Shown here: piece by piece, positions 1 through 46,785 of the stretch | Numbering within the stretch: the first letter of the stretch is position 1 | How the letters are laid out: each line of letters starts with the position of its first letter | Made by a program: the position numbers and the translations under genes | The notes under the pieces: generated by a model | What the model was told of the DNA's origin: nothing | Database searches by the model: none | What the model saw: the letters and a program-made list of their open reading frames with translations, nothing else | NCBI GenBank assembly: GCA_949293285.1 | Contig: CASFCU010000059.1 | Span: 1-46,785, forward strand | Direction of reading: 5' to 3' | DNA length: 46,785 nt | From: an uncultured bacterium | Lineage (GTDB): Bacteria > Bacillota_I > Bacilli_A > RF39 > UBA660

Positions 1-21
1 AGTATTATATACTTTATTCAT
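1..21 (-). CDS. 5' end of a leftward gene cut by the window edge (MNKVYNT...)
   Basis: Minus strand reads AAAGGAG (plus 28-34), a 6-nt spacer, then ATG (plus 21-19) followed by AAT AAA GTA TAT AAT ACT. Only 7 codons are visible, so there is no product call. Confidence 0.3.
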
Positions 22-284
22 ATGGGACTCCTTTTATTATTGGGATTTTAATTTTATTATATCAGAAGGGTCCCATATAAGCTTAATAGAAACGAAAATA
101 AATTAGAGGAAGAAACACTCTAATTTTCTTTTGATAAAAAACTGTCCGTAACTAAGATTTGTAGTAGAGTAAAGCATAAGTGTGAGTGTCCGTCCTATTG
201 CTTTGCTTATCCCACGAAAAACCTTTTTCGTGGGGAAATTATAAATTATGAGTTAATTGTATAAATTTATATAAATTAACTTAG

Positions 285-420
285 GATTATACTGATAAAC
301 TGATTTGGCTTTTGTCCCCTAACAACTTCAATGGCACTAATGCTAACGTGTTCAAGGTGAATCCTGCCTCTAGTTTGAACAACAACAACGTCGATAACGT
401 TGATGGGGCCCGCGCCCGGC
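285..420 (+). repeat. DGR template repeat (TR) candidate with 3' G/C-only clamp
   Basis: Local GC island in AT-rich DNA. An open frame from 285 reads DYTDKLIWLLSPNNFNGTNANVFKVNPASSLNNNNVDNVDGARAR. 11 of 33 codons between 321 and 419 are AAY (Asn). The TR ends in GGGGCCCGCGCCCGGC (405-420). There is no start codon or RBS, so it is not a gene. The exact 5' boundary is uncertain. Confidence 0.75.
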
Positions 421-442
421 AATTTCCTTTAATTCATTTACG

Positions 443-480
443 GCTATTTTTATAGTAATAATGCTATGGTGAAAAATAGC
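443..480 (+). other. Stem-loop in the TR-avd spacer
   Basis: GCTATTTTT (443-451) pairs with AAAAATAGC (472-480). An inner ATAG/CTAT pairing lies in the loop. Confidence 0.6.
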
Positions 481-539
481 TATTCACTAAAGTGAAACAA
501 GTATAATTCTATGGGATATTCCCAAAAAATCTTGTAGAC

Positions 540-581
540 AAACTGCTTATAGTTAGTAAAGTTTGAAAACTATAGCAGTTT
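540..581 (+). other. Long stem-loop just upstream of the avd RBS
   Basis: AAACTGC-T-TATAGTT (540-554) pairs with AACTATAGCAGTTT (568-581). The stem is about 13 bp with a one-base bulge. Confidence 0.6.
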
Positions 582-604
582 TAGCTACAACTGTGAGGTT
601 TACT

Positions 605-967
605 ATGAATAACAATACAAGTAGTAAAGATTTTAGTTTATATAACAAAGTAGTTGATTTGGATAATTATATTAATCGATATATAGCAAACAACATTTCA
701 TCTGTTCGTAGAGATATTAGAATACACCTTTTAGATGAGATATATAATCTTTCAAAAAATATTTTTTATGCATTATATAATAAGGGAAATATTAGAATGA
801 AATATTTAATAGAATTACAAGTTAATATTTCTTTAATTGATATGTTTCTTTTGAAACTAAGAAATCTTAACACAGTTAAAAAAAGTTACATAGACGTTTC
901 TATATCTAAACTTAGTGATATTAAAAATATTATTTACGGTTGGAAATTTAATGAAGAAAAGAAATAG
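605..967 (+). CDS. avd: Avd-like accessory variability determinant (four-helix-bundle protein)
   Basis: 120 aa, basic and helical, with the pattern of four-helix-bundle / 23S-IVS-type proteins (ends ...IKNIIYGW). GAGG lies 7 nt upstream of ATG 605. It overlaps the RT start by 17 nt. The TTG at 563 in the ORF track lies inside the hairpin and is unlikely to be the start. Confidence 0.8.
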   Translation: MNNNTSSKDFSLYNKVVDLDNYINRYIANNISSVRRDIRIHLLDEIYNLSKNIFYALYNKGNIRMKYLIELQVNISLIDMFLLKLRNLNTVKKSYIDVSISKLSDIKNIIYGWKFNEEKK

Positions 968-2438
968 TATTACCTATGATACAGAACTCTCTATTGATAA
1001 TATTTATAACATGTGGAATGTCATTCGTAAGACTTGTAAAAACAAAAAAGCTCTTTTGAATTTTTCTATGAATTTATCTACAAATATTGACTATATCTAC
1101 AAAGCATTAAAAAATAGAACATATAGTCCTTATAAATATAACACTTTTATGATTTTTGAACCTAAAGCAAGACTAGTTATGAGTAGTTCTATTCGTGACA
1201 AAATAGTTAATCATTTTGTAGCTAATTATTATCTTATTCCCTACTTAGAAAAAAGTCTCATTGATGTGAATGTGGCTACTAGGAAAAAAAGGGGAAGCTC
1301 TTATGCTATGTACCTTATTAAAAAGTATTTTAATAAAATATTAATTAATAATGCTAAAAAAGAAATATATTGTTTAAAGATAGATATTAGTAAATATTTT
1401 TATTCTATAAATCACAATATACTAATAAAAAAAATAGAGAAAAAAATTTATGATCAAGATATTATTCATTTAGTTAAGTTGATAATTAGTGAGACTAATA
1501 AAGATTATATTAATGATTCTATTTATCAATATAATAAAATTTATAATACTGATATTCCTTTATATGGGAATGATAGAGGATTGAGTATTGGTGCTATGAC
1601 TAGCCAATTTTTAGCCATTTTTTATCTTAATGATTTGAATCATTTTATTAAAGAAAAATTAAAATGTAAATATTACGTTAGATATATGGATGATCTAATA
1701 ATTTTAGACTGTGATAAAGAAAAACTTAAAGAAATTTGGAAATTGATTGTATTCGAAATTGAGAAGTTAGAACTTTCAGCAAATAAAAAAAGTAATATTT
1801 ATAACTGTAGTAAAGGTTTTACTTTTTTAGGTTATAAATATAAGATAACTAACAATAAGTTAAAAATTAGCTTTAATCGTAAAACTTATTTTAAAATTAA
1901 AAAGAAATTAAAGACTCTATATAGATATGATAGGATTAAGTTTAATAAATCACTTGATAGCTATTGGGGATACTTTAGTAATTGTTATACTTTAAAGAAA
2001 GGAAGTTTTAAAATGAAATTAATAGATATCTATAAGTTGTATAAAGAAAACCATTTCGATACTTTAATCATTGTTAAAGATGGAATTTTTTATAAAAGCT
2101 TTTATAATGATGCTAAGATATTGTGGTATTTATTTAACTATAAATATATTAATGATTCTGTCTCTTTTGGTAATGTTCCTTATGATAAAGTAGTTTCTAA
2201 ATTGAAAAGAAATGATATTAATTTTATAATTTTTGATAAAGAAAAAGAGCTTTTATCCTTAATAAAAGAAGATAATACCTATCATTCTTACTCTGATTTG
2301 GCAAATAAATCTTATGATAAAAGATTAAAAATTGATTTACTTTTGAAAAAGTTAGAATTTATTTTAGATAATAATTATAGTTCTTATCAAAAGATAGATT
2401 CTTATCTTGAAAATTTTAATTCATCTTCTGATAATTAA
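951..2438 (+). CDS. DGR-type reverse transcriptase with C-terminal MutS domain-I-like extension
   Basis: RT motifs present: FEPKARLVMSSSIRDKIVNH, ATRKKRGS, KIDISKYFYSINH, GLSIGAMTSQ ([I/L]GxxxSQ, the DGR hallmark) and YVRYMDDLIIL (YMDD). The C-terminal ~140 aa (nt 2013 onward) align to the MutS N-terminal domain. The start is taken at ATG 951 (MKKRNSITYD). Confidence 0.9.
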   Translation: MKKRNSITYDTELSIDNIYNMWNVIRKTCKNKKALLNFSMNLSTNIDYIYKALKNRTYSPYKYNTFMIFEPKARLVMSSSIRDKIVNHFVANYYLIPYLEKSLIDVNVATRKKRGSSYAMYLIKKYFNKILINNAKKEIYCLKIDISKYFYSINHNILIKKIEKKIYDQDIIHLVKLIISETNKDYINDSIYQYNKIYNTDIPLYGNDRGLSIGAMTSQFLAIFYLNDLNHFIKEKLKCKYYVRYMDDLIILDCDKEKLKEIWKLIVFEIEKLELSANKKSNIYNCSKGFTFLGYKYKITNNKLKISFNRKTYFKIKKKLKTLYRYDRIKFNKSLDSYWGYFSNCYTLKKGSFKMKLIDIYKLYKENHFDTLIIVKDGIFYKSFYNDAKILWYLFNYKYINDSVSFGNVPYDKVVSKLKRNDINFIIFDKEKELLSLIKEDNTYHSYSDLANKSYDKRLKIDLLLKKLEFILDNNYSSYQKIDSYLENFNSSSDN

Positions 2439-2542
2439 GTAAAGACAAGCAGTTGAAAAGCAAATGAAAGGTAAGATAACCCAAAGAGATATGTTTGACA
2501 AAATTATTCATATATATTAGAATTTATTATAGGAGGAATGAT

Positions 2543-3061
2543 ATGGATAATAGAGATAAAAAGAATATAATGATTGTTGCCCTTTTAGTAGCAGTAGTAT
2601 TTATGTCAGTAGGATATGCCTTATTGTCAGCTCAATTAGATGTAAAAGGAACGACCACTATAGTAGACCCTGTGTGGGATGTCAAAATTACCTCTATAAG
2701 CAGTACAGAAACAGAGGGAAATGCAACTAGTATCGATGCAATGGTTGAAAACAGATTCTCTGCAAAATTCAATGCCCAATTTCAAGCACCTGGAGATAAA
2801 ATAACATATGTAGTGAATGTTAAAAATGAGGGAACGATAAGTGCAGTATTGAATTCAATTACAATTACTCCTGATGATTATGCAGATGGATTTATAGTCT
2901 ATACAATAGATGGCTTAGAAGTAGGGGATACATTGAATGTCGGAGAAACTAAAGTATTTACAATTTCTGCAACCTACAATGAAGAGATAGAAGGAACACC
3001 ACAAGAGGAAGATTTGACAAAAGAGATCACTTTAATACTAGATTATGTACAAAATAAGTAA
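2543..3061 (+). CDS. Small secreted beta-rich protein with N-terminal signal-anchor; candidate SipW substrate (TasA/camelysin-like by context)
   Basis: AGGAGG at 2531-2536 precedes ATG 2543. The N-terminus is basic, followed by a hydrophobic segment and then ...GYALLSAQLDVKGT. The gene sits directly upstream of a SipW-type peptidase gene. The family call rests mainly on context. Confidence 0.5.
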   Translation: MDNRDKKNIMIVALLVAVVFMSVGYALLSAQLDVKGTTTIVDPVWDVKITSISSTETEGNATSIDAMVENRFSAKFNAQFQAPGDKITYVVNVKNEGTISAVLNSITITPDDYADGFIVYTIDGLEVGDTLNVGETKVFTISATYNEEIEGTPQEEDLTKEITLILDYVQNK

Positions 3062-3127
3062 TTTTTTATAAGTTACTTTTTTTTTGCTCATTTATGTTTT
3101 ATAATAATTTCATAATAGGAGCTTGTT

Positions 3128-4273
3128 ATGAAAAACAGAAAAATTATTTTAATGTACATTATTTTATTAGTATATATCATAGCTAATAATTATGTAATCA
3201 TATCACCATTTGCAAAATATTATAATTTATTAATAAATCCATTATTATTACTAATAGTAGCAATGATTTTCTACGTATTATTTCCAAAAAAACAAAGAAA
3301 AATTAGATATAAATATGAACAAATTCAAAATATTATTATCATCTTATTCATCTATTCTATGATATATTTCTTATCAGGATTAATATTTGGGTATGAATAT
3401 TCTATATATGGAAGGGACCTATCTACGATAATTCAAAATATTTATTCCTTCATAACGGTTATTATTTTAAGTGAATATATAAGGAACAAATTAGTAGTAA
3501 ATACTGAAGATAATGCTATAAATAATGTATTAATATCCCTTTTTTTATTATCTATGAGTACAAATTTTACTTATTTAGTCAACCATCTTTATCCCTTTTC
3601 TACAGGGTTTAAATATATGACCAGTAATTTTATACCCGATTTAGTTACAACCTTTATACTCACTTACCTATCCAGAACAACAGGATTAAAAGCTACAATA
3701 ATTTATAGAAGTTGGCTTAGATTAATACCAATAATATTACCAATACTACCTAAATTACCTTGGATACTAACATCTATAATAGGAATTGTTCTCCCCATGG
3801 TAATATACTTTAATATAAGTTATCTAACTATGATGTACGATAGAAAAAATCGAAGATTTTCATTAAATAAAAATGATAAGGGAACAACAATTCTAACAAT
3901 CATAGTAATCATGTTCGTTCTCTTTATCCTAAAAATATTTAAATATTTTCCAATTGCAGTATTATCTAACAGCATGGAAACCACTTTTTCAAAAGGAGAT
4001 GCTGTAATTATCGAAAAGATTGATAAAAATTCTTTGGGACAATTAAAAGTATATGATATAATTTATTATAAGAAAAATAATAAACTTATCATACATCGGA
4101 TAGAACAAATCGAAGAAATAGACAATAAGAGAGTATTTATTACAAAAGGGGACAACAATCCTACAAAAGACCCTTGGTATGTATATGAAGAAGATATCAT
4201 TGGCATTATGAAATTCAAAATACCATGTCTGGGATATCCAGCAGTGTGGTTTAATGAAGCAATAAATAATTAG
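3128..4273 (+). CDS. sipW: Polytopic membrane domain fused to SipW/Sec11-type signal peptidase I
   Basis: The C-terminal ~110 aa read AVLSNSMETTFSKGDAVIIEK...IIHRI...ITKGDNNPTKDPW, matching S26B-type Ser/His/Asp boxes. The N-terminal ~270 aa are multi-TM. The RBS is TAGGAG. Confidence 0.8.
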   Translation: MKNRKIILMYIILLVYIIANNYVIISPFAKYYNLLINPLLLLIVAMIFYVLFPKKQRKIRYKYEQIQNIIIILFIYSMIYFLSGLIFGYEYSIYGRDLSTIIQNIYSFITVIILSEYIRNKLVVNTEDNAINNVLISLFLLSMSTNFTYLVNHLYPFSTGFKYMTSNFIPDLVTTFILTYLSRTTGLKATIIYRSWLRLIPIILPILPKLPWILTSIIGIVLPMVIYFNISYLTMMYDRKNRRFSLNKNDKGTTILTIIVIMFVLFILKIFKYFPIAVLSNSMETTFSKGDAVIIEKIDKNSLGQLKVYDIIYYKKNNKLIIHRIEQIEEIDNKRVFITKGDNNPTKDPWYVYEEDIIGIMKFKIPCLGYPAVWFNEAINN

Positions 4274-4281
4274 GAGGTTGC

Positions 4282-5346
4282 ATGAAAAATAAAGAAAAAA
4301 ATATATTAAAAAGAACAATTCTAAGAAGTATATTATTAGTTTTATCTATTTTCTCTTTAGTAATAGGAATTTTAATAACAGTAGAAGGACTAACAAATAA
4401 CAAAGAAAAAAAAGAAAACATTGTAAATTATGAAACAGGTGGTAAGATTGAATATAATGTTACCTTAAAAGACAATGATTTCTATGACCTGGAAGATATC
4501 AATACGAAAAATATAATAAGCAAATATTTAAATACATTAGATATAAACTTTAAATACGAGTTTTCTTCATCAAAAGCTTTACATTCCAATGCCACGTATT
4601 CTTTAAAAATGTATTTAATAAATAGTTATACACAAAATAACAACGAAGAAGAATTATGGAGAAAAGAATATGAATTATTACCAGAAACAAAAATTACAGA
4701 AAATAAAGCGGTAGTATACTTTGAAAAACAAATTAGTATTAATTATGACGAATATAATGAAATAGCTAGAAAATTTAGAAGTGAATCTGGAATATTAACA
4801 AATTCTTATTTACAACTGGAATTTTCAATAAACAATGAATTAATGGAAGAAACAAAAAATATTAGTTTCGGTGACAATCATGTTTTAGTAGTAAAAATTC
4901 CATTACTAGAAAATATAACTTCTATAGAAAAATTAGGAGAATTTAATGAAAAAGAAAACTTATATAATATTGAAAAAATAGATACCAATTATCTTCAATT
5001 ATCGATTGGCATTTTACTATTAATTGTATCTATTGCCTTTATGATAACTGCTGCAAGAATGTTTATAAATATAAATGAAGTCTCTAAATATATTACGGAA
5101 CAAGGAAGAATATTAAAAAGATATGGAGATGTAATTGCAGAAACCACCACAAAGCCAGATTTAAATAATTTAGATGTAATGGAAATAACAAATTTTATAG
5201 ATTTAATAAATATTGAAGATGAGCTTAGAATTCCAATATTATTCTATGAAAATATCAAAGGAAAAGAGTCTTGGTTTATCATTATTCATAATACGGAGGC
5301 CTATAGATATATTTTAAAAGCAAAAACGAAATCAAAGAAGACCTAA
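4282..5346 (+). CDS. Two-TM membrane protein of unknown function (N-terminal TM, ~220-aa outside domain, second TM, ~100-aa C-terminal domain)
   Basis: The RBS AGGAGG lies 5 nt upstream. The gene is 8 nt after the sipW-like stop, so probably in the same operon. I recognise no catalytic motif. Confidence 0.6.
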   Translation: MKNKEKNILKRTILRSILLVLSIFSLVIGILITVEGLTNNKEKKENIVNYETGGKIEYNVTLKDNDFYDLEDINTKNIISKYLNTLDINFKYEFSSSKALHSNATYSLKMYLINSYTQNNNEEELWRKEYELLPETKITENKAVVYFEKQISINYDEYNEIARKFRSESGILTNSYLQLEFSINNELMEETKNISFGDNHVLVVKIPLLENITSIEKLGEFNEKENLYNIEKIDTNYLQLSIGILLLIVSIAFMITAARMFININEVSKYITEQGRILKRYGDVIAETTTKPDLNNLDVMEITNFIDLINIEDELRIPILFYENIKGKESWFIIIHNTEAYRYILKAKTKSKKT

Positions 5347-5356
5347 CAAGGGAACT

Positions 5357-5390
5357 AAAAAGAATGTTTTTAATACATTCTTTTTATATT
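5357..5390 (+). terminator. Rho-independent terminator of the sipW-locus operon
   Basis: AAAAAGAATGT (5357-5367) pairs with ACATTCTTTTT (5375-5385). A T-run follows. Confidence 0.7.
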
Positions 5391-5752
5391 ATGAGAAAAT
5401 ATTCTATTTTGTTTAATAGTTAGTATATAAAAGAGTATTTGCTATATTTTCTGTTTTTTGGCATAATCGTTTATGGAAGAAATTCTATTTGCAAAGAACT
5501 CTCATAACTAGACATATTAGATTAGTTCTATGAAAATAACTATCGAGAAAAAATCATCCATGATAATGACGATAATTTAAAATCACATTAAGTATAGTTT
5601 TTAACTTGTTTCAACTTTTTAAATACAAAGAGCTTTATTCTATAGTATTATCATTAAAAAAATAATTAACAATATCTTCAGTAATCATCTATATTTATCT
5701 CAATAAATAATAACAAAATAATATCTATAAGTTAAAACGAAGAATAATTCTT

Positions 5753-5780
5753 GAATATTTCAAGTACTTAATCATAGAAT
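5753..5780 (+). promoter_or_regulatory. Candidate sigma-E-type sporulation promoter for spoIVA
   Basis: GAATATT (5753-5759), 13 nt, then CATAGAAT (5773-5780), about 28 nt before the ATG. This resembles the mother-cell sigma-E consensus (ATATT...CATACA-T). spoIVA is sigma-E dependent in B. subtilis. Confidence 0.4.
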
Positions 5781-5808
5781 TAATTGAATAGTTAAGGAAG
5801 GGGTATAT

Positions 5809-7284
5809 ATGGATAAACAAGAAATCATTAAAAATATTGCTTTAAGAACAGGTGGAGATGTATATTTAGGTGTCGTTGGGGCAGTTAGAACAGGGAAAAG
5901 TACTTTTATAAAAAAAGTAATTGAAACACTTGTAGTTCCAAATATAAAAGATGAATATGAAAGAAAAAGAGCTTTAGATGAAATTCCTCAAAGTGCAAGT
6001 GGAAAAACCATCATGACGATAGAACCAAAATTTGTTCCCAACACTGCAGCAAAAATTAACATCGATGATTTCAGTTGCAACATAAGACTAATTGACTGCG
6101 TTGGCTATTTAATTAAAAATGCCAAAGGAGCAGAAGATGAAAACGGACCACGAATGGTAAAATGTCCCTGGTATGATGATGCTATTCCTTTTGTGGAAGC
6201 AGCAGAACTAGGAACAGAAAAGGTAATCAAAGAACATTCTACTATTGGAATTGTTATAGCAACAGATGGCTCTATTGGAGAATTTGAAAGATCTGATTAT
6301 ATAGAAGCAGAAAACAGAGTAATCAGTGAATTAAAAGAAATAGGAAAACCATTTATTGTAATATTAAATTCAACTCATCCAATGTTACCAGAGACAGAAA
6401 AACTTGCTGAAAATCTAAGAGAAGAACACAACGTTCCCGTAATACCAATGAATATCGATACCATGAATGAAAAAGATTTATATAATGTTTTAAGAGAAGC
6501 ACTATATGAATTCCCGATACTAGAAGTAAGAGTAAACATGCCTGAATGGATTGCTATACTAAGTTCCAACAATAAAGTAAAACAAAGTTATATTGATTCT
6601 ATTAGGGCAAGCGTTGGAGAGGTAGATAAATTAAAAGATATTGAAAATATAACAAAAGGATTTTTAGATAATGAAAATATCTCTAGAGCATATCTATCAG
6701 AAGTAGATCCATCTACGGGAGTAGTAACAATAAACTTAGAAGCACCTAGAGAACTATATAACGATGTATTAAAAGAAATTATAAAAATAGATGTCAAGAA
6801 CAAAGCGGAATTATTGTCATTGTTCCAAGAATATAATGAAGCCAAAAATGAATATGATCAAATAAAATATGCCTTAAAAATGGTAAAACAAACCGGTTAT
6901 GGAGTAGCCTCTCCTACATTGAAGGATATGAAACTAGATACACCAGAGATTATAAAACAAGGTAGCAGATATGGAATAAAACTAAAAGCTGTAGCACCAT
7001 CTATTCATATGATAAGAGTCGATGTAAATTCTACATTTGAACCGATAATAGGAAGTGAACTTCAAAGCAAAGAACTAATCGACTATCTTATGAAAGATTA
7101 CGAAAATGATCCACAAAACATTTGGAAAAGTGAAATATTTGGCAGAAGTTTAGATGTGATTGTTCAAGAAGGTATCCAATCCAAAATATCATTAATGCCA
7201 GATAATATCAGATACAAATTAAGTCAAACTCTTACAAAAATTGTAAACAAAGGTTCAAATAATTTAATAGCAATAGTAATATAA
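5809..7284 (+). CDS. spoIVA: Stage IV sporulation protein A (spore coat morphogenetic ATPase)
   Basis: 491 aa with a Walker A in GVVGAVRTGKSTFIKK. Strong full-length resemblance to SpoIVA. RBS AAGGAAGGGG. Confidence 0.95.
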   Translation: MDKQEIIKNIALRTGGDVYLGVVGAVRTGKSTFIKKVIETLVVPNIKDEYERKRALDEIPQSASGKTIMTIEPKFVPNTAAKINIDDFSCNIRLIDCVGYLIKNAKGAEDENGPRMVKCPWYDDAIPFVEAAELGTEKVIKEHSTIGIVIATDGSIGEFERSDYIEAENRVISELKEIGKPFIVILNSTHPMLPETEKLAENLREEHNVPVIPMNIDTMNEKDLYNVLREALYEFPILEVRVNMPEWIAILSSNNKVKQSYIDSIRASVGEVDKLKDIENITKGFLDNENISRAYLSEVDPSTGVVTINLEAPRELYNDVLKEIIKIDVKNKAELLSLFQEYNEAKNEYDQIKYALKMVKQTGYGVASPTLKDMKLDTPEIIKQGSRYGIKLKAVAPSIHMIRVDVNSTFEPIIGSELQSKELIDYLMKDYENDPQNIWKSEIFGRSLDVIVQEGIQSKISLMPDNIRYKLSQTLTKIVNKGSNNLIAIVI

Positions 7285-7394
7285 AAATTATGTAAATATG
7301 CTGAAAAATAAGTACAAAACATTGATTTTAACATTAAAATATGATATTTTGTATATGTAAGCATAATGTGCTTAAAAAGGATGGAGGTAATATA

Positions 7395-7667
7395 ATGAAA
7401 AAAGCAGAACTAGTAGAAGCAGTAGCTGAAAAAACTGGTCTAACTAAAGCAGATGCAACTCGTGCTATCGATGCAGTATTTGAAACAATTTCAAAGGCTT
7501 TAGAAAATGGAGAAAAAGTACCAGTAGCTGGATTTGGAACTTTTGCAATTTCTGAGAGAAAAGCAAGAGAAGGTCGTAATCCTCAAACAGGTGAAAAAGT
7601 TAAAATAGCTGCAAGAAAAGCTGTAACATTCAAAGCTGGAACAGCTCTAAAAGAAGCAGTAAATTAA
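7395..7667 (+). CDS. hup: DNA-binding protein HU
   Basis: 90 aa: MKKAELVEAVAEKTGLTKADA...GFGTFAISERKAREGRNPQTGEKVKIAA. GGAGG RBS. The ORF-track start at 7341 is upstream of the RBS. Confidence 0.95.
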   Translation: MKKAELVEAVAEKTGLTKADATRAIDAVFETISKALENGEKVPVAGFGTFAISERKAREGRNPQTGEKVKIAARKAVTFKAGTALKEAVN

Positions 7668-7675
7668 TAAAACAT

Positions 7676-7707
7676 AAAAGAAAGGTAATAATAACTTTTC
7701 TTTTTTT
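7676..7707 (+). terminator. Rho-independent terminator after hup
   Basis: AAAAGAAAGG (7676-7685) pairs with CTTTTCTTTT (7695-7704), including one G-U pair. A T-run follows. Confidence 0.65.
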
Positions 7708-7851
7708 ATATACTAGGAATTTGCTTTGCAAAAAAATATAAAAATTAACTAATAATCATTTATATGAACGTTTGTTTGTGATAAGATTAGTTTATCAAAG
7801 AAGAGAGATGATAGGATGAAAATATGAAAAGGTTATGTCTTTAGCATGTAT

Positions 7852-8183
7852 TCAAACATTTCACAAGAAGAAATAATACGGCCAACATTTATGCCTATTA
7901 GTATAATCGAAATAGATTTAGGCATAAAAGAATTAATAGTAACAAGCCATAATGAGAAAATAGAAAATAAAATAAAAGACTAATACAAATAGATAGATTT
8001 TATCCAAATAGTCAAATAGGTAATATATGTAATTATCAAAATAAAGAGGTTAAAGATTTAAATATCAGAAATTGGGAATGTCCAGTATGTCATACAAATC
8101 ATGATTGTGATTTTAATGCAAGTGTTAATATAATGTTTGAAGGATTAGTACAATATATGAAAGGAATAGAACAAAGGATATAA
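7852..8183 (+). pseudogene. tnpB: Decayed IS200/IS605-family TnpB (OrfB) remnant: internal deletion plus frameshift
   Basis: Fragment 1 (7852-7983) encodes ...IIEIDLGIKELIVTSHNEKIENK* (RuvC-I motif). Fragment 2 (7995-8183, a different frame) encodes RFYPNSQIGNICNYQNKEVKDLNIRNWECPVCHTNHDCDFNASVNIMFEGL...* (zinc ribbon plus RuvC-III). The central ~250 aa are missing. Confidence 0.8.
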
Positions 8184-8408
8184 ACATAAATTTTGCCAAA
8201 AAAATAGGATAGCAACTATCCGACATTGGTCTATGGAGAAGTCTCAGATTCTTGAGAAGTAGAAAAAGATTACCGTGAGGTAATCTAATGATTATTTGGT
8301 AGAAATGAACAGAAGAATGCAATAATAAATATGATAAATTATGGGATTGCTTTCAATATCTTTAGTTTTTATTATATTTTTGTTATAATACTAGTGGTGA
8401 TAAAAACA

Positions 8409-9506
8409 ATGTTAGAAACATCGTTAAAAGTATTAGAAAAAATAGAAGAAAAAGGATATATTGCTTACATAGTAGGTGGTTTTGTAAGAGATTACATATT
8501 AGGAATAGAATCAGAGGACGTTGACATTGCAACCAACGCTACTCCAAAACAAATAATGGAAATTTTCGATAACAGTGTCCTTCCTAACGAAGAATACGGT
8601 GCGGTGACTTTATACGTGAAAAATTCAAGATTTGAAGTCACCACCTTCCGGAAAGAAATTAGATATATCAATAACAGAAAACCTATAGAAATAGAATATA
8701 TAAACGATTTATTAGAAGATCTGAAAAGAAGAGATTTTAAAATGAATACCTTATGTATGAATAAAAATGGAGAAATTATTGATTTATTGGATGGTAGAAC
8801 TGATATAGAACATAAAGTAATTAACACCGTTGGTAATAGTAACTTTAAGTTTCAACAAGACTCTCTTAGAATATTAAGAGCAATTCGTTTTGCAACTTAT
8901 CTAAACTTCAAGTTAAGTGAAGATGTAAAAGAAGCAATTATCAATAATAAAGAAGCCTTAAAAGGATTATCTTACAACAGAAAAAAACAAGAACTAGAAA
9001 AAATATTTGTCAGTCAAAATGCCAAATACGGAGTCGAGTTATTATTAGAATTAGGACTTGATGAACCACTAGAATTGTATAATTTAGAAAAAATAAATTT
9101 AAAAAGTGATATTATAGGGATTTGGGCTTCTTTAGAAGTTTCTTCAGGCTATCCATTTACCAGTAATGAGAAAAAAATAATTCAAAGAGTAAAAGAGGTA
9201 GTAAATTCAGCTATTACTAATATTTCATTGTATAAATATGGTCTTTACGTAAATCAAGTAGCTGCAGATATTATGGGAATAGATAAATTAACGGTAACAA
9301 AAGCATATGAAATGTTGCCAATAACCTCTAGAAAATCAATTAAAATATCAAGTGAAACAATAATGAACACATTAAAAAGGAAAGCTGGACCATACTTTAA
9401 AGATATATATAATGACCTGGAAACAAAAATATTAGAAGGTAAATTGAATAATAATGAAAAAGAAATCAAAAACTATATCTTAGAAAATTATAGTAAGGGG
9501 GATTGA
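8409..9506 (+). CDS. cca: CCA-adding tRNA nucleotidyltransferase
   Basis: GYIAYIVGGFVRDYILG..DVDIAT...EVTTFRKE...EDLKRRDFKMN. The start is set at ATG 8409 (MLETSLKVLEKIEE) after GGTGAT. The upstream extension in the ORF track is hydrophobic junk. Confidence 0.9.
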   Translation: MLETSLKVLEKIEEKGYIAYIVGGFVRDYILGIESEDVDIATNATPKQIMEIFDNSVLPNEEYGAVTLYVKNSRFEVTTFRKEIRYINNRKPIEIEYINDLLEDLKRRDFKMNTLCMNKNGEIIDLLDGRTDIEHKVINTVGNSNFKFQQDSLRILRAIRFATYLNFKLSEDVKEAIINNKEALKGLSYNRKKQELEKIFVSQNAKYGVELLLELGLDEPLELYNLEKINLKSDIIGIWASLEVSSGYPFTSNEKKIIQRVKEVVNSAITNISLYKYGLYVNQVAADIMGIDKLTVTKAYEMLPITSRKSIKISSETIMNTLKRKAGPYFKDIYNDLETKILEGKLNNNEKEIKNYILENYSKGD

Positions 9507-10174
9507 TGATGATGAAATATGGGAAAGTAGTCGAATTAGTAAAAGAAAAAAGTATAGTCATACCTATGTATATATATAGAATATTTCCCAAATTAGAAAT
9601 AAATTTAGAGACATTTATCTTTCTTATGTATTTAACTAGTAAAGGAGATATGCTATTACTAGATGTAAAAAAACTATCAGAAGAGTTTTCTTGTGATATA
9701 AAAAAAATAATGGGCTATATTTCTCTTTTACAAGAAAAGAAATTAATAGAACTGAAAGTAGTAAAAAATGATAAAAACATAATGGAAGAATACATATCTT
9801 TAGATTTTTTCTATGAAAAAGTATCGATAAATTTAATTGAGAATATTAACGAGGTAAAAGAAGATAATACCAATATATTTGAAATATTAGAACGAGAATT
9901 AGGAAAGCAATTAACCCCAATTGAATATGAAATAGTAAAAGCTTGGAAAGAAAGTAACTATACAGATGAAATAATAAAAGAAGCAATCAAAGAAGCAGTG
10001 TATAATGGGGTAGCAAATCTTAGATATATTGATAAAATCCTTTATGAATGGGCAAAGAAAAATATTAAAACCAAAGAAGACGTAGAGAAAAACAAAAAGG
10101 AATTTAGAGAAAAAGAGAAAAATAAAAAGATTGATGTTTTTGATTATGATTGGATGGAAGATGAAGATGCTTAA
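9506..10174 (+). CDS. dnaD: DnaD-domain replication initiation/membrane attachment protein
   Basis: C-terminal DnaD/DnaB_2 repeat: LTPIEYEIVKAWKE..IIKEAIKEAV..LRYIDKILYEWAKKNIKT. The dnaD-nth order matches B. subtilis. The start is ambiguous among ATGs at 9506, 9509 and 9512. Confidence 0.75.
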   Translation: MMMKYGKVVELVKEKSIVIPMYIYRIFPKLEINLETFIFLMYLTSKGDMLLLDVKKLSEEFSCDIKKIMGYISLLQEKKLIELKVVKNDKNIMEEYISLDFFYEKVSINLIENINEVKEDNTNIFEILERELGKQLTPIEYEIVKAWKESNYTDEIIKEAIKEAVYNGVANLRYIDKILYEWAKKNIKTKEDVEKNKKEFREKEKNKKIDVFDYDWMEDEDA

Positions 10175-10781
10175 GGAAATAGAATTTTATTTAGATGAAC
10201 TGTATCCCAATCCTAAATGTGAATTAAACTATACAAAGGATTATGAACTGCTAATTGCAGTAATGTTGAGTGCTCAAACTACGGATAAAAGAGTAAATAG
10301 TGTTACAGATATTTTATTTAAAAAATATGATAGCCTAGAAAAGCTAGCCAATGCTGATACAGAGGATATTAAACAGATTATTAAACCGATAGGAACTTTT
10401 AATAAAAAAAGTATTTTTGTAGGAGAAATAGCAAACTATTTGATTCAAAATTGTAATGGTACAGTTCCTAATGATAGGAAGAAATTAGAAGAAATTCCTG
10501 GTGTCGGTAGAAAAACTGCCAATGTTGTTCTGAGTAATCTATTTAATTATCCCGCAATTGCTGTTGATACACACGTATCTAGAGTAAGCAAAAGATTGGG
10601 ATTAGCAAAGGAAAATGATGATGTACTCACAATTGAGAAGAAATTAATGAAAAAATTTAAAAAAGAAACTTGGGCAAGAAGGCATCATCAACTCGTCTTA
10701 TTTGGACGATATCACTGTAAAGCTATAAAACCAGAATGTAATTTTTGTAAATTGAATACGATTTGTAAATACCAGAAATAG
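10161..10781 (+). CDS. nth: Endonuclease III (DNA glycosylase/AP lyase)
   Basis: ELLIAVMLSAQTTDKRVN, a HhH-GPD motif (IPGVGRKTANVV, VDTHV) and a C-terminal 4Fe-4S cluster, CKAIKPECNFCKLNTIC. Confidence 0.95.
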   Translation: MKMLKEIEFYLDELYPNPKCELNYTKDYELLIAVMLSAQTTDKRVNSVTDILFKKYDSLEKLANADTEDIKQIIKPIGTFNKKSIFVGEIANYLIQNCNGTVPNDRKKLEEIPGVGRKTANVVLSNLFNYPAIAVDTHVSRVSKRLGLAKENDDVLTIEKKLMKKFKKETWARRHHQLVLFGRYHCKAIKPECNFCKLNTICKYQK

Positions 10782-10844
10782 GAGTATCTAAAAGATGTTT
10801 ACAAATGTTAATTTATTTTCCCATACAAGATACTTTACGATAAC

Positions 10845-10885
10845 AAAGTACTAGTACAATTAATAAACTTGTACTAGTACTTTTT
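10845..10885 (+). terminator. Rho-independent terminator after nth
   Basis: AAAGTACTAGTACAA (10845-10859) pairs with TTGTACTAGTACTTT (10869-10883), a 15-bp stem. TT follows. Confidence 0.7.
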
Positions 10886-11007
10886 GTCCATTGAATAATA
10901 ATTTAAAGATATGGACAATGAAATGAATAAGCAAATCAAAAAACAGTACCATGTATAAAAGAAAATATAAATAAAAAAGATAATTCATATAATTTATTGG
11001 TGAGACA

Positions 11008-11751
11008 ATGGATAATCTAGTTTTAAGTTTTTTTATAACAGGGATTGCTGGTTTTTCCACATTACTGGGGATATTTGCAATTTTATTTGGAAAAAAAGGA
11101 AGAGAAAAATTAATATCTTATAGTTTAGTATTTTCTGCTGGAATTATGATCTTCATTTCTTTATTTGATTTAATACCGACATCTCTAAATTATCTTATGA
11201 ATTTTTATAATATCATTCCAGCTCTTATAATTATTTTTATCTTTATATTTTTTGGTGTAATATTTACTCATTTTATAAATCATTTTCTAGATAGTGATAA
11301 CAATAACCTTTACAAAGTAGGAATCATATCCATGATTGCATTAATTGTTCATAATATTCCAGAAGGTATAATCACTTTTTTAACTACAACGAAAGATTTA
11401 CATCTTGGGATATCTTTAGCCATATCAATAGCACTTCACAATATCCCGGAAGGAATTAGTATATTTATTCCTATATATTATGGAAGCAAAAATAAAAAAA
11501 AGGCATTTTTTTATACTTTTATAGCTGGCTTTTCGGAAGTATTAGGCGCCTTTATTGCATGGCTTTTCTTGTCTCGGTTTGTAAATGATTACTTTTTTTC
11601 TTTTATGTTTGCAACTACTGCTGGAATCATGTTATATATTGCTATCTATGAACTCCTACCAGAAGGACTAAAGTTTAAAAATAAAAGAATGTTATTCTTT
11701 TGGTTTATGGTAGGAATGCTAGTAATGTTAGTCAGTGAATTCATTTTATAG
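11008..11751 (+). CDS. zupT: ZIP-family zinc transporter ZupT
   Basis: Polytopic protein with duplicated HNIPEG motifs (VHNIPEGIITF, LHNIPEGISIF). Confidence 0.9.
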   Translation: MDNLVLSFFITGIAGFSTLLGIFAILFGKKGREKLISYSLVFSAGIMIFISLFDLIPTSLNYLMNFYNIIPALIIIFIFIFFGVIFTHFINHFLDSDNNNLYKVGIISMIALIVHNIPEGIITFLTTTKDLHLGISLAISIALHNIPEGISIFIPIYYGSKNKKKAFFYTFIAGFSEVLGAFIAWLFLSRFVNDYFFSFMFATTAGIMLYIAIYELLPEGLKFKNKRMLFFWFMVGMLVMLVSEFIL

Positions 11752-11755
11752 CAAA

Positions 11756-11790
11756 AGACCTATAAGTTGAAACTTATAGGTCTCTTTTTT
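11756..11790. terminator. Bidirectional terminator between convergent zupT and ponA
   Basis: AGACCTATAAGTT (11756-11768) pairs with AACTTATAGGTCT (11771-11783). It is flanked by an A-run and a T-run. Confidence 0.75.
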
Positions 11791-14605
11791 AAGCTTCTAT
11801 TTTAATGGTACGTGTTATCGTAGTAGTGAATGATTCATAATTGATTAAATAAGTAATGACGAAATGATCTTCTTCCATTGTTGAAATATTAGCTATAGTT
11901 TCATTTTCCATATTTTTTATGGATATAGATACGACAGGAACTATTACTTCTCCATCTTTGGTAACTTTTACATCTCCAACACCAGGATTAGCATCATAAT
12001 CATCCAATACGGCACCTACTTGATAAATTTTCTCTGAAGGAACTAATAATGTAGCCTCATATTTACTAGGATCCTCATATTCCAATTTATAAGTAACACC
12101 ACTACTATCATTTGTTTGATTATCTTTGTAACCGGTTACCACTTTATAAGTACCATTAGGGGAAGTAACATTTGATATTTTATAAAATGATTCTGTAGTA
12201 AATCCAATATATTTATCATCTTTATATATTTTGTAACCTAACTCACCATAGTCTGTAAGAATATCACTAGGAGTCTCGATTTTATTCCAAGAAATATTAA
12301 TAGATAAATCGGAAGGCTCATAAGTCACATTAAGGCCTGTTGGATTATTTAATTTTTGATATGCGGTAGATACCTCTGTTGGTTCCGTTCCCTTTTTAAA
12401 ATATTCTTTTACTTTCTTATCTTCTGGTGTATATGGACTTGCAAGTTTTGGTTCTGCATTAGGATCCGTTCCCAATTCCACTTCAACTTGTATTACACTA
12501 TCTGGAACCTTAAAATCGGAACCATCTTTAACAAATATCTTTGATCCAATAGCAGACCATAATCCCTTTCTTTGAGTATAAGCAGTAATAGAAGTGGTCC
12601 AATATTCACTACTTATTGGTTCATATCCATACCAAAGCCCCATTACAATATGAGGATCATACCCTACAACCCAAGCATCATTGATGGCCGAATTAGGTAA
12701 TCCATAAGTATACAATGTAGATGCGGTATAGTTCGTAGTTCCAGTTTTAGCAGCTATGTTTACACCACTTATTTTGGCAGCACCACTAAGTCCACTATTA
12801 ACAGCAGTCTTTAAAACATCCGTAATCATAAATGCAGTAGAATCACTCATGACTTGTTTTTTCTCAGACTCATAAGTAATTACTTCTCCACTATCTCTAA
12901 ATACTATTTTATTAATTGTATAAGGTTCATAGTAATATCCCCCGTTAGCAAAAGCAGCATAAGCAGCAGCCATTTCCAGTGGATTAGAACCATTAAAAGA
13001 ACCTATAGAATAAGCTTCATGTAAATATTGTGTATTAACAGACTCTTCTTCTAACGTGATACCAAGAGAAGTAGCAAAATCATATATTTTTTTGTTGTCT
13101 ACAGCTTGAAAAGCCTTTAAGGCCGGAATATTTCTAGACTCTGAAAGCGCAGTTCTCAGAGTAATTACCCCCATGTAAGTTCTATCTGAATTTCTAATTT
13201 CTTGACCACTAGTATAATAATACTTAGAATCATCAAACAATGTATAAGTAGACCAATTGTTAAATTCCATACCTGGTGCATAATCAAATATTGGTTTTGC
13301 CGTAGAACCTATTTGCCTTTTTGAACTAGTTGCATAATTATAGGTTCTATTACCCGTTTGATTTCTTCCAGCTCCAATAGCTAGTATTTTACCAGAGTAG
13401 GCATCTACGACAGCAACGCCCGCTTGAACCACTGGATTTTCCCAATTATAAGTTTTTCCACTAAATACATCATCTATTACCGTTTGATAATCTGAATTCA
13501 TATTTGTATATACAAGAAGTGATGAAGTATGAGGATTAACACCATACTTATCAATTGCTTCTTCAACAACAGTATTTAAATAAGAATAAAATTGTTGTTC
13601 TGTCTCCGTGCTAGCTAACAAACTAGAAACAGGAATAGAATTAGCAATATCTCTTTCTTCTTTAGTAATATATCCATGATTATACATAAGATTTAAAACA
13701 ACAGAACGTCTTGCAGCAGCCTCTTCTGGATACTTAAAAGGATTATAAGCAGTAGGGGCTTGAAACATTCCTACTAACAAAGAAGCCTCAGCAAGATTAA
13801 GTTCACTAGCATGTTTTCCAAAATAAGTTTGACTTGCCTGTTCAACACCATAAGCATTATTTCCTAAAAAATGGTTGTTAACATAAAATTCGATAATTTC
13901 TTGTTTAGAATAAACTTTTTCAATTTTAAACACTGCCAAATAGATATCAGTAAACTTACGAACAATTCCTTCAAATCCTCGCGTAACCGTTGCTTTATCT
14001 TTATTATAACTATTTTTTGCTACTTGCATTGTCAAAGTAGATGCACCACCAGCTTTACTATTTCCTAATGCCTGTTTAAAAGAAGCAATAAGAAATCTTG
14101 GCGCATCGAAACCATTGTGTTGGAAAAACCTAGAATCTTCCGTTGCAATCAAAGCATCAATCAAAACTTCACTCATTTGATCATACTTAATGATTTCACG
14201 CTTTTCAGTACCTAACTCGGCAATTTCCACATTATTGCTATCATACACTATCGTAGTTTGCGTCATAGTCAAAGCATCCTCATTAAACTCAGGAGCATGC
14301 TCAACAACATAATTTAAAAACCAAGCAATCACTCCGACTCCAGAAATTGCACACAAAAGTACAAAGATAGCAATAGAATTAACAGCTATTCTTACCCACT
14401 TTTTCTTTCTCTTTTTTCCAAACCAATTAGAAATCCATAAGATAAATAAAATTCCTAGAATTAAAGCCAAAGTAAAGAACCAATTCATAAATAATAACCC
14501 CAATATCAAAATGATAACTAAAAATATAATAAGTTCTTTAACATTCTTTTTTATATGTATCTTACTACCATTATTACTTTTCTTCTTTTTCTTTGCCATC
14601 TTCAC
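11789..14605 (-). CDS. ponA: Class A penicillin-binding protein 1A (transglycosylase/transpeptidase) with C-terminal Fn3-like extension
   Basis: GT51 motifs (EDSRFFQHNGFD, GASTLTMQ). Transpeptidase motifs STAKP (SxxK), SRN and KTGT. The recU-ponA operon order is conserved. Confidence 0.95.
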   Translation of the reverse strand: MKMAKKKKKSNNGSKIHIKKNVKELIIFLVIILILGLLFMNWFFTLALILGILFILWISNWFGKKRKKKWVRIAVNSIAIFVLLCAISGVGVIAWFLNYVVEHAPEFNEDALTMTQTTIVYDSNNVEIAELGTEKREIIKYDQMSEVLIDALIATEDSRFFQHNGFDAPRFLIASFKQALGNSKAGGASTLTMQVAKNSYNKDKATVTRGFEGIVRKFTDIYLAVFKIEKVYSKQEIIEFYVNNHFLGNNAYGVEQASQTYFGKHASELNLAEASLLVGMFQAPTAYNPFKYPEEAAARRSVVLNLMYNHGYITKEERDIANSIPVSSLLASTETEQQFYSYLNTVVEEAIDKYGVNPHTSSLLVYTNMNSDYQTVIDDVFSGKTYNWENPVVQAGVAVVDAYSGKILAIGAGRNQTGNRTYNYATSSKRQIGSTAKPIFDYAPGMEFNNWSTYTLFDDSKYYYTSGQEIRNSDRTYMGVITLRTALSESRNIPALKAFQAVDNKKIYDFATSLGITLEEESVNTQYLHEAYSIGSFNGSNPLEMAAAYAAFANGGYYYEPYTINKIVFRDSGEVITYESEKKQVMSDSTAFMITDVLKTAVNSGLSGAAKISGVNIAAKTGTTNYTASTLYTYGLPNSAINDAWVVGYDPHIVMGLWYGYEPISSEYWTTSITAYTQRKGLWSAIGSKIFVKDGSDFKVPDSVIQVEVELGTDPNAEPKLASPYTPEDKKVKEYFKKGTEPTEVSTAYQKLNNPTGLNVTYEPSDLSINISWNKIETPSDILTDYGELGYKIYKDDKYIGFTTESFYKISNVTSPNGTYKVVTGYKDNQTNDSSGVTYKLEYEDPSKYEATLLVPSEKIYQVGAVLDDYDANPGVGDVKVTKDGEVIVPVVSISIKNMENETIANISTMEEDHFVITYLINYESFTTTITRTIKIEA

Positions 14606-15173
14606 TACCTCCTAAAATATCATCGATTACTTTTAGATAATCAATTCTTGGCATATAACTATCTAAAATTAGAAATCCTTTCTTTTCAAAATAATCAACA
14701 GGAATAGACTTACGCTTGTTTTTCACCAAAAAATCAATTAAATCCTCCCCCAATAACAGATAATTTTTATTCATTTTATTAAACCTAACTATTAAAAAAC
14801 CAATACCACCATTGTCTACAATATTTTTTATATGCAAAATTTGATGTTTATGAATATTACTCAACGGGAACGATGTTTTACTATTAGTCTCTTTGGCTTC
14901 AAAGTCTATATATTTACCATCATATAATCCATTATAATCTGTAGTAGATGGTTCTTTAAAATATCCCTCTTTTATAACCATACTATTATTTCTATAATCT
15001 ATTTTAGTAACTTGAATAGGAGTGGGCTTTTTGTATATATAAGCTTTTTTTTTCTCTATATAATACTGATTAGTAATATTGATATCATTCTCTAAACCCA
15101 TTCCTCTATTATCATACTTAATATTTGAACTATTTATATTCTTTTCTGTTTTTATACCTTTAGGGTAGTTCAT
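14574..15173 (-). CDS. recU: Holliday junction resolvase RecU
   Basis: GMGLENDINITNQYY...KKPTPIQV...TTDYNGLYDGKYIDFEAKET...FPLSNIHKHQ. The 3' end overlaps the ponA start. Confidence 0.95.
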   Translation of the reverse strand: MNYPKGIKTEKNINSSNIKYDNRGMGLENDINITNQYYIEKKKAYIYKKPTPIQVTKIDYRNNSMVIKEGYFKEPSTTDYNGLYDGKYIDFEAKETNSKTSFPLSNIHKHQILHIKNIVDNGGIGFLIVRFNKMNKNYLLLGEDLIDFLVKNKRKSIPVDYFEKKGFLILDSYMPRIDYLKVIDDILGGSEDGKEKEEK

Positions 15174-15513
15174 TTCATCACCTTACTAACAAAATATTTA
15201 TATACCCCTATCAAATTATACTATATATTGATAAATTTTTCCACTCTTTTATTCTCTTGTGACAATCAATTCATTAACTTTGTTTACTACTTTACAAATT
15301 CATCTACTTCTTTCTTTCCCTTGAGTTTGAACTTATCATCAAAACAATAAAAAGAAATAGATCCTTAAAAATCATTCTATTTACTGAATTAATCCACCCA
15401 TTAAATATACAAAAATCAACATAAATTATTAGCAAAAAAGAACTAGTTTTGTCGAAATTCTGGACTTTTTAAATATATATGTTATATTTTAAGAGTAGTT
15501 AATAGGAGAAATT

Positions 15514-15615
15514 ATGAGAAAAGAAGAATTAGTATTAGTATTAAACAGAATGGAAGAAAACACAAAATATTCCAAACTACTACATCGGTGGATCCATATA
15601 AAAAATAGATTTTAA
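15514..15615 (+). CDS. Candidate 33-aa small protein (MRKEELVLVLNRMEENTKYSKLLHRWIHIKNRF)
   Basis: TAGGAG RBS 6 nt upstream of the ATG. It lies 45 nt upstream of the DHHW/MBOAT pair. No homology recognised. Confidence 0.3.
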   Translation: MRKEELVLVLNRMEENTKYSKLLHRWIHIKNRF

Positions 15616-15660
15616 TAATATCAAATAAATGATATAATGGTCTAGAAAGTAGGATGAAGT

Positions 15661-16875
15661 ATGAAAAAAAATGACAAATTTATATTATTAGCATTTCTAT
15701 TAATTATATTTAGTGTATTTATTTGTTATCCTGCAAAAACTGTCGGAGAAATTCTAAAAATTTTTGAACATGATAACGAAGGAACCTGGAAAACTTATGA
15801 TGAAAATGCAACTATAGTAGAAAAAATAAAAATAAATATTGAAAATAGAACAACAAACTATTTTCCATTTTATTCAAATATTACAACTTTTTATAAAAAT
15901 ATAAACGAAAAAATAAATGAAAAAGTATACAGCATTTTTAATGATGAATATATACCAGCAGGAACAAATAGTGATAAAGAGTATCTATTAAAAGATACAA
16001 AAAATAATGCATATTATGCTTTTTCTGATTTATCTAATGAAACATTAGAAGAAAAAGTAAATACTCAAATAAAATTCTTTAATGAAATGTACGAATCTAA
16101 CCCCAATGTTAACTTTTACATTTATTTACCTAGTAGATTAGAATATCAAGAAAAAATAAACGAAATTTCCCCTTATAGAGATGCAAGCATTTATGTAGAA
16201 AAGTTTAAGAATGGTTTAAATAAGTCTATAAGAGTGGAAGAGTTAAAACTAAACAGTATAGAAGAATACAACGACTATTTTTATAAAAGTGATCATCATT
16301 GGAATATGAAAGGTGCCTATGTTGGGTACAAAGAAATTATGAAAATGATGGGAAATACTGATATACAAGAAGTAACCATAAAAGAAGAACCTATAAAATT
16401 TAGAGGAAGTTTTTCAAGGACTAATAGAAATTATTCATTATATGATTATTTTTACACAATAGAAAATTATAATAATGATTACAAAGTGTTAGTAAATAAC
16501 AAAGAAGCTCCAAGTAATTTTAAACCATTACAACTAGAAAATTTAAATAAAAAGAATTCTAGTTTTTATGACTGGTATGTCGGCTATTTCTATGGACTTT
16601 ATGGAAATGTGGTTTATGATTTCAACAATGAGAATAAGAAAAATCTACTAATCATCTCCGATTCTTATGCTTGGCAAATAGATTTCCTATTAGCCTCTAG
16701 TTACAATAAAACACATGTAATAAATATTATGTATGATGATTATTTAAAAAATCCATTAAATTATACTAAATACATTGAAGAAAATAAAATAGATGATGTA
16801 TTAATACTACAAGAAGTACCAACCACAGTATTTGATGCATTTAATCACAATTTTTATGAAAAGGTAGTGTGGTAA
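15661..16875 (+). CDS. DHHW-motif (AlgX/AlgJ/DltD-like SGNH-type) extracytoplasmic acyl-transfer protein
   Basis: N-terminal TM anchor and a literal YKSDHHWNMKG motif. It is translationally coupled to the MBOAT gene (stop 16875, start 16877). Confidence 0.75.
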   Translation: MKKNDKFILLAFLLIIFSVFICYPAKTVGEILKIFEHDNEGTWKTYDENATIVEKIKINIENRTTNYFPFYSNITTFYKNINEKINEKVYSIFNDEYIPAGTNSDKEYLLKDTKNNAYYAFSDLSNETLEEKVNTQIKFFNEMYESNPNVNFYIYLPSRLEYQEKINEISPYRDASIYVEKFKNGLNKSIRVEELKLNSIEEYNDYFYKSDHHWNMKGAYVGYKEIMKMMGNTDIQEVTIKEEPIKFRGSFSRTNRNYSLYDYFYTIENYNNDYKVLVNNKEAPSNFKPLQLENLNKKNSSFYDWYVGYFYGLYGNVVYDFNNENKKNLLIISDSYAWQIDFLLASSYNKTHVINIMYDDYLKNPLNYTKYIEENKIDDVLILQEVPTTVFDAFNHNFYEKVVW

Positions 16876-16876
16876 T

Positions 16877-18262
16877 ATGTTGTTTTCCGATTTAACTTTC
16901 TTATTTTTATTTTTTCCAGCTTTTTTAATTTGCTATTTTCTAGCCAAAAAAAGAAAAACAAGAAATATTATTTTACTTATTTTCTCTTTAGCATTTTATG
17001 CTTATGGAGAACCAGTATATGTATTTCTAATGTTATTTTCTATAATAGGGAATTTCTTTTTAGCAAAGAAAATCGATTCATGCAAGAATAAAGAAAAAAG
17101 AAAAAAAGTCTTTATTATGACCATTTTTTTAAATATTTTATTACTTGTAATATTTAAATACACCGGATTTCTAATCGATTCCTTTAATAAAATTTTTAGT
17201 TTAAATATAACGATACCTAATATTTTATTACCGATTGGAATCAGTTTTTATACCTTTCAAATTATGTCTTATGTGATAAGCGTATATAAAAAAGAAGTTA
17301 CTGCTCAAAAAAACATAATCAATCTAGGATGTTACATCACAGCATTTCCACAACTAATAGCAGGACCTATTGTTAGATATGAAACGGTAAGTGAAGAATT
17401 AGAAAAAAGAGAAGAAAATATTACTGATTTTAGTTATGGTATTAGAAGATTTATCATAGGTTTAGCCAAAAAAGTGTTAATTGCAGACTATCTAGGGTAT
17501 GTAGCAAGTAGTATCTTTTCAACTGGAGAAGTGGGCTTTTTACCAGCTTGGTTAGGGATGATTTCTTATGCACTTCAAATTTACTATGACTTTTCTGGAT
17601 ACAGTGATATGGCCATAGGATTGGGTAGAATGATGGGCTTCCACTTCTTAGAGAATTTTAATTATCCATATGTTGCCAAAAGCATCACTGAATTTTGGAG
17701 AAGATGGCATATTTCTCTTTCTAGCTTTTTTAAAGATTATGTATATATTCCACTAGGAGGGAACAGAGTTTCTAAACGAAAGCTAGTAAGAAATCTTTTA
17801 ATTGTTTGGGCTTTAACAGGACTATGGCATGGTGCTAGTTGGAATTTCATTCTATGGGGATTATACTACGGGATTATATTAATCATAGAAAAATTCTTCC
17901 TAAAAAAATATCTTGATAAAATTCCAAGTATTCTATCTCATATATATGCATTGATTATCATCATTATCGGTTGGGTAATATTCAATAATGAAAGCCTTCC
18001 AACCATGCTCGATATATTAAAATCGATGTTTATGTTAAATGGGTTAGGTAATATTGATTATATAAAGTATCTTCAATTACTGGATATAAAATATATATTA
18101 GCAATTGTATTAGGGGCAATATTTGCTTTCCCTGTAGCAAAAAATTTGCTAAATAATAATCATAAGTATTTAAAAGATACATTGCTAATCATTTTATTCT
18201 TAATATCTATCATATCAATATTAAATTCAACATATAGTCCTTTTATCTACTTTAGATTTTAG
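16877..18262 (+). CDS. MBOAT-family membrane O-acyltransferase (AlgI/DltB-like)
   Basis: Polytopic protein with FWRRWHISLSSFFKDYVYIPLGGNR and GLWHGASWNF (the conserved MBOAT His region). Confidence 0.9.
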   Translation: MLFSDLTFLFLFFPAFLICYFLAKKRKTRNIILLIFSLAFYAYGEPVYVFLMLFSIIGNFFLAKKIDSCKNKEKRKKVFIMTIFLNILLLVIFKYTGFLIDSFNKIFSLNITIPNILLPIGISFYTFQIMSYVISVYKKEVTAQKNIINLGCYITAFPQLIAGPIVRYETVSEELEKREENITDFSYGIRRFIIGLAKKVLIADYLGYVASSIFSTGEVGFLPAWLGMISYALQIYYDFSGYSDMAIGLGRMMGFHFLENFNYPYVAKSITEFWRRWHISLSSFFKDYVYIPLGGNRVSKRKLVRNLLIVWALTGLWHGASWNFILWGLYYGIILIIEKFFLKKYLDKIPSILSHIYALIIIIIGWVIFNNESLPTMLDILKSMFMLNGLGNIDYIKYLQLLDIKYILAIVLGAIFAFPVAKNLLNNNHKYLKDTLLIILFLISIISILNSTYSPFIYFRF

Positions 18263-18343
18263 TAATAGAAACTGCCTGACTGTTATATTTGACAAAATAT
18301 CTATTTTATAAGATAATAATAATCGTAAGGGATTGGTGATAAG

Positions 18344-18682
18344 ATGTATCAAGAACAATTTAATTTATCTCCTAAAGACATATTAGAAAAAGAATTCAAA
18401 ATTGATACTAGGGGATATCGATTAAAAGAAGTGGACCAATATTTAGATCTTATTATTGGAGACTATGAACAATTCTTTAAAATCCTTAAACAATACGACA
18501 AAGAAAAAGAAGAACTATTAGATGAGATAATGAACTTGAAACAGGAAATTCGTAACTTAAAAATGAGCATAGAGATAGCAAAAGCTTCTGATAGTGATGA
18601 TACTAGTAAAACTATTTCTAATGTCGATGTAATAAGAAGATTATCTCAACTTGAAAAAATTGTGTATGGCAAAGATGAATAA
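18344..18682 (+). CDS. gpsB: Cell-cycle protein GpsB (DivIVA-domain)
   Basis: LSPKDILEKEFKIDTRGYRLKEVDQYLDLIIGDYE followed by a coiled coil. gpsB-rnpB adjacency matches B. subtilis. Confidence 0.85.
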   Translation: MYQEQFNLSPKDILEKEFKIDTRGYRLKEVDQYLDLIIGDYEQFFKILKQYDKEKEELLDEIMNLKQEIRNLKMSIEIAKASDSDDTSKTISNVDVIRRLSQLEKIVYGKDE

Positions 18683-19035
18683 TATTTTGGCAAACGCTAT
18701 ATTGATATAATATAGAGGAAAGTCCATGCTCACACAAACTGAAATGTTTGTAGTGTTTGTGCTAGAGGAAAAAATAACTCTAGGTAGCCTTTTGGCTAAC
18801 GGCAATGAAATAGTCTAAGTCAAACAGGATATGACTAAAGTAGTTATAAAGTGTCATAGTGACGAAGAAGCTGGAAACGGCGGAAGTGGAACGTGATAAA
18901 CCCCGCAAGTGAGAAACTCAAATATTGGTAGAGGAGCCTTAACAAAGGAATCAAACGGAGTTAAGGACTAACGAGAGTTAGTAGATAAATGTTTGCCACC
19001 TAGAAATAGGAACAGAACATGGCTTATAAAATATT
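18683..19035 (+). ncRNA. rnpB: RNase P RNA, bacterial type B
   Basis: GAGGAAAGTCCATGCTCACAC, AGTGACGAAG, GTGGAACGTGATAAACCCCGCAAGTGAGAAACTCAAATATTGGTAGAGGAGCC and GGAACAGAACATGGCTTA closely track B. subtilis RNase P RNA. P1 pairs AATATTTT with AAAATATT. Ends are accurate to about +/-5 nt. Confidence 0.95.
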
Positions 19036-19055
19036 ATTTTAATTGAGGTGTTTAT

Positions 19056-19565
19056 GTGAAAGAACTTGGTGAATATTTAAAAGAAACAAGAGAAAGCAAC
19101 GGAGTAAGCATAGAGGAAGTAAGTGATGATTTAAAAATAGACAGTTTTCTTCTAGAAAGTCTAGAAGAAGGGAATATACGAGCGTTTAAAGATGTGTTAA
19201 GTATAAAAGAAAAAGTAAAAGAATATGCAAAATATCTAGGATTGAATCCGGAAGAAATTGCTGATGAATTTAATGATTTTTTATTCGAACACACCTCTAA
19301 AATATCACTTTCTGATATATTAGAAGCAGAAAAAGAAAAAAATAAAACAAAACAAGAAGAAACAAAAAAAGTGTCTTCACCATATACTTTAGTAAAACAA
19401 AAAAAGATAAATAAAAAAGCTATATACATAGTTTTTTCTTCAATTCTAGTCTTCATCTTATTAATTCTCATAGTAATAAATATAATAAGACCAAAGGAAG
19501 AAAAAATAACTAATGAATTATTAAGTAAGAAAGGAAAATTTGAATATTATGAATTTGCCTACTAA
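19056..19565 (+). CDS. rodZ: RodZ-like HTH membrane protein
   Basis: GTG start 8 nt after GAGGTG. The N-terminal HTH is LGEYLKETRESNGVSIEEVSDDLKI, followed by a charged linker and a single TM. It lies upstream of pgsA, as ymfM (rodZ) does in B. subtilis. The extracellular domain is absent or short. Confidence 0.65.
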   Translation: MKELGEYLKETRESNGVSIEEVSDDLKIDSFLLESLEEGNIRAFKDVLSIKEKVKEYAKYLGLNPEEIADEFNDFLFEHTSKISLSDILEAEKEKNKTKQEETKKVSSPYTLVKQKKINKKAIYIVFSSILVFILLILIVINIIRPKEEKITNELLSKKGKFEYYEFAY

Positions 19566-20142
19566 ACTAACCGTTGCTAGGATTCTTTTATCGATAGTGC
19601 TGATAATATTGCTTTGTTTTCCATTTTATGAAGTTGGAATAGAGTTTTCAGTTATTACGATAAAAAATGTTGATTTGGATATAAAATACATCATTGCTGG
19701 AGTCATTTTTATAATAGCAAGTCTAACAGATTTCTTGGATGGACACATTGCTAGAAAAAAGGGACTAATTACCAATACTGGGAAAATGTTAGATGCAATT
19801 GCGGATAAAGTACTAGTAAATTCTGTATTAATTATTTTAGCTTCATTAAATGAAATCAACGCCATAATTCCAGTAGTAATTGTTCTAAGAGATATACTGG
19901 TGAATGCTATAAAAATGGAAGCAGCTTCTCATGGTAAAGTAGTAGCTGCTATAGGTAGTGGGAAATTAAAAACAGCTTCATTAATGATAGGAGTTGCTCT
20001 AATATTTTTTGGAAATTTACCATTTGAATTTATAGGGTTAAATGTTGCAGAACTATTCTTGTATTTTGCAACGATTATGTCTATTATATCAATGATACAG
20101 TATTATAATATTAATAAAAAATTAATAATCGAAGAAAAGTAG
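19540..20142 (+). CDS. pgsA: CDP-diacylglycerol--glycerol-3-phosphate 3-phosphatidyltransferase
   Basis: CDP-alcohol phosphotransferase motif DFLDGHIARKKGLITNTGKMLDAIADK. The start is either TTG 19540 or ATG 19549. Confidence 0.9.
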   Translation: MNIMNLPTKLTVARILLSIVLIILLCFPFYEVGIEFSVITIKNVDLDIKYIIAGVIFIIASLTDFLDGHIARKKGLITNTGKMLDAIADKVLVNSVLIILASLNEINAIIPVVIVLRDILVNAIKMEAASHGKVVAAIGSGKLKTASLMIGVALIFFGNLPFEFIGLNVAELFLYFATIMSIISMIQYYNINKKLIIEEK

Positions 20143-20213
20143 CTTTGAAAAGATAAGAATTCTTTATAAGAATTTTTATTTTTTTGTAAAAAAAGGGAAG
20201 AAAAAAGCAATAA

Positions 20214-20227
20214 CAAACAATTGTTCG
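20214..20227. promoter_or_regulatory. LexA (DinR/Cheo) SOS box upstream of recA
   Basis: CAAACAATTGTTCG versus the Firmicute consensus CGAAC-N4-GTTCG. There is one mismatch in the left half. It abuts the -35 element. Confidence 0.6.
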
Positions 20228-20235
20228 AAAAACTA

Positions 20236-20264
20236 TTGCAATTTTGAAATACATAGTGTATTAT
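20236..20264 (+). promoter_or_regulatory. sigma-A promoter of recA
   Basis: TTGCAA (20236-20241), a 17-nt spacer, then TATTAT (20259-20264). Confidence 0.55.
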
Positions 20265-20295
20265 TAAAATGTAAGTAAAAATGTGGAGGTAATTT

Positions 20296-21318
20296 ATGAA
20301 CAAAATGACAGATAAGGAGAAGACATTAGAACAAGTATTAAGTGATATTGAAAAACAATTTGGAAAAGGATCAATTATGAGATTAGGAGAGAGCAAACAT
20401 ATGGAAGTAGATGTTTGTCCTAGTGGATCCTTATCTTTAGATATAGCTTTAGGAGTTGGAGGCTATCCCAAAGGAAGGATTATTGAAATATATGGTCCCG
20501 AATCGAGTGGTAAAACCACTTTTGCACTTCATGCTATTGCTGAAGTACAAAAAATGGGAGGACGTGCAGCTTTTATTGATGCCGAGCATGCATTAGATCC
20601 AGCATATGCAAAAAATCTTGGAGTAAATATTAATGAACTACTACTATCTCAACCAGATACTGGTGAACAAGCCTTGGAAATATGTGAAGCTTTAGTAAGG
20701 AGTGAAGCAGTAAGTATTATCGTAATCGATTCGGTAGCAGCACTAGTTCCTCAGGCCGAAATAGACGGAGAAATGGGAGATTCACATGTCGGATTACAAG
20801 CAAGATTAATGAGCCAAGCTTTAAGAAAGTTGTCTGGAGCAATAAACAAAACCAAGACGATTGCTATATTTATTAATCAATTACGTGAAAAAGTAGGGGT
20901 AATGTTTGGTAATCCAGAAACTACTCCTGGAGGTAGGGCTTTAAAATTTTATTCTACGATTAGACTTGAAGTAAGAAGAAGTGAACAATTAAAAATAGGA
21001 GAAGGAATTGTTGGAAATAAAACAACTGTCAAAGTGGTTAAAAATAAAGTTGCCCCTCCATTTAAAAGTGCAGTAGTAGATATTATGTACGGAGAAGGAG
21101 TATCTCACGAAGGGGAATTAATTGATTTAGCTGTTAATGCAAATATCATTGAAAAAAGTGGAGCCTGGTTTTCTTACAATGGTGAAAAAATAGGACAAGG
21201 AAAAGAAAACGTTAAACTCCTACTTAAAGAAAAAAAAGATTTGTGCAAAGAAATAGAGGAGAAAACGAGAGAGTTTTATGGAATAGCTAAAAAGGAATCT
21301 AAAAAAACTGAAAAATAA
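20296..21318 (+). CDS. recA: Recombinase RecA
   Basis: [12 protein letters not shown] Walker [11 protein letters not shown], and full-length RecA similarity. Confidence 0.98.
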
Positions 21319-21324
21319 TATAAA

Positions 21325-21356
21325 AAATTCTAAATTTCACATAATTTAGAATTTTT
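21325..21356. terminator. Bidirectional terminator between recA and the convergent lipoprotein gene
   Basis: AAATTCTAAATT (21325-21336) pairs with AATTTAGAATTT (21343-21354). It is flanked by A and T runs. Confidence 0.7.
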
Positions 21357-21786
21357 ATTTACAAGTATAACCGTCATTTTTACTAATCATTTTGAATTCA
21401 TCGATCGTAGTTTCACTCGTATAAGGAAAAATATTTTTAAAATCAGAATCTAAATTTTTCAATTTCTCAGAAATATCTTTTGTTTTTCCGTTATAGTATA
21501 CGGTCAATATATTATCCTCGACTTCAATATTTGCAGCAAATCCAAGCATTTCGTATATATATATCATCAGTTCAGAAGATTTTTCACTTTCTAAAGCAAG
21601 TTCCGAATTTTCATACATTTGAGCCATTTCTCCACTTATCTCATACAATTTACCATCTTGAAAAATACCGGTTAAAACCTCCTTTGAACTAGCATTATTT
21701 TTTGTACAAACTATTTTATTAGAATCACAACCAGTTAGTAATAAAAGGATAAGAAAAGAAGAGAAACACAAAAAAATCTTTTTCAT
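21355..21786 (-). CDS. Lipoprotein of unknown function
   Basis: Signal peptide with the lipobox LLLTGC. 143 aa. Confidence 0.7.
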   Translation of the reverse strand: MKKIFLCFSSFLILLLLTGCDSNKIVCTKNNASSKEVLTGIFQDGKLYEISGEMAQMYENSELALESEKSSELMIYIYEMLGFAANIEVEDNILTVYYNGKTKDISEKLKNLDSDFKNIFPYTSETTIDEFKMISKNDGYTCK

Positions 21787-21935
21787 AAGTAAGCCTACAA
21801 ATTAGTTCTATAGCAATTATAATCCAAGAGACTAATTCCTTTCTATGATATAAACACAGCTCATTTTTAACTGTTTCTAATTAGAATTATACCAGAGCAA
21901 TAAAACAGTGACAATATAACTTTTAAAAAATTACT

Positions 21936-21964
21936 TTGACATTATTAGTAAAACAACCTACAAT
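21936..21964 (+). promoter_or_regulatory. sigma-A promoter of rny
   Basis: TTGACA (21936-21941), a 17-nt spacer, then TACAAT (21959-21964). Confidence 0.6.
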
Positions 21965-22023
21965 AGAATTAGTGATATTAACTATGTGTTTAATATACAA
22001 AATTAGAAAATGGAGGTAAGTAT

Positions 22024-23574
22024 ATGATGATATTATTCTCTATTTTGCTAGTTGTGGTTGGAATATCAACAGGTTTTTTGATAGGATATTATGTAATAAA
22101 TACAAAATTTAATAATTCTTCTAAAAAAGCCGAAGAGATTATTGAAAACGCCAAAAAAGATGCTGAAAAAACAAAAAGAGATTCATTATTCGAACTAAAA
22201 GAAGAACTACATAAATTAAAACTTGAAACAGACAAAGAAATAAAAGAGAAAAAAGAAGAACTTAAAGTGTCTGAGGATAGATTAATTCAAAGGGAAACAA
22301 ATCTAGACAAACGTGATGAATTATTTCAAAAAAGAGAATTATCTTTAGAAGAAAAAGAAAAAAATATTTTAGAATCTCAAAAAGATATCCAAGCAGAATA
22401 TGCAAAAATTGAAGAATTAAAACAAGAACAATTAGAACAGTTGACTAAAATTTCTAAACTAAGCAAGGAAGAAGCTAAAAACCAGATTATGAAAAGAGTA
22501 GAAGAGTCAATGTCTAAAGAGATAGCTGTCTACATCAAGGAAAAAGAAGATGAAGCAAAAATAGAAGTGGATAAAAAGGCAAAAAATTTGCTTGCAATAT
22601 CTATGCAAAGATATGCGGCAGATTTAGCAAATGAACAAACGGTAACGGTTGTAACGTTACCCGATGATGAACTAAAAGGAAGAATTATTGGAAGAGAAGG
22701 TAGAAATATCAGAACAATTGAAGCCATTACTGGGGTAGATTTAATTATAGATGATACTCCAGAAGCAGTAGTTTTATCCAGTTTTGATCCTTTGAGAAGA
22801 GAAATTGCAAGATTAACATTAGAGAATTTACTAAAAGATGGAAGAATTCATCCAACTAGGATTGAAGAAATATACGACAAAGTAAGCAAAGAAATGAAAC
22901 AAAAAATAATAGAATATGGAAATGATGCCCTATTTGAATTAGGAATAACAAAAGTAGATTCGGCCTTAATTGAGATTATAGGAAAGCTTCATTTTAGGAC
23001 TAGCTATGGGCAAAATGCTTTGGAGCATTCAAAAGAAGTAGCTCACTTAGCAGGATTACTTGCTAGTGAATTAGGTGAAAATGCTATGCTTGCTAAAAGA
23101 GCAGGATTACTTCATGACCTTGGAAAAGCAATTGATCACGAAATAGAAGGTAGTCATGTGGAAATAGGAGTAGATTTAGCTAAGAAATTCAATGAACATG
23201 AAGTAGTAATTAATTCAATAGCTTCACACCATGGAGACACAGAAGCCAAATCTACTATAGCAGTGATTGTAGCCATTGCTGATGCTCTTTCTGCATCACG
23301 TCCGGGAGCAAGAAATGATTCTTTAGAGAATTATATAAAAAGGTTAGAACAATTAGAAAGTGTTGCAAACGAGATGCCCGGAGTAGAAAAAACTTACGCA
23401 GTTCAAGCTGGTAGAGAATTAAGAGTAGTTGTAAAACCAGAAGAAGTAGACGATTTAGGAGCTCATAAAATTGCAAGGGACGTAAAAGAAAAAATCGAAT
23501 CTACTATGCAATATCCAGGTACAATTAAAGTAACTGTTATTAGAGAAACAAGGGCTCAAGAAGAAGCCAAATAA
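22024..23574 (+). CDS. rny: Ribonuclease Y
   Basis: N-terminal TM, coiled coil, KH domain ([12 protein letters not shown]) and HD domain (LLHDLGKA...HH). Confidence 0.97.
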
Positions 23575-23584
23575 TACAACAAAA

Positions 23585-23610
23585 ATTACTAGGACTCTAG
23601 TAATTTTTTT
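23585..23610 (+). terminator. Rho-independent terminator after rny
   Basis: ATTACTAG (23585-23592) pairs with CTAGTAAT (23597-23604). T6 follows. Confidence 0.7.
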
Positions 23611-23685
23611 ATAGATGGCCGATAATAAATAGAAAAAATTTATATAAGAGAATAAAAAGAATGCCTTTATAAGTATAAGCATTCT

Positions 23686-25359
23686 TTATTTTTTGATATC
23701 CAATATTACTGGCAAAATAATTGGTTTCCTTCCTGTTAGTTCGTAAATATAAGGAAACAACTCCGTAGTAATTTGGCTTTTAATATCATTAAATGTGACA
23801 TTTGGTTCTTTCAATTTTTCTACTATAACCTTTTCTGCAATTGATTCTATCTTTTTTATTAAAGCTTCATTTTCATTAATCAAAACGAATCCTCGCGTAG
23901 TAATATTAGGATGAATTAAAAGTTCACGTTTTTTCATATCGATATTTGCAATAACAACCAATATTCCATCACTGGCCATAATTTTTCTATCACGAAGGAC
24001 AGCACTATTAATTTCACCCAATCTATTTCCATCTACATATATATCACTGGCAGTAACTGGTGTTGATTTAGTAATTACATGTTTATGAAGACTTAAAACA
24101 TCACCATTTTGAAGCACGAAGGTATTTTCCTTAGGAATTCCACACTCTACACCCAAATTAGCATGACTTTTCAACATTCTATAGTCACCATGGAAAGGCA
24201 TTAAATACTTAGGTTTAATAAGTCGAATCATCAATTTCAATTCCTCCATATTAGCATGTCCTGAAGTATGTATCTCATTTAACGAAGTATTAGTATATAC
24301 TTTAACTCCTTGTAGATAAAGCTTATTAATAGTATTTCCAATAGACAGTGCATTACCAGGAATTGGAGATGATGAAAATACGACAATATCATCTGGTCTT
24401 AACTTAATTTGTTTATGGGTCCCATTAGCAATTCTAGATAAAGCAGCTAAAGGTTCTCCTTGAGATCCCGTGCAAAGGATAGCAACTTCACCTGGTTTTA
24501 AACTATTTGCTTCTTCTGGTTCAATTAAAATATCAGAATGGTTTATATACCCACCTTCAATAGATATTTTTATATTATTTTCCATACTTCTACCGAAAAC
24601 ACAAATTTTTCTACCATGATTATAACAAGTTTCAATGATATGTTTCAACCTATAAATATTAGAAGCAAACGTAGCAATAATAATTCTTCTAGTAATATAT
24701 TTATCAAATATATCATTTAGTGCATTATCCACCTTAGTTTCACTAATACTTATCCCTTCATTTAAGGCATTTGTAGAATCACTAATTAAAAGATCCACTC
24801 CTTTTTCACCAATTCTGGCCATTTTATGAATATCAGCCATTGGTCCAATAGGGGTAAAATCAAACTTAAAGTCACCGGTAGTTACAATATTACCATCTGG
24901 CGTCTTTACAAGTATCCCATGTGAATCAGGAATGGAATGTGTTGTTCTGAAAAATTCTACTTGAATATTTTTAAACTTTAAAACAGTTTGATCATTATAA
25001 ACGAATAAATTATCATATCTAATATTTTTATCTTGCAATTTCAATGCAATTAATTCTTTGGCTTGGTTAGGTGCATATATTGCTGGAATTTCTAGTGATT
25101 GAACTAAAAAAGGAATCCCGCCAATATGATCTTCATGACCATGAGTTATTATCAAAGCTTTAATCTTTTCCTGATTCTGCTTTAAAAAAGAAAAATCTGG
25201 TAATATATAATCTATTCCAAGAAGACCACCTTCTGGAAAACTAATACCTGAATCAATAATAATAATTTCATTACCATGCATTACACAATACATGTTTTTA
25301 CCGACTTCACCCAAACCACCTAAAATAATAATTTTAGTATCGTTTGTTTTCTTATTCAT
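23686..25359 (-). CDS. rnj: Ribonuclease J
   Basis: Metallo-beta-lactamase / beta-CASP protein with THGHEDHIGG. The start is set at MNKKTNDTK, after AAAGGAG. Confidence 0.95.
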   Translation of the reverse strand: MNKKTNDTKIIILGGLGEVGKNMYCVMHGNEIIIIDSGISFPEGGLLGIDYILPDFSFLKQNQEKIKALIITHGHEDHIGGIPFLVQSLEIPAIYAPNQAKELIALKLQDKNIRYDNLFVYNDQTVLKFKNIQVEFFRTTHSIPDSHGILVKTPDGNIVTTGDFKFDFTPIGPMADIHKMARIGEKGVDLLISDSTNALNEGISISETKVDNALNDIFDKYITRRIIIATFASNIYRLKHIIETCYNHGRKICVFGRSMENNIKISIEGGYINHSDILIEPEEANSLKPGEVAILCTGSQGEPLAALSRIANGTHKQIKLRPDDIVVFSSSPIPGNALSIGNTINKLYLQGVKVYTNTSLNEIHTSGHANMEELKLMIRLIKPKYLMPFHGDYRMLKSHANLGVECGIPKENTFVLQNGDVLSLHKHVITKSTPVTASDIYVDGNRLGEINSAVLRDRKIMASDGILVVIANIDMKKRELLIHPNITTRGFVLINENEALIKKIESIAEKVIVEKLKEPNVTFNDIKSQITTELFPYIYELTGRKPIILPVILDIKK

Positions 25360-25523
25360 ATTTTCTCCTTTCATTTTTTTTGCAAAGAACTAACTATGAA
25401 ATTATACTATGAAATATTTTTTTTGTCTATATTTTTGTTAAAAGTCAGAGAAAAGTAATAATCAATGCAGTAAAATTTTGTTAAATATCATTTTATAAAA
25501 AAAGAATTGATATGTATCAACTC

Positions 25524-27689
25524 TTAACTTTCCTTTTCTTCATTAGTATCATTTGTGGTTTCATCATCCTGTGAACTTTCTTGTTTCTCTTTAGCAATCG
25601 TAAATGTTATTGTAGTATTTTTTTCTAGCAATTCTTTTACGGTAGTGCCTTCTTTTACTGATTGCCTAATAATAGTTCCTGCTTCAAGCTCTGATTCTTC
25701 ATATTCAAAATAAATGGCTACGGTATTAGAAAACTTACTTCCCCAGTTAGTAACATCTGACTTAGTTTTTGACGTAAAATCCAATACCATACATACTGAA
25801 TTATTCTCATCTTCTAGACAATCAATCTTGTCAGTAGAGGTTGTTTTTTCATTTCTTACAACTTTAATCGTAACTGTTTTATTAGATATCTTATCAAGTC
25901 TTTTATTTACTGGATAATTCTGACTGATTATCGTCCCATCCTTATATCTGGTATTAGAAACATATTCTATTTGTAAGGTGATACCATTTCTTTTTGCCCA
26001 AGTTTCAGCTTCACTAACACTTTTTTCTGTCAAATCAATCAATAAATCATATGTTGTATAAACAGCATAAGGTCCTTCTCCGATAACTTTAGATTCATAA
26101 CCATTCTTTATAGAGTAACTGAAATCTTTTATCATGACATGTTCTTTTTCACCCAAATTAATTTTCATAGCTTCAATTACATCTTCGACACTTTGTTTGT
26201 TTGGAATATAATTCCACAATTGTAACTTTGTACTTTCATCATAAATATATTGTCCAGTTCCATCAATAAATAATTTTTGAATGGTTAAGACTTCATCATT
26301 AGAAGAAGATAGCATAACATCCTTTGCAATGTTATAGAAAGAAAATATGGTATCCTCTGTCATATTAGTATCAAGATTGTCACTAAGTACTTTTAGAATA
26401 TTATCGACTTTAGATATATCAGTAAAACTTTTCATTTTCTCAAGTATAGCTTGAACTACCATTTGTTGATTATTTGCTCTTATAAAATCACTTCTATAAC
26501 CCTGTGTCCATTCACTACTACAATAAGCAGAATTATTTTTTCTGTTACGTGAAAGAGCTAAAGCTTGTTCACCATTTAATGTTTGAAGACCTTCCTTTAC
26601 ATAAATTGTACTATTTCCAAACTCTCTTTGACTATTTTGCTCACAAAAACTGTAAGGAACATCCACTTCTATACCACCTAAAGTATCTACTAGGTCAACA
26701 AGACCCGTAAAGTTTATTTTCATATAGTAATCGATTTCTATATCTAAGAAATTTTGAATAGTATTAATCACACAACTAGTTCCACGAGAAGCAGAATGAG
26801 TAATTTTGTTTTCATATTGTCCAGTAAAACAAGCAATAGGAACATAACTATCTCTTGGGATACTAAGCATAGTAGCAGTCATTGTCGTAGGGTTAAAAGT
26901 AACTAACATCAAAGAATCCCCATTAAACGAATCTGCCTGCTTTAAACCATTTTTAGTAGAATCTATTCCTATCAATAAAATAGTAAAAGGTTCAGATACA
27001 TCCTTGGAACTTCCTAAAAGATCTGCATCTTTCTTGGTCTCTTCCATCTCTGTACTAGTAATCGTTTTTAAAGTCTCACCTAAATTATCTAACCCCTCAG
27101 AAGTACTATAAATATCTACATAATTGGAAGGAAGGAAGGCATATGTGATCTCGTTTTCATAGAGTGCAGTAATCATAGCCGGATAACTATCATAACTAAC
27201 GAGAACATTATCGTCACTTAATCCTTCTGCCTTTACAATTTCTAGGGCAAGATCATACCATCTATCTTTTTCCCCATGATTAGAAATAATTCCAATTTTT
27301 TGATTTTTGAGTGTAATTAAATCCACATCTTCCCTTTCTTTCAAAGTGACTAAACTAGTAGAATAAGTAACGGTCTTATTTAATTGTGAAAAATAAGAGT
27401 ATATCTTATTTAAATTAAACCCGAGGAAAACATAAAATACACTAATAACCACTAAAAAGAAACTATAAAGAATTCCTTTAATCTTCTTCTTTGATTTTTT
27501 CTTCCCTTTTGTAGAGACAAACAATTTACTAATAATTATAAAATCAACAATAATAAGTACACCTATTATCAAATATCTAATAAAGGTTTCGATTCGCGCA
27601 AAAAGATAGATTGAGTATATAAGATAGAAACTAAATATCACACATATGATAGAAATAATATTGGTTATGTTTATCTTTTTTTTATTCAT
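25524..27689 (-). CDS. LytR-CpsA-Psr (LCP) family glycopolymer transferase with two C-terminal PASTA-like domains
   Basis: N-terminal TMs, then an accessory domain, then the LCP core (FTILLIGIDS...GDSLMLVTFNP...MLSIPRDSYVPI). Two ~65-aa modules follow, resembling PASTA (…SVSEAETWAKRNGITLQIEYV…GTIISQNYP…VTIKVV and …AGTIIRQSVKEGT…ITFTIAK). Confidence 0.8.
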   Translation of the reverse strand: MNKKKINITNIISIICVIFSFYLIYSIYLFARIETFIRYLIIGVLIIVDFIIISKLFVSTKGKKKSKKKIKGILYSFFLVVISVFYVFLGFNLNKIYSYFSQLNKTVTYSTSLVTLKEREDVDLITLKNQKIGIISNHGEKDRWYDLALEIVKAEGLSDDNVLVSYDSYPAMITALYENEITYAFLPSNYVDIYSTSEGLDNLGETLKTITSTEMEETKKDADLLGSSKDVSEPFTILLIGIDSTKNGLKQADSFNGDSLMLVTFNPTTMTATMLSIPRDSYVPIACFTGQYENKITHSASRGTSCVINTIQNFLDIEIDYYMKINFTGLVDLVDTLGGIEVDVPYSFCEQNSQREFGNSTIYVKEGLQTLNGEQALALSRNRKNNSAYCSSEWTQGYRSDFIRANNQQMVVQAILEKMKSFTDISKVDNILKVLSDNLDTNMTEDTIFSFYNIAKDVMLSSSNDEVLTIQKLFIDGTGQYIYDESTKLQLWNYIPNKQSVEDVIEAMKINLGEKEHVMIKDFSYSIKNGYESKVIGEGPYAVYTTYDLLIDLTEKSVSEAETWAKRNGITLQIEYVSNTRYKDGTIISQNYPVNKRLDKISNKTVTIKVVRNEKTTSTDKIDCLEDENNSVCMVLDFTSKTKSDVTNWGSKFSNTVAIYFEYEESELEAGTIIRQSVKEGTTVKELLEKNTTITFTIAKEKQESSQDDETTNDTNEEKES

Positions 27690-27729
27690 AATTCCTCCAT
27701 ATAGAAAAACCTAAACGAAAAAGAAGAAT

Positions 27730-29199
27730 TTATTTCTTTTTCGTTTTCATCGGCTTTCTCTCCACTTTGTTTGAAATATCTTCTTCTATTTTATCATCCT
27801 TTTTATTGATTTGCGTACCTTCTTCCATAGAAATATTTAAATTGTCAACATTCTCTGTAAAGCTCTTTCTCTTTTCTTTTGATAATTCTTCTCTTTTTTT
27901 TCCTTCTTTTCGATTATTATTTTTTAATGTTGTCACTAAAATATATAGATAGGTAACTACTAATAAACTACCCAAACCAATAATAATGTATTCATAAATT
28001 TTATTTTTTTCTTCGATTTCTACCTTTTTATCATTTTCTTTTTGATTAAATAATTGTAAAGTATTTTCTTTGGAATCATATTGATAAAGATTAGTAAGAC
28101 CATTTTCTATATTTGTAGCATATACTAAATAAAAATTCGATGATTCATCATTTTGATAGGCAGTAAGTTCCTTTTCATTAATTACAATTTTAACCTCTTT
28201 ATATCCTTGAGGAATTTTATTTAATTTCTCTTCTGTAACAATAATTTTATTAAAAGAGAACTCCTTATATAAAGAATAAGTATTATCCTTATATGAATAA
28301 AGGGAAACATCTCCATTTTCATCAGTAAGACCTACTAAAGTGACCTTTGTAACATTATTTATAAAAGCAGGAACATCTTCATCATTAATTTTTATAGTAG
28401 TCTCTTCATAACTAGAATTAGGAATAGTAATCAATTCCTTTTTTCTGACAACGTTATAATTTTTTCCATCTAATTCTACGACAATAGGAGAAAGCTCTTT
28501 TACCGTAACATTTAATATGTAACTTCTAGTACTTCCATTTTGTGCAGTAACTTTAATTTCAATCTTATTAATTCCTTCCACAAGTTCATGATTTCCAAGC
28601 CCTGATACAGAAGACCTAGAATCATCCTTAGCTCCAGTAATATTAATAGATCTAACGTCATTTTCCAGAGTCAACGAATATTCAAGCGTATCCTTATTGA
28701 AACCAGGAGATAGCACATACCCATCCACACCCAAACTAGAAAGATAATTATTTTTGCTGTAACTATCTTCCAATTGTTGTTGTGTAATAACCGTAATGGA
28801 TTTTGAAGTTGTCTTATTAACTGTATAAGGATTTCCATAAAAATCAATAGCTTCATTTAAAATAAAAGATACGGTAGCAGTACCACTTGCTTTTGCTTTA
28901 AACTTGAAAGTAAATGTAGTAGACTTAGTACTATCATTTTGAATAACATAAGTATTATTCAAAGTACCACTAACCAAAGTTAATTTGGAAGTATCATAAT
29001 CAAATTTATAAACTAAGCTTCCTAGCGGAGTAGAAGAAGAAACCTTAACTGTATAAGTTATTGTATTCCCAACTACCACTTTACTAGCACTAGAAGAAAC
29101 AGAAACAGAAGCACTAGCAGCACTACAAGTAGTAATATTCCAAGCATACAGCAAAGAAATGACTACTATGAAAAGAAAGTTCTTTTTTAAGAATCTCAT
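27730..29199 (-). CDS. Membrane-anchored surface protein: cohesin-like domain + cadherin-like beta-sandwich domain + C-terminal TM
   Basis: A signal peptide, then a cohesin-like module (VVVGNTITYTVKVSS..LGSLVYKFDYDTSKLTLVSG). Next comes YLSSLGVDGYVLSPGFNKDTLEYSLTL...AQNGSTRSYILNVTV (cadherin-like). Near the C-terminus is the TM IIIGLGSLLVVTYLYILV plus a charged tail. Confidence 0.7.
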   Translation of the reverse strand: MRFLKKNFLFIVVISLLYAWNITTCSAASASVSVSSSASKVVVGNTITYTVKVSSSTPLGSLVYKFDYDTSKLTLVSGTLNNTYVIQNDSTKSTTFTFKFKAKASGTATVSFILNEAIDFYGNPYTVNKTTSKSITVITQQQLEDSYSKNNYLSSLGVDGYVLSPGFNKDTLEYSLTLENDVRSINITGAKDDSRSSVSGLGNHELVEGINKIEIKVTAQNGSTRSYILNVTVKELSPIVVELDGKNYNVVRKKELITIPNSSYEETTIKINDEDVPAFINNVTKVTLVGLTDENGDVSLYSYKDNTYSLYKEFSFNKIIVTEEKLNKIPQGYKEVKIVINEKELTAYQNDESSNFYLVYATNIENGLTNLYQYDSKENTLQLFNQKENDKKVEIEEKNKIYEYIIIGLGSLLVVTYLYILVTTLKNNNRKEGKKREELSKEKRKSFTENVDNLNISMEEGTQINKKDDKIEEDISNKVERKPMKTKKK

Positions 29200-29211
29200 T
29201 TTACCTCCTTT

Positions 29212-31266
29212 TTATTTTTGACTTATATTACTATAACCTAGAATATGTTTTTGAACATTCAACAAATCGATAGCAGAAACATTACCATCTCGATTAGTAT
29301 CAGCCGCTCTTGCATAAGATCCAAGTAAAGTAGTATAACCTAAAATATGCTTTTGAACATTCAACAAATCGATAGCAGAAACATTACCATCTCCGTTATT
29401 ATCTCCATATATAACAACTTCTAACGTTTTTGACTCACTATTCGTAGAAATAATTATTTTATCACCGGTAACAATAGTTCCTTCATTTTTATTTCTACCT
29501 TGTCTATCCTGAACATTAACACTAACAGTTTCATAATTTTTTATCAATTTTTCTATCAAACCATCTACATTAGTAGAAAAGGTAACATTCCATAAATAAT
29601 AATCATCATAACTATATCCACTAGCACTCAAAACATCAGCAATTTTCACGGTTACTTCATCAGAATCATCCTTTTTTTCTTCTCTTTTTACAGTTAAATT
29701 ATAAGTCTTAACTGCTCCATTTTGAGCTGTGACTACAATAGAGAAAGAATTGCTATCACCAGTAAGAATTTTATCACCAGTACCCACTATTTTAGCTTTG
29801 CTATTAACAGCAAGTGCAGATATATTAATTTCTTCAGAATATGGAACGGTAACCGTATAATTAACAGTACCCCCACTAAAATTAGTAACAGAAATTCCAT
29901 TTACCTTCAACTCTTTAAGCCAATTATTAGGATTTCCCAAATTTGGTAGGGTAGTCTTTTCCGGCATCCCATCAAATATTGGAATAGAAAAAGAAAATGC
30001 TTCATCAATAATCCCCATACTATTATAAGAGTTATAAGTGGTAACACTAGGAGATACAAGTCCTATGATATTAGTAGTATACTGATGCCACATCCCTTTT
30101 GTAGCAGTAGGAGATAAATTAAATTTTTGAAAATAGGAAGTATATTGTCCACATTGTACATAGTTTACGGTAATCTTATAAGCTCCTTCGACAATTGCTT
30201 TTTGTTGAGTATTCCACTGATAAAGTTTGGCAGTCTGAAGAGATTTTAACTTAGGATCCTTACTAGATGATGCACCAATATTAAAAAAATTATAATACCC
30301 AGTATAATCTACTCCGTCCGATAAAACTCCAGCTTTTCCATTCGTAACAATATTAGTATCACTAAGTCCAACCTCTTGACGAGATAAGGCAGCTAAATAC
30401 ATAGGAGAAACATTATACTTTTCGGAAGCTTCCATAAAATAAGAAGTATATTGTCTCATAAAATCCGAAGAAAGAATCTTATTTACAGTATCTGCATTTT
30501 GATAATCGGAATTGTAAAGCAAATCTTCAAACATAAATATATAACTTTCGGTAAGAAAATTTCTAGGATCCATATAATAAGCAATTGTCTGACTATTAGC
30601 TTGATACCAATAAAGTCCATCATGAGCAAAAAACTTATCTAACTCATAATCATAATTTCCGGCTTCCACAGATAAATATCCTTCTAAACCTTGCTCTTTG
30701 GCACTAGCATTGACATTATACAAACTTGTACCAGAAGAATTTTGCTCACTAAGAGCTTCACTCCAAGTATATTTAGATTTAACCCCTTTAAATATCCAAG
30801 TTGGGTGAATTTTATGTAAAGCCCTTAATTTCACTTTATAACTTTCTGGAAATCCTTGACTATCCAAATATGCCTCAAACTCCTCATCGGTCATATTGGC
30901 CATTTCCGAATTAGAAACATCCGTAGTAGGTGGAACAACGTCATCCACTTCCACTGTTTCAAGATCTTCTATATAAGTGGAACATCCGTATCCTCTATAA
31001 GAAACCCCATTTTCTTCATATATAATTTCTGCCCACGGATCATCACATCCTTCCCCATCACTATAAGAAAGGATAGTAACTCTAGCATTGTGTGGGACAC
31101 CAGTAATTCTATCATAAGCTGTACTAGGACCACTTCTAAGTTTAATTCCTATAGTAGAGGAAATTCTTCCAGTAGTTTTTTCTAATGCTTGAACTGAAAA
31201 TGTAACAAGAAAAAAAGAACATAACATCAAAAAAACTACAGGGATTATATTTCTTCTTTTTTTCAT
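29212..31266 (-). CDS. Secreted SH3b + GH73-type N-acetylglucosaminidase + cadherin-like domain + type-I dockerin protein
   Basis: SH3b (IGIKLRSGPSTAYDRI). Glucosaminidase core (YLAALSRQEVG...YNFFNIGA). Then WLKELKVNGISV...AQNGAVKTYNLTVKR. The C-terminus has duplicated DxNxDGxVSAIDLLNVQKHILGY calcium-binding repeats. The start is set at MKKRRNI after GGAGGTG. Confidence 0.8.
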   Translation of the reverse strand: MKKRRNIIPVVFLMLCSFFLVTFSVQALEKTTGRISSTIGIKLRSGPSTAYDRITGVPHNARVTILSYSDGEGCDDPWAEIIYEENGVSYRGYGCSTYIEDLETVEVDDVVPPTTDVSNSEMANMTDEEFEAYLDSQGFPESYKVKLRALHKIHPTWIFKGVKSKYTWSEALSEQNSSGTSLYNVNASAKEQGLEGYLSVEAGNYDYELDKFFAHDGLYWYQANSQTIAYYMDPRNFLTESYIFMFEDLLYNSDYQNADTVNKILSSDFMRQYTSYFMEASEKYNVSPMYLAALSRQEVGLSDTNIVTNGKAGVLSDGVDYTGYYNFFNIGASSSKDPKLKSLQTAKLYQWNTQQKAIVEGAYKITVNYVQCGQYTSYFQKFNLSPTATKGMWHQYTTNIIGLVSPSVTTYNSYNSMGIIDEAFSFSIPIFDGMPEKTTLPNLGNPNNWLKELKVNGISVTNFSGGTVNYTVTVPYSEEINISALAVNSKAKIVGTGDKILTGDSNSFSIVVTAQNGAVKTYNLTVKREEKKDDSDEVTVKIADVLSASGYSYDDYYLWNVTFSTNVDGLIEKLIKNYETVSVNVQDRQGRNKNEGTIVTGDKIIISTNSESKTLEVVIYGDNNGDGNVSAIDLLNVQKHILGYTTLLGSYARAADTNRDGNVSAIDLLNVQKHILGYSNISQK
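29232..29392. repeat. Two near-identical 59-bp direct repeats encoding the two dockerin segments
   Basis: 29232-29290 versus 29334-29392, offset by 102 bp (34 codons). Only 2 mismatches. Confidence 0.9.
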
Positions 31267-31486
31267 AAACACCTCCATTTTCATACTTTAACAAGTATAA
31301 TTATATAATATAAAAAGTAAAGAGTCTACTAATCGTCAATTCTTTCCAGACAAATCGAAATTATTAGACATTTTTTTACAAAAAAAATCACGAAAAAGCA
31401 AGAAAAAGATAAAAAAAGCACTAGAGAAAAACTAGTTCTTAATAAATGAATAAAAATTTGTTAAAATGTAAATGATGGGTGAAATT

Positions 31487-33568
31487 ATGAAAAAAAATAA
31501 ACTATTATACATATTCTTATTTCTTCAAATTCTATTAATGGTAATAGAGTTAATAAATGTAAACGAAAACCTGTATGTAATTGTAAAATTAGCAATTATT
31601 TTATATGAAATTCTGTCTTTAGTATGGATAAAGAAAAATAAACAAAGAAATATGTTATACATCCTGTTATCTTTTATCCCCCTTTCTATGGACATCATTC
31701 GACGTGGTAACAGCAACATAGCATTAATGACAAATTATTTATACCTACCACTAACCATCATTTTTATATTGAATATTTATGAAGAAGCAAAAATCAATAA
31801 AAGAAATCTTTTAAATATGATAATCACCTTATCTATTTTCTTTCTTTTGTTTCTTCTCATCACTAAAAATATAAATCTCAATATAGCTTTCACTCTATCT
31901 ATCATTTTCCCTTTATTATTTATTTATTTTAATAAAAAAGTAACTTTTCTTAATACAGCACCAATTTTCATAACATCACTGTTCTTTTTATACGTAAAAA
32001 ATAGTCTATTATTAATAATCACAGTAATTGACCTAGTAATACTAACCATCTATCATTTACTAACAAAAAAAGAAAAAAAGATACAAGCAATAATTTTGAT
32101 GATACTATGGGCAATACTACTAACAATAAAAATGAACACAACTATCAATTTATATTTCGACATAAGTAGATACACCTTCATAATCGAATCTAACAATCAA
32201 CTATTCGATATATTGAGTACAATAATATACTTATTGCCACTGATACTAGTAACCATAAAAATAGTAAAAACCTCAATCAAAAATAAAGAGAAAATCAGTT
32301 TTGAACTACTCATGTTAGTATTAGCCCTTTTAAACACCTATATTATCCTATTTTTCAATTATTTCCTACTACCAGCAATGTCACTGGTCACATTAAGCTA
32401 TATTTTAGTGTTAATAACAAAAAAACAGAAAATACGAAATACATCATTAGAAGAAAATAAAATAACCATCATTGCCCTTCACTTAGGATATGGTGGAATA
32501 GAACAGTATATATCATCTCTTTGCCAAATGTTAAATAAAAAATATAAAATAGAAATAATTTCTACATATAAAGTATTAGATAAACCAGCTTTTTACTTTC
32601 ATCCTAACATAAAAATAACATATTTAATAAATCACAAACCAAACACAGAAGAATTTAAAAGAAGTATAAAAAAACGTCATATTTTATCTATTATAAAAGA
32701 AGGAGTAAAAGGAATCTATCTTTTGTACCAGAAGAAAACTCTTAATATCGAAAGTATAGAGGATATCACTAGCAAATACATAATTACAACAAGAGAATAT
32801 CACAACGAATTAGTAGGACACTATGCAAGAGAAGATATCATAAAAATAGCAACGGAACACAACTATCATAATGATGATAGAAAGTACATAAGAAAAGTAA
32901 CAGATTCAGTAAAATATTTTAACTACTTCGTATTAGTAACGAACACCCTCAAAGAATTTTATGAAGAAAAAGTAGTACCAAAATGTATCTATATTCCCAA
33001 TGTATTAGATCATCTTCCTCTAAAGCAATCGAGTTGTAAAAATCATAACTTAATTAGTGTTGGTCGTCTTTCAAAAGAAAAAGGTCAAAAAGATTTAATA
33101 GATGTAGTAAAATTATTAAAAGAAAAATATGAAGATATTAAGTTATATTTAATCGGAGATGGCAATCAAAAAGAAACCTTAGAAACCTATATAAAACAAA
33201 ATAATTTAAGTAAAAATGTTATTTTAACTGGCTTTCTATCCAAAAATGATATAGAATTAAAAATGTTAGATAGTTACATATTCGTAACGACTTCTTATAC
33301 TGAGTCTTTTGGATTAGTTGTACTTGAAGCTTGCAGTTATAAATTGCCATGTGTTGCATTCGACTCAGCAGCAGGAATTAAAGAGTTATTAGAAAAAGGA
33401 AATGGCATACTAGTTTCTAATCGAGATAAAAAGAAGATGAAAGAAGAAATCATCAAACTGTTTGAAGATGATAAATATAGGGCAAAAATAATAAAAAACG
33501 GCTATCATAACTGCAAGAAATATTTAAGTGAAAACATCTCAAAAGAATGGTTTAATTTACTTAAATAG
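31487..33568 (+). CDS. Fusion of a ~330-aa polytopic membrane domain with a GT4 (group 1) glycosyltransferase
   Basis: The C-terminal half carries the GT-B/GT4 signature (ISVGRLSKEKG...LIGDG...FVTTSYTESFGLVVLEACSYKLPCVAFD). The N-terminal half has about 10 TM helices. Confidence 0.8.
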   Translation: MKKNKLLYIFLFLQILLMVIELINVNENLYVIVKLAIILYEILSLVWIKKNKQRNMLYILLSFIPLSMDIIRRGNSNIALMTNYLYLPLTIIFILNIYEEAKINKRNLLNMIITLSIFFLLFLLITKNINLNIAFTLSIIFPLLFIYFNKKVTFLNTAPIFITSLFFLYVKNSLLLIITVIDLVILTIYHLLTKKEKKIQAIILMILWAILLTIKMNTTINLYFDISRYTFIIESNNQLFDILSTIIYLLPLILVTIKIVKTSIKNKEKISFELLMLVLALLNTYIILFFNYFLLPAMSLVTLSYILVLITKKQKIRNTSLEENKITIIALHLGYGGIEQYISSLCQMLNKKYKIEIISTYKVLDKPAFYFHPNIKITYLINHKPNTEEFKRSIKKRHILSIIKEGVKGIYLLYQKKTLNIESIEDITSKYIITTREYHNELVGHYAREDIIKIATEHNYHNDDRKYIRKVTDSVKYFNYFVLVTNTLKEFYEEKVVPKCIYIPNVLDHLPLKQSSCKNHNLISVGRLSKEKGQKDLIDVVKLLKEKYEDIKLYLIGDGNQKETLETYIKQNNLSKNVILTGFLSKNDIELKMLDSYIFVTTSYTESFGLVVLEACSYKLPCVAFDSAAGIKELLEKGNGILVSNRDKKKMKEEIIKLFEDDKYRAKIIKNGYHNCKKYLSENISKEWFNLLK

Positions 33569-33579
33569 AAGGTGATTTT

Positions 33580-34065
33580 GTGAAAAAAAAGGATAAAAAA
33601 AAGATTTTGTTTATATCATCAACAGGGGGGCACTTATCAGAGATGTTAATGCTGTCCCCGATGTTTGAGAAATACGACTACCACATAATAACTGAAAAGA
33701 CAAAATCTAATATGTTTCTTTTAGAAAAATATCCTAACAAAGTAGATTTTTTACTCTACGGGACCAAAACCCATTTCCTGACTTATCCTTTTAAGCTTAT
33801 ATACAACACCTTGAAAAGCCTATTGCTATATTTTAAAATAAGACCAAAGGTAATTATTACAACCGGTGCCCACACAGCAGGACCAATGTGTTGTATAGGT
33901 AAATTATTTGGTAGTAAAATAATCTATATTGAAACATTAGCAAATAGTAAAACAAAAACAGTAACCGGTAGAATTATCTACCATTTTGCAGATTTATTTA
34001 TAGTACAATGGGAAAGCATGTTAAAGCTGTATCCAAAAGCAAAATATTGGGGGTGTATTTATTAA
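33580..34065 (+). CDS. Alg14-like (Cps14F/PssD-type) glycosyltransferase membrane-association subunit
   Basis: ILFISSTGGHLSEM...IITTGAHTAGPMC. GTG start. The stop overlaps the next start (TAATG). Confidence 0.75.
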   Translation: MKKKDKKKILFISSTGGHLSEMLMLSPMFEKYDYHIITEKTKSNMFLLEKYPNKVDFLLYGTKTHFLTYPFKLIYNTLKSLLLYFKIRPKVIITTGAHTAGPMCCIGKLFGSKIIYIETLANSKTKTVTGRIIYHFADLFIVQWESMLKLYPKAKYWGCIY

Positions 34066-34544
34066 TGATATTTGTAACATTAGGAACCCAAGATAAAAGC
34101 TTTGAAAGACTACTTTCTGCAATTGATAGAGAAATAAACAAAAAGAATATCAATGATAGGGTAATCGTCCAAGCTGGTATTACCAAATATCAAAGTAAAA
34201 ATATGGAAATATTTGATTTAATACCAAAAGATAAATTCGAAGAATTAATAGAACAGTGTGATTTACTCATCACACATGGGGGAGTAGGATCTATTTTAGC
34301 AGGATTAACTCATGGTAAGAAAGTAATAGCAGCCCCTCGTCTAGCAAAATATAATGAACATGTAAATGATCATCAATTACAAATAGTAGAAAATTTTGGA
34401 AAAAGTAAATATTTACTAGCACTTAAAGATTTTTCAAAACTAGGAAAAGTAATCAAAAAATCAAAAAATTTCAAACCTAAAAAATTTGTAAGTAACACAG
34501 AAACAATTATTAAGAACATAGAAGATTATATAGATAAATTATAG
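34065..34544 (+). CDS. Alg13-like (Cps14G/PssE-type, GT28 C-terminal domain) glycosyltransferase catalytic subunit
   Basis: MIFVTLGTQDKSFERLL...LITHGGVGSI. The start is at ATG 34065, not 34008. Confidence 0.75.
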   Translation: MIFVTLGTQDKSFERLLSAIDREINKKNINDRVIVQAGITKYQSKNMEIFDLIPKDKFEELIEQCDLLITHGGVGSILAGLTHGKKVIAAPRLAKYNEHVNDHQLQIVENFGKSKYLLALKDFSKLGKVIKKSKNFKPKKFVSNTETIIKNIEDYIDKL

Positions 34545-34555
34545 AGGAATTAAAG

Positions 34556-36028
34556 ATGAAAGAAAGAATAAAAGTAATCGATTTTAAATATAAAATAACA
34601 ATATTAACTTTCCTTTTCTTTTTAATAATTACTTCCTTAGCACCCATAAGTGGGGGAGACTGGAATAGTTATCTAATTGGAAAAGGTGGATTTATTAGCT
34701 CAATAAAAAACATGAACTTAAATGATGGAAGGATTATAAGCGGCTTCTTAATCAATTTCCTATCTTATCATAAACCCTTATTTAACCTAATATTTTCATG
34801 CCTAATGAGTCTTTTTGTTCATTGTGTTAACAATGCAATGGGATATGTCAAAAACAAATATTTTTATCTATTCCCTTTCATAGGACTTCTATTAGTAAGC
34901 ACATTTACTTTCTCTTATAACTATGTATCCATTACTTCTGCAGTAGCCTATACCTTTCCTTCCTTATTGACATTTCTCTATTTCTCTTATATTTGGAGAA
35001 AAACCACTTTCTCATTCACCATAAAAGAATATATTTTATTAACTTTAATGGCAATATACATTTCCTTATCCTCAATCCATATTTCAACAATCTTTTTGCT
35101 AGGTAATATATTGTTTTATCTAAAAATGGTAAAATCGAAAAAGAGTTTTCCTAAAGCTTATTCTTTTATAATCATATTTCAAATACTATCATTCATATTG
35201 TCATTACTAAGTATTGATAAAAGTTTATTCTATGGAACTTTAGACGAAGGCGTAACAAATATCACCAGATACATAGACACAATATTTTCACGAAACATCA
35301 TACTAATCATCATTGGAGCAATACCTATCAATTATTACCTTAACGACAAACTAGAAACTTGTATTTACAAAAGAGTAATAATAACCTTATTTGATTTAAT
35401 ACTAATATTTAGCTTGGCATACAATTTTTATAACTATTCACCAGTGAATTTAAATTTAATCATTAATAAGTATTTTGGTGTATTTGCAGTAGAAAATTGG
35501 TATTATATCTTTTACTTTATTACATATCTAATCCTTTTTTTCTTAAGCCTTAACTATATAATTAAAAATAGAAAAACAAAACAATATTTGAATCTTTTCT
35601 TTATGATGAGTTTTATAGTTAGTATCTTCTCTATAATATCACCTATATGGGATGAAGGAAATAACATATTTATCCTGTTATTTATTATCTTTTCAAATTC
35701 TATAATTCTAAAAGAATTAGATATAAAAATATATAAGAAATTAGTAATAGTTTCTACTATTATCCTATTGATATATTATATATCGATGATGATGATAACA
35801 AAATATATTGATGTAACTAGAAAAGAATACATAGAAGAACAACTAAAATATGATGAACAAATAATAGAAGTAAAAGCAAATCCGATTTATTTAGTATGGA
35901 GATATAATCCAGTAACCATTTTCCAACAAAAAGACTTTAAAAAGTACTACAATATTCCTCAAGATAAAGAACTAGATGTGAAGTATTTAGGAATATTTGA
36001 AAAAATAGAAAGGAAAATTAAAGAATAA
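34556..36028 (+). CDS. Polytopic membrane protein, probable GT-C-like glycosyltransferase/polymerase of the glycopolymer cluster
   Basis: About 12 TM helices. An early extracytoplasmic loop carries GGDW. The function is inferred from context. Confidence 0.45.
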   Translation: MKERIKVIDFKYKITILTFLFFLIITSLAPISGGDWNSYLIGKGGFISSIKNMNLNDGRIISGFLINFLSYHKPLFNLIFSCLMSLFVHCVNNAMGYVKNKYFYLFPFIGLLLVSTFTFSYNYVSITSAVAYTFPSLLTFLYFSYIWRKTTFSFTIKEYILLTLMAIYISLSSIHISTIFLLGNILFYLKMVKSKKSFPKAYSFIIIFQILSFILSLLSIDKSLFYGTLDEGVTNITRYIDTIFSRNIILIIIGAIPINYYLNDKLETCIYKRVIITLFDLILIFSLAYNFYNYSPVNLNLIINKYFGVFAVENWYYIFYFITYLILFFLSLNYIIKNRKTKQYLNLFFMMSFIVSIFSIISPIWDEGNNIFILLFIIFSNSIILKELDIKIYKKLVIVSTIILLIYYISMMMITKYIDVTRKEYIEEQLKYDEQIIEVKANPIYLVWRYNPVTIFQQKDFKKYYNIPQDKELDVKYLGIFEKIERKIKE

Positions 36029-36220
36029 AAATAATAAACAGAAATTATGATTCACAAAAGAAAGATAATTTCTTTTCAATTGCAAGTAAATTTTGCTAAA
36101 CAATAGGAAATACTAAAAATAACATAAAAAAACGATAGGTATTTAAAAAACAATCGTTTTTGAAAAATAGATTTTTATATTATATAATGAATATATATTT
36201 AAATAGAAAAGAGTGATAAT

Positions 36221-39200
36221 ATGTATAAAATAATGGATGGAAATGAGGCATGTAGTTATATTTCTTATAATTTTTCTGAACTTACTGGAATATATCCAAT
36301 CACACCTGCATCACCCATGGCAGAATATATTGATAAATGGTCAAATGCTGGTAAAGAAAATTTCTTTGGAAGCCCAGTGAAAGTAATAGAAATGGAAAGT
36401 GAAGCTGGTGCTATTGGAACAGTACATGGTGCATTACAAAACGGAATCCTTGCTACAACTTATACTGCTTCTCAAGGGCTATTACTAATGATCCCTAATA
36501 TGTATAAAATAGCAGGGGAAATGCTTCCTTGTGTCATCAATGTAGCCGCAAGGAGCCTAGCTACCCATGCATTGTCTATATTAGGAGATCATCAAGATAT
36601 ATATGCCACAAGACAAACAGGATTTGCAATTTTGGCATCCTCTTCCGTTCAACAAGTAATGGACTTAACAAGTATTAGTTATCTATCGGCATTGAAAGGA
36701 AAGATTCCTTTTCTCAACTTTTTTGATGGTTTTAGAACCAGTCATGAACTACAAAAAATAGAAGTCCTAGATATCAGCAAAATAAAACCATTAATTGATA
36801 AAAAAGCGTTAAATGATTTCAGAAAAAAAGCAATCAGTATTAACAATGTAACAAGAGGAACCAATGAAAATGATGATATTTACTTTCAGATAACAGAAGC
36901 AAGAAACAAATACTATGATGCCCTTCCAGATATAGTAAATATGTATATGGAAAAAATAAACGAAATAACAAAAAAAGAGTATAAGCCCTTTAACTATTAC
37001 GGAGTGGAAAATGCTACTAAAATTATTGTAGCAATGGGATCAGTCTGTGAAACAATAAAAGAAACCATAGATATCTTAATAAAAAATAACGAAAGAGTAG
37101 GACTAATAGAAGTTCATTTATATCGTCCATTTAGTAGTAAATACTTTTTAAATGTCTTGCCAAAAACAGTAAAATCTATTGCAGTATTAGATAGAACAAA
37201 AGAATCTGGAGCAAGAGAACCTCTTTTCCTAGACGTATTAAATGTAATAAATGAAAGTAAAAGAAAAATCAAAGTAATTGGTGGAAGATATGGACTATCT
37301 AGTAAGAATACTTCAAAAGATCATATAAACAGTGTCTATGATTTTTTAGATAAAAAAGATTCTTTTAGTGGATTTACCATAGGAATAGAAGATGATGTAA
37401 CTAATTTGAGTCTAAAACCCAAAAAATTAGAATATAAACCTCAAAACTATGAAATTTTAATCTATGGATTTGGCTCAGATGGTATGGTTAGCGCATCGAA
37501 AGATATTTTAAAGATAATTGGAAATAATACCAAAGCTTATACACAAGGCTACTTCGAATATGATTCTAAAAAATCGGGTGGTGTAACCAAATGCCATATA
37601 AGACTAGGAAATAAAGAAATAAGGTCAACCTATTATGTAGAATATCCAAGTCTAGTAGTATGTACCAAAGATACCTATTTAACAAAATTTGAAATGTTAG
37701 ATACTATCTTAGAAAATGGAACTTTTATTTTAAACACTACAAAGTCTAAAGAAGAAATATTAGAATACATAACAAATCATGATAAAGAAATATTAAAAAA
37801 GAGAAATATCAAGTTTTATATAATAAATGCAAATAAGATATCGATGGAAGAAGGACTAAATAACAAGATCAATACTATTATAGCCACAGCCATATTTAAA
37901 ATAGGAAAACTAATTGACTTTAAGTTTGCTATAAATGAGATAAAGAAATCCCTAGAATCCTTGTTGACAAATAAAGGAAATGATATCATAGAAAAAAATA
38001 TAAAAGCCATAGATAGAGCATTAGAAACACTACAATTAGTAGCATTAGAGGAAATAAAAGTAAAAAATGAAAAAAATACTAAAGAGCATCATACCGTATT
38101 TGAACTAATAACTTCCAGAAAAGGAAATGACTTACCAGTCAGTAAATTAGAACAATACGTAGATGGAAGCTTCGAAGGCGGACTTGCAAAATTAGAGAAG
38201 AAGGATATAACTGAAATGTTACCATGCTATGACAAAGAAAAATGCATTATGTGCAATCAATGTTCCTTAGTTTGCCCGCACGGAGTAATTAGACCATTTT
38301 TATTGGATGAAAAAGAAGAAAAAAAATCTCCGGAATCAGTAAAAAAAGACTTGAAAGATTCACTGATAAAAGATAAAAATCTAAAATTTACCATTGGTGT
38401 TAGTATGAATAACTGTACTGGTTGTGGTTTATGTAGCAATGTATGCCCTGGAAAAAATAAAGAAAAAGCAATTGTTATGAAACCAGTCAGTGAAGTAAAA
38501 ACAGAAGAAAATATTGAAAAATCGGATTATTTATTCAATCAAGTAAAAGAAAAAAAAGTAATGGATATCAATACGATAAAAGGAAGTCAATTTGCACGAG
38601 CTCGTTTTGAATTTTCTGGAGCATGTGCTGGTTGTGGAGAAACTCCATATCTTAAACTTCTAACTCAATTATTTGGTGGGGAATTAGTAATAGCAAATGC
38701 AACTGGATGTTCTTCTATTTATGGAGGAAGCATACCGACAACTTCTTATAGTATTCCCTGGATGAATTCATTGTTTGAAGACAATGCTGAATTTGGATTA
38801 GGAATGCAACTAGCCGATAAAATACACAAAGAAAAAATAAAAACAGCAATATATAACAACTTAAAGAAAATTCCAAATGAATATAAGGAAATCTTTGCAT
38901 CCTATTATAAAAGAGGAGATTATGAATCTAGTTGTTTACTTTATGAAATTGTAAATAAAACAAAAATAAAAGAATTAATAGAAATGAAAGAATTTATCAA
39001 AACAAAATCATTTTGGATAGTAGGTGGAGATGGATGGGCTTATGATATTGGATATAACGGTCTTGATCACGTTCTATCGACAAATGAAAATATAAACATA
39101 TTAGTATTAGATACCGAAGTATATTCAAACACGGGAGGTCAATCATCAAAATCAAGTAAAGTAGGAAGTGTAGCAAAATTTACTTCTACTGGTAAAACTC

Positions 39201-39649
39201 TTGCCAAAAAAGATCTTGCCAAAATAGCTCTTACTTATCCACATGTTTATGTGGCAACCGTGTCACTAGGAGCAAATATGATGCAAACGATTAAAGCTTT
39301 TAGTGAAGCAAAAGCATATCATGGACCATCACTTATCATTGCTTATGCTCCGTGCATTGCCCAAGGAATAAAACAAGGAATGGGAAATAGCATAGAAGAA
39401 GAAAAAAAAGCCACAGAATCAGGATACTTTCCAATATTTAGATACAACCCAGAAACGAAAGTATTTTCTTTAGACAGTAAAGCGGATTTTTCAAAATATA
39501 AAGAATTTTTAGAAGGAGAGACAAGATATTCTTCTTTATCTAAAGTAAACCCAGAAAAAAAATTAGAGTTTTATGAGCAAAACCAGAAAAATGCCGAGGA
39601 TAGGTATAAATATTATGAAACTTTAAAAACAAATCAAAAAGACCAGTAA
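36221..39649 (+). CDS. nifJ: Pyruvate:ferredoxin (flavodoxin) oxidoreductase
   Basis: 1142 aa. Two 4Fe-4S motifs (CIMCNQCSLVCP, CTGCGLCSNVCP) and a TPP domain (GGDGWAYDIG...SNTGGQ). Confidence 0.97.
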   Translation: MYKIMDGNEACSYISYNFSELTGIYPITPASPMAEYIDKWSNAGKENFFGSPVKVIEMESEAGAIGTVHGALQNGILATTYTASQGLLLMIPNMYKIAGEMLPCVINVAARSLATHALSILGDHQDIYATRQTGFAILASSSVQQVMDLTSISYLSALKGKIPFLNFFDGFRTSHELQKIEVLDISKIKPLIDKKALNDFRKKAISINNVTRGTNENDDIYFQITEARNKYYDALPDIVNMYMEKINEITKKEYKPFNYYGVENATKIIVAMGSVCETIKETIDILIKNNERVGLIEVHLYRPFSSKYFLNVLPKTVKSIAVLDRTKESGAREPLFLDVLNVINESKRKIKVIGGRYGLSSKNTSKDHINSVYDFLDKKDSFSGFTIGIEDDVTNLSLKPKKLEYKPQNYEILIYGFGSDGMVSASKDILKIIGNNTKAYTQGYFEYDSKKSGGVTKCHIRLGNKEIRSTYYVEYPSLVVCTKDTYLTKFEMLDTILENGTFILNTTKSKEEILEYITNHDKEILKKRNIKFYIINANKISMEEGLNNKINTIIATAIFKIGKLIDFKFAINEIKKSLESLLTNKGNDIIEKNIKAIDRALETLQLVALEEIKVKNEKNTKEHHTVFELITSRKGNDLPVSKLEQYVDGSFEGGLAKLEKKDITEMLPCYDKEKCIMCNQCSLVCPHGVIRPFLLDEKEEKKSPESVKKDLKDSLIKDKNLKFTIGVSMNNCTGCGLCSNVCPGKNKEKAIVMKPVSEVKTEENIEKSDYLFNQVKEKKVMDINTIKGSQFARARFEFSGACAGCGETPYLKLLTQLFGGELVIANATGCSSIYGGSIPTTSYSIPWMNSLFEDNAEFGLGMQLADKIHKEKIKTAIYNNLKKIPNEYKEIFASYYKRGDYESSCLLYEIVNKTKIKELIEMKEFIKTKSFWIVGGDGWAYDIGYNGLDHVLSTNENINILVLDTEVYSNTGGQSSKSSKVGSVAKFTSTGKTLAKKDLAKIALTYPHVYVATVSLGANMMQTIKAFSEAKAYHGPSLIIAYAPCIAQGIKQGMGNSIEEEKKATESGYFPIFRYNPETKVFSLDSKADFSKYKEFLEGETRYSSLSKVNPEKKLEFYEQNQKNAEDRYKYYETLKTNQKDQ

Positions 39650-39702
39650 ATATTATTTACAAAACTTAAAAGTCTGATTAAAATAAAAAAACAGGTGAGA
39701 AA

Positions 39703-40782
39703 ATGAAATATTACTGGGATAATAAAGATTTACGAAAAGACTTAAAAGAATTAGAAAAAAGATTAAAACTAGAAAAAAATCCAAAAGAACAAGAATTACT
39801 AGCATATTATATAGCAACAACAAAACAGATTATATTATCATTAGAAGATGAAGACTTAAAAGAAGAACAAGAAATTTCTATTGCATACTTATCACAAATT
39901 GTTCCATCATTCCTATTATACTATCCATATATAGAAAAATATAACAAGATAGCTAACAAAAAAGAATTACCAGACTTGAATTCATTCGAAAATGATACCA
40001 AGAAAAATAAATTGAGTAAAGATGCTTTAATAGAATTAATACATGAATTCTACCGTTCTACAAATTTAGAAATATACGATAAATTTCAAGAAATCTATCG
40101 AAAAAGACATCATATTATTTATTTTTCTCAAGAAGAATATGCATACATGCAATTTATTCCAGGAATAAACAAACCATATTTTACCTTAAATGAACCATCT
40201 GGAAAAGATTATAAATTATCATTGATGGAAGCAACCCATGAAATAGCTCATGGAATTGCTTCCTTAATCAGTCCGGAAAGATACACCTTCGATGAACTGA
40301 GTTTTTTTACTGAAATAGAATCGATGTTTTTTGAACTAGTAGCAATCGATTTTTTCTCTAAACAATTAAATGATGATGGATTTTATAAAGATGAACTAAT
40401 GGTTCTCAAATCACAGGATCTGGCTAGTCAAAGAATACTAATCTATAGAGATTTAGCCGATTATCGTTTTAAATTAAAAAATCCAAGTCAAGAAGAATTT
40501 TTAGAACAAATCAAAGAAGAAGCAATAAGAAATATGCTAACTATGGAAGATAAAGAAAACTTCGAAGAAGATTTGAAATACTTATTTAGTTATATAGTAG
40601 CAATAGAATTATCTGAAATATACAGAAAAGATAAAAATAGTGCATTAGAAATGTTAAAAGAAATATTAAAAAGAAAAGATAGTGAAGGAGAATATGAAAA
40701 TATAACAAAAATAGTAACTCCAGGGAAATCACTTGCAAAATTTAGAAAAAGAATTTACAATCAAGCAACAAAAAAAACATAA
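39703..40782 (+). CDS. M3-like zinc metallopeptidase (HExxH) of unknown specificity
   Basis: HEIAHG with a downstream Glu (TEIES) about 25 residues later, as in M3/oligoendopeptidase-type enzymes. No signal peptide. It is shorter than PepF. Confidence 0.5.
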   Translation: MKYYWDNKDLRKDLKELEKRLKLEKNPKEQELLAYYIATTKQIILSLEDEDLKEEQEISIAYLSQIVPSFLLYYPYIEKYNKIANKKELPDLNSFENDTKKNKLSKDALIELIHEFYRSTNLEIYDKFQEIYRKRHHIIYFSQEEYAYMQFIPGINKPYFTLNEPSGKDYKLSLMEATHEIAHGIASLISPERYTFDELSFFTEIESMFFELVAIDFFSKQLNDDGFYKDELMVLKSQDLASQRILIYRDLADYRFKLKNPSQEEFLEQIKEEAIRNMLTMEDKENFEEDLKYLFSYIVAIELSEIYRKDKNSALEMLKEILKRKDSEGEYENITKIVTPGKSLAKFRKRIYNQATKKT

Positions 40783-40822
40783 AAATATGTTTAAAGTTGA
40801 ATATGATAATACAATAAATTTT

Positions 40823-40870
40823 AAGACCGCCGGTAAATAGATTATCCAACGGTCTTTTATATTTTTATAA
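40823..40870 (+). terminator. Possible terminator after the peptidase gene
   Basis: AAGACCG (40823-40829) pairs with CGGTCTT (40850-40856), followed by TTATATTTTT. The 20-nt loop is large, so this is weak. Confidence 0.35.
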
Positions 40871-40976
40871 AATGAAAGAAGTTTTAGAGTTAGTCTATTT
40901 AAAATAACTCCGAATCCTCTTCATTGCTAATAAGATAAGAATTTAAAAAATTCTATTTTAATACCATAGTATTTTC

Positions 40977-41079
40977 AAAAAAAAGAAGTACCTCCCCCTG
41001 AGAAGGCACTTCACAAAAGAATAAAAAGGGGTTGGCTAGTGTGATACTAGCGACCAATTCGCCAATTTCGAATTGGTGA
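40977..41079 (-). ncRNA. Candidate ~100-nt small RNA with consensus promoter and strong terminator
   Basis: On the minus strand: TTGACA (41113-41108), a 17-nt spacer, then TATTAT (41090-41085). The predicted RNA has a 9-bp hairpin (ACCAATTCG/CGAATTGGT) and a 6-bp hairpin (GCTAGT/ACTAGC). It then has unpaired CCAACCCCUUUUUAUUCUUUUG and a terminator, GAAGUGCC-12 nt-GGUACUUC plus U8. There is no ATG in the RNA. Confidence 0.55.
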
Positions 41080-41176
41080 TTTCTATAATAATCGAAAGGA
41101 CAAATTTTGTCAAGAAAAATATATTTAAATTTACTTTTAAATTTTTATATTGTATATTTCTATTATAGGAGGCAGT

Positions 41177-41617
41177 ATGAGTAAGAAGTTAGGATGGTTA
41201 ATATTGATAATTACTTTTCTTTCAATGACCGCATTATTAATAATACCAGAGTCATCATCTAAAAATACGAGTAATAACGAAGAAAATAGTATTATTGATA
41301 ATATCAATAAAAATAACACAACCAAAGTGAATATAATAGGTAATTACAAAGTACAAGAAGATAAAAAATCAATATTAAATATTAATGAAGATGGAACATA
41401 TGAAATTCATATCAATGTATGTGAAGGGTATTTAGAAGTATCAGGAGAGTATGAAATCATCGATAAAAAATTAAAATTACTTAATGAAAGTAAATTTGAA
41501 AAGTATCCCAGCCTGTACGAAAATTATGAATTTTCCTTTACAATTATAGATGATGATACACTAAGATTAGACGAAGATCTTGTATGCCTTTTCCAAAACA
41601 CATTGTTTGAAAGATAA
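41177..41617 (+). CDS. Small membrane-anchored/secreted protein of unknown function
   Basis: AGGAGG RBS 5 nt before ATG 41177. N-terminal TM: LGWLILIITFLSMTALLII. 146 aa. Confidence 0.65.
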   Translation: MSKKLGWLILIITFLSMTALLIIPESSSKNTSNNEENSIIDNINKNNTTKVNIIGNYKVQEDKKSILNINEDGTYEIHINVCEGYLEVSGEYEIIDKKLKLLNESKFEKYPSLYENYEFSFTIIDDDTLRLDEDLVCLFQNTLFER

Positions 41618-41678
41618 CAATGTTTTTCTTTATAAAAAATGAGTTTTATGATATAATACACAAAGAGGAAGTGATAGT

Positions 41679-43673
41679 ATGAACAAATTACCTAAAATAA
41701 AAGGAGTTGGTCCTAAAATAGAACAACTACTAAATAAAATAGGAATTTATACTATAGATGACTTGGTCACTCATTATCCTTTTAGATATGATGTATTAAG
41801 AAGAACGGATTTAAAAAATATAACGGATCCAGAACAAAAAATTGTAGTAGATGGTAAAGTAGAAAGTATTCCTCTTGTTATAAGATTTAAAGGAGGAACA
41901 AATAAATTAAATTTTAGATTATCAACAATGAATGGAATGGTTGGAGTTTCTATCTTTGGAAGAGCATTTTTAAAACAGAGTTTGCCAGTTGGAGAGAAAA
42001 TAATCGTAATAGGAAAATACGACCAAACAAAAAATATTATAAATGCTTCGGATATTAAATTTGGAAGTCTAACGAACCAAGATAGAATAGAATCTGTATA
42101 CCATACGACGAGTGGTCTATCACAGAAAATTTTATCTTCCGCTATAAATAATGGCTTAGCTGCATATGGAAATGAAATAGCCGACAGTATTCCAAAACAT
42201 TTATTAGAAAAATACGGATTTTTAAACAAGAAAACTGCTCTAAACATTGTTCACAATCCACCAAATTATGAGAAACTAAAAGAAGCAAGTATTAGATTGA
42301 AATATGAAGAATTGTTTGAATTTATGTTCAAGATTAATTATTTAAAGGCAGCAAATAACAAAAACAACATGGGAATCGAAAGAAAGACAACAGAGGACAT
42401 AAATGATTTTATAAGTAATTTACCTTTTGAATTAACGACCGATCAAAAGAAAGCACTAAATGAAATTATTGAAGATTTAAACAGTAAAAGAAGGATGAAT
42501 AGACTTCTTCAAGGAGATGTAGGAAGTGGTAAAACGATAGTTGCCGTTTTAGCAATGTACTATAATTTTCTTTGTGGATATCAAAGTGCTTTAATGGCCC
42601 CAACAGAAATATTAGCAATACAACATTACAATAATATAAAAGAATTATTAAAAAAAGAAGAAATAAATATAGAATTATTAACAGGATCTGTTAATAAAAA
42701 AGAAAAGCAAGAAATATATAATAAATTAAAAGAAGGATCTATCCATATTATTATTGGGACACATGCCCTTATTCAAGAGGAAGTAGAATATCACAATTTG
42801 GGATTAGTTGTTACGGATGAACAGCACCGTTTTGGTGTAAATCAAAGATCAAATTTAAAAAATAAAGGAATAAAACCAGATGTATTATATATGAGTGCTA
42901 CTCCCATACCAAGAACTTATGCACTTACAATTTATGGTGATATGGAGGTATCTACTATAAAAGAAATGCCAAAGGGGCGTCTTCCAGTGAAAACAAAAGT
43001 ATACAAGTCAAATGAAATGAAAGAAGTATATAATAAAATGTCTGAGGAACTAAAGAACAAACACCAAATTTACGTTATATCACCATTGATTGAGGAAAAT
43101 GAGGAATTGGATTTAACCGACATTTATACGTTAAGAGATAAAATGAACTTAATATTTGGGAATAAATATAAAATAGATATTGTTCATGGAAAAATGAAAC
43201 CGAAAGAAAAAGAACTCATAATGGAAGAATTTAAACAAAACATTGTAAATATACTAATCAGTACCACTGTAATAGAAGTAGGTGTCGATGTGCCAAATGC
43301 CACCATGATAGTAATATTTGATGCCAACAGATTTGGACTTTCTACATTACACCAATTAAGAGGACGAGTGGGAAGAAATAGTTTAGAATCCAAATGCTTA
43401 TTGATAAGTAATTCTGACACTAAGAGATTAGAAATAATGGAAAGAATAAATGACGGTTTTATGATAAGTGAAGAAGATTTCAAACTTCGAGGATCAGGAG
43501 ACTTATTTGGTACGAAACAAAGTGGTGATATGACATTTAAAATGGCCAATTTAAAAAGTGATTACAAAATACTATTACAAGCTAAAAAAGATTCTCAAGA
43601 CTACCTAGAAAATCAGTCTTACGACAAAGAAGAATTAAAAAAAAGGTTAATTTCTTCGATTGAGTTTAATTAA
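41679..43673 (+). CDS. recG: ATP-dependent DNA helicase RecG
   Basis: Wedge domain plus SF2 helicase motifs (GDVGSGKT, DEQHRFGV, SATPIPR, QLRGRVGR). Confidence 0.97.
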   Translation: MNKLPKIKGVGPKIEQLLNKIGIYTIDDLVTHYPFRYDVLRRTDLKNITDPEQKIVVDGKVESIPLVIRFKGGTNKLNFRLSTMNGMVGVSIFGRAFLKQSLPVGEKIIVIGKYDQTKNIINASDIKFGSLTNQDRIESVYHTTSGLSQKILSSAINNGLAAYGNEIADSIPKHLLEKYGFLNKKTALNIVHNPPNYEKLKEASIRLKYEELFEFMFKINYLKAANNKNNMGIERKTTEDINDFISNLPFELTTDQKKALNEIIEDLNSKRRMNRLLQGDVGSGKTIVAVLAMYYNFLCGYQSALMAPTEILAIQHYNNIKELLKKEEINIELLTGSVNKKEKQEIYNKLKEGSIHIIIGTHALIQEEVEYHNLGLVVTDEQHRFGVNQRSNLKNKGIKPDVLYMSATPIPRTYALTIYGDMEVSTIKEMPKGRLPVKTKVYKSNEMKEVYNKMSEELKNKHQIYVISPLIEENEELDLTDIYTLRDKMNLIFGNKYKIDIVHGKMKPKEKELIMEEFKQNIVNILISTTVIEVGVDVPNATMIVIFDANRFGLSTLHQLRGRVGRNSLESKCLLISNSDTKRLEIMERINDGFMISEEDFKLRGSGDLFGTKQSGDMTFKMANLKSDYKILLQAKKDSQDYLENQSYDKEELKKRLISSIEFN

Positions 43674-43786
43674 TCTAAAAAAATTATTCCTGTTTAAAGA
43701 ATATGAAAATGATATCAACTTATAGCAGCTATTGTTCTAACCTATTTTACACATAATACTAAAAAACAAGACTTTTAAAATGGAAG

Positions 43787-43831
43787 CTATAAAGTGACTT
43801 TTCGAAAGAAAGGTTACCTTATAGTTTTTTT
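43787..43831 (+). terminator. Rho-independent terminator after recG
   Basis: CTATAAAGTGAC pairs with GTTACCTTATAG (2 mismatches). T7 follows. Confidence 0.55.
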
Positions 43832-43897
43832 ATAGCACTTTTTTGAAAAAATAAAATATTACATACTAATTATTAAATAATAAAGCAAAAATATCTA

Positions 43898-43923
43898 TAA
43901 AAAAAGATGATATCGAATCATCT
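43898..43923 (-). terminator. Rho-independent terminator of the lipoprotein operon (minus strand)
   Basis: AGATGAT pairs with ATCATCT (43905-43923). On the minus strand the hairpin is followed directly by T7. Confidence 0.6.
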
Positions 43924-43963
43924 CATTTTTTTAAAAGTTTCTTTATTCTATAAAAGTTGACAA

Positions 43964-44839
43964 TTAATTGATTATTAATGTCTCAAAATTATCAATATAT
44001 TCTCTTGAATTATATTTACTTATGATAGTATTTATAATTTCCTCATTCATATTACTACTATATCCTTTAAATATCTGGTCCCCAATAATAAAGTATGGAA
44101 CAGAACGAGGTCCGACATTATCACCAAAATATTCCAAGAATTTGTCCATAAGTAAACCATTATTTTCATTACGCCAAACCTCGAAAGCATATATATTGTA
44201 ATATTCTTCATATTCGGCATGAATACTTTCTAAAAATGAAAATAACTCTTCACAATGTGGACAACCATATCCCCAGAATATATAAATATTAATTTTGTCT
44301 TTGCTAAATACAATTTCATCTATATCGGAATTTCTATTTATAATATATTGATTATTCATTTCATTATCTACTTGATTGTCTATACTTTCTGTTTGGTCTA
44401 AAAAAACCTTTGATGTAAACCATTCTTCAAAATTATCACTACTTTTATAGTAATTCTTATCTTCGTTACTGTCTGCTCTCAGATAAGAGAAAATTTCACC
44501 TTGATTATAAATTACAACAGATGGATAGAATTTCAAAGTTTCCCCAATTTTTGTATTATCAATATCTAAACCAGATATTTTATAAAAACTCATTTGTTTT
44601 TTCTCTAAGAACTCCATCAAAATATTATTGAATTCTGTTGAAGTGGCACAATTTGGCAGATAAACAAATACGGCAAATGAACCTTTTTCTTTTTCTAATG
44701 ACCTTAGTTTCTCATTATTTATCTCTACTAATGCATTGCTATTGTTATAATATTCTTCGTCTAATTCAAATGATTGTTCACTTTGACACCCTATCATCAG
44801 TAGGGTAGAGAAGAACATCAATAATAATATTTTTTTCAT
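43964..44839 (-). CDS. Lipoprotein with two thioredoxin-fold domains (CxxS and CPHC active sites)
   Basis: Lipobox LMIGC. Domain 1 has NCATS and domain 2 has GCPHCEELF (a DsbA/Trx-type CPHC). Both are predicted to be extracytoplasmic. Confidence 0.75.
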   Translation of the reverse strand: MKKILLLMFFSTLLMIGCQSEQSFELDEEYYNNSNALVEINNEKLRSLEKEKGSFAVFVYLPNCATSTEFNNILMEFLEKKQMSFYKISGLDIDNTKIGETLKFYPSVVIYNQGEIFSYLRADSNEDKNYYKSSDNFEEWFTSKVFLDQTESIDNQVDNEMNNQYIINRNSDIDEIVFSKDKINIYIFWGYGCPHCEELFSFLESIHAEYEEYYNIYAFEVWRNENNGLLMDKFLEYFGDNVGPRSVPYFIIGDQIFKGYSSNMNEEIINTIISKYNSREYIDNFETLIIN

Positions 44840-45514
44840 TTATACCTCATGTAAATTTTCAAAATCTATATCGTGATAAATAACTTTCCAAAAATCATAC
44901 GAAACAGATCCATCGTCATTAACTTTTTTCACTTCAACATTATTATTGCCTTCATAATACCAATAGCCACCAACATTATAAATCTTTTCCTCATCCCATC
45001 CAAGTGATACTAGCATCTGTTTTGTTTGCCCAGCATAGCCACCACCACCACACATTAAGAATATATTTTTATCTTTAGGGAAATAATACTCAAGTATTTC
45101 AAGTGATTCTTTATAATTTGCAATGTATCTTCCATCTTCTGTAATTGTGTATAAAGTTTTCCCTTCGTAGCTACTTCCAACTTCTTCTGGTAATCCTGTA
45201 ACATTCACAAGTAATGGATAAGGAACGGCCTCAAACCCATCTACAAAACCAGATAAATAAGAATCTCCTCCAATTGCCTCATAATTACCAGGATCCTTAA
45301 GCATTCTCATATCACGATAGACACTATCACTCCTATTTAAATATTGATCAATTGTCTCTTCATTAATATTCTTGTCAATTCCAAATTGCTCTCCTCTAAT
45401 ACCATCAGTTATTTCTGGTTTAGGTAACGTTTCTAATTGATTTCCATTTAGACAGCCACATAAAAATAAACTAGAAGAAAAAACTGTTAGTATGATTATC
45501 AGTTTCTTTTTCAT
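44840..45514 (-). CDS. Lipoprotein with rhodanese-like domain
   Basis: Lipobox LFLCGC. The C-terminal region KNIFLMCGGGGYAGQTKQMLVSLGWDE..IYNVGGYW has rhodanese-type topology and an active-site Cys loop, but no Arg in the loop. Its stop abuts the downstream start (44840/44839). Confidence 0.55.
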   Translation of the reverse strand: MKKKLIIILTVFSSSLFLCGCLNGNQLETLPKPEITDGIRGEQFGIDKNINEETIDQYLNRSDSVYRDMRMLKDPGNYEAIGGDSYLSGFVDGFEAVPYPLLVNVTGLPEEVGSSYEGKTLYTITEDGRYIANYKESLEILEYYFPKDKNIFLMCGGGGYAGQTKQMLVSLGWDEEKIYNVGGYWYYEGNNNVEVKKVNDDGSVSYDFWKVIYHDIDFENLHEV

Positions 45515-45604
45515 AAAATTTCCTCCTTGCTTTAATTTTATAATTATTAATTAATAATTCCAATAGCGCAAAAGTTGAATTAACTCAACATTTAGTTGAA
45601 TAGT

Positions 45605-46309
45605 TTATTGACAATTTTTTTCTAATAAAAGTGGTATTTTGTAGTATGTTGTTGTGTTTTTTTCGTTTGTAGCACTTATTTCTAGATAAAAACTATTCTG
45701 TGAATATTCTTTGCACAATCTTGAGTAATTATCAATTGCAAAAGTAACACTTTGTAAAAAATTATCTAATGTGATGTTCTCCGTATTATTGTAATTACAT
45801 GAACTTATTATTTTTTCCGTTCCATTATTAAATTCATATAATGTGCACTCAATTTTCTGATATTTATCTTCATTGTTATTTCCTTGATACTCTATATTGT
45901 CTATATAAATTGCGGATTTTTGATTGTTATATGAAAGACTTCCAGAAATATTAAAATTTTTGCAATTACTAGAAATTGTTTTAAATTCAAAGTGATTATT
46001 TTGCATCAAATTAAAAATTGTCACAATTGCAATTATTAAAAGTATGAACAAAGTTACAGATGTTATATTCATATATCTTTTTTTGTTCTTTTTTTTCTTG
46101 TTATATTGACCTTCAAAAATATCATCTAAACTAATATCAAAATCCCTACTTATTTGCTTTAGTAAAATAGTATCTGGCAAATTTCTTCCGGTTTCCCACT
46201 TACTTACGGCCTGATAAGTAACGTTGTATTTATCAGCTAATTGTTTTTGCGTTAAATGATTTCTTCTTCTTATTTCTTTTATAAATTGACTAATTTTGTT
46301 TTGCTCCAT
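45605..46309 (-). CDS. Membrane-anchored XRE-family HTH regulator with extracytoplasmic domain
   Basis: N-terminal HTH (IRRRNHLTQKQLADKYNVTYQAVSKWETG). Then a basic stretch, the TM VTLFILLIIAIVTIF, and a ~130-aa outside domain with 4 Cys. Confidence 0.8.
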   Translation of the reverse strand: MEQNKISQFIKEIRRRNHLTQKQLADKYNVTYQAVSKWETGRNLPDTILLKQISRDFDISLDDIFEGQYNKKKKNKKRYMNITSVTLFILLIIAIVTIFNLMQNNHFEFKTISSNCKNFNISGSLSYNNQKSAIYIDNIEYQGNNNEDKYQKIECTLYEFNNGTEKIISSCNYNNTENITLDNFLQSVTFAIDNYSRLCKEYSQNSFYLEISATNEKNTTTYYKIPLLLEKNCQ

Positions 46310-46432
46310 AATTCACCTCCCATAAATACATCTATTATACATGTTTACATAATTATATCATGTTCATTGTTTATTAGTAAATCAAATAGTTCAACTTTTA
46401 AGTCCACAGAAAAAGAGTTAATACAGGGATTT

Positions 46433-46456
46433 ATAGCATAATAGCATAATATCATA
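46433..46456. repeat. Three tandem 8-bp repeats (ATAGCATA ATAGCATA ATATCATA) in the XRE-gene upstream region
   Basis: Direct reading. They lie ~125-145 nt upstream of the minus-strand XRE start codon. Confidence 0.7.
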
Positions 46457-46552
46457 ATTCAAATGATAAGAATTGCTTGATAATAATGTTACTATTTTAA
46501 ATAGTTTACTTCGAATTGTACTGTAAAAAATAAAAAATTAAAGATAAATTAA

Positions 46553-46581
46553 TTGACTTTTTTTTAATATCATATTATCAT
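46553..46581 (+). promoter_or_regulatory. Candidate sigma-A promoter
   Basis: TTGACT (46553-46558), a 17-nt T-rich spacer, then TATCAT (46576-46581). Confidence 0.45.
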
Positions 46582-46587
46582 TAATGT

Positions 46588-46695
46588 GCATGATGATAAA
46601 ACATTGTGCGTTTCACTCTTACGGTTATATTGTGTGAGAGTGTATTCAACCAAAACCCCCTGAAGAGACGCTACGGCGTCTCATTTTGTTTGTTT
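46588..46695 (+). ncRNA. Candidate ~105-nt small RNA or terminated leader
   Basis: A 9-bp hairpin forms between CACTCTTAC (46614-46622) and GTGAGAGTG (46634-46642). Unpaired CCAAAACCCCCUGAA follows. The GC-rich terminator is GAGACGC-TACG-GCGTCTC (46665-46682) plus ATTTTGTTTGTTT. Confidence 0.45.
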
Positions 46696-46725
46696 ATAAG
46701 GCTTTAAGGTCTTTTTATTTTGGTC

Positions 46726-46744
46726 TAGGTGGCGTTTAGGTGGC
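46726..46744 (+). repeat. Two direct TAGGTGGC repeats with 11-bp periodicity
   Basis: TAGGTGGC at 46726-46733 and 46737-46744. They are preceded by GGTCT-N9-GGTCT. About 40 nt remain to the window end. Confidence 0.6.
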
Positions 46745-46785
46745 AAATTAATATTTAAAATAAGATACTATTTAGTTAATGAAGT

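What the first reader, a model, noticed from the sequence alone, without database searches (positions are those of the whole stretch)
1..604. No cognate variable repeat or target gene next to the DGR: the target is remote, inverted or lost
In most DGRs the target gene with its 3' VR lies immediately upstream of avd/TR on the same strand. Here the 284 nt upstream of the TR are non-coding and hold hairpins at 20-78, 211-234 and 251-273. The next gene, whose start codon is at 21-19, runs leftward on the opposite strand. I could not find the GC clamp, or any TR-like stretch, elsewhere in the 46.8 kb. That includes the secreted-protein genes at 2543-5346 and 27730-31266. The element therefore either acts in trans on a remote target, uses a target beyond or within the divergent gene, or is an orphan.
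Basis: seen in the sequence. Interest (0 to 1): 0.65.

Follow-up and report, generated by a model that had tools for sequence, protein, structure and literature searches.

The report
DGR target cut off by repeat element
The diversity-generating retroelement at the left edge of this contig is an ordinary one whose target gene normally lies directly upstream; in this strain a multi-copy mobile-looking element is joined 16 bases before the end of that gene, and the assembly stops inside it.

Summary
No variable repeat (VR) or second TR-like stretch exists on either strand; the best match at non-A positions is 0.40-0.53, which is chance level.

Other assemblies of the same species carry a same-strand target gene that ends at window-equivalent 172. 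These are L012 (99.3% identical over 12.3 kb), L008-L010, and Logan contigs of runs X2, X4, X5, X9 and X12. The VR lies about 45 nt before window-equivalent 157. Comparing the TR (window 305-432) with that VR, 17 of 32 A positions changed against 2 of 94 non-A positions.

- Window 157-172 is the last 16 nt of that gene (…P-FVVE-stop).
- Window 1-156 is the end of an element present in about 3-4 copies. It carries a leftward ORF start and a hairpin that sequesters its ribosome-binding site.
- The junction 156/157 is real: it occurs in three assemblies and in an unbroken unitig in run X1.
- X1 holds about one more copy of the element than runs with the intact locus, which points to an insertion.
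- Contigs end there because the element is a repeat.

I could not determine whether the target and VR survive on the far side. No VR-like contig was seen in X1.

Close relatives show target-VR-hairpin-TR-avd-RT (RT fused to a MutS-domain-I-like tail); in the one full-length case the target is pilin-like. This is an ordinary DGR and of low interest.

The parts
1..156 (-). End of a multi-copy, IS-like element, where the contig terminates. On the minus strand it holds an ORF start (ATG 21-19, MNKVYNT…), GGAG at 31-28, an extended -10-like TGATATAAT at 64-56, and a hairpin at 19-80 whose arms pair an upstream segment with the RBS and start codon.
   Evidence: - Depth is 33-86x against 8.9x for the DGR contig in run X1.
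- Four different right flanks are seen in X1 and three in X5.
- Four assemblies break at positions 1, 43, 55 and 130.
- It has no similarity to L012:986-1141, which occupies this place in the intact locus.
157..172 (+). Remnant of the DGR target gene: its last 16 nt, (CC)A TTT GTA GTA GAG TAA, encoding …P F V V E stop.
   Evidence: - Window 157-700 is 100% identical to L012:1142-1685, and ORF L012:3-1157 ends here.
- The same join is seen in L008-L011.
- The same join is seen in runs X2, X4, X5, X9 and X12.
- The C-terminal motif P-[YF]-[VI]-[VI]-[EKQ] recurs at the end of many homologues (at least 47 of the 120 listed).
211..234 (+). Conserved GC-rich hairpin about 40 nt after the target stop codon (CCCACGAAAAA-CC-TTTTTCGTGGG), with no T-tract behind it. 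It may be the target-side hairpin/cruciform of the DGR, or a terminator.
   Evidence: - It is present in relatives L020 (CCCCACGAAA-ACCC-TTTCGTGGGG) and L018 (TGCTGCGAAA-ACCC-TTTCGCAGCA), with four compensatory pair changes.
- It is not flagged as an intrinsic terminator.
251..290 (+). AT-rich hairpin (251-273) followed by the motif TTAACTTAGGATT, directly 5' of the TR. It is probably the promoter or 5' end of the TR RNA.
   Evidence: - The motif is conserved in L020, L018 and L016 (same sequence in L017), and in front of most TR cassettes of the L016 array.
- A promoter-like hit lies at 266-293 on the + strand (the count is not above chance).
305..432 (+). Template repeat (TR).
- Adenine-mutagenised span: 321-403.
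- GC-rich element: 405-420.
- IMH*-like tail: 421-432 (TR …TTTCCTTTAA against VR …TTTCCCTTAA).
- This TR allele has an extra CG in the GC element and four AAC units, where VR_L012 has five.
   Evidence: - TR against VR_L012: 17 of 32 A positions changed, 2 of 94 non-A positions changed.
- VRs of runs X2 and X3 differ from the TR mainly at A positions and from each other.
433..604 (+). Structured spacer between the TR and avd, with hairpins at about 446-485 and 541-590. A long-range pairing of 285-295 with 498-509 brackets the TR.
   Evidence: - The fold has a z-score of -4.4.
- The same elements occur with compensatory changes in L020 (ACTATTTTAGC…GCTAAAATAGT against ACTGCTTATAG…CTATAGCAGT).
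605..967 (+). avd-like accessory gene (120 aa).
   Evidence: - It has no Pfam, NCBIfam or PDB sequence hit of its own.
- It is 60% identical (E 4e-50) to L018's 123-aa protein, which matches Pfam bAvd at E 7e-6, below the curated cut-off.
- Its position and size are as expected for Avd.
951..2438 (+). DGR reverse transcriptase (495 aa) fused to a MutS-domain-I-like C-terminal part. An internal ATG lies at 2013 with its own RBS-like AAAGGAAG.
   Evidence: - Pfam RVT_1 at 7e-16 and MutS_I at 2.6e-4, above the cut-off.
- The best PDB sequence match is 8ub7_A, titled 'Reverse transcriptase', 328 aa, E 2.7e-23.
- The motifs IGAMTSQ and YMDD are in the translation.
- At least 1226 homologues were found, most of those listed about 495 aa.

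Best explanation
This is a canonical, cis-acting diversity-generating retroelement. Its native order is target gene (VR near its 3' end) - conserved hairpin - TR - avd - RT fused to a MutS-domain-I-like part.

**How it works.** The RT copies the TR RNA and misincorporates at adenines. The cDNA then replaces the VR up to the GC-rich element.

**What happened in this strain.** A repeated, IS-like element (about 3 copies elsewhere in the genome) is joined between …GATAGTCC and ATTTGTAGTAGAGTAA. That point is 16 nt before the target's stop codon and about 45 nt after the VR. Short-read assemblers cannot cross the repeat, so the contig ends inside it. That is why no VR or target is in the window. 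The DGR core in the window is intact: the TR has 32 A, avd is full length, and the RT has YMDD.

**Shown**
- The adjacent target and VR in sister assemblies.
- The A-specific TR/VR differences.
- The reality of the 156/157 junction.
- The multi-copy nature of window 1-156.
- One extra copy of the element in the run that has this junction.

**Inferred**
- That the element is a transposable element.
- That it inserted, rather than the locus being rearranged.
- That the VR still lies on its far side, which I put at roughly even odds against loss.
- That separating the VR from the conserved hairpin at 211-234 would impair retrohoming.
For: 1. **No VR in the window**.
2. **Adjacent target in the same species.** L012 is 99.33% identical to window 157-12430. 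It carries ORF 3-1157 on the same strand, ending at window-equivalent 172, with a VR at about 968-1096. Against the TR, 17 of 32 A and 2 of 94 non-A positions changed.
3. **Second strain.** L008 and L009 (TR allele B) have their own VR: 14 of 39 A and 3 of 87 non-A positions changed.
4. **Logan contigs.** X2 contig 57350 holds the VR and window 157-1200 in one piece. The flank …GATAGTCC|157 is seen in X4, X5, X9 and X12. A VR contig in X3 shows A>N changes.
5. **The junction is real.** The window, L001 and L002 all join …CTAAG|ATTTG. X1 unitig 22637 runs from 130 to 6354 unbroken.
6. **Repeat and copy number.** In X1 the 1-127 unitig has depth 32.8 against 8.89, with four flanking contigs of 10.2, 10.9, 8.89 and 6.45. 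In X5, which has the VR-type junction, depth is 19.2 against 5.69, with three flanks of 8.2, 4.29 and 5.8.
7. **Layout typical of IS ends.** A hairpin pairs upstream sequence with the RBS and ATG, and TGATATAAT sits in the loop. A second, similarly built element cuts the RT gene in L008 and L009.
8. **Relatives.**
   - L020 and L021 (RT 64% identical): a 525-aa target with an N_methyl signal, the VR, a gap of about 450 nt holding the TR, then avd and RT.
   - L018 (RT 61% identical) has the same order.
9. **DGR identity of the RT and avd**.
Against: - The sequence left of window position 1 could not be obtained. No transposase, terminal repeat, target duplication or far junction has been seen.
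- No VR-like contig at 80% or more was found in run X1 or X6. The target may therefore be deleted rather than displaced. Logan contigs show presence, not absence.
- Three of the four copies of the element abut the same TTT(G/A)TAGTAGAGTAAA. A simple random IS insertion does not explain this. It suggests site-specific insertion, or recombination between the conserved 3' ends of paralogous genes.
- This TR differs from VR_L012 by a 2-nt and a 3-nt indel. VR_L012 was therefore not copied from exactly this TR allele.
Confidence: 0.78

Rival explanations
1. The locus was rearranged rather than hit by an insertion. Recombination between the 16-17 nt shared by the target's last codons and by other loci (TTT(G/A)TAGTAGAGTAAA) moved or deleted the target. 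On this reading the DGR in this strain is a true orphan.
For: - Three of four copies of the 1-156 sequence are followed by the same 16-17 nt.
- The C-terminal P-[YF]-[VI]-[VI]-[EKQ] motif recurs at the end of many homologues, so paralogues could share this DNA.
- No VR-like contig is seen in X1 or X6.
Against: - The copy number of the 1-127 unitig relative to the DGR contig is about one higher in X1 (3.7x, four flanks) than in X5 (3.4x, three flanks; sum of flanks 18.3 against 19.2). This fits a gain of one copy better than a reciprocal exchange.
- Seventeen nucleotides is short for homologous recombination.
Confidence: 0.15
2. The left 156 nt are an assembly chimera. In the real genome of this sample the target gene is directly adjacent.
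For: - The contig ends here, in a repeat.
- Metagenome assemblies do mis-join at repeats.
- L010 joins an A-type VR to a B-type TR, which looks like such a chimera.
Against: - The same junction occurs in three independent assemblies: the window, L001 (ERZ16268175) and L002 (ERZ17292902).
- It also occurs in a k=31 unitig of run X1 that passes position 157 without a branch.
- Only 16-17 nt are shared between the alternative contexts, which is shorter than any assembler k-mer used.
Confidence: 0.04
3. This is the first reader's reading: the DGR natively has no adjacent target and diversifies a remote or inverted gene in trans.
For: - No VR lies in the 46.8 kb.
- DGRs with remote targets exist, for example Treponema (cited in PMC5758913).
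Against: - An adjacent same-strand target with A-specific VR differences is found in near-identical strains and in relatives.
- A 16-nt remnant of that gene sits in the window.
- The divergent ORF belongs to a multi-copy element.
Confidence: 0.03

Closest known systems
Bordetella phage BPP-1 DGR (mtd-VR-IMH-hairpin, avd, TR, brt)
   Same: - The RT's best solved-structure match (8ub7_A, titled 'Reverse transcriptase', 328 aa) is, from memory, the Bordetella phage bRT (E 2.7e-23).
- TR-to-VR differences are adenine-specific.
- A GC-rich element lies at the 3' end of TR/VR homology, followed by a few TR/VR-distinguishing bases.
- An Avd-like small protein overlaps the RT start.
- A GC-rich hairpin lies downstream of the VR (concept from PMC3240598).
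   Different: - The order here is TR-avd-RT, not avd-TR-RT.
- The RT carries a MutS-domain-I-like C-terminal extension.
- The target homologue next to the closest relative's DGR has a type-IV-pilin-like N-terminus, not a phage tail-fibre protein.
- The conserved hairpin lies about 100 nt after the VR, not 4-34 bp, and its loop ACCC does not fit GRNA.
MSL-containing DGRs (architecture D of Wu et al. 2018, PMC5758913; includes the Legionella DGR)
   Same: A MutS-like accessory function occurs together with avd.
   Different: In that paper MSL proteins are separate small proteins of 112-283 aa. Here the MutS_I-like part is in frame with the RT as one 495-aa ORF. This fusion is common, with at least 1226 homologues, most of those listed about 495 aa.
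DGR targets with a DUF6273 (C-type-lectin-like) domain in Faecalibacterium and other gut phages (PMC11792537, PMC10743442)
   Same: - The VR maps to the C-terminal end of a DUF6273-like region: weak Pfam hit at residues 319-365, E 0.005.
- The top BFVD fold matches of the homologue model are phage DUF6273 proteins.
   Different: - The locus here is cellular and chromosomal, next to spoIVA.
- The full-length homologues checked (P0017, P0018/L020) carry a prepilin-type N-terminal methylation motif.
- In the Tentaclin targets (PMC10743442) the DUF6273 domain and VR lie near the N-terminus.
Insertion sequences that block translation of read-through transcripts by sequestering the transposase RBS (IS10, IS50, IS200; my own knowledge, not tested)
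   Same: - It is multi-copy.
- It is polymorphic between strains.
- An ORF starts about 135 nt inside the end.
- A hairpin pairs upstream sequence with the RBS and ATG, with a -10-like box in the loop.
   Different: - No transposase sequence, terminal inverted repeat or target duplication could be examined.
- Three copies share the same 16-17-nt flank, which is unusual for ordinary IS elements.

Membership tests
Diversity-generating retroelement | Reverse transcriptase of the DGR clade | tested here: met
   - RVT_1 at 7e-16.
- Best PDB sequence match is 8ub7_A at E 2.7e-23, ahead of group II intron RTs at 7e-9.
- IGAMTSQ and YMDD are present in the translation.
Diversity-generating retroelement | TR/VR pair whose differences are concentrated at TR adenines | tested here: met
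   - This is not met inside the window.
- It is met with the VR of the near-identical strain L012: 17 of 32 A against 2 of 94 non-A positions changed.
- It is also met in L008 and L009 with their own TR: 14 of 39 against 3 of 87.
Diversity-generating retroelement | VR near the 3' end of a protein-coding target, ending in a GC-rich element with IMH/IMH* distinction | tested here: met
   - The VR ends about 60 nt before the stop of ORF L012:3-1157.
- The GC-rich element is GGGGCCCGCCCGGC in the VR and GGGGCCCGCGCCCGGC in the TR.
- The tail is TTTCCCTTAA in the VR and TTTCCTTTAA in the TR.
Diversity-generating retroelement | Avd accessory protein | tested here: inconclusive
   - There is no direct family or PDB hit.
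- It is 60% identical to a homologue that matches Pfam bAvd at E 7e-6, 26.9 bits against a cut-off of 40.
Diversity-generating retroelement | Variable region on a C-type-lectin-like (or Ig) fold | tested here: inconclusive
   - The DUF6273 hit is weak (E 0.005, below the cut-off).
- The model of homologue P0018 has mean pLDDT 70.
- No significant PDB match was found.
- The best BFVD matches are phage DUF6273 proteins: E 7e-4, and TM 0.59 on a 206-aa target.
Diversity-generating retroelement | Hairpin/cruciform downstream of the VR (PMC3240598) | tested here: inconclusive
   - A covarying 10-11-bp GC-rich hairpin with a 2-4-nt loop is conserved in the window, L020 and L018.
- It lies about 100 nt after the VR and its loop is ACCC, not GRNA.
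- Its function was not tested.
Insertion sequence / transposable element (window 1-156) | Several copies per genome with different flanks, and presence/absence polymorphism at a site | tested here: met
   - Four flanks in X1 and three in X5.
- The DGR-side copy is present in X1, the window, L001 and L002.
- It is absent in X2, X4, X5, X9, X12, L008-L010 and L012.
Insertion sequence / transposable element (window 1-156) | Encodes a transposase or recombinase; defined ends (inverted repeats or hairpins) and a target duplication | not testable with these tools
   - Only 7 codons of the ORF are in the window.
- Scans of GTDB genomes, IMG/VR, plasmids and phages with the element's sequence found nothing useful.
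- The JGI metagenome scan, made with a TR/VR pattern, returned only chance GC-rich hits, so this species was not found there.

The most novel reading that the evidence does not exclude
The sequence at 1-156 is the end of a site-specific mobile element that homes to the conserved last five codons (P|FVVE-stop) of this pilin-like, C-lectin-tipped gene family. Three of its four copies abut the same 16-17 nt. At the DGR locus the element separates the VR from its conserved downstream hairpin and from the TR-avd-RT unit. On this reading it acts as a natural, strain-polymorphic uncoupler of hypermutation. A second, similarly built element that cuts the RT in another strain would then be part of the same pattern of IS-mediated switching-off of the DGR.
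Probability: 0.12. Interest if true: 0.5.

Novelty: new member of a known kind. Interest (0 to 1): 0.22.

Why it matters
- **As a caution.** A DGR that seems to lack a target at a contig edge should first be suspected of truncation at a repeat. Here a 16-nt stub of the target ORF and sister assemblies settle the point.
- **Biology.**
  - The DGR sits on the chromosome of a chicken-gut Firmicute.
  - It diversifies the C-terminal tip of a protein. That protein's full-length homologues include several with a prepilin-type signal, among them the target next to the closest relative's DGR.
  - The locus is repeatedly hit by repeat elements in natural populations: at the target's 3' end in one strain and in the RT gene in another.
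  - If the insertion uncouples the VR from the DGR, strains with and without it form a natural experiment on the cost and benefit of hypermutation.

Tried and rejected
**Searches and steps that led nowhere**
- GTDB species genomes were scanned with an A-to-N TR/VR pattern and with the hairpin pattern of the element. Both gave 0 hits, so this species or locus is not in that collection.
- JGI metagenomes were scanned with the VR 3' pattern. The 4 hits were all from DNA of 66-74% GC and matched only the 22 nt, so they are chance.
- IMG/VR was scanned with the hairpin pattern: 0 hits.
- Plasmids and phages were searched by blastn with window 1-175. There was no phage match, and the only plasmid matches were 49-nt hits in two Staphylococcus plasmids (E 3e-3), which I take as chance.
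- Rfam was run on window 1-620 and on the whole window. Nothing relevant was found at the left edge; the only family hit is RNase P at 18682-19031.
- Exact look-up of the partial target proteins failed because they are not in the protein collection.
- No target homologue above 64% identity is in the 5.8-billion-protein set. This species' target gene therefore seems never to have been assembled full length.
- The fold search of the whole homologue model against the PDB gave nothing significant.

**Readings considered and rejected for window 1-156**
- Group II intron: there is no GUGYG at the end, and the ORF starts too close to the end.
- Fold-back assembly artefact: window 1-42 is not the reverse complement of 56-97.

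Full report
**What is in the window**

The left edge carries a DGR core on the + strand:
- a TR at 305-432;
- a 120-aa avd-like gene at 605-967;
- a 495-aa RT at 951-2438, with an RVT_1 domain and a C-terminal MutS-domain-I-like part.

The RT's best solved-structure relative by sequence is 8ub7_A, a 328-aa 'Reverse transcriptase' (E 2.7e-23). That is well ahead of group II intron RTs. The avd-like protein has no family hit of its own. It is, however, 60% identical to a homologue that matches Pfam bAvd below the cut-off.

I scanned both strands of all 46,785 nt with four TR sub-segments, scoring only non-A positions. Nothing exceeded 0.40-0.53, against 1.0 for the TR itself. The repeat finder also found no second copy.

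**Where the target is**

Exact look-ups of Avd and of the RT variants in its 90% cluster returned other assemblies of the same locus. Three of them (L001, L002, L003) stop at window positions 43, 55 and 130. Together with the window, four assemblies break within 130 nt of each other.

Four others continue leftwards into a same-strand ORF: L012, L008, L009 and L010.
- L012 is 99.33% identical to window 157-12430, and 100% identical over 157-700.
- Its ORF 3-1157 (384 aa, cut by the contig end) stops at window-equivalent 170-172.
- Window 157-172 (A TTT GTA GTA GAG TAA) is therefore the last 16 nt of that gene.
- TR 305-432 aligns to L012:968-1096. Of 32 TR adenines, 17 differ in the VR. Of 94 other positions, 2 differ, and one of these is the T/C that distinguishes the tails after the GC-rich element.

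A second strain (L008-L011, 95.6% identical over 157-700) has a different TR allele. In L008 and L009 its own VR follows that allele at non-A positions, with 14 of 39 A and 3 of 87 non-A positions changed.

VRs seen in Logan contigs of runs X2 and X3 again differ mainly at A positions, and from each other. The element has therefore been active in this species.

**What window 1-156 is**

Laying Logan contigs of public chicken-gut runs on the window gave the following:
- **Depth.** Positions 1-127 have 2-4 times the depth of the DGR contig: 32.8 against 8.89 in X1, and 19.2 against 5.69 in X5.
- **Flanks.** Several long contigs share about 112-156/160/173 and then continue into different sequence. 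There are four such flanks in X1, one of which is the DGR, and three in X5, none of which is the DGR. The summed flank depths match the depth of the shared unitig.
- **Junction types.** In X2, X4, X5, X9 and X12 the sequence before position 157 is …GGAACAG(T/C)AGATAGTCC, the target gene. In X1 a unitig runs from 130 through 157 to 6354 without a branch.

The junction …CTAAG|ATTTG is therefore real in some populations (X1, the window, L001, L002) and absent in others. The run with the junction has about one more copy of the repeat. This is the signature of a polymorphic insertion of a multi-copy element, and it explains why assemblies end there.

On the minus strand the element has an ORF start (ATG 21-19, GGAG 31-28). 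A hairpin at 19-80 pairs an upstream segment with the RBS and start codon, and TGATATAAT sits in its loop. From my own knowledge, this layout is typical of IS ends that block translation of read-through transcripts.

I could not obtain any sequence left of position 1, so the transposase is unseen and the IS assignment is an inference. One feature is not explained by a random insertion: three of the four copies are followed by the same TTT(G/A)TAGTAGAGTAAA. The C-terminal P-[YF]-[VI]-[VI]-[EKQ] motif ends at least 47 of the 120 listed target homologues. These may therefore be the 3' ends of paralogues hit at the same position, or recombination at that short shared sequence.

**Does the target survive in this strain?**

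This is not settled. At 80% likeness, no VR-like contig was laid on the TR in X1 or X6. VR contigs at roughly the same depth as the DGR contig were seen in X3 and X5 and in X2. I put simple displacement and loss at roughly even odds.

**The other hairpins**

- **211-234.** This hairpin lies about 40 nt after the target stop. It is conserved with four compensatory pair changes in relatives L020 and L018, has a conserved …GAAAACCCTTTC… centre, and has no T-tract behind it. It resembles the GC-rich hairpin/cruciform required downstream of the VR in BPP-1 (PMC3240598). However, it sits about 100 nt from the VR rather than 4-34 bp. In this strain the insertion would separate it from the VR.
- **251-273.** This hairpin, with the following TTAACTTAGGATT, is conserved directly 5' of the TR in all relatives examined. 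It is probably the promoter or 5' end of the TR RNA.

**Relatives and target type**

The closest RT relatives (61-64% identical) with enough flank show the same order.
- L020 and L021 have a 525-aa target, 57% identical to the L012 fragment, with a prepilin-type N-methylation motif. This is followed by the VR, about 450 nt holding the hairpin and TR, then avd, then the RT with the MutS_I-like part.
- L018 has the same arrangement.

On the target itself:
- The VR region gives a weak DUF6273 hit.
- An AlphaFold model of homologue P0018 (mean pLDDT 70) shows a long N-terminal helix followed by a β-sheet. From my own knowledge this resembles a pilin fold, but no pilin matched in the fold searches.
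- The model's best matches in the viral structure library are phage DUF6273 proteins: E 7e-4, and TM 0.59 on a 206-aa target. The PDB search gave nothing significant.
- DUF6273 is described as C-type-lectin-like, and in the Faecalibacterium phage DGR targets the VR maps to its C-terminus (PMC10743442, PMC11792537).

MutS-like accessory proteins co-occurring with avd are a known DGR architecture (PMC5758913). Here the MutS-like part is fused to the RT, and the family has at least 1226 members.

**Verdict**

This is a canonical DGR, a new member of a known kind. The missing target is explained by a real, strain-polymorphic junction with a repeat element 16 nt before the target's stop codon, and by the contig ending in that repeat. 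The interpretation (trans-acting, inverted or orphan by nature) is not supported for the lineage. It survives only in the narrow sense that in this genome the target is displaced or lost.

Noticed in passing
L016:227-3598 (relative; RT P0129, 63% identical to the window RT); avd-proximal part also in L017: A tandem array of at least 7-8 TR cassettes with a period of about 384 nt lies between the 3' end of a target gene (VR at L016:43-152) and avd.
- Each cassette has the conserved hairpin plus a TTAACTTAGGATT-like motif (variants in some units), a TR-like stretch of 113-133 nt (GGCTTTGTCGCCT … CGGGGTCCGTCCGGATTTTCAC), and the structured spacer.
- The first TR matches the VR with A-only changes.
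- The other TRs have different interiors with 27-33 A each.
- The avd-proximal unit has only 5 A.
- All share the same end homologies, so they could be alternative templates for one VR.
   Followed up: partly
window 305-432 compared with L008-L011: The two TR alleles of this species differ at 17 of 130 TR positions but at only 14 of 1689 flanking positions (Fisher p about 1e-12). Allele B has 39 A against 32 in allele A. The TR therefore evolves much faster than its surroundings.
   Followed up: partly
L008:2359-2455 and L009:2297-2381 (window-equivalent 1975): In the allele-B strain the RT ORF is cut to 345 aa just before the MutS_I-like part. The cause is a junction with another element, whose end has the same layout as window 1-156: arm, TGATATAAT, RBS, and an arm over the ATG, reading MKKEYA…. 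Two independent assemblies show it.
   Followed up: partly
window 405-420 and 378-389: This TR allele has an extra CG in the GC-rich element relative to every VR seen and to TR allele B. The number of AAC units varies: 4 here, 5 in VR_L012, and 3 in a run X4 contig, which has 3 nt left out at 378.
   Followed up: partly
L010:146-272 compared with L010 TR: The VR of L010 follows TR allele A at non-A positions, but the same 1.4-kb contig carries TR allele B. This is either a metagenome chimera or recombination between strains.
   Followed up: no
window 433-604: The spacer between the TR and avd is strongly structured (z -4.4). Its hairpins are conserved with compensatory changes in L020. A long-range helix pairing 285-295 with 498-509 brackets the TR.
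   Followed up: partly
window 2543-5346: Directly downstream of the DGR lie a 172-aa protein with an N-terminal hydrophobic, signal-like segment, a 381-aa SipW/archaeal-type signal peptidase I with a long membrane N-terminus (TIGR02228, 3.8e-26), and a DUF5305 protein, followed by spoIVA. Many target homologues carry a camelysin/TasA-type (Peptidase_M73) N-terminus instead of a prepilin motif.
   Followed up: no
L013:10001-11587 and L015:10001-11560: The closest full-length homologues of the target by coverage (P0017 at 59% and P0019 at 54%, both pilin-like) are not next to any RT. The protein family is therefore much wider than its DGR-linked members.
   Followed up: no
window 18682-19031: Bacterial RNase P class B RNA, 287 bits. 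It is the only Rfam family that reaches its gathering score in the window.
   Followed up: no

Follow-up and report, generated by a model that had tools for sequence, protein, structure and literature searches.

Positions 157–2438 of the window (the whole stretch of DNA analyzed, 46,785 nt in length) very probably represent the template-and-enzyme half of a chromosomal DGR. The DGR is of an ordinary, well-known kind; on this contig, the left end of which lies only ~300 nt upstream of the template repeat (TR), it is severed from its target gene. Across the family, the cassette opens with the target gene, which has the VR at its 3' end, followed in turn by a hairpin, an AT-rich palindrome, the TR, a structured spacer RNA, avd, and the reverse transcriptase (RT). 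The preliminary description had claimed three of these parts (TR, avd, and RT) within 285–2438, and all three are found where it placed them (Table 1).

Table 1. Features of the DGR cassette and its left flank, by position in the window.
Feature	Position	Strand	Remarks
Sequence unrelated to the DGR	1–156	.	Replaces the target gene of sister strains; L011 identical only from 157
Target gene 3' remnant	157–172	+	TTT GTA GTA GAG TAA (FVVE and stop), 158–172; identical to the end of the L011 target
Hairpin between target stop and TR	211–234	+	CCCACGAAAAA-CC-TTTTTCGTGGG
AT-rich palindrome, then conserved box	251–288	+	AGTTAATT-N15-AATTAACT, then AACTTAGGATT; just 5' of TR
TR	304–427	+	Aligns with the L011 and L014 VRs
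TR variable part	~321–404	+	
TR G/C clamp	405–420	+	G/C-only run GGGGCCCGCGCCCGGC; 2-nt GC insertion relative to VR
TR tail AATTTCC	421–427	+	Common to TR and VR
Structured spacer RNA	428–604	+	~180 nt, between TR and avd; covariation-supported
Spacer P1	442–451/472–481	+	Encloses loop GCTATGGTG
Spacer P2	483–487/492–496	+	
Spacer conserved GAAACAAGTATAATTCTATGG	494–514	+	
Spacer hairpin	513–523	+	
Spacer outer stem	532–537/585–590	+	
Spacer long inner stem	540–552/570–581	+	
RBS GTGAGG	593–598	+	
avd (accessory variability determinant)	605–967	+	120 aa, pI 9.57, four-helix bundle
RT ORF	951–2438	+	495 aa
DGR-type RT domain	951–1967	+	Residues 1 to ~339
RT C-terminal extension	1968–2438	+	MutS-domain-I-like module, then helical hairpin

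The TR lies in a GC island (0.42–0.45 at 301–450, compared with 0.13–0.30 in the surroundings) that has one open frame, read as WLLSPNNFNGTNANVFKVNPASSLNNNNVDNVDGAR. Within the first 108 nt of the TR, the 28 adenines are distributed over codon positions 1, 2, and 3 as 14, 14, and 0, respectively. The island had been described as non-coding, in-frame, AAY-rich, and ending in a G/C-only clamp, and its 11 AAY codons and the G/C-only run at 405–420 bear this out. The clamp, a candidate IMH-like element, is common to TR and VR.

For the TR/VR pair, the search proposed in the preliminary description favours a DGR. A second copy of the TR (VR) is missing from both strands of the 46.8-kb window, also with every A position left free, but an adenine-specific pair is present in the same species and in relatives. 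The same-species contig L011 is 99.3% identical to the window over 10.8 kb; the identity begins at 157 and is 100% over 157–604, the TR included. Between the VR of L011 and the TR, 17 differences fall at adenines and no more than one or two at other bases (P ~9e-9). The reading of the island as a template repeat holds. In the sister strain L012, the mismatches fall at 14 A and 2 non-A positions within a VR-matching stretch of 118 nt. Among more distant relatives, all mismatches are at A in L004 (17/17) and L009 (13/13), both of which have the same architecture, and A-only mismatches with this architecture were also read by eye in L007 and L023. Between strains, the mismatch density is 29–45% in the VR, compared with 6–8% in the upstream flank and 1–2% in the downstream flank. 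The VR is hypervariable among strains of the window's species, as seen in this between-sample diversity. Relative to the L011 VR, the TR shared by the window and L011 carries 2 extra nt (GC) within its clamp and lacks one AAC codon, and for these reasons the present TR and VR are not colinear. If transferred to the VR, the 2-nt insertion would shift the reading frame of the target. In L012, TR and VR agree at the clamp insertion site and do not differ until 12 nt beyond it. The VR-specific sequence is GGGGCCCGCCCGGCAATTTCCC. Pattern scans of genome and metagenome contig collections with the TR/VR (A masked to N) did not find even the TR; therefore, an organism with this allele is not in those collections.

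The target of L011, carried just upstream, is a pilin-like, 384-aa partial ORF that ends in ...DSPFVVE and the stop. The nearest full-length relatives of the target (P0250 and P0251) have a prepilin N_methyl motif, and homologs of the target module YWLLSP...GARPAISL carry PF19789/DUF6273. Members of the family diversify putative type-IV-pilin-like and other secreted surface proteins. In the window lineage, the last 15 nt of the target abut unrelated sequence at 157, with an in-frame stop at 149–151 just 5' of the remnant. Read directly from the sequence, the minus strand of 1–156 contains an extended -10 box TGATATAAT, an RBS (AAGGAG), and an ATG at 21–19 that opens an outward-facing gene (MNKVYNT...) running off the contig. 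Because the last 15 nt join unrelated sequence with an outward gene start, the target is displaced or lost in this lineage. Parts of the unrelated sequence are shared exactly with L001 (43–156), L002 (55–156), and L003 (130–156). The four contig starts (1, 43, 55, and 130) all fall within 130 nt left of the junction, and for this reason an inserted repeated element is the most likely identity of the sequence left of 157. This sequence (1–156) has no match in plasmid, phage, viral, and JGI collections; a blastn search of 1–160 against plasmids and phages gave only a chance match of 49 nt, and the pattern of the left-end hairpin has no match in metagenome or viral contig collections. When homologs of the L011 target fragment were sought, the target protein of this species was not among the results, and the other side of the 157 junction was accordingly not found.

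These observations bear on the possibility that the cassette of the window lineage is an orphan, in which the target was deleted or destroyed save for its last 15 nt and TR-avd-RT is stranded and currently functionless. The junction at 157 is real and recurs in assemblies 5–17 SNPs away from the window, and this possibility would also fit the lack of a VR within 46.8 kb, the indels of the TR relative to the sister-strain VR, and the RT states N230, A277, and D336 that are specific to the window lineage. However, avd and RT are both intact, and 157–604 is identical to the strain that retains its target. Moreover, the spread of contig starts suggests a repeat to the left, which fits an insertion that merely separated target and TR, and DGRs are able to act on non-adjacent targets (PMC5758913). 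A functionless remnant is conceivable, and we consider it the less probable explanation by a clear measure.

For the genomic context, the preliminary description had reported a SipW secretion locus followed by spoIVA-hup on the right flank and no obvious embedding in a prophage. Genes for a SipW-type peptidase, DUF5305, SpoIVA, and HU are indeed present, and the chromosomal, non-prophage setting is borne out by the 44 kb that follow the cassette on the right, which are core chromosome (RecA, RNase Y, RNase J, RecG, PBP1, RNase P RNA, and SpoIVA). The SipW locus was considered as part of the cassette and rejected, because the same SipW-spoIVA synteny is kept in sister species without the DGR cassette; the gene 3' of the RT is also not conserved in the nearest relative. 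In seven relatives, the cassette lies between different housekeeping genes without phage structural genes. A prophage-borne DGR that acts, like the one of Bordetella phage BPP-1, on a phage receptor-binding protein is therefore very unlikely, although the left flank of the window is not covered by the contig and homologous DGR RTs account for 121 records in the phage collection. The best of these phage matches do not exceed 36% identity and are confined to the RT domain (coverage at most 69%), no relatives are found in IMG/VR with the patterns used, and the target is pilin-like rather than a tail fibre. Back-translated peptide patterns of the RT, which were too specific, retrieved two distant cyanobacterial RTs from genome contigs and none from viral contigs.

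The RT contains each of the motifs that had been listed for it, namely FEPKARLV (residue 69), RDKIVNH (82), RKKRGS (111), IGAMTSQ (213), and YMDD (245). A motif 4 of the form [I/L/V]GxxxSQ is a mark of the DGR-clade RTs. Among solved structures, the best match is the RT of the Bordetella phage DGR (bRT, 8ub7_A; E 2.7e-23), in which IGSLTSQ and YMDD align to IGAMTSQ and YMDD of the window RT; the best group II RT scores 7e-9, and none of the retron or Abi structures reaches 0.01 or lower. In addition, the RT matches phrog_1423 (E 2e-73) and RVT_1 (E 7e-16). Judged from its sequence, the RT belongs to the DGR clade, as had been proposed from motif 4. It is extremely improbable that the RT is of another class (group II intron maturase, retron, or DRT/Abi defence RT) and the AAC-rich island a coincidence: the RT does score 95 bits with an NCBIfam group II RT/maturase model and reaches E values as low as 2e-26 with PADLOC DRT models, but the two NCBIfam matches are far under their cut-offs (95 vs. 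300 and 54 vs. 200), bRT leads the solved relatives by 14 orders of magnitude, neither a group II intron RNA nor any further Rfam family is found at the cassette, and Avd, A-specific TR/VR pairs, and a conserved spacer RNA have no place in such a system. The group II intron was dropped with the intron RNA not found, and retron or defence RTs were dropped for their weaker matches and unfitting context. Between the window and L011, the RT genes have seven nonsynonymous and four synonymous differences, which are too few to demonstrate purifying selection.

The C-terminal extension of the RT is predicted to form a MutS-domain-I-like fold. Pfam MutS_I (PF01624) matches residues 359–402 with 21.6 bits (cut-off 20.6). 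The structural model of the extension is confident (pLDDT 89.6), and every one of its best 50 Foldseek matches is to MutS/MSH domain I (best E 1.4e-4), with an rmsd of 1.3–2.8 Å over 67–98 alignment columns and one outlier at 8.5 Å. When DGIFYKSFYNDAK is aligned to MGDFYELFYDDAK of E. coli, with Phe36 and Glu38, the Phe is kept and the Glu is replaced by Lys. The Phe-X-Glu mismatch-contact motif is absent from the extension, which has F-Y-K instead of the F-Y-E of E. coli. About 20% of DGR RTs have been reported to be extended by up to ~150 aa, three of them with weak similarity to MutS_I (Wu et al., 2018; PMC5758913). The window RT is of that type. In contrast to those three examples, all 120 clusters among the matches listed here carry RT plus extension, most of them full length (~490–505 aa), and the fold is now backed by a confident predicted model.

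The ORF at 605–967 overlaps the RT ORF by 17 nt and encodes a basic protein, both as first described. Its assignment to Avd is supported by profile search: the product matches phrog_3206 ("Avd protein of DGR"; E 1.9e-4), although the ORF alone falls below every Pfam/NCBIfam threshold. Pfam PF22296 (bAvd) is matched by 21 of the 37 aligned family members (best 3e-8), with no match for the window ORF itself. The HMM profile of the Avd family found no match among PDB sequences, and a fold search was therefore needed. The predicted model (pLDDT 91.3) has four helices, and its best 23 Foldseek matches are all Avd/S23-like (4dwl, 8ub7 B–E, 2gsc, and 2rld; TM 0.65–0.91), in agreement with the four-helix bundle anticipated for this ORF.

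The spacer between TR and avd contains a conserved RNA structure. Among the 34 predicted pairs, 21 have compensatory changes (RNAalifold; 15 units from 8 lineages). In the alignment, 90.7% of the cells are paired, compared with 34–50% when the partners are slid, and the observed score was reached by 0 of 500 shuffles. The Rfam scan of 1–3000 gave only a sub-threshold plastid match. A priming duplex between the TTTTCAC tail after the clamp and the spacer GTGAAA was considered and dropped, with the tail being unconserved in the window's species. In the Bordetella system, RNA elements downstream of the TR are required (bioRxiv 10.1101/2023.10.23.563531).

Two further elements lie between the target stop and the TR. 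The hairpin has counterparts in relatives, in which the top CGAAAACCCTTTCG is conserved and the stem bases differ yet stay complementary (GCTGCG..CGCAGC in L007, CCCCG..CGGGG in L020, CACCCG..CGGGTG in L021, and CCCCACG..CGTGGGG in L022 and L023; compared by eye and unscored). The equivalent of the AT-rich palindrome and box precedes each TR unit in L007, L009, and L020–L023. This element may act as promoter or operator for the TR RNA; a weak promoter-like match is present at 266–293, and such matches are no more numerous in the region than in shuffles.

From these components, we infer the following course of events. The TR-spacer RNA would be transcribed, and its structured spacer would be bound by the RT-Avd complex. 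The TR would then be primed and reverse-transcribed with misincorporation opposite the 28 adenines, all at codon positions 1 or 2. The resulting cDNA would replace the VR of the type-IV-pilin-like surface protein by homing, such that ~14 codons of the putative C-terminal ligand-binding module of the target may be re-randomised. In Bacteroides, host MutS cuts retrohoming 5–10 fold, and Msl has been described as a free-standing accessory protein that is MutS-like (bioRxiv 10.1101/2024.11.15.621889; PMC5758913). A probable role of the MutS-I-like module on the RT is to bind the cDNA:VR heteroduplex, which would be dense in mismatches, and to shield it from reversion by host mismatch repair; the loss of the mismatch-contacting Glu speaks against this role.

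Compared with the BPP-1 DGR (mtd-avd-TR-brt), the window element shares an RT with IGxxxSQ and YMDD, an Avd with the four-helix bundle fold of the pentamer type, an AAC-rich TR, a G/C-rich element at the 3' ends of TR and VR, and a structured RNA downstream of the TR. However, the order here is target-TR-spacer-avd-RT with avd 3' of the TR, and the spacer RNA has no recognisable sequence similarity. Furthermore, the window element is chromosomal whereas BPP-1 is phage-borne, bRT (328 aa) has no counterpart of the 150-aa MutS-I-like extension, and the target of the family is pilin-like rather than a tail-fibre protein. The chromosomal/ICE DGRs of Bacteroides have Avd and Msl and diversify Type V pilus adhesins (bioRxiv 10.1101/2024.11.15.621889). 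Both systems occur in gut bacteria, combine Avd with a factor resembling the MutS mismatch domain, and diversify a surface filament subunit. They differ in that the MutS-like module is fused to the RT in the window and separate (Msl) in Bacteroides, that the window host is a low-GC spore-former, and that the nearest full-length target relatives have a type IV prepilin motif in place of a Type V pilin.

The most unusual lead is the presence of tandem arrays in relatives, with up to seven in-frame alternative TR-spacer units. In L009, all seven units are stop-free in the VR frame, differ in length by whole codons, place their adenines at the first two codon positions, and encode scaffolds that differ from unit to unit. 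Nearly adenine-free units are present in L009 and L022. One speculative explanation, which we hold to be doubtful, is that this DGR lineage is built from a portable AT palindrome-TR-spacer unit and that amplification of this unit can supply one VR with several alternative templates in tandem, with cassette-style switching atop adenine mutagenesis. The nearly adenine-free units would then be "burnt out" by self-homing, and the window would be the single-unit form, with the RT-fused MutS-I-like domain protecting the heteroduplex.

Taken by itself, the window DGR is one more chromosomal DGR in a gut spore-former and is ordinary. It defines a DGR family of low-GC gut Bacilli that is large and had no name before, with RT plus MutS-I in every cluster among the matches listed. 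The covariation-supported spacer RNA of this family is usable as a search model, and the natural RT-MutS-I fusions offer a handle on the evasion of mismatch repair by DGRs. If the explanation for the arrays is true, their units would switch non-adenine residues and loop length besides adenine mutagenesis, and multi-template arrays, if real, would be a new route to a wider DGR sequence space.

The element in the window is a genuine diversity-generating retroelement (DGR) and belongs to a large family in gut Bacilli that has been little described. The preliminary description had claimed, from the sequence alone, a complete core of template repeat (TR), avd, and reverse transcriptase (RT) in the chromosome of a spore-former. 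This observation was confirmed, and its interpretation as a DGR is supported by the RT, by the Avd protein, and by an adenine-specific pair of TR and variable region (VR) in the same species. For the RT, every motif quoted there is present, including the IGxxxSQ signature of the DGR type. The protein matches Pfam RVT_1 (E 7e-16) and PHROGs phrog_1423 (2e-73). Among all PDB sequences, the RT of the Bordetella phage DGR matches it best (8ub7_A, E 2.7e-23), with IGAMTSQ aligned to IGSLTSQ and YMDD to YMDD, while the best group II RT in the same search reached only 7e-9. The NCBIfam matches to group II and Drt3a models are weak and far below cut-offs. Matches to the PADLOC DRT models are also weak, and no intron RNA or other known RNA family was found at the cassette.

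The basic helical ORF upstream of the RT was likewise correctly described as Avd, including its overlap with the RT gene. Searched alone, it has no match in Pfam or NCBIfam, but almost the entire ORF aligns with phrog_3206 ("Avd protein of DGR"; E 1.9e-4). A Pfam bAvd match is found in 21 of the 37 aligned family members, the window ORF itself not being among them. All 130 homologs lie beside the same RT family. The AlphaFold model of the product is a four-helix bundle (pLDDT 91.3), and its 23 best PDB matches, including 4dwl, the Avd chains of 8ub7/8ub8, 2gsc, and 2rld, are exclusively Avd or S23-like bundles (TM 0.65–0.91), with a sharp drop thereafter.

Features of the window contig
Feature	Position	Strand	Remarks
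Promoter-like box TGATATAAT and RBS AAGGAG	within 1-156	-	upstream of the ATG at 21-19
ATG	21-19	-	opens MNKVYNT...; gene runs off contig
Hairpin	211-234		between target stop and TR; position conserved across relatives
AT-rich palindrome and AACTTAGGATT box	251-288		position conserved across relatives
G/C-only run GGGGCCCGCGCCCGGC	405-420	+	closes GC-rich TR island
avd ORF	605-967		120 aa, pI 9.57; 17-nt overlap with RT ORF
RT ORF	951-2438		495 aa; all motifs quoted in the preliminary description present
RNase P RNA, bacterial class B	18682-19031		287 bits

The proposed TR reads as described, namely as an AAY-rich, in-frame GC island with a G/C-only clamp. Its GC content is 0.42–0.45 (301–450) vs. 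0.13–0.30 nearby, its single-frame translation is WLLSPNNFNGTNANVFKVNPASSLNNNNVDNVDGAR, it contains 11 AAY codons, and all 28 adenines in its first 108 nt are at codon positions 1 or 2. The VR is absent from the entire 46.8-kb window, which appears to be the whole contig because the longest contig that the protein table records for its RT measures 46,785 nt. The adenine-specific TR/VR pair that defines a DGR is found for the species but not for the window contig. The pairing was recovered from L011, a contig of the same species that was reached via a 99%-identical Avd and matches the window at 99.3% identity over 10.8 kb (100% over 157–604). Upstream of the point corresponding to window position 157, L011 has the 3'-terminal 1.15 kb of a target gene, ending ...YWLLSPGYFSGTLAYVFWVIPASGWNYSDYVDDVAGARPAISLKAGT...SPFVVE*. 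Relative to the window TR, the VR of L011 is substituted at 17 TR adenines and at 1–2 other bases (binomial P about 9e-9). Its AAC run is longer by one codon, and its clamp is without the 2-nt GC insertion of the TR. A sister strain (L012–L015) has a colinear pair with 14 differences at A and two at non-A over a 118-nt VR-matching stretch. Among L011, L012, and L014, the VRs mismatch at 29–45% of positions, compared with 6–8% in the upstream flank and 1–2% downstream. The mismatches are also adenine-specific in the more distant relatives L004 (17/17) and L009 (13/13), and L007 and L023 have the same layout as read by eye. Separately, in the short contig L014 (region 148–600), the VR is closer to the window-type TR, with 19 A and three non-A differences across the stretch that matches the VR, than to its adjoining sister-type TR, from which it differs at 42 positions, 26 of them A. 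Strain recombination, chimeric assembly, or homing from a different TR allele could explain this discordance.

At its left end, the window retains the target gene's final four codons and its stop (158–172). Leftwards from 156 it is unrelated to L011, with an in-frame stop at 149–151. Three further assemblies with an identical RT begin at window positions 43, 55, and 130, and share 43–156 (L001), 55–156 (L002), and 130–156 (L003) exactly. Since each differs from the window by 5–17 SNPs further on, the junction at 157 is a real, recurring variant rather than a misassembly. Positions 1–156 are AT-rich, with a hairpin (9-bp stem) at 20–78, and gave no match in plasmid, phage, viral, or JGI collections. 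Four assemblies, built with differing k values, have their contig ends within 130 nt of one another, and we therefore think that a repeated element is inserted left of 157. Alternatively, the target gene may have been deleted rather than displaced by such an insertion. Either way, the window contig holds a DGR without its target. In the window lineage avd and RT are intact; the RT differs from that of L011 by seven nonsynonymous and four synonymous changes, too few to judge selection.

To the right, the description of a chromosomal flank with SipW and then spoIVA-hup holds. The core genes there encode a SipW-like peptidase, DUF5305, SpoIVA, HU, CCA enzyme, PBP1, and RecU, and further RNase P RNA, RecA, RNase Y, RNase J, PFOR, and RecG. 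The class B RNase P RNA is consistent with a low-GC Gram-positive chromosome. In the region 2543–4273, a SipW-type peptidase domain (residues 254–381) is fused to a multi-pass membrane N-terminal region of about 250 aa. In L026, a sister species without the DGR (70–85% nucleotide identity, same gene order), spoVIF occupies the place of the DGR, directly before a 171-aa gene, and synteny with the window runs from 2492 onward. The cassette is thus an accessory insertion with its right edge between 2438 and 2492, for which L026:6595–6680 set against window 2438–2492 provides an empty-site comparison. Cassettes of relatives lie in seven different housekeeping neighborhoods without phage genes. Elsewhere, two 78-nt direct repeats (29224–29403; 90% identical, 102 nt apart) fall inside a reverse-strand gene (29212–31284) for a protein with a dockerin type I domain, and are probably the two dockerin repeat segments.

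Every relative has a conserved element of about 180 nt between TR and avd. For 15 aligned units from eight lineages, RNAalifold gave a structure of 34 pairs, 21 of which show compensatory changes; the paired share of cells is 90.7%, compared with 34–50% for slid partners, and the observed covariation was reached by 0 of 500 shuffles. In the Bordetella element, the RNA that wraps bRT-Avd occupies the equivalent place downstream of the TR (bioRxiv 10.1101/2023.10.23.563531). The hairpin between target stop and TR has a conserved top, CGAAAA(A)CC(C)TTT(T)TCG, and its lower stem varies complementarily in L007 and L020–L023. It is not an obvious terminator, as no T-run follows.

The C-terminal extension of the RT (residues 340–495) scores just above threshold for Pfam MutS_I (21.6 vs. 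20.6 bits). Its confident model (pLDDT 89.6) has only MutS/MSH domain I structures among its 50 best PDB matches. When DGIFYKSFYNDAK of the RT is aligned with the E. coli sequence MGDFYELFYDDAK, Phe36 is kept and Glu38 is replaced by Lys. The extension may plausibly shield the heteroduplex from repair, because Wu et al. (2018; PMC5758913) note three DGR RTs of this MutS_I type and a free-standing MutS-like accessory gene, and deletion of host mutS raises retrohoming 5–10 fold in Bacteroides (bioRxiv 10.1101/2024.11.15.621889).

The target fragment in L011 aligns over its full length (54–59% identity) with proteins of 514–528 aa that have a prepilin cleavage/methylation motif at their start (KKGFTLIELLAVIIILG...). 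A pilin-like protein of this kind is the DGR target of the nearest relative, whose RT is 64% identical; other members of the target family have camelysin/TasA-type or other N-termini. Within the set of papers searched, none was found tying DGRs to prepilin-type targets, which is weak evidence of novelty. Compared by eye, the N-terminus of the 172-aa protein following the window RT (2543–4273 region), KKNIMIVALLVAVVFMSVGYALLSAQLDVKG, looks similar to the one in the DGR-target homolog P0241 (NMVVLFVIFIVTLTSSIGYSALQSNLKV).

Some relatives have more than one TR-spacer unit. In L009, whose RT is 63% identical, eight such units with a period of about 384 nt stand in tandem between VR and avd, in a 3-kb array without genes (583–3598). 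Seven of them contain no stop in the VR frame (109–115 nt, all 1 mod 3); their adenines occupy codon positions 1 and 2, and the encoded scaffold differs from unit to unit. The present VR is matched by unit 1 only. The eighth (3306–3398) and one L022 unit (580–674) have only three adenines, are broken by stops or frame loss, and look like templates that have lost their adenines, for example by self-homing. A spacer copy follows both; it was compared with the others for L009, and that in L022 looks divergent. In two DGR surveys (PMC5758913, PMC6642488), a search by phrase turned up nothing beyond "two TRs". The leads of higher value are the fusion of RT and MutS-I, the pilin-like targets, and these multi-template arrays.

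Follow-up and report, generated by a model that had tools for sequence, protein, structure and literature searches.

A Bordetella-like DGR template repeat on a bacterial chromosome, probably parted from its target gene by unrelated repeat-like DNA

Near the left end of a 46,785-nt stretch of DNA from an uncultured bacterium of the RF39 lineage (contig CASFCU010000059.1; the whole stretch is referred to here as the window), an asparagine-rich open frame runs into a block composed only of G and C. This arrangement had been interpreted, from the letters of the window, as the template repeat (TR) of a diversity-generating retroelement (DGR), a reverse-transcriptase system by which the end of a surface-protein gene is rewritten, and it raises the question of whether the segment is indeed such a template and, if so, which gene it would diversify. 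DGRs are, to our knowledge, the only natural targeted protein hypermutation systems in prokaryotes. Because tens of thousands of DGRs have been catalogued, a further TR is in itself unremarkable. The locus is of interest as a case, belonging to neither Proteobacteria nor phages, in which covariation backs the RNA architecture resolved by cryo-EM in Bordetella, and it predicts a precise priming adenosine (A497) and first templated base (A422). It also provides a pair of near-identical strains carrying the same TR with and without an adjacent target, which could serve to examine whether a DGR, after uncoupling from its target, decays or is retargeted, and it is an entry to a large, little-described, gut-associated family of RT-MutS_I fusions.

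The evidence described below favors, with a probability of roughly 0.9, the reading that positions 305–432 are the TR of a chromosomal DGR with a Bordetella-like mechanism and that the target gene of the window strain has been cut by unrelated repeat-like DNA. The element belongs to the well-known DGR class, and its local twist is the loss of the adjacent target to unrelated repeated DNA.

The template repeat and its counterpart in a sibling strain

The open frame at 285–419 translates as DYTDKLIWLLSPNNFNGTNANVFKVNPASSLNNNNVDNVDGARAR, and 11 of its 33 final codons are AAC or AAT; both points had been made in the sequence-only reading and were confirmed. The AAY density at this frame is the highest among all stop-free 33-codon windows on both strands of the 46.8-kb window, and AAC accounts for eight of the 11 AAY codons, against a window-wide AAT:AAC ratio of 2171:907 in which AAT is 2.4 times commoner. 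The accompanying claim that such codons can be mutagenized at adenines with no risk of stops needs one correction: the mutable part of the TR includes one stop-capable codon, AAG at 354–356, which is rare among the verified TRs of related loci. The G/C-only clamp at 405–420 on the forward strand, GGGGCCCGCGCCCGGC, was correctly described as unique in its AT-rich surroundings: no other run of G and C alone reaches 10 nt in the window, which has a G+C content of 28%, and 6.6e-5 G/C-only runs of 16 nt would be expected there by chance.

A cognate variable repeat (VR) was identified in a sibling strain. Two contigs, L088 and L090, which come from other samples and extend further left than the window, were recovered through an exact look-up of the SpoIVA protein. 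These contigs are 100% identical to each other over 16 kb and represent the same strain; they are 99.4% identical to the window from position 157 onward, and window positions 157–604 are identical between the two strains, which differ by 0.6% overall. Both carry a TR identical to that of the window, and the TR sequence is the same in five assemblies. Approximately 320 nt upstream of the TR, the sibling strain harbors a VR, located at L088 946–1074. This VR belongs to the 3′-terminal part of an ORF encoding at least 384 aa and is separated from the stop codon of the ORF by about 60 nt. A copy at the 3′-end of an ORF, and a peptide resembling the C-terminal module of surface proteins, are what had been anticipated from the window alone. 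The sibling target is a surface-type protein with WLLSP...GARPAISL...PFVVE at its end (the final residues before the stop codon are ...YWLLSPGYFSGTLAYVFWVIPASGWNYSDYVDDVAGARPAISLKAGTRITGGSGTADSPFVVE, and the terminal region reads ...YWLLSPGYFSGTLAYVFWVIPASGWNYSDYVDDVAGARPAISL...PFVVE), and the targets of related loci end in YWxLSP...G(V/A)RPxVSL. As regards the C-type-lectin fold that had been suggested for this module and that remains putative, a sub-threshold match to DUF6273 over the VR (17.3 bits versus a cut-off of 23.5) was obtained in Pfam, and the VR region of the sibling target gave no match to PDB sequences.

In the 123-nt block shared by the TR and the sibling VR, 16 of the 30 TR adenines are changed, as compared with one of the 93 other bases (Fisher p = 4.6e-11); differences at non-adenine positions are thus far from being as frequent as those at adenines, and the only such substitution is a T-to-G difference. 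The TR adenines that differ are confined to positions 321–403. Two differences in length accompany these substitutions: a 3-nt indel after position 378, where the sibling VR has five codons and the TR four AAC codons, and a 2-nt indel at 411–412, where the TR clamp contains an additional C411 and G412. The clamp is consequently kept in sequence but is 16 nt long in the TR and 14 nt long in the sibling VR (GGGGCCCGCCCGGC), so that the peptide reads GARAR in the TR and GARPA in the VR. If copied into the VR, the 2-nt difference would shift the frame of the last 26 codons of the target. Downstream of both clamps the sequence continues as AATTTCC, then T in the TR or C in the VR, then TTAA, after which the two copies diverge. 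Defined by this homology, the TR spans positions 305–432 on the forward strand, which is the same position as that of the verified TRs in approximately 40 related loci. The TR proposed at 285–420 is therefore present with somewhat different bounds, and positions 285–304 constitute a 5′ RNA leader outside the TR proper. On sequence comparison, the interpretation of the segment as a DGR TR is supported.

A related copy with mismatches at adenines thus exists in the sibling strain, but none was found in the 46.8 kb available for the window strain, in which blastn returned background only and an adenine-masked ungapped scan of both strands gave a best score of 45 of 100 non-A matches, which is also background. 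An exact adenine-masked TR pattern, validated on the window, produced 0 matches in each of the GTDB genomes, the JGI metagenomes, and IMG/VR; as even the TR itself was without a match, the species is absent from those collections. At the protein level, a search with the TR peptide yielded no cognate VR and only TR-like peptides of other DGRs, and both a 61-sequence designed alignment covering all single-position mutagenesis outcomes and an exhaustive phmmer search against 1.8 billion representatives yielded only TR-like or VR-like peptides of other DGRs.

The same arrangement recurs in related loci, 72 of which were found among the species representatives of GTDB, for the most part in gut MAGs labelled Bacilli, Mycoplasma, Tenericutes, or Erysipelotrichaceae. 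In about 40 of the 72, self-comparison identified a repeat pair in which 80–100% of the mismatches fall at adenines of one copy, and in nearly all of these 40 or so loci the order is target(VR)-TR-avd-RT on one strand, with the VR located 300–590 nt upstream of the TR. The TR/VR homology of the relatives invariably begins at the Trp codon of YWxLSP, spans a G/C-rich block that codes for G-V/A-R-P and constitutes their clamp, and terminates in ATTT(T)C on the TR side and in GTTTCAC on the VR side. The window segment fits this layout exactly. The targets of the relatives are 400–1280 aa in length, and their N-terminal parts are membrane-anchor, pilin-like (N_methyl), or VWA sequences.

The RNA around the template repeat and the proteins encoded beside it

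In the Bordetella RNP, for which cryo-EM structures are available (PDB 8ub7 series), the spacer begins with an Avd-binding stem-loop (Handa et al., bioRxiv 10.1101/2023.10.23.563531). A template:primer duplex is formed between TR117-129 and Sp47-56, the last adenosine of which, A56, primes via its 2′-OH; a 2-nt linker then leads to an 11-bp duplex of the spacer with upstream RNA, which halts polymerisation, and these elements are followed by a short stem-loop, A-minor adenosines, a ring of single-stranded RNA, and a long, interrupted stem-loop to which the RT binds (Handa et al., bioRxiv 10.1101/2023.10.23.563531). The same study predicted 9-bp stems just 3′ of the TR, together with stop duplexes, in 207 of 278 DGRs, including those of Bacillota (Handa et al., bioRxiv 10.1101/2023.10.23.563531), and because of these predictions the architecture itself is already known. 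The elements of the 207 DGRs were predicted from sequence, whereas explicit covariation counts on 27–28 loci are given here.

The non-coding spacer between the clamp and avd is 184 nt long and is conserved in 28 loci. RNAalifold analysis of the spacer in these 28 loci gave 26 pairs, 24 of which show compensatory changes; 96.7% of the spacer cells are paired, versus 33–47% when the partners are slid, and none of 500 shuffles reached the observed values. Rfam contains no family for the cassette RNA. The covariation strongly supports the conclusion that the TR is embedded in a structured RNA.

The first element 3′ of the TR is a stem-loop at 443–480 (forward strand, as are all features of the RNA) with a 9-bp stem formed by 443–451 and 472–480; all nine pairs show compensatory changes in the 28 loci, and the stem-loop is the counterpart of the Avd-binding stem-loop of Bordetella. 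A long-range helix of 12 bp, first predicted in a single-sequence MFE fold, connects the leader strand at 282–293 (UAGGAUUAUACU) to its 3′ strand at 500–511 (AGUAUAAUUCUA). In the 27 full cassettes, 99.7% of the cells of this helix are paired, and compensatory double changes are seen in eight of the 12 pairs; the helix corresponds to the Bordetella upstream:Sp “cPRT Stop” duplex. [quoted passage not shown] Its stem occurs as GGA/UCC and GAAC/GUUC variants in the alignment, where the register is inconsistent, and the helix was left out of the formal count. The last element before avd, a long interrupted stem-loop at 532–590, matches the bRT-binding element of Bordetella in position and form and is the counterpart of the RT-binding stem-loop; 15 of its 17 pairs (6 outer, 11 inner) show compensatory changes, and the structure derived from the window has 6 + 14 pairs.

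Between the TR and the 12-bp helix, a template:primer duplex is predicted. The template strand at 423–431 (UUUC and CUUUA) would pair with 494–497 and 488–492 of the primer strand at 488–499 (UAAAG-U-GAAA), leaving U493 bulged, and the primer strand is completed by the 2-nt linker CA (C498-A499); GAAACA is invariant in the family. Pairing of GAAA with UUUC, that is, of the 3′ flank of the TR with the invariant GAAA of GUGAAACA, was found in 27 of 27 loci. The extensions of this duplex covary, being either contiguous (CAC/GUG) or continued past the bulged U, as in the window (CUUUA/UAAAG) and in two relatives, L026 (CAAU/AUUG) and L039 (CAAC/GUUG). By analogy with Bordetella, A422 is the likely first templated nucleotide and A497 the likely priming nucleotide. 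The predicted start of cDNA synthesis is therefore located 2 nt 3′ of the clamp, and the clamp occupies the same place as the (GC)14 of Bordetella, in agreement with the earlier proposal that it is analogous to the GC element of IMH. As the 3′-end element of the TR, it is the counterpart of the (GC)14 of IMH/IMH*. The Bordetella (GC)14 is identical in TR and VR, and the boundary of marker transfer maps inside it (Guo 2011).

The avd-like accessory gene at 605–967 on the forward strand encodes 120 aa, overlaps the start of the RT gene, and is directly upstream of the RT in all relatives. Its product alone had no match in Pfam, and seven of 30 Avd-like family members match the bAvd family (best 2e-7); the Avd profile had no match among PDB sequences. 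A single-sequence model (pLDDT 73.5) is a four-helix bundle, and its top 23 fold matches are S23-family and Bordetella Avd chains, with TM values mostly between 0.6 and 0.8 and weak E values (0.03–0.4). The DGR reverse transcriptase, encoded at 951–2438 on the forward strand, has 495 aa and consists of an RVT_1 domain (7.4e-16), a C-terminal MutS_I-like domain (23.6 bits, cut-off 20.6), and a helical hairpin. The DGR hallmark SIGAMTSQ and the YMDD motif are present. The best PDB sequence match to the RT family profile is the Bordetella DGR RT (8ub7_A, 5e-31), followed by a group II intron RT (2e-15), with retron-type RTs scoring no better than 2e-15, and the RT model (pLDDT 90) likewise has 8ub7_A as its best fold match (TM 0.84). 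The other genes of the window, which include SpoIVA, HU, the CCA-adding enzyme, endonuclease III, PBP1, and RNase P RNA, are chromosomal and not of a phage. The host is a spore-forming member of the Bacillota with a low G+C content.

The following mechanism is proposed on the model of the Bordetella phage element, with the support of the covariation described above. An RNA starting near position 282 would comprise the leader, the TR, and the 184-nt spacer, and pairing of 282–293 with 500–511 would close the TR into a loop and form the stop for polymerisation. The stem-loop at 443–480 would bind the Avd pentamer and the long stem-loop at 532–590 the RT, while the 3′ flank of the TR (423–431) would pair with the invariant GUGAAA block (488–497). 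A497 would then prime cDNA synthesis from A422 leftward, through the G/C clamp as the first stretch copied and across the TR, with misincorporation by the RT opposite adenines, mostly in AAC and AAT codons. Finally, the cDNA would substitute for the VR at the 3′-end of the target gene.

The lost target and the state of the element

In the window strain, all that remains of the target gene is its last 16 nt at 157–172 on the forward strand (...F V V E stop, with the stop codon at 170–172), which are identical to L088 1120–1135, the end of the sibling target (...TADSPFVVE and the stop codon). An initial delimitation of a decayed target remnant at 143–172, with an in-frame stop and a 9-nt insertion, was ruled out, since homology to the sibling is restricted to 157–172. 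The left flank at 1–156 is repeat-like and shows no homology left of position 157 to L088, L090, or any relative. It contains a 15-bp hairpin at 18–80, the 3′ arm of which covers a putative ribosome-binding site and ATG, and a putative gene start on the minus strand (ATG at 21–19, preceded by GGAG at 31–28, a good ribosome-binding site) that reads off the contig. Three further assemblies of the window-type strain share the junction at 157. Four assemblies break within the flank, at window positions 1 (the window contig), 43, 55, and 130; with k = 87, as taken from one contig name, and plausible values of k for the others, the sequence shared with other places would end near position 141. Searches of plasmids and phages with positions 1–145, and of metagenome and viral collections with an exact 26-mer, gave no useful match. 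The target gene of the window strain was most likely cut 13 nt before its stop codon by an inserted multi-copy element, which is probably mobile, although a deletion or replacement may have occurred instead of an insertion. With the target cut in this manner, the VR of the window strain would lie further upstream, beyond the end of the contig, or have been lost.

Two conserved features are positioned between the target remnant and the RNA. A hairpin at 211–235 on the forward strand (10–11-bp stem, 4-nt loop, no U tract; fold energy −14.8 kcal/mol, z = −4.5), approximately 40 nt past the target stop codon, is kept at the same place in relatives, with the stem variants CCCACG/CGTGGG and CCTGCG/CGCAGG. 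It may be the terminator of the target gene or a target-recognition hairpin of the DGR, as inverted repeats 3′ of the VR are a known DGR feature (Guo 2011). A conserved AT-rich palindrome at 249–283 on the forward strand, which ends in TTAACTTAGG and occurs before every TR cassette of the family, may represent a promoter or operator region; a promoter scan performed no better than on shuffled sequence. Some relatives carry tandem arrays of alternative TR cassettes; a further cassette of this kind upstream of the window TR was considered and ruled out, because the spacer profile matches the window once only.

The loss of the target raises the possibility that the TR is genuine but that the DGR is a recently disabled fossil in the window strain, and perhaps in the whole species, its target having been taken out of the cis position and the TR and VR having diverged through indels, so that homing would no longer give in-frame products. 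Such a state is possible but doubtful. In addition to the reduction of the target to 16 nt and the lack of a VR in 46.8 kb, it would account for the 2-nt clamp indel, the 3-nt indel, and the T-to-G difference between the TR and the sibling VR, as well as for the stop-capable AAG codon in the TR. The RT of the window strain deviates from the family at two of 103 conserved columns, V175 and N230, each 90% conserved, and the sibling RT keeps the consensus at both. Between the two strains, the RT shows seven non-synonymous and four synonymous differences and avd one non-synonymous difference, as compared with 0:4 in SpoIVA; with the 7:4 ratio, purifying selection on the RT is not evident, in a sample that is small and too few to decide the matter. 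Against a fossil, neither the RT ORF nor the avd ORF is truncated, and the conservation profile of the RT is normal, with its two deviations close to the family median of one (range 0–7). All helices of the RNA are intact in the window, and positions 157–604 are invariant between strains that differ by 0.6% elsewhere. The alteration of 16 of the 30 adenines in the sibling VR indicates that homing was active not long ago. Even the length differences admit other origins: the 3-nt indel could stem from slippage of the RT on (AAC)4, and the indel in the clamp may be situated beyond the 3′ boundary of marker transfer, to judge from the Bordetella mapping (Guo 2011).

A more speculative view, which we consider rather improbable, is that the two strains exhibit a natural on/off polymorphism of hypermutation mediated by the inserted element, combined with a built-in asymmetry in the form of the 2 nt by which the TR clamp is longer. 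The element, 13 nt before the target stop codon, may part the VR from the downstream hairpin and from TR-avd-RT, with the sibling remaining intact, and the longer clamp could be a functional feature and not a defect, either identifying the TR as a mere donor or defining how far transfer extends in the 3′ direction.

The reading of the segment as a TR was also weighed against the view that positions 285–420 represent a pseudogene fragment, derived from the 3′-terminal part of a surface-protein gene by duplication and decay, that plays no role as a template. This view is very improbable: although the segment can be translated and its peptide is similar to the C-terminal module of the targets, duplication followed by decay would not produce adenine-specific differences from the VR, a covarying RNA scaffold accompanies avd and the RT in approximately 50 loci, and the segment is rich in AAC against the codon bias of the genome. 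It is hardly credible that ORF 312–455 is a real 47-aa Asn-rich peptide, since the similar ORFs called in other genomes and present in protein databases (P0121–P0132) are translated TRs of other DGRs, the ORF has a TTG start with no ribosome-binding site noted, and its bounds are not conserved whereas the RNA structure is.

Relation to known DGRs and to a family of RT-MutS_I fusions

The locus resembles the BPP-1 DGR in the adenine specificity of the differences between TR and VR, the location of the VR at the 3′-end of the target ORF, and the G/C-only clamp at the 3′-end of TR and VR, the clamp of the sibling VR being 14 nt long as in BPP-1. Both systems also comprise Avd and an RT of the DGR clade, and their RNA elements occur in the same order, with a stop duplex of 11–12 bp. 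They differ in gene order, which is mtd-avd-TR-brt in BPP-1 and target-TR-avd-RT here; owing to the latter order, a non-coding leader supplies the upstream strand of the stop duplex here, in place of the end of avd that supplies it in BPP-1. BPP-1 is phage-borne whereas the present element is chromosomal, and the RT of the window has about 150 additional C-terminal residues with a MutS_I-like domain. In addition, the clamp of the TR exceeds that of the VR by 2 nt, in contrast to the (GC)14 shared by the TR and VR of BPP-1, and the first stem-loop has a large loop here and a tetraloop in BPP-1.

Components of DGRs can act in trans, and 45 of 372 DGRs have non-adjacent or remote targets (Wu et al. 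2018, PMC5758913). The TR-avd-RT of the window strain, which has no adjoining VR, resembles remote-target DGRs such as that of Treponema denticola. In contrast to those systems, the sibling strain has an adjacent target, the separation observed in the window strain appears to be secondary, and no remote VR was found in the searches described above.

A C-terminal MutS_I motif has been reported in three DGR RTs (Wu et al. 2018, PMC5758913). The RT of the window resembles these in possessing an extension of about 150 aa after the thumb with a weak match to MutS domain I, but whereas three examples were described there, a large family is found here: 1246 proteins of the RT-MutS_I fusion family (approximately 495 aa) were retrieved at E ≤ 1e-10 among the candidates scored, the nearest being 64% identical to the window RT. 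Shorter relatives of the RT are present in Saccharibacteria.

Arrays of template repeat cassettes

In several relatives of the window's diversity-generating retroelement (DGR), two to seven complete cassettes of the template repeat (TR) were found in tandem with a period of ~384 nt, and the arrays are placed between a single target gene and the avd-RT genes. Among the loci of related DGRs used for comparison (L numbers), such arrays occupy positions 43–3600 of L004, 1–2080 of L011 and 60–2360 of L013, and also occur in L023, L014 and L045. Every cassette in an array comes with a separate palindrome, leader, TR, clamp (the G/C block at the 3′-end of the TR) and spacer RNA; within one array, the TRs are distinct alleles, and their non-adenine scaffolds are also distinct. 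Two published accounts of multiple TRs describe only two TRs in one element, or several TRs across strains.

Some array cassettes carry an adenine-poor "TR" containing 4–10 adenines in 137 nt, versus 29–38 in the neighboring cassettes, while retaining the clamp, leader and spacer RNA. These were identified at L004 ~3263–3400 (corresponding to L011 ~1741–1878), L013 ~814–950 and L014 ~785–920. An adenine-free template is neither mutagenizable nor able to encode a stop; the adenine-poor "TR" may serve as a reset template, or may be a TR that has itself been overwritten.

Possible target-site hairpin and reverse transcriptase extension

A hairpin lies 3′ of the target stop codon at positions 211–235 of the window, with equivalents in L082, L014, L017, L022, L085 and L086. 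Its sequence, CCCCACGAAAACCCTTTCGTGGGG, is conserved among these relatives although their RTs are only 55–64% identical, and neither the window hairpin nor its equivalents are accompanied by a U tract on either strand. Rather than acting as a terminator, this element may be the hairpin of the DGR target site.

In the structural model, the C-terminal extension of the RT (window 1950–2438, RT residues ~355–495) consists of an alpha/beta domain that matches MutS domain I and, after it, a long helical hairpin. The extension is conserved in a family that numbers more than 1000 proteins, and the Saccharibacteria relatives align to RT residues 1–345 only.

Detection and annotation of related elements

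Assemblies of related DGRs often end within or beside the pair formed by the TR and the variable repeat (VR), as in L006/L010, L007, L009, L085 and many short contigs; the L085 contig starts exactly in the VR clamp. This family is therefore likely to be under-detected in short-read MAGs by DGR finders based on TR/VR pairs. In public protein collections (entries P0121–P0132), the TRs of many DGRs have been called as Asn-rich "proteins" of 46–100 aa, some tagged as DUF6273, and these TR-derived entries are probably spurious ORFs.

Flanking sequence and other genes of the window

Positions 1–156 of the window are repeat-like DNA, which is the break point of four independent assemblies. A 15-bp hairpin within this region (18–80) covers the ribosome-binding site and the ATG (21–19) of a minus-strand gene that extends past the contig end, an arrangement that resembles translational occlusion. 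Occlusion of this kind is known from some transposase genes.

Three genes follow directly 3′ of the RT (2543–5346): one for a 172-aa secreted protein, one for a 381-aa membrane protein carrying a signal-peptidase S26 domain, and one for a DUF5305 protein. The trio, which resembles a SipW-type secretion or fiber module, contains no VR and is not conserved beside the DGR in relatives. Further downstream, a bacterial class B RNase P RNA was identified at 18682–19031 (287 bits), which fits a Bacillota chromosome.

Follow-up and report, generated by a model that had tools for sequence, protein, structure and literature searches.

How DGR cDNA replaces the variable region (VR), and how the heteroduplex, with a mismatch every 5 to 10 bases, escapes mismatch repair, are unsolved questions. 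The locus described here is a DGR whose RT ends in a domain resembling part of MutS. A MutS-domain module encoded by the element itself is an obvious candidate for a built-in escape from mismatch repair. The question is what this domain is and what it might do on an RT.

RESULTS

The core of a chromosomal DGR

In the window (the whole stretch of 46,785 nucleotides that was analyzed) lies the TR-avd-RT core of a DGR; the element is chromosomal and comes from an uncultured gut Firmicute of the Bacilli type. Its RT ends in a domain of the Msl family. Upstream of this domain lie the following features.

305 to 425, + strand: putative TR, AAC-rich, with a GC-rich terminal block (GGGGCCCGCGCCCGGC); aligns with the TRs of loci L004, L015, and L017
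455 to 600, + strand: conserved noncoding block between the TR and avd, from cross-locus alignment
605 to 967, + strand: avd, 120 aa, pI 9.6 (PHROG phrog_3206, "Avd protein of DGR," E = 1.9e-4)
951 to 2012, + strand: RT part of the fusion ORF, aa 1 to 354, from fingers-palm to thumb (RVT_1, PHROG RT, and motifs)

The segment equivalent to this TR is paired with a VR in L015 and L017, with mismatches falling on TR adenines in 21 of 21 and 18 of 20 cases, respectively. TR/VR pairs were found in fused loci (L015 and L017) and in unfused loci (L024, L025, L028, and L029). Each of these pairs contains 9 to 21 mismatches, all or nearly all at TR adenines. TR/VR identity in the related loci is 82 to 92%, and their targets are proteins of 900 to 1,000 aa with a ..GVRPV end. 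Repeat finding and an adenine-tolerant scan of both strands detected no VR in the 46.8-kb window. Every contig with this RT gene breaks off ~300 nt before the TR, in the region that holds the VR in relatives. Neither the TR nor the VR turned up when JGI metagenome contigs were scanned for exact patterns.

Within the block between the TR and avd, the segments GCTATGGTGAAA, AAGTGAAACA, TAATTCTATGG, GTAGACAAACT, and TAGTTTTAGCTAC show little or no variation among four loci whose proteins are only ~60% identical. By analogy with the spacer of the Bordetella phage DGR RNA, this block probably forms the structured 3' portion of the RNA of this DGR. The avd product is 61% identical to an ORF of L004 that bears a precomputed Pfam bAvd match, and the 3' end of avd overlaps the start of the RT gene by 17 nt. 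An Rfam match to "Plastid-rpl20" at 205 to 276 (34 bits versus a threshold of 53) lies over a terminator-like hairpin and was treated as chance; Rfam gave no other match at window positions 1 to 3000. No mutS-sized gene was seen among the annotated large ORFs of the window.

The ORF at 915 to 2438 (+ strand) is unbroken, and its likely start, ATG 951, yields a protein of 495 aa that is encoded identically by three independent contigs. This protein is a DGR-type RT. RVT_1 was found at aa 72 to 296 (Pfam, E = 7e-16), the RT part matched the PHROG RT with an E value of 4e-74, and the translation contains the IGxxxSQ and YMDD motifs. In NCBIfam the RT part matches the group II intron RT best, and RT homologues occur in 121 phage records, the Bordetella phage DGR RTs among them. 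The RT part, with a pI of 9.7, ends ~15 aa past its SYWGYF motif; the RTs of unfused relatives terminate 15 to 23 aa after SYxGYF. The linker from the end of the thumb to the next domain is short, ~12 aa. An A7 run at 1785 to 1791 was considered as a conserved slippery or phase-variable site and rejected, since a G interrupts the run in most relatives.

The C-terminal domain is a relative of MutS domain I

The last 141 aa of the fusion protein are encoded by 2013 to 2435 and comprise two parts.

2013 to 2267, + strand: MutS domain I-like core, domain aa 1 to 85 (Pfam, hhalign, AlphaFold2, and Foldseek)
2280 to 2426, + strand: C-terminal helical hairpin, domain aa 90 to 138 (AlphaFold2 helices 90 to 120 and 122 to 138, pLDDT >90)
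2436 to 2438, + strand: stop codon of the fusion ORF

A sequence-only reading of this DNA had proposed a fusion of the RT with a MutS domain I-like module and had suggested Pfam and structure prediction on the product of 2013 to 2438 as a check. Both bear the proposal out, with a MutS_I match and a MutS/MSH3/MSH6 fold. Pfam placed MutS_I (PF01624) at aa 359 to 402 of the full protein with 21.6 bits, the curated cutoff being 20.6; against the same cutoff, the C-terminal 141 aa alone scored 23.9 bits (E = 5e-5). MutS_I was matched by 97 of 98 relatives, with a best E value of 1.2e-12. When the family profile was compared with PDB sequences, the first 18 matches were all MutS or MSH6; the E value was ~1 with a 4-sequence profile and improved to 1e-3 with 98 sequences. 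Alignment by hhalign to residues 1 to 160 of E. coli MutS (91% probability, E = 1.1e-6) laid domain residues 4 to 76 on MutS residues 14 to 95. A second block that the earlier reading had aligned (SFGNVPYDKV.. with MAGIPYHAV..) had the right extent but was ~3 residues out of register, as hhalign pairs F52-G53 with I71-P72.

The AlphaFold2 model of the domain, built from the 98-sequence alignment, has a pLDDT of 97.3 and supersedes an unusable model from 4 sequences (pLDDT 47). Its core consists of a helix, a beta hairpin with G24-x-F26-Y27-K28, a second helix, three more strands, and another helix. Domain I of MutS, MSH3, or MSH6 accounted for all of the best 50 Foldseek matches in the PDB (probability 0.99 to 1.00; 67 to 105 aligned columns, mostly 67 to 82; rmsd 1.3 to 5.3 Å, mostly <2.7). 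TM(query) was ~0.45 to 0.5 for most MutS matches, with ~70 to 80 of the 141 residues covered. Over these ~70 to 80 residues the domain shares the fold of MutS, MSH6, and MSH3 domain I, mostly with an rmsd of 1.3 to 2.7 Å.

The match is limited to about the first three quarters of MutS domain I, after which the helical hairpin follows. This hairpin lies outside the MutS match, is specific to the Msl family, and has a pI of 5.6. The domain as a whole is near neutral (pI 6.7; family mean, 7.7). On the fusion protein Pfam found RVT_1 and MutS_I only; MutS_II to MutS_V (connector, lever, clamp, and ABC ATPase) were not found, and the ORF stops 141 aa past the boundary. NCBIfam and PHROGs contain no family for the MutS-like domain. 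The C-terminal domain is thus a relative of MutS domain I and not a MutS protein. We regard its identity as a MutS domain I homologue and a member of the Msl family as nearly certain.

The stacking Phe is retained and the Glu is not

MutS domain I and the Msl domain have in common the motif G-x-F-Y-x-x-F/Y-x-x-D-A, with the stacking Phe on the hairpin.

2088 to 2096, + strand: F26-Y27-K28 codons, counterpart of MutS Phe36-Tyr37-Glu38 (alignments)

In every alignment, G24-I25-F26-Y27-K28 falls on MutS G34-D35-F36-Y37-E38. The stacking Phe of the MutS Phe-X-Glu motif is therefore kept (F26 for F36), and Glu38 is replaced by Lys (K28), as the sequence-only reading had noticed. That reading was right that the Glu is absent and wrong to call it a catalytic-site residue: MutS Glu38 contacts the mismatch and authorizes repair. 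Crystal structures of E38Q, E38T, and E38A MutS still show a bound G.T mismatch; these structures, PDB entries 1wbd, 1wb9, and 1wbb, were among the Foldseek matches.

Among Msl-family representatives, Phe occupies its position in 142 of 148 nongap sequences. The Glu position is occupied by K (48), R (19), Y (12), E (12), I (11), V (10), or N (9), Glu thus being present in 12 of 148. The fused proteins have Phe in 102 of 107 and Lys at the Glu position in 86 of 107. In the family alignment, then, the Phe is nearly invariant and the Glu position unconstrained.

Free and fused forms of Msl

Both the Msl module and its fusion to an RT were known before. Wu et al. (2018, NAR; PMC5758913) reported the Msl accessory and "three related RTs" whose C terminus is extended by a MutS_I-like region. 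Msl is also found in a Legionella DGR and in the Bacteroides Bfr, Bth, and Bun DGRs (bioRxiv 10.1101/2024.11.15.621889). The published Msl is a small MutS domain I-like module in DGR cassettes with avd, as is the domain here, and both are near neutral (published pI, 7.2 [PMC5758913]). The architecture of the fused RTs of Wu et al. matches the C-terminal fusion here, which joins this known type; their three fused RTs compare with >100 clusters in the fused clade described below.

The domain profile matched 498 cluster representatives at E ≤ 1e-3, mostly of 125 to 145 aa. The sequence-only reading had asked how often the module is fused to the RT and how often it is a separate gene. Most relatives are free proteins of 130 to 140 aa (for example, P0040, E = 1e-17, and P0125, E = 1.5e-10), usually encoded first in the operon; free members occur in msl-bAvd-RT operons with overlapping genes. 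Fusions of ~495 aa make up >100 gut-metagenome protein clusters (90% identity), which are 50 to 64% identical to the protein here over 97 to 100% of the query; relatives at this distance lie in loci with TR/VR pairs. RT-Msl fusion arose in at least two lineages, and it was found in none of 50,697 phage records. Some of the related MAGs bear the labels Mycoplasma or Tenericutes, groups that are often without MutS and MutL.

Evidence for a separate gene was taken from L024, L025, L028, L029, L030, and L033. In L024 and L025 the Msl module has an ORF of its own 4 nt downstream of the RT, and in L028, L029, and L030 it is a separate ORF upstream of avd. The Msl proteins of L028 and L029, encoded beside a TR/VR pair, are 33 to 37% identical to the domain here. 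P0003, P0004, and P0005 were considered as free close homologues and rejected: P0004 follows a frameshifted RT, and P0003 and P0005 are truncated by contig ends, the RT frame upstream of each remaining open.

Stand-alone "MutS domain I" proteins of gut phages (BFVD A0A8S5PL02, A0A8S5L9N2, and A0A8S5PPT8; 74 to 153 aa) have the same fold. Foldseek matched the domain model to them with E values of 1e-4 to 4e-4 and a probability of 1.0. Unlike the RT-fused domain here, these phage proteins are free-standing.

A candidate internal translation start at the domain boundary

The boundary between the RT and the MutS-like domain carries one further feature.

1998 to 2015, + strand: candidate internal start, with a Shine-Dalgarno (SD)-like AAAGGAAG (1998 to 2005), a 7-nt spacer (2006 to 2012), and an in-frame ATG (2013 to 2015) (sequence)

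This arrangement agrees exactly with the AAAGGAAG-N7-ATG described in the sequence-only reading, which took it as a sign that the module was once, or still can be, translated separately. The separate ORFs of L024/L025 and L028/L029/L030 lend support to that idea, as does conservation of the signal. The SD-like site and a start codon are kept at the boundary across the fused clade by synonymous codon choice. In 8 of 11 fused ORFs, no other start-like codon has an anti-SD pairing site as good as that at the boundary. G-ending K/E/R codons make up 19 of 27 in the SD window and 340 of 1,222 elsewhere (p = 7e-6), and with lineages collapsed the counts are 12 of 18 and 234 of 879 (p = 5e-4). L004 has a broken RT frame, but its Msl ORF, SD and ATG included, is intact in five contigs. 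These patterns suggest that a free Msl isoform is also made from the internal start.

The residue at the boundary is M, L, V, or I in all 107 fused proteins, and in 23 of them it is L, V, or I rather than Met; in L023 the boundary codon is AAG. The residues before it are conserved, with F at -2 in 98 of 107 and K at -1 in 86 of 107. The AAAGGAAG site could be recoded synonymously, for example, with AAGGGTTC-type codons.

DISCUSSION

What is added here to the known Msl module is a confident fold assignment, the pattern of an invariant Phe and a free Glu position, and a conserved internal start signal. We found no experimental test of any Msl protein in the searchable literature, in line with the view of the sequence-only reading that DGR surveys have turned up MutS-like modules to which no function has yet been assigned by experiment.

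We lean, by a modest margin, toward the explanation that Msl is a repair-incompetent mismatch binder within the DGR. Msl would act within the RT-Avd complex, because fusion to the RT and tight operon coupling imply physical association. Its Phe wedge would hold the mispairs that result from mutagenic reverse transcription, the duplex concerned being most probably cDNA/VR (8 to 18% mismatched). The sequence-only reading had likewise proposed a role at the cDNA/target heteroduplex. Contact with nucleic acid or a mismatch through the Phe is itself somewhat more likely than not. Unlike MutS, the Msl domain has no connector, lever, clamp, or ATPase and hence would form no sliding clamp and recruit no MutL. 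Lacking the ATPase and MutL-signaling parts, Msl could not license repair. It would therefore be a local decoy or shield, preventing host MutS from reverting the heteroduplex or aborting homeologous annealing. Translation from the internal start would supply more copies than one per RT.

Shielding from mismatch repair as the outcome is a tentative proposal, to which we give somewhat less than an even chance. Mismatch repair blocks recombination between sequences that have diverged by 10 to 20%. In E. coli, DGR systems have been engineered with a dominant-negative MutL to disable mismatch repair. Deletion of the host mutS in Bacteroides increased DGR mutagenesis 5- to 10-fold, in an all-or-nothing manner (bioRxiv 10.1101/2024.11.15.621889). 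Several observations weigh against a shield. The pI of the domain is near neutral, and a single tethered copy per RT cannot cover ~20 mismatches. Isolated MutS domain I is not known to bind DNA tightly by itself. Many DGRs, including that of the Bordetella phage, function without Msl, and for the latter element mutS was reported to be dispensable (Wu et al., PMC5758913). Some related MAGs, labeled Mycoplasma or Tenericutes, fall in groups that often lack the host repair proteins in question. No mutS effect was seen in an E. coli kanamycin-repair DGR assay, the substrate of which was an 18-nt insertion. With no VR in the window, this particular element is only putatively active.

Msl might instead serve cDNA synthesis or integration, not evasion of repair, by holding mispaired RNA:cDNA for extension past A mispairs or by stabilizing or recognizing cDNA/VR pairing for installation in the target. 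We consider this unlikely but worth serious attention. The ~12-aa linker to the thumb, the origin of the fusion in at least two lineages, and conservation of the Phe without the repair-authorizing Glu would all fit such a role. A near-neutral Msl probably needs the basic RT (pI 9.7) and Avd (pI 9.6) for nucleic acid affinity. Group II intron RTs, a closely related RT lineage, also carry a DNA-binding D domain directly after the thumb; the D domain has no sequence or fold relationship to Msl, and the likeness is one of position only. However, adenine-specific mutagenesis is intrinsic to the RT-Avd of the Bordetella phage, which lacks Msl, and the TR/VR mismatches of Msl-containing loci show no different pattern. 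Moreover, Msl is usually a free-standing protein whose gene comes first in the operon, so a fixed place next to the thumb is not required.

It is improbable that the fusion itself has no function, the RT and msl genes having merged when a stop codon was lost and free Msl from a retained internal ribosome-binding site being still the active form. Such a history is suggested by the relatives with msl 4 nt after the RT, by the conservation of the SD-like site and of ATG, GTG, or TTG at the boundary through synonymous codon choice, and by the intact Msl ORF behind the broken RT frame of L004. On the other hand, the fused frame is open in >100 diverged clusters (50 to 64% identity), F(-2) and K(-1) are conserved at the protein level, the boundary residue of 23 of 107 fused proteins is not Met but L, V, or I, and L023 has AAG.

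That the C-terminal region is an extended RT thumb, the alternative named in the sequence-only reading, or resembles MutS by chance is extremely improbable: the single-sequence Pfam match is only 1 bit above the cutoff and spans profile positions 5 to 48 of 113, and the 4-sequence PDB search was weak, but this alternative is refuted by the MutS_I matches across the family, hhalign, and the AlphaFold2 model with its Foldseek matches, and unfused RTs are complete without the domain, which is an independent gene elsewhere.

The preferred explanation, a repair-incompetent mismatch binder, could extend to both products of the fused gene. RT-Msl and internally started free Msl would then form an element-encoded, repair-incompetent MutS decoy, in which the tethered copy targets the duplex and free copies coat the remaining mispairs, so that host repair and anti-recombination are turned off only at the diversified site. 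We rate this two-product scheme as rather unlikely as a whole. The RT-Msl fusion is Rosetta stone-type evidence that Msl works in the RT complex. If the decoy idea is true, Msl would offer a compact part of ~140 aa with which to suppress mismatch repair locally in DGR- or retron-based genome editing.

The RT ends in a MutS domain I

The reverse transcriptase (RT) of the diversity-generating retroelement (DGR) in the window terminates in a MutS-like (Msl) domain, and the identical 495-aa protein is encoded on three independent metagenome contigs. Domain residues are numbered from the one encoded at 2013.

Features of the RT-Msl fusion gene
915 to 2438, + strand: fusion reading frame without interruption; likely start ATG 951, 495 aa
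1998 to 2015, + strand: AAAGGAAG-N7-ATG motif, read directly from the sequence
Protein aa 72 to 296: RVT_1 (Pfam, E=7e-16)
Protein aa 359 to 402: MutS_I (PF01624; Pfam, 21.6 bits with the full protein)
Domain aa 1 to 85: MutS-like core; helix, beta hairpin, helix, then three strands and a helix (AlphaFold2 model)
Domain aa 90 to 138: helical hairpin following the core

A sequence-only reading had placed a MutS-like module at 2013-2438, and its coordinates and sequence statements were accurate with respect to the reading frame, the Pfam match and the position of AAAGGAAG-N7-ATG. When the final 141 aa were searched alone, the MutS_I score was 23.9 bits, against a curated Pfam cut-off of 20.6 bits. 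Since a lone match so close to the threshold is open to doubt, a family alignment was built. When 1.84 billion cluster representatives were scanned in full with HMMER, 498 relatives of the Msl domain were found at E<=1e-3, of which 117 reached E<=1e-10. In the family alignment (98 sequences, with the window domain placed first), 97 of the 98 members individually matched MutS_I (best E=1.2e-12), and all of the top 18 PDB-sequence matches of the family profile were MutS or MSH6. Comparison of the family with residues 1-160 of E. coli MutS by hhalign placed domain residues 4-76 on MutS 14-95 (probability 91%, E=1.1e-6).

The structural comparison agreed. AlphaFold2 with a deep alignment produced a model with a pLDDT of 97.3 and a pTM of 0.87 (a mere 4-sequence alignment gave an unusable pLDDT of 47). 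The top 50 Foldseek matches of this model in the PDB were exclusively MutS, MSH3 or MSH6 chains, with probabilities of 0.99-1.00, 67-105 aligned columns (most 67-82) and rmsd values of 1.3-5.3 A (most <2.7). A search of a viral structure library led to small free-standing "MutS domain I" proteins of gut phages. An extended RT thumb is ruled out by the family profile, hhalign and the fold matches, and by the RTs of unfused relatives, which are complete 15-23 aa beyond the thumb motif SYxGYF. Judged by profiles and the predicted fold, the C-terminal region is thus a true homologue of MutS domain I, as had been claimed from the sequence. The likeness to MutS lies in the domain I core, whereas the helical hairpin has no MutS counterpart (model, Foldseek). 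No further MutS domains were found in RT-Msl by Pfam.

The mismatch-contact Phe is kept and the Glu position is free

In all alignments, G24-I25-F26-Y27-K28 of the domain falls on G34-D35-F36-Y37-E38 of E. coli MutS. The earlier observation that the stacking Phe is retained and the Glu replaced by Lys therefore stands, with F26 on F36 and K28 on E38.

Residues at the two contact positions
F26: Phe in 142 of 148 non-gap sequences among 155 family representatives, and in 102 of 107 full-length fusions
K28 (Glu equivalent): K48, R19, Y12, E12, I11, V10 and N9 among the 155 representatives; Lys in 86 of 107 full-length fusions

Conservation of G24, Y27, D33 and F52 is also about 90% or higher in the family. 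The label "catalytic-site Glu" has to be dropped, as Glu38 of MutS is not catalytic; it couples mismatch contact to repair authorization. Thus, the Msl family has retained the wedge Phe and given up the residue that makes this coupling.

Msl occurs fused and as a separate protein

Three gene arrangements were found: msl at the head of an msl-avd-(X)-RT operon (loci L028, L029, L030 and L033), a separate msl reading frame 4 nt past the RT gene (L024 and L025), and msl fused to the RT gene. The family representatives are mostly free proteins of 125-145 aa; of the top 150, about 25 are fusions or fusion fragments. When all 495 aa served as the query, almost all of the best 120 matches (from ENA, Logan, NCBI and JGI) were 487-510 aa long, with 50-64% identity and 97-100% query coverage, so the fused clade is a large one. 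The fusion occurred in none of the 50,697 deposited phage genomes searched.

Rough neighbor-joining trees, lacking bootstrap and of low weight, suggest fusion or fission in at least two lineages. In a comparison with L018/L027 and L028/L029, of equally low weight, the Msl of L024/L025 grouped with the fused clade and their RT with the msl-upstream clade, a hint that the module may have been exchanged between DGR lineages. DGRs with separate msl carry an extra small gene between avd and RT (L024:4475-4870, L025:4475-4870, L028:6732-7379 and L029:6729-7355), whose 131- to 215-aa product has a transmembrane-like segment at its N-terminus. Pfam and PHROG gave no match to this gene, which may be another accessory component; the window's DGR lacks it.

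The first three seemingly free close homologues were artifacts: a frameshifted RT (L004) and contig-end fragments (L009 and L010). At L004:1685-1740 (compare window 1782-1800), a homopolymer has lost one A (A6 versus A7 in the window), which breaks the RT frame, as also in four sister contigs of the same study. The thumb and Msl follow in the -1 frame, where the Msl reading frame keeps an intact Shine-Dalgarno (SD) sequence and ATG. The A-run is not conserved across the clade, so a programmed switch seems less likely than an inactivating mutation or an error in sequencing the homopolymer. Decayed or rearranged copies comprise L014:4984-6417 (phage-integrase N-terminus, RT tail and MutS_I), protein P0025 (AMP-binding N-terminus, RT tail and MutS_I) and L022:700-2223 (several frameshifts); the Msl part is open in all three.

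A candidate internal start signal lies at the RT/Msl boundary

Where the RT frame enters the domain (18 sequences: 11 complete fusion reading frames plus frameshifted or contig-end copies), a GGAG, GAGG or AGGA core precedes the domain's first codon in 16. In the 11 complete fusions, the core lies 6-14 nt upstream of that codon, although some of these spacings are long (12-14 nt) and the sequences are related. The codon is mostly ATG, with GTG in L018 and L026, TTG in L013, and AAG in L023 only; the residue at this boundary is M in 84, L in 10, V in 7 and I in 6 of 107 fusions. By anti-SD pairing energy, the boundary was the top-ranked start-like codon in 8 of the 11. Although the linker peptide varies (KKGSFK, KEENFK, ERKYFK and others), G is the third base of 19 of its 27 Lys, Glu and Arg codons versus 340 of 1222 elsewhere in the same ~21%-GC genes (odds ratio 6.2, p=7e-6), or 12 of 18 versus 234 of 879 with lineages collapsed (p=5e-4). 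However, F(-2) and K(-1) before the boundary are conserved as protein too. Together, these patterns are moderate evidence that free Msl is also translated from inside the fused gene.

The fusion lies in a DGR context

DGR features upstream of the RT gene
~305 to 425: AAC-rich putative template repeat (TR), aligning with TRs of related loci
605 to 967: avd (PHROG "Avd protein of DGR", E=1.9e-4; 61% identity to a bAvd-annotated homologue)

No variable repeat (VR) was found anywhere in the window. All three contigs with the exact RT stop no more than ~130 nt from the window start and ~300 nt before the TR, at the position that corresponds to the VR of related loci. An assembly break at the TR/VR repeat, or through VR heterogeneity, is therefore probable, and the target gene is thereby probably absent from the window. 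Related loci come from uncultured gut Bacilli and "Mycoplasma" and "Tenericutes" metagenome-assembled genomes. Six related loci have TR/VR pairs of 110-121 nt with 82-92% identity and 9-21 mismatches that are confined, or almost so, to TR adenines; two of the six (L015 and L017) have a fused RT. The target genes are complete in four loci, with the VR at the C-terminus of 900- to 1000-aa proteins ending in GVRPV, and are cut by the contig end in L015 and L017.

The non-coding flanks of the TR (window 255-300 and 455-600) are strongly conserved among loci whose proteins are only ~60% identical. They include a palindromic upstream block, TATA..TTAACTTAGGATTATAC, and the downstream blocks GCTATGGTGAAA..AAGTGAAACA..TAATTCTATGG..GTAGACAAACT..TAGTTTTAGCTAC. 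These blocks, which have no Rfam family, probably give the DGR RNA its structured scaffold. At 205-276, Rfam matches "Plastid-rpl20" below threshold (34 bits, E=0.02; gathering score 53), most likely by chance; a terminator-like hairpin (cccacgaaaaacctttttcgtgggg) underlies it.

Directly 3' of RT-Msl (2495-5346), the genes encode a protein of 172-188 aa that is secreted or anchored, a signal peptidase of the S26 type containing many transmembrane segments, and a DUF5305 protein. Relatives have SpaA-type pilins and sortases (L004) or an N_methyl pilin (L009) there; genes for surface structures recur beside DGRs of this kind. Elsewhere, the window carries ordinary chromosomal genes (SpoIVA, RNase Y, RNase J, RecG and PFOR). 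Two 78-nt copies, 90% identical and spaced by 102 nt, lie at 29224-29403 within a − strand gene (29212-31284) whose product, a surface protein, contains SH3, cadherin-like and dockerin domains.

What Msl may do

Msl was defined as a DGR accessory gene in 16 DGRs, always with avd (Wu et al. 2018, PMC5758913), and later papers carry the annotation onward without testing function. Wu et al. also noted three related RTs that extend C-terminally into a MutS_I-like region. The fusion described here is a rediscovery of this type and not its first report; our analysis adds the confident fold assignment, the family-wide rule that the Phe is invariant while the Glu position is free, the extent of the fused clade in the gut, and the conserved internal start signal.

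The demonstrated homology, fold, motif pattern, separate and fused arrangements, and DGR context confirm the overall observation made from the sequence and support its interpretation. Because of the fusion and the overlapping operon genes, Msl would be a physical part of the RT-Avd complex; because the Phe is invariant, it would touch an unstacked or mispaired base; and because the ATPase and clamp are absent, it would be unable to trigger repair. In the best-supported model, which we hold tentatively, Msl, tethered to the RT, binds mismatches without being able to prompt repair and thereby shields or stabilizes the cDNA/VR heteroduplex. Mismatch repair blocks homeologous annealing in a range that includes the 82-92% TR/VR identity. 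The model is also favored because engineered DGR systems in E. coli inactivate repair by co-expressing dominant-negative MutL, and because host MutS in Bacteroides lowers DGR mutagenesis 5-10-fold in an all-or-nothing manner (bioRxiv 10.1101/2024.11.15.621889). Against it, the Msl domain is near neutral (pI 6.7, versus 9.7 for the RT part and 9.6 for Avd, both basic), ~20 mismatches are beyond the reach of a single copy per RT, and Msl is missing from many DGRs. The main rival, which we regard as somewhat less likely, is that Msl serves cDNA synthesis or target engagement; it occupies the position of the D domain in group II intron RTs.

The Msl module bears on how heteroduplexes formed by DGRs evade mismatch repair, a question for which the fused RT-Msl provides clean test constructs.
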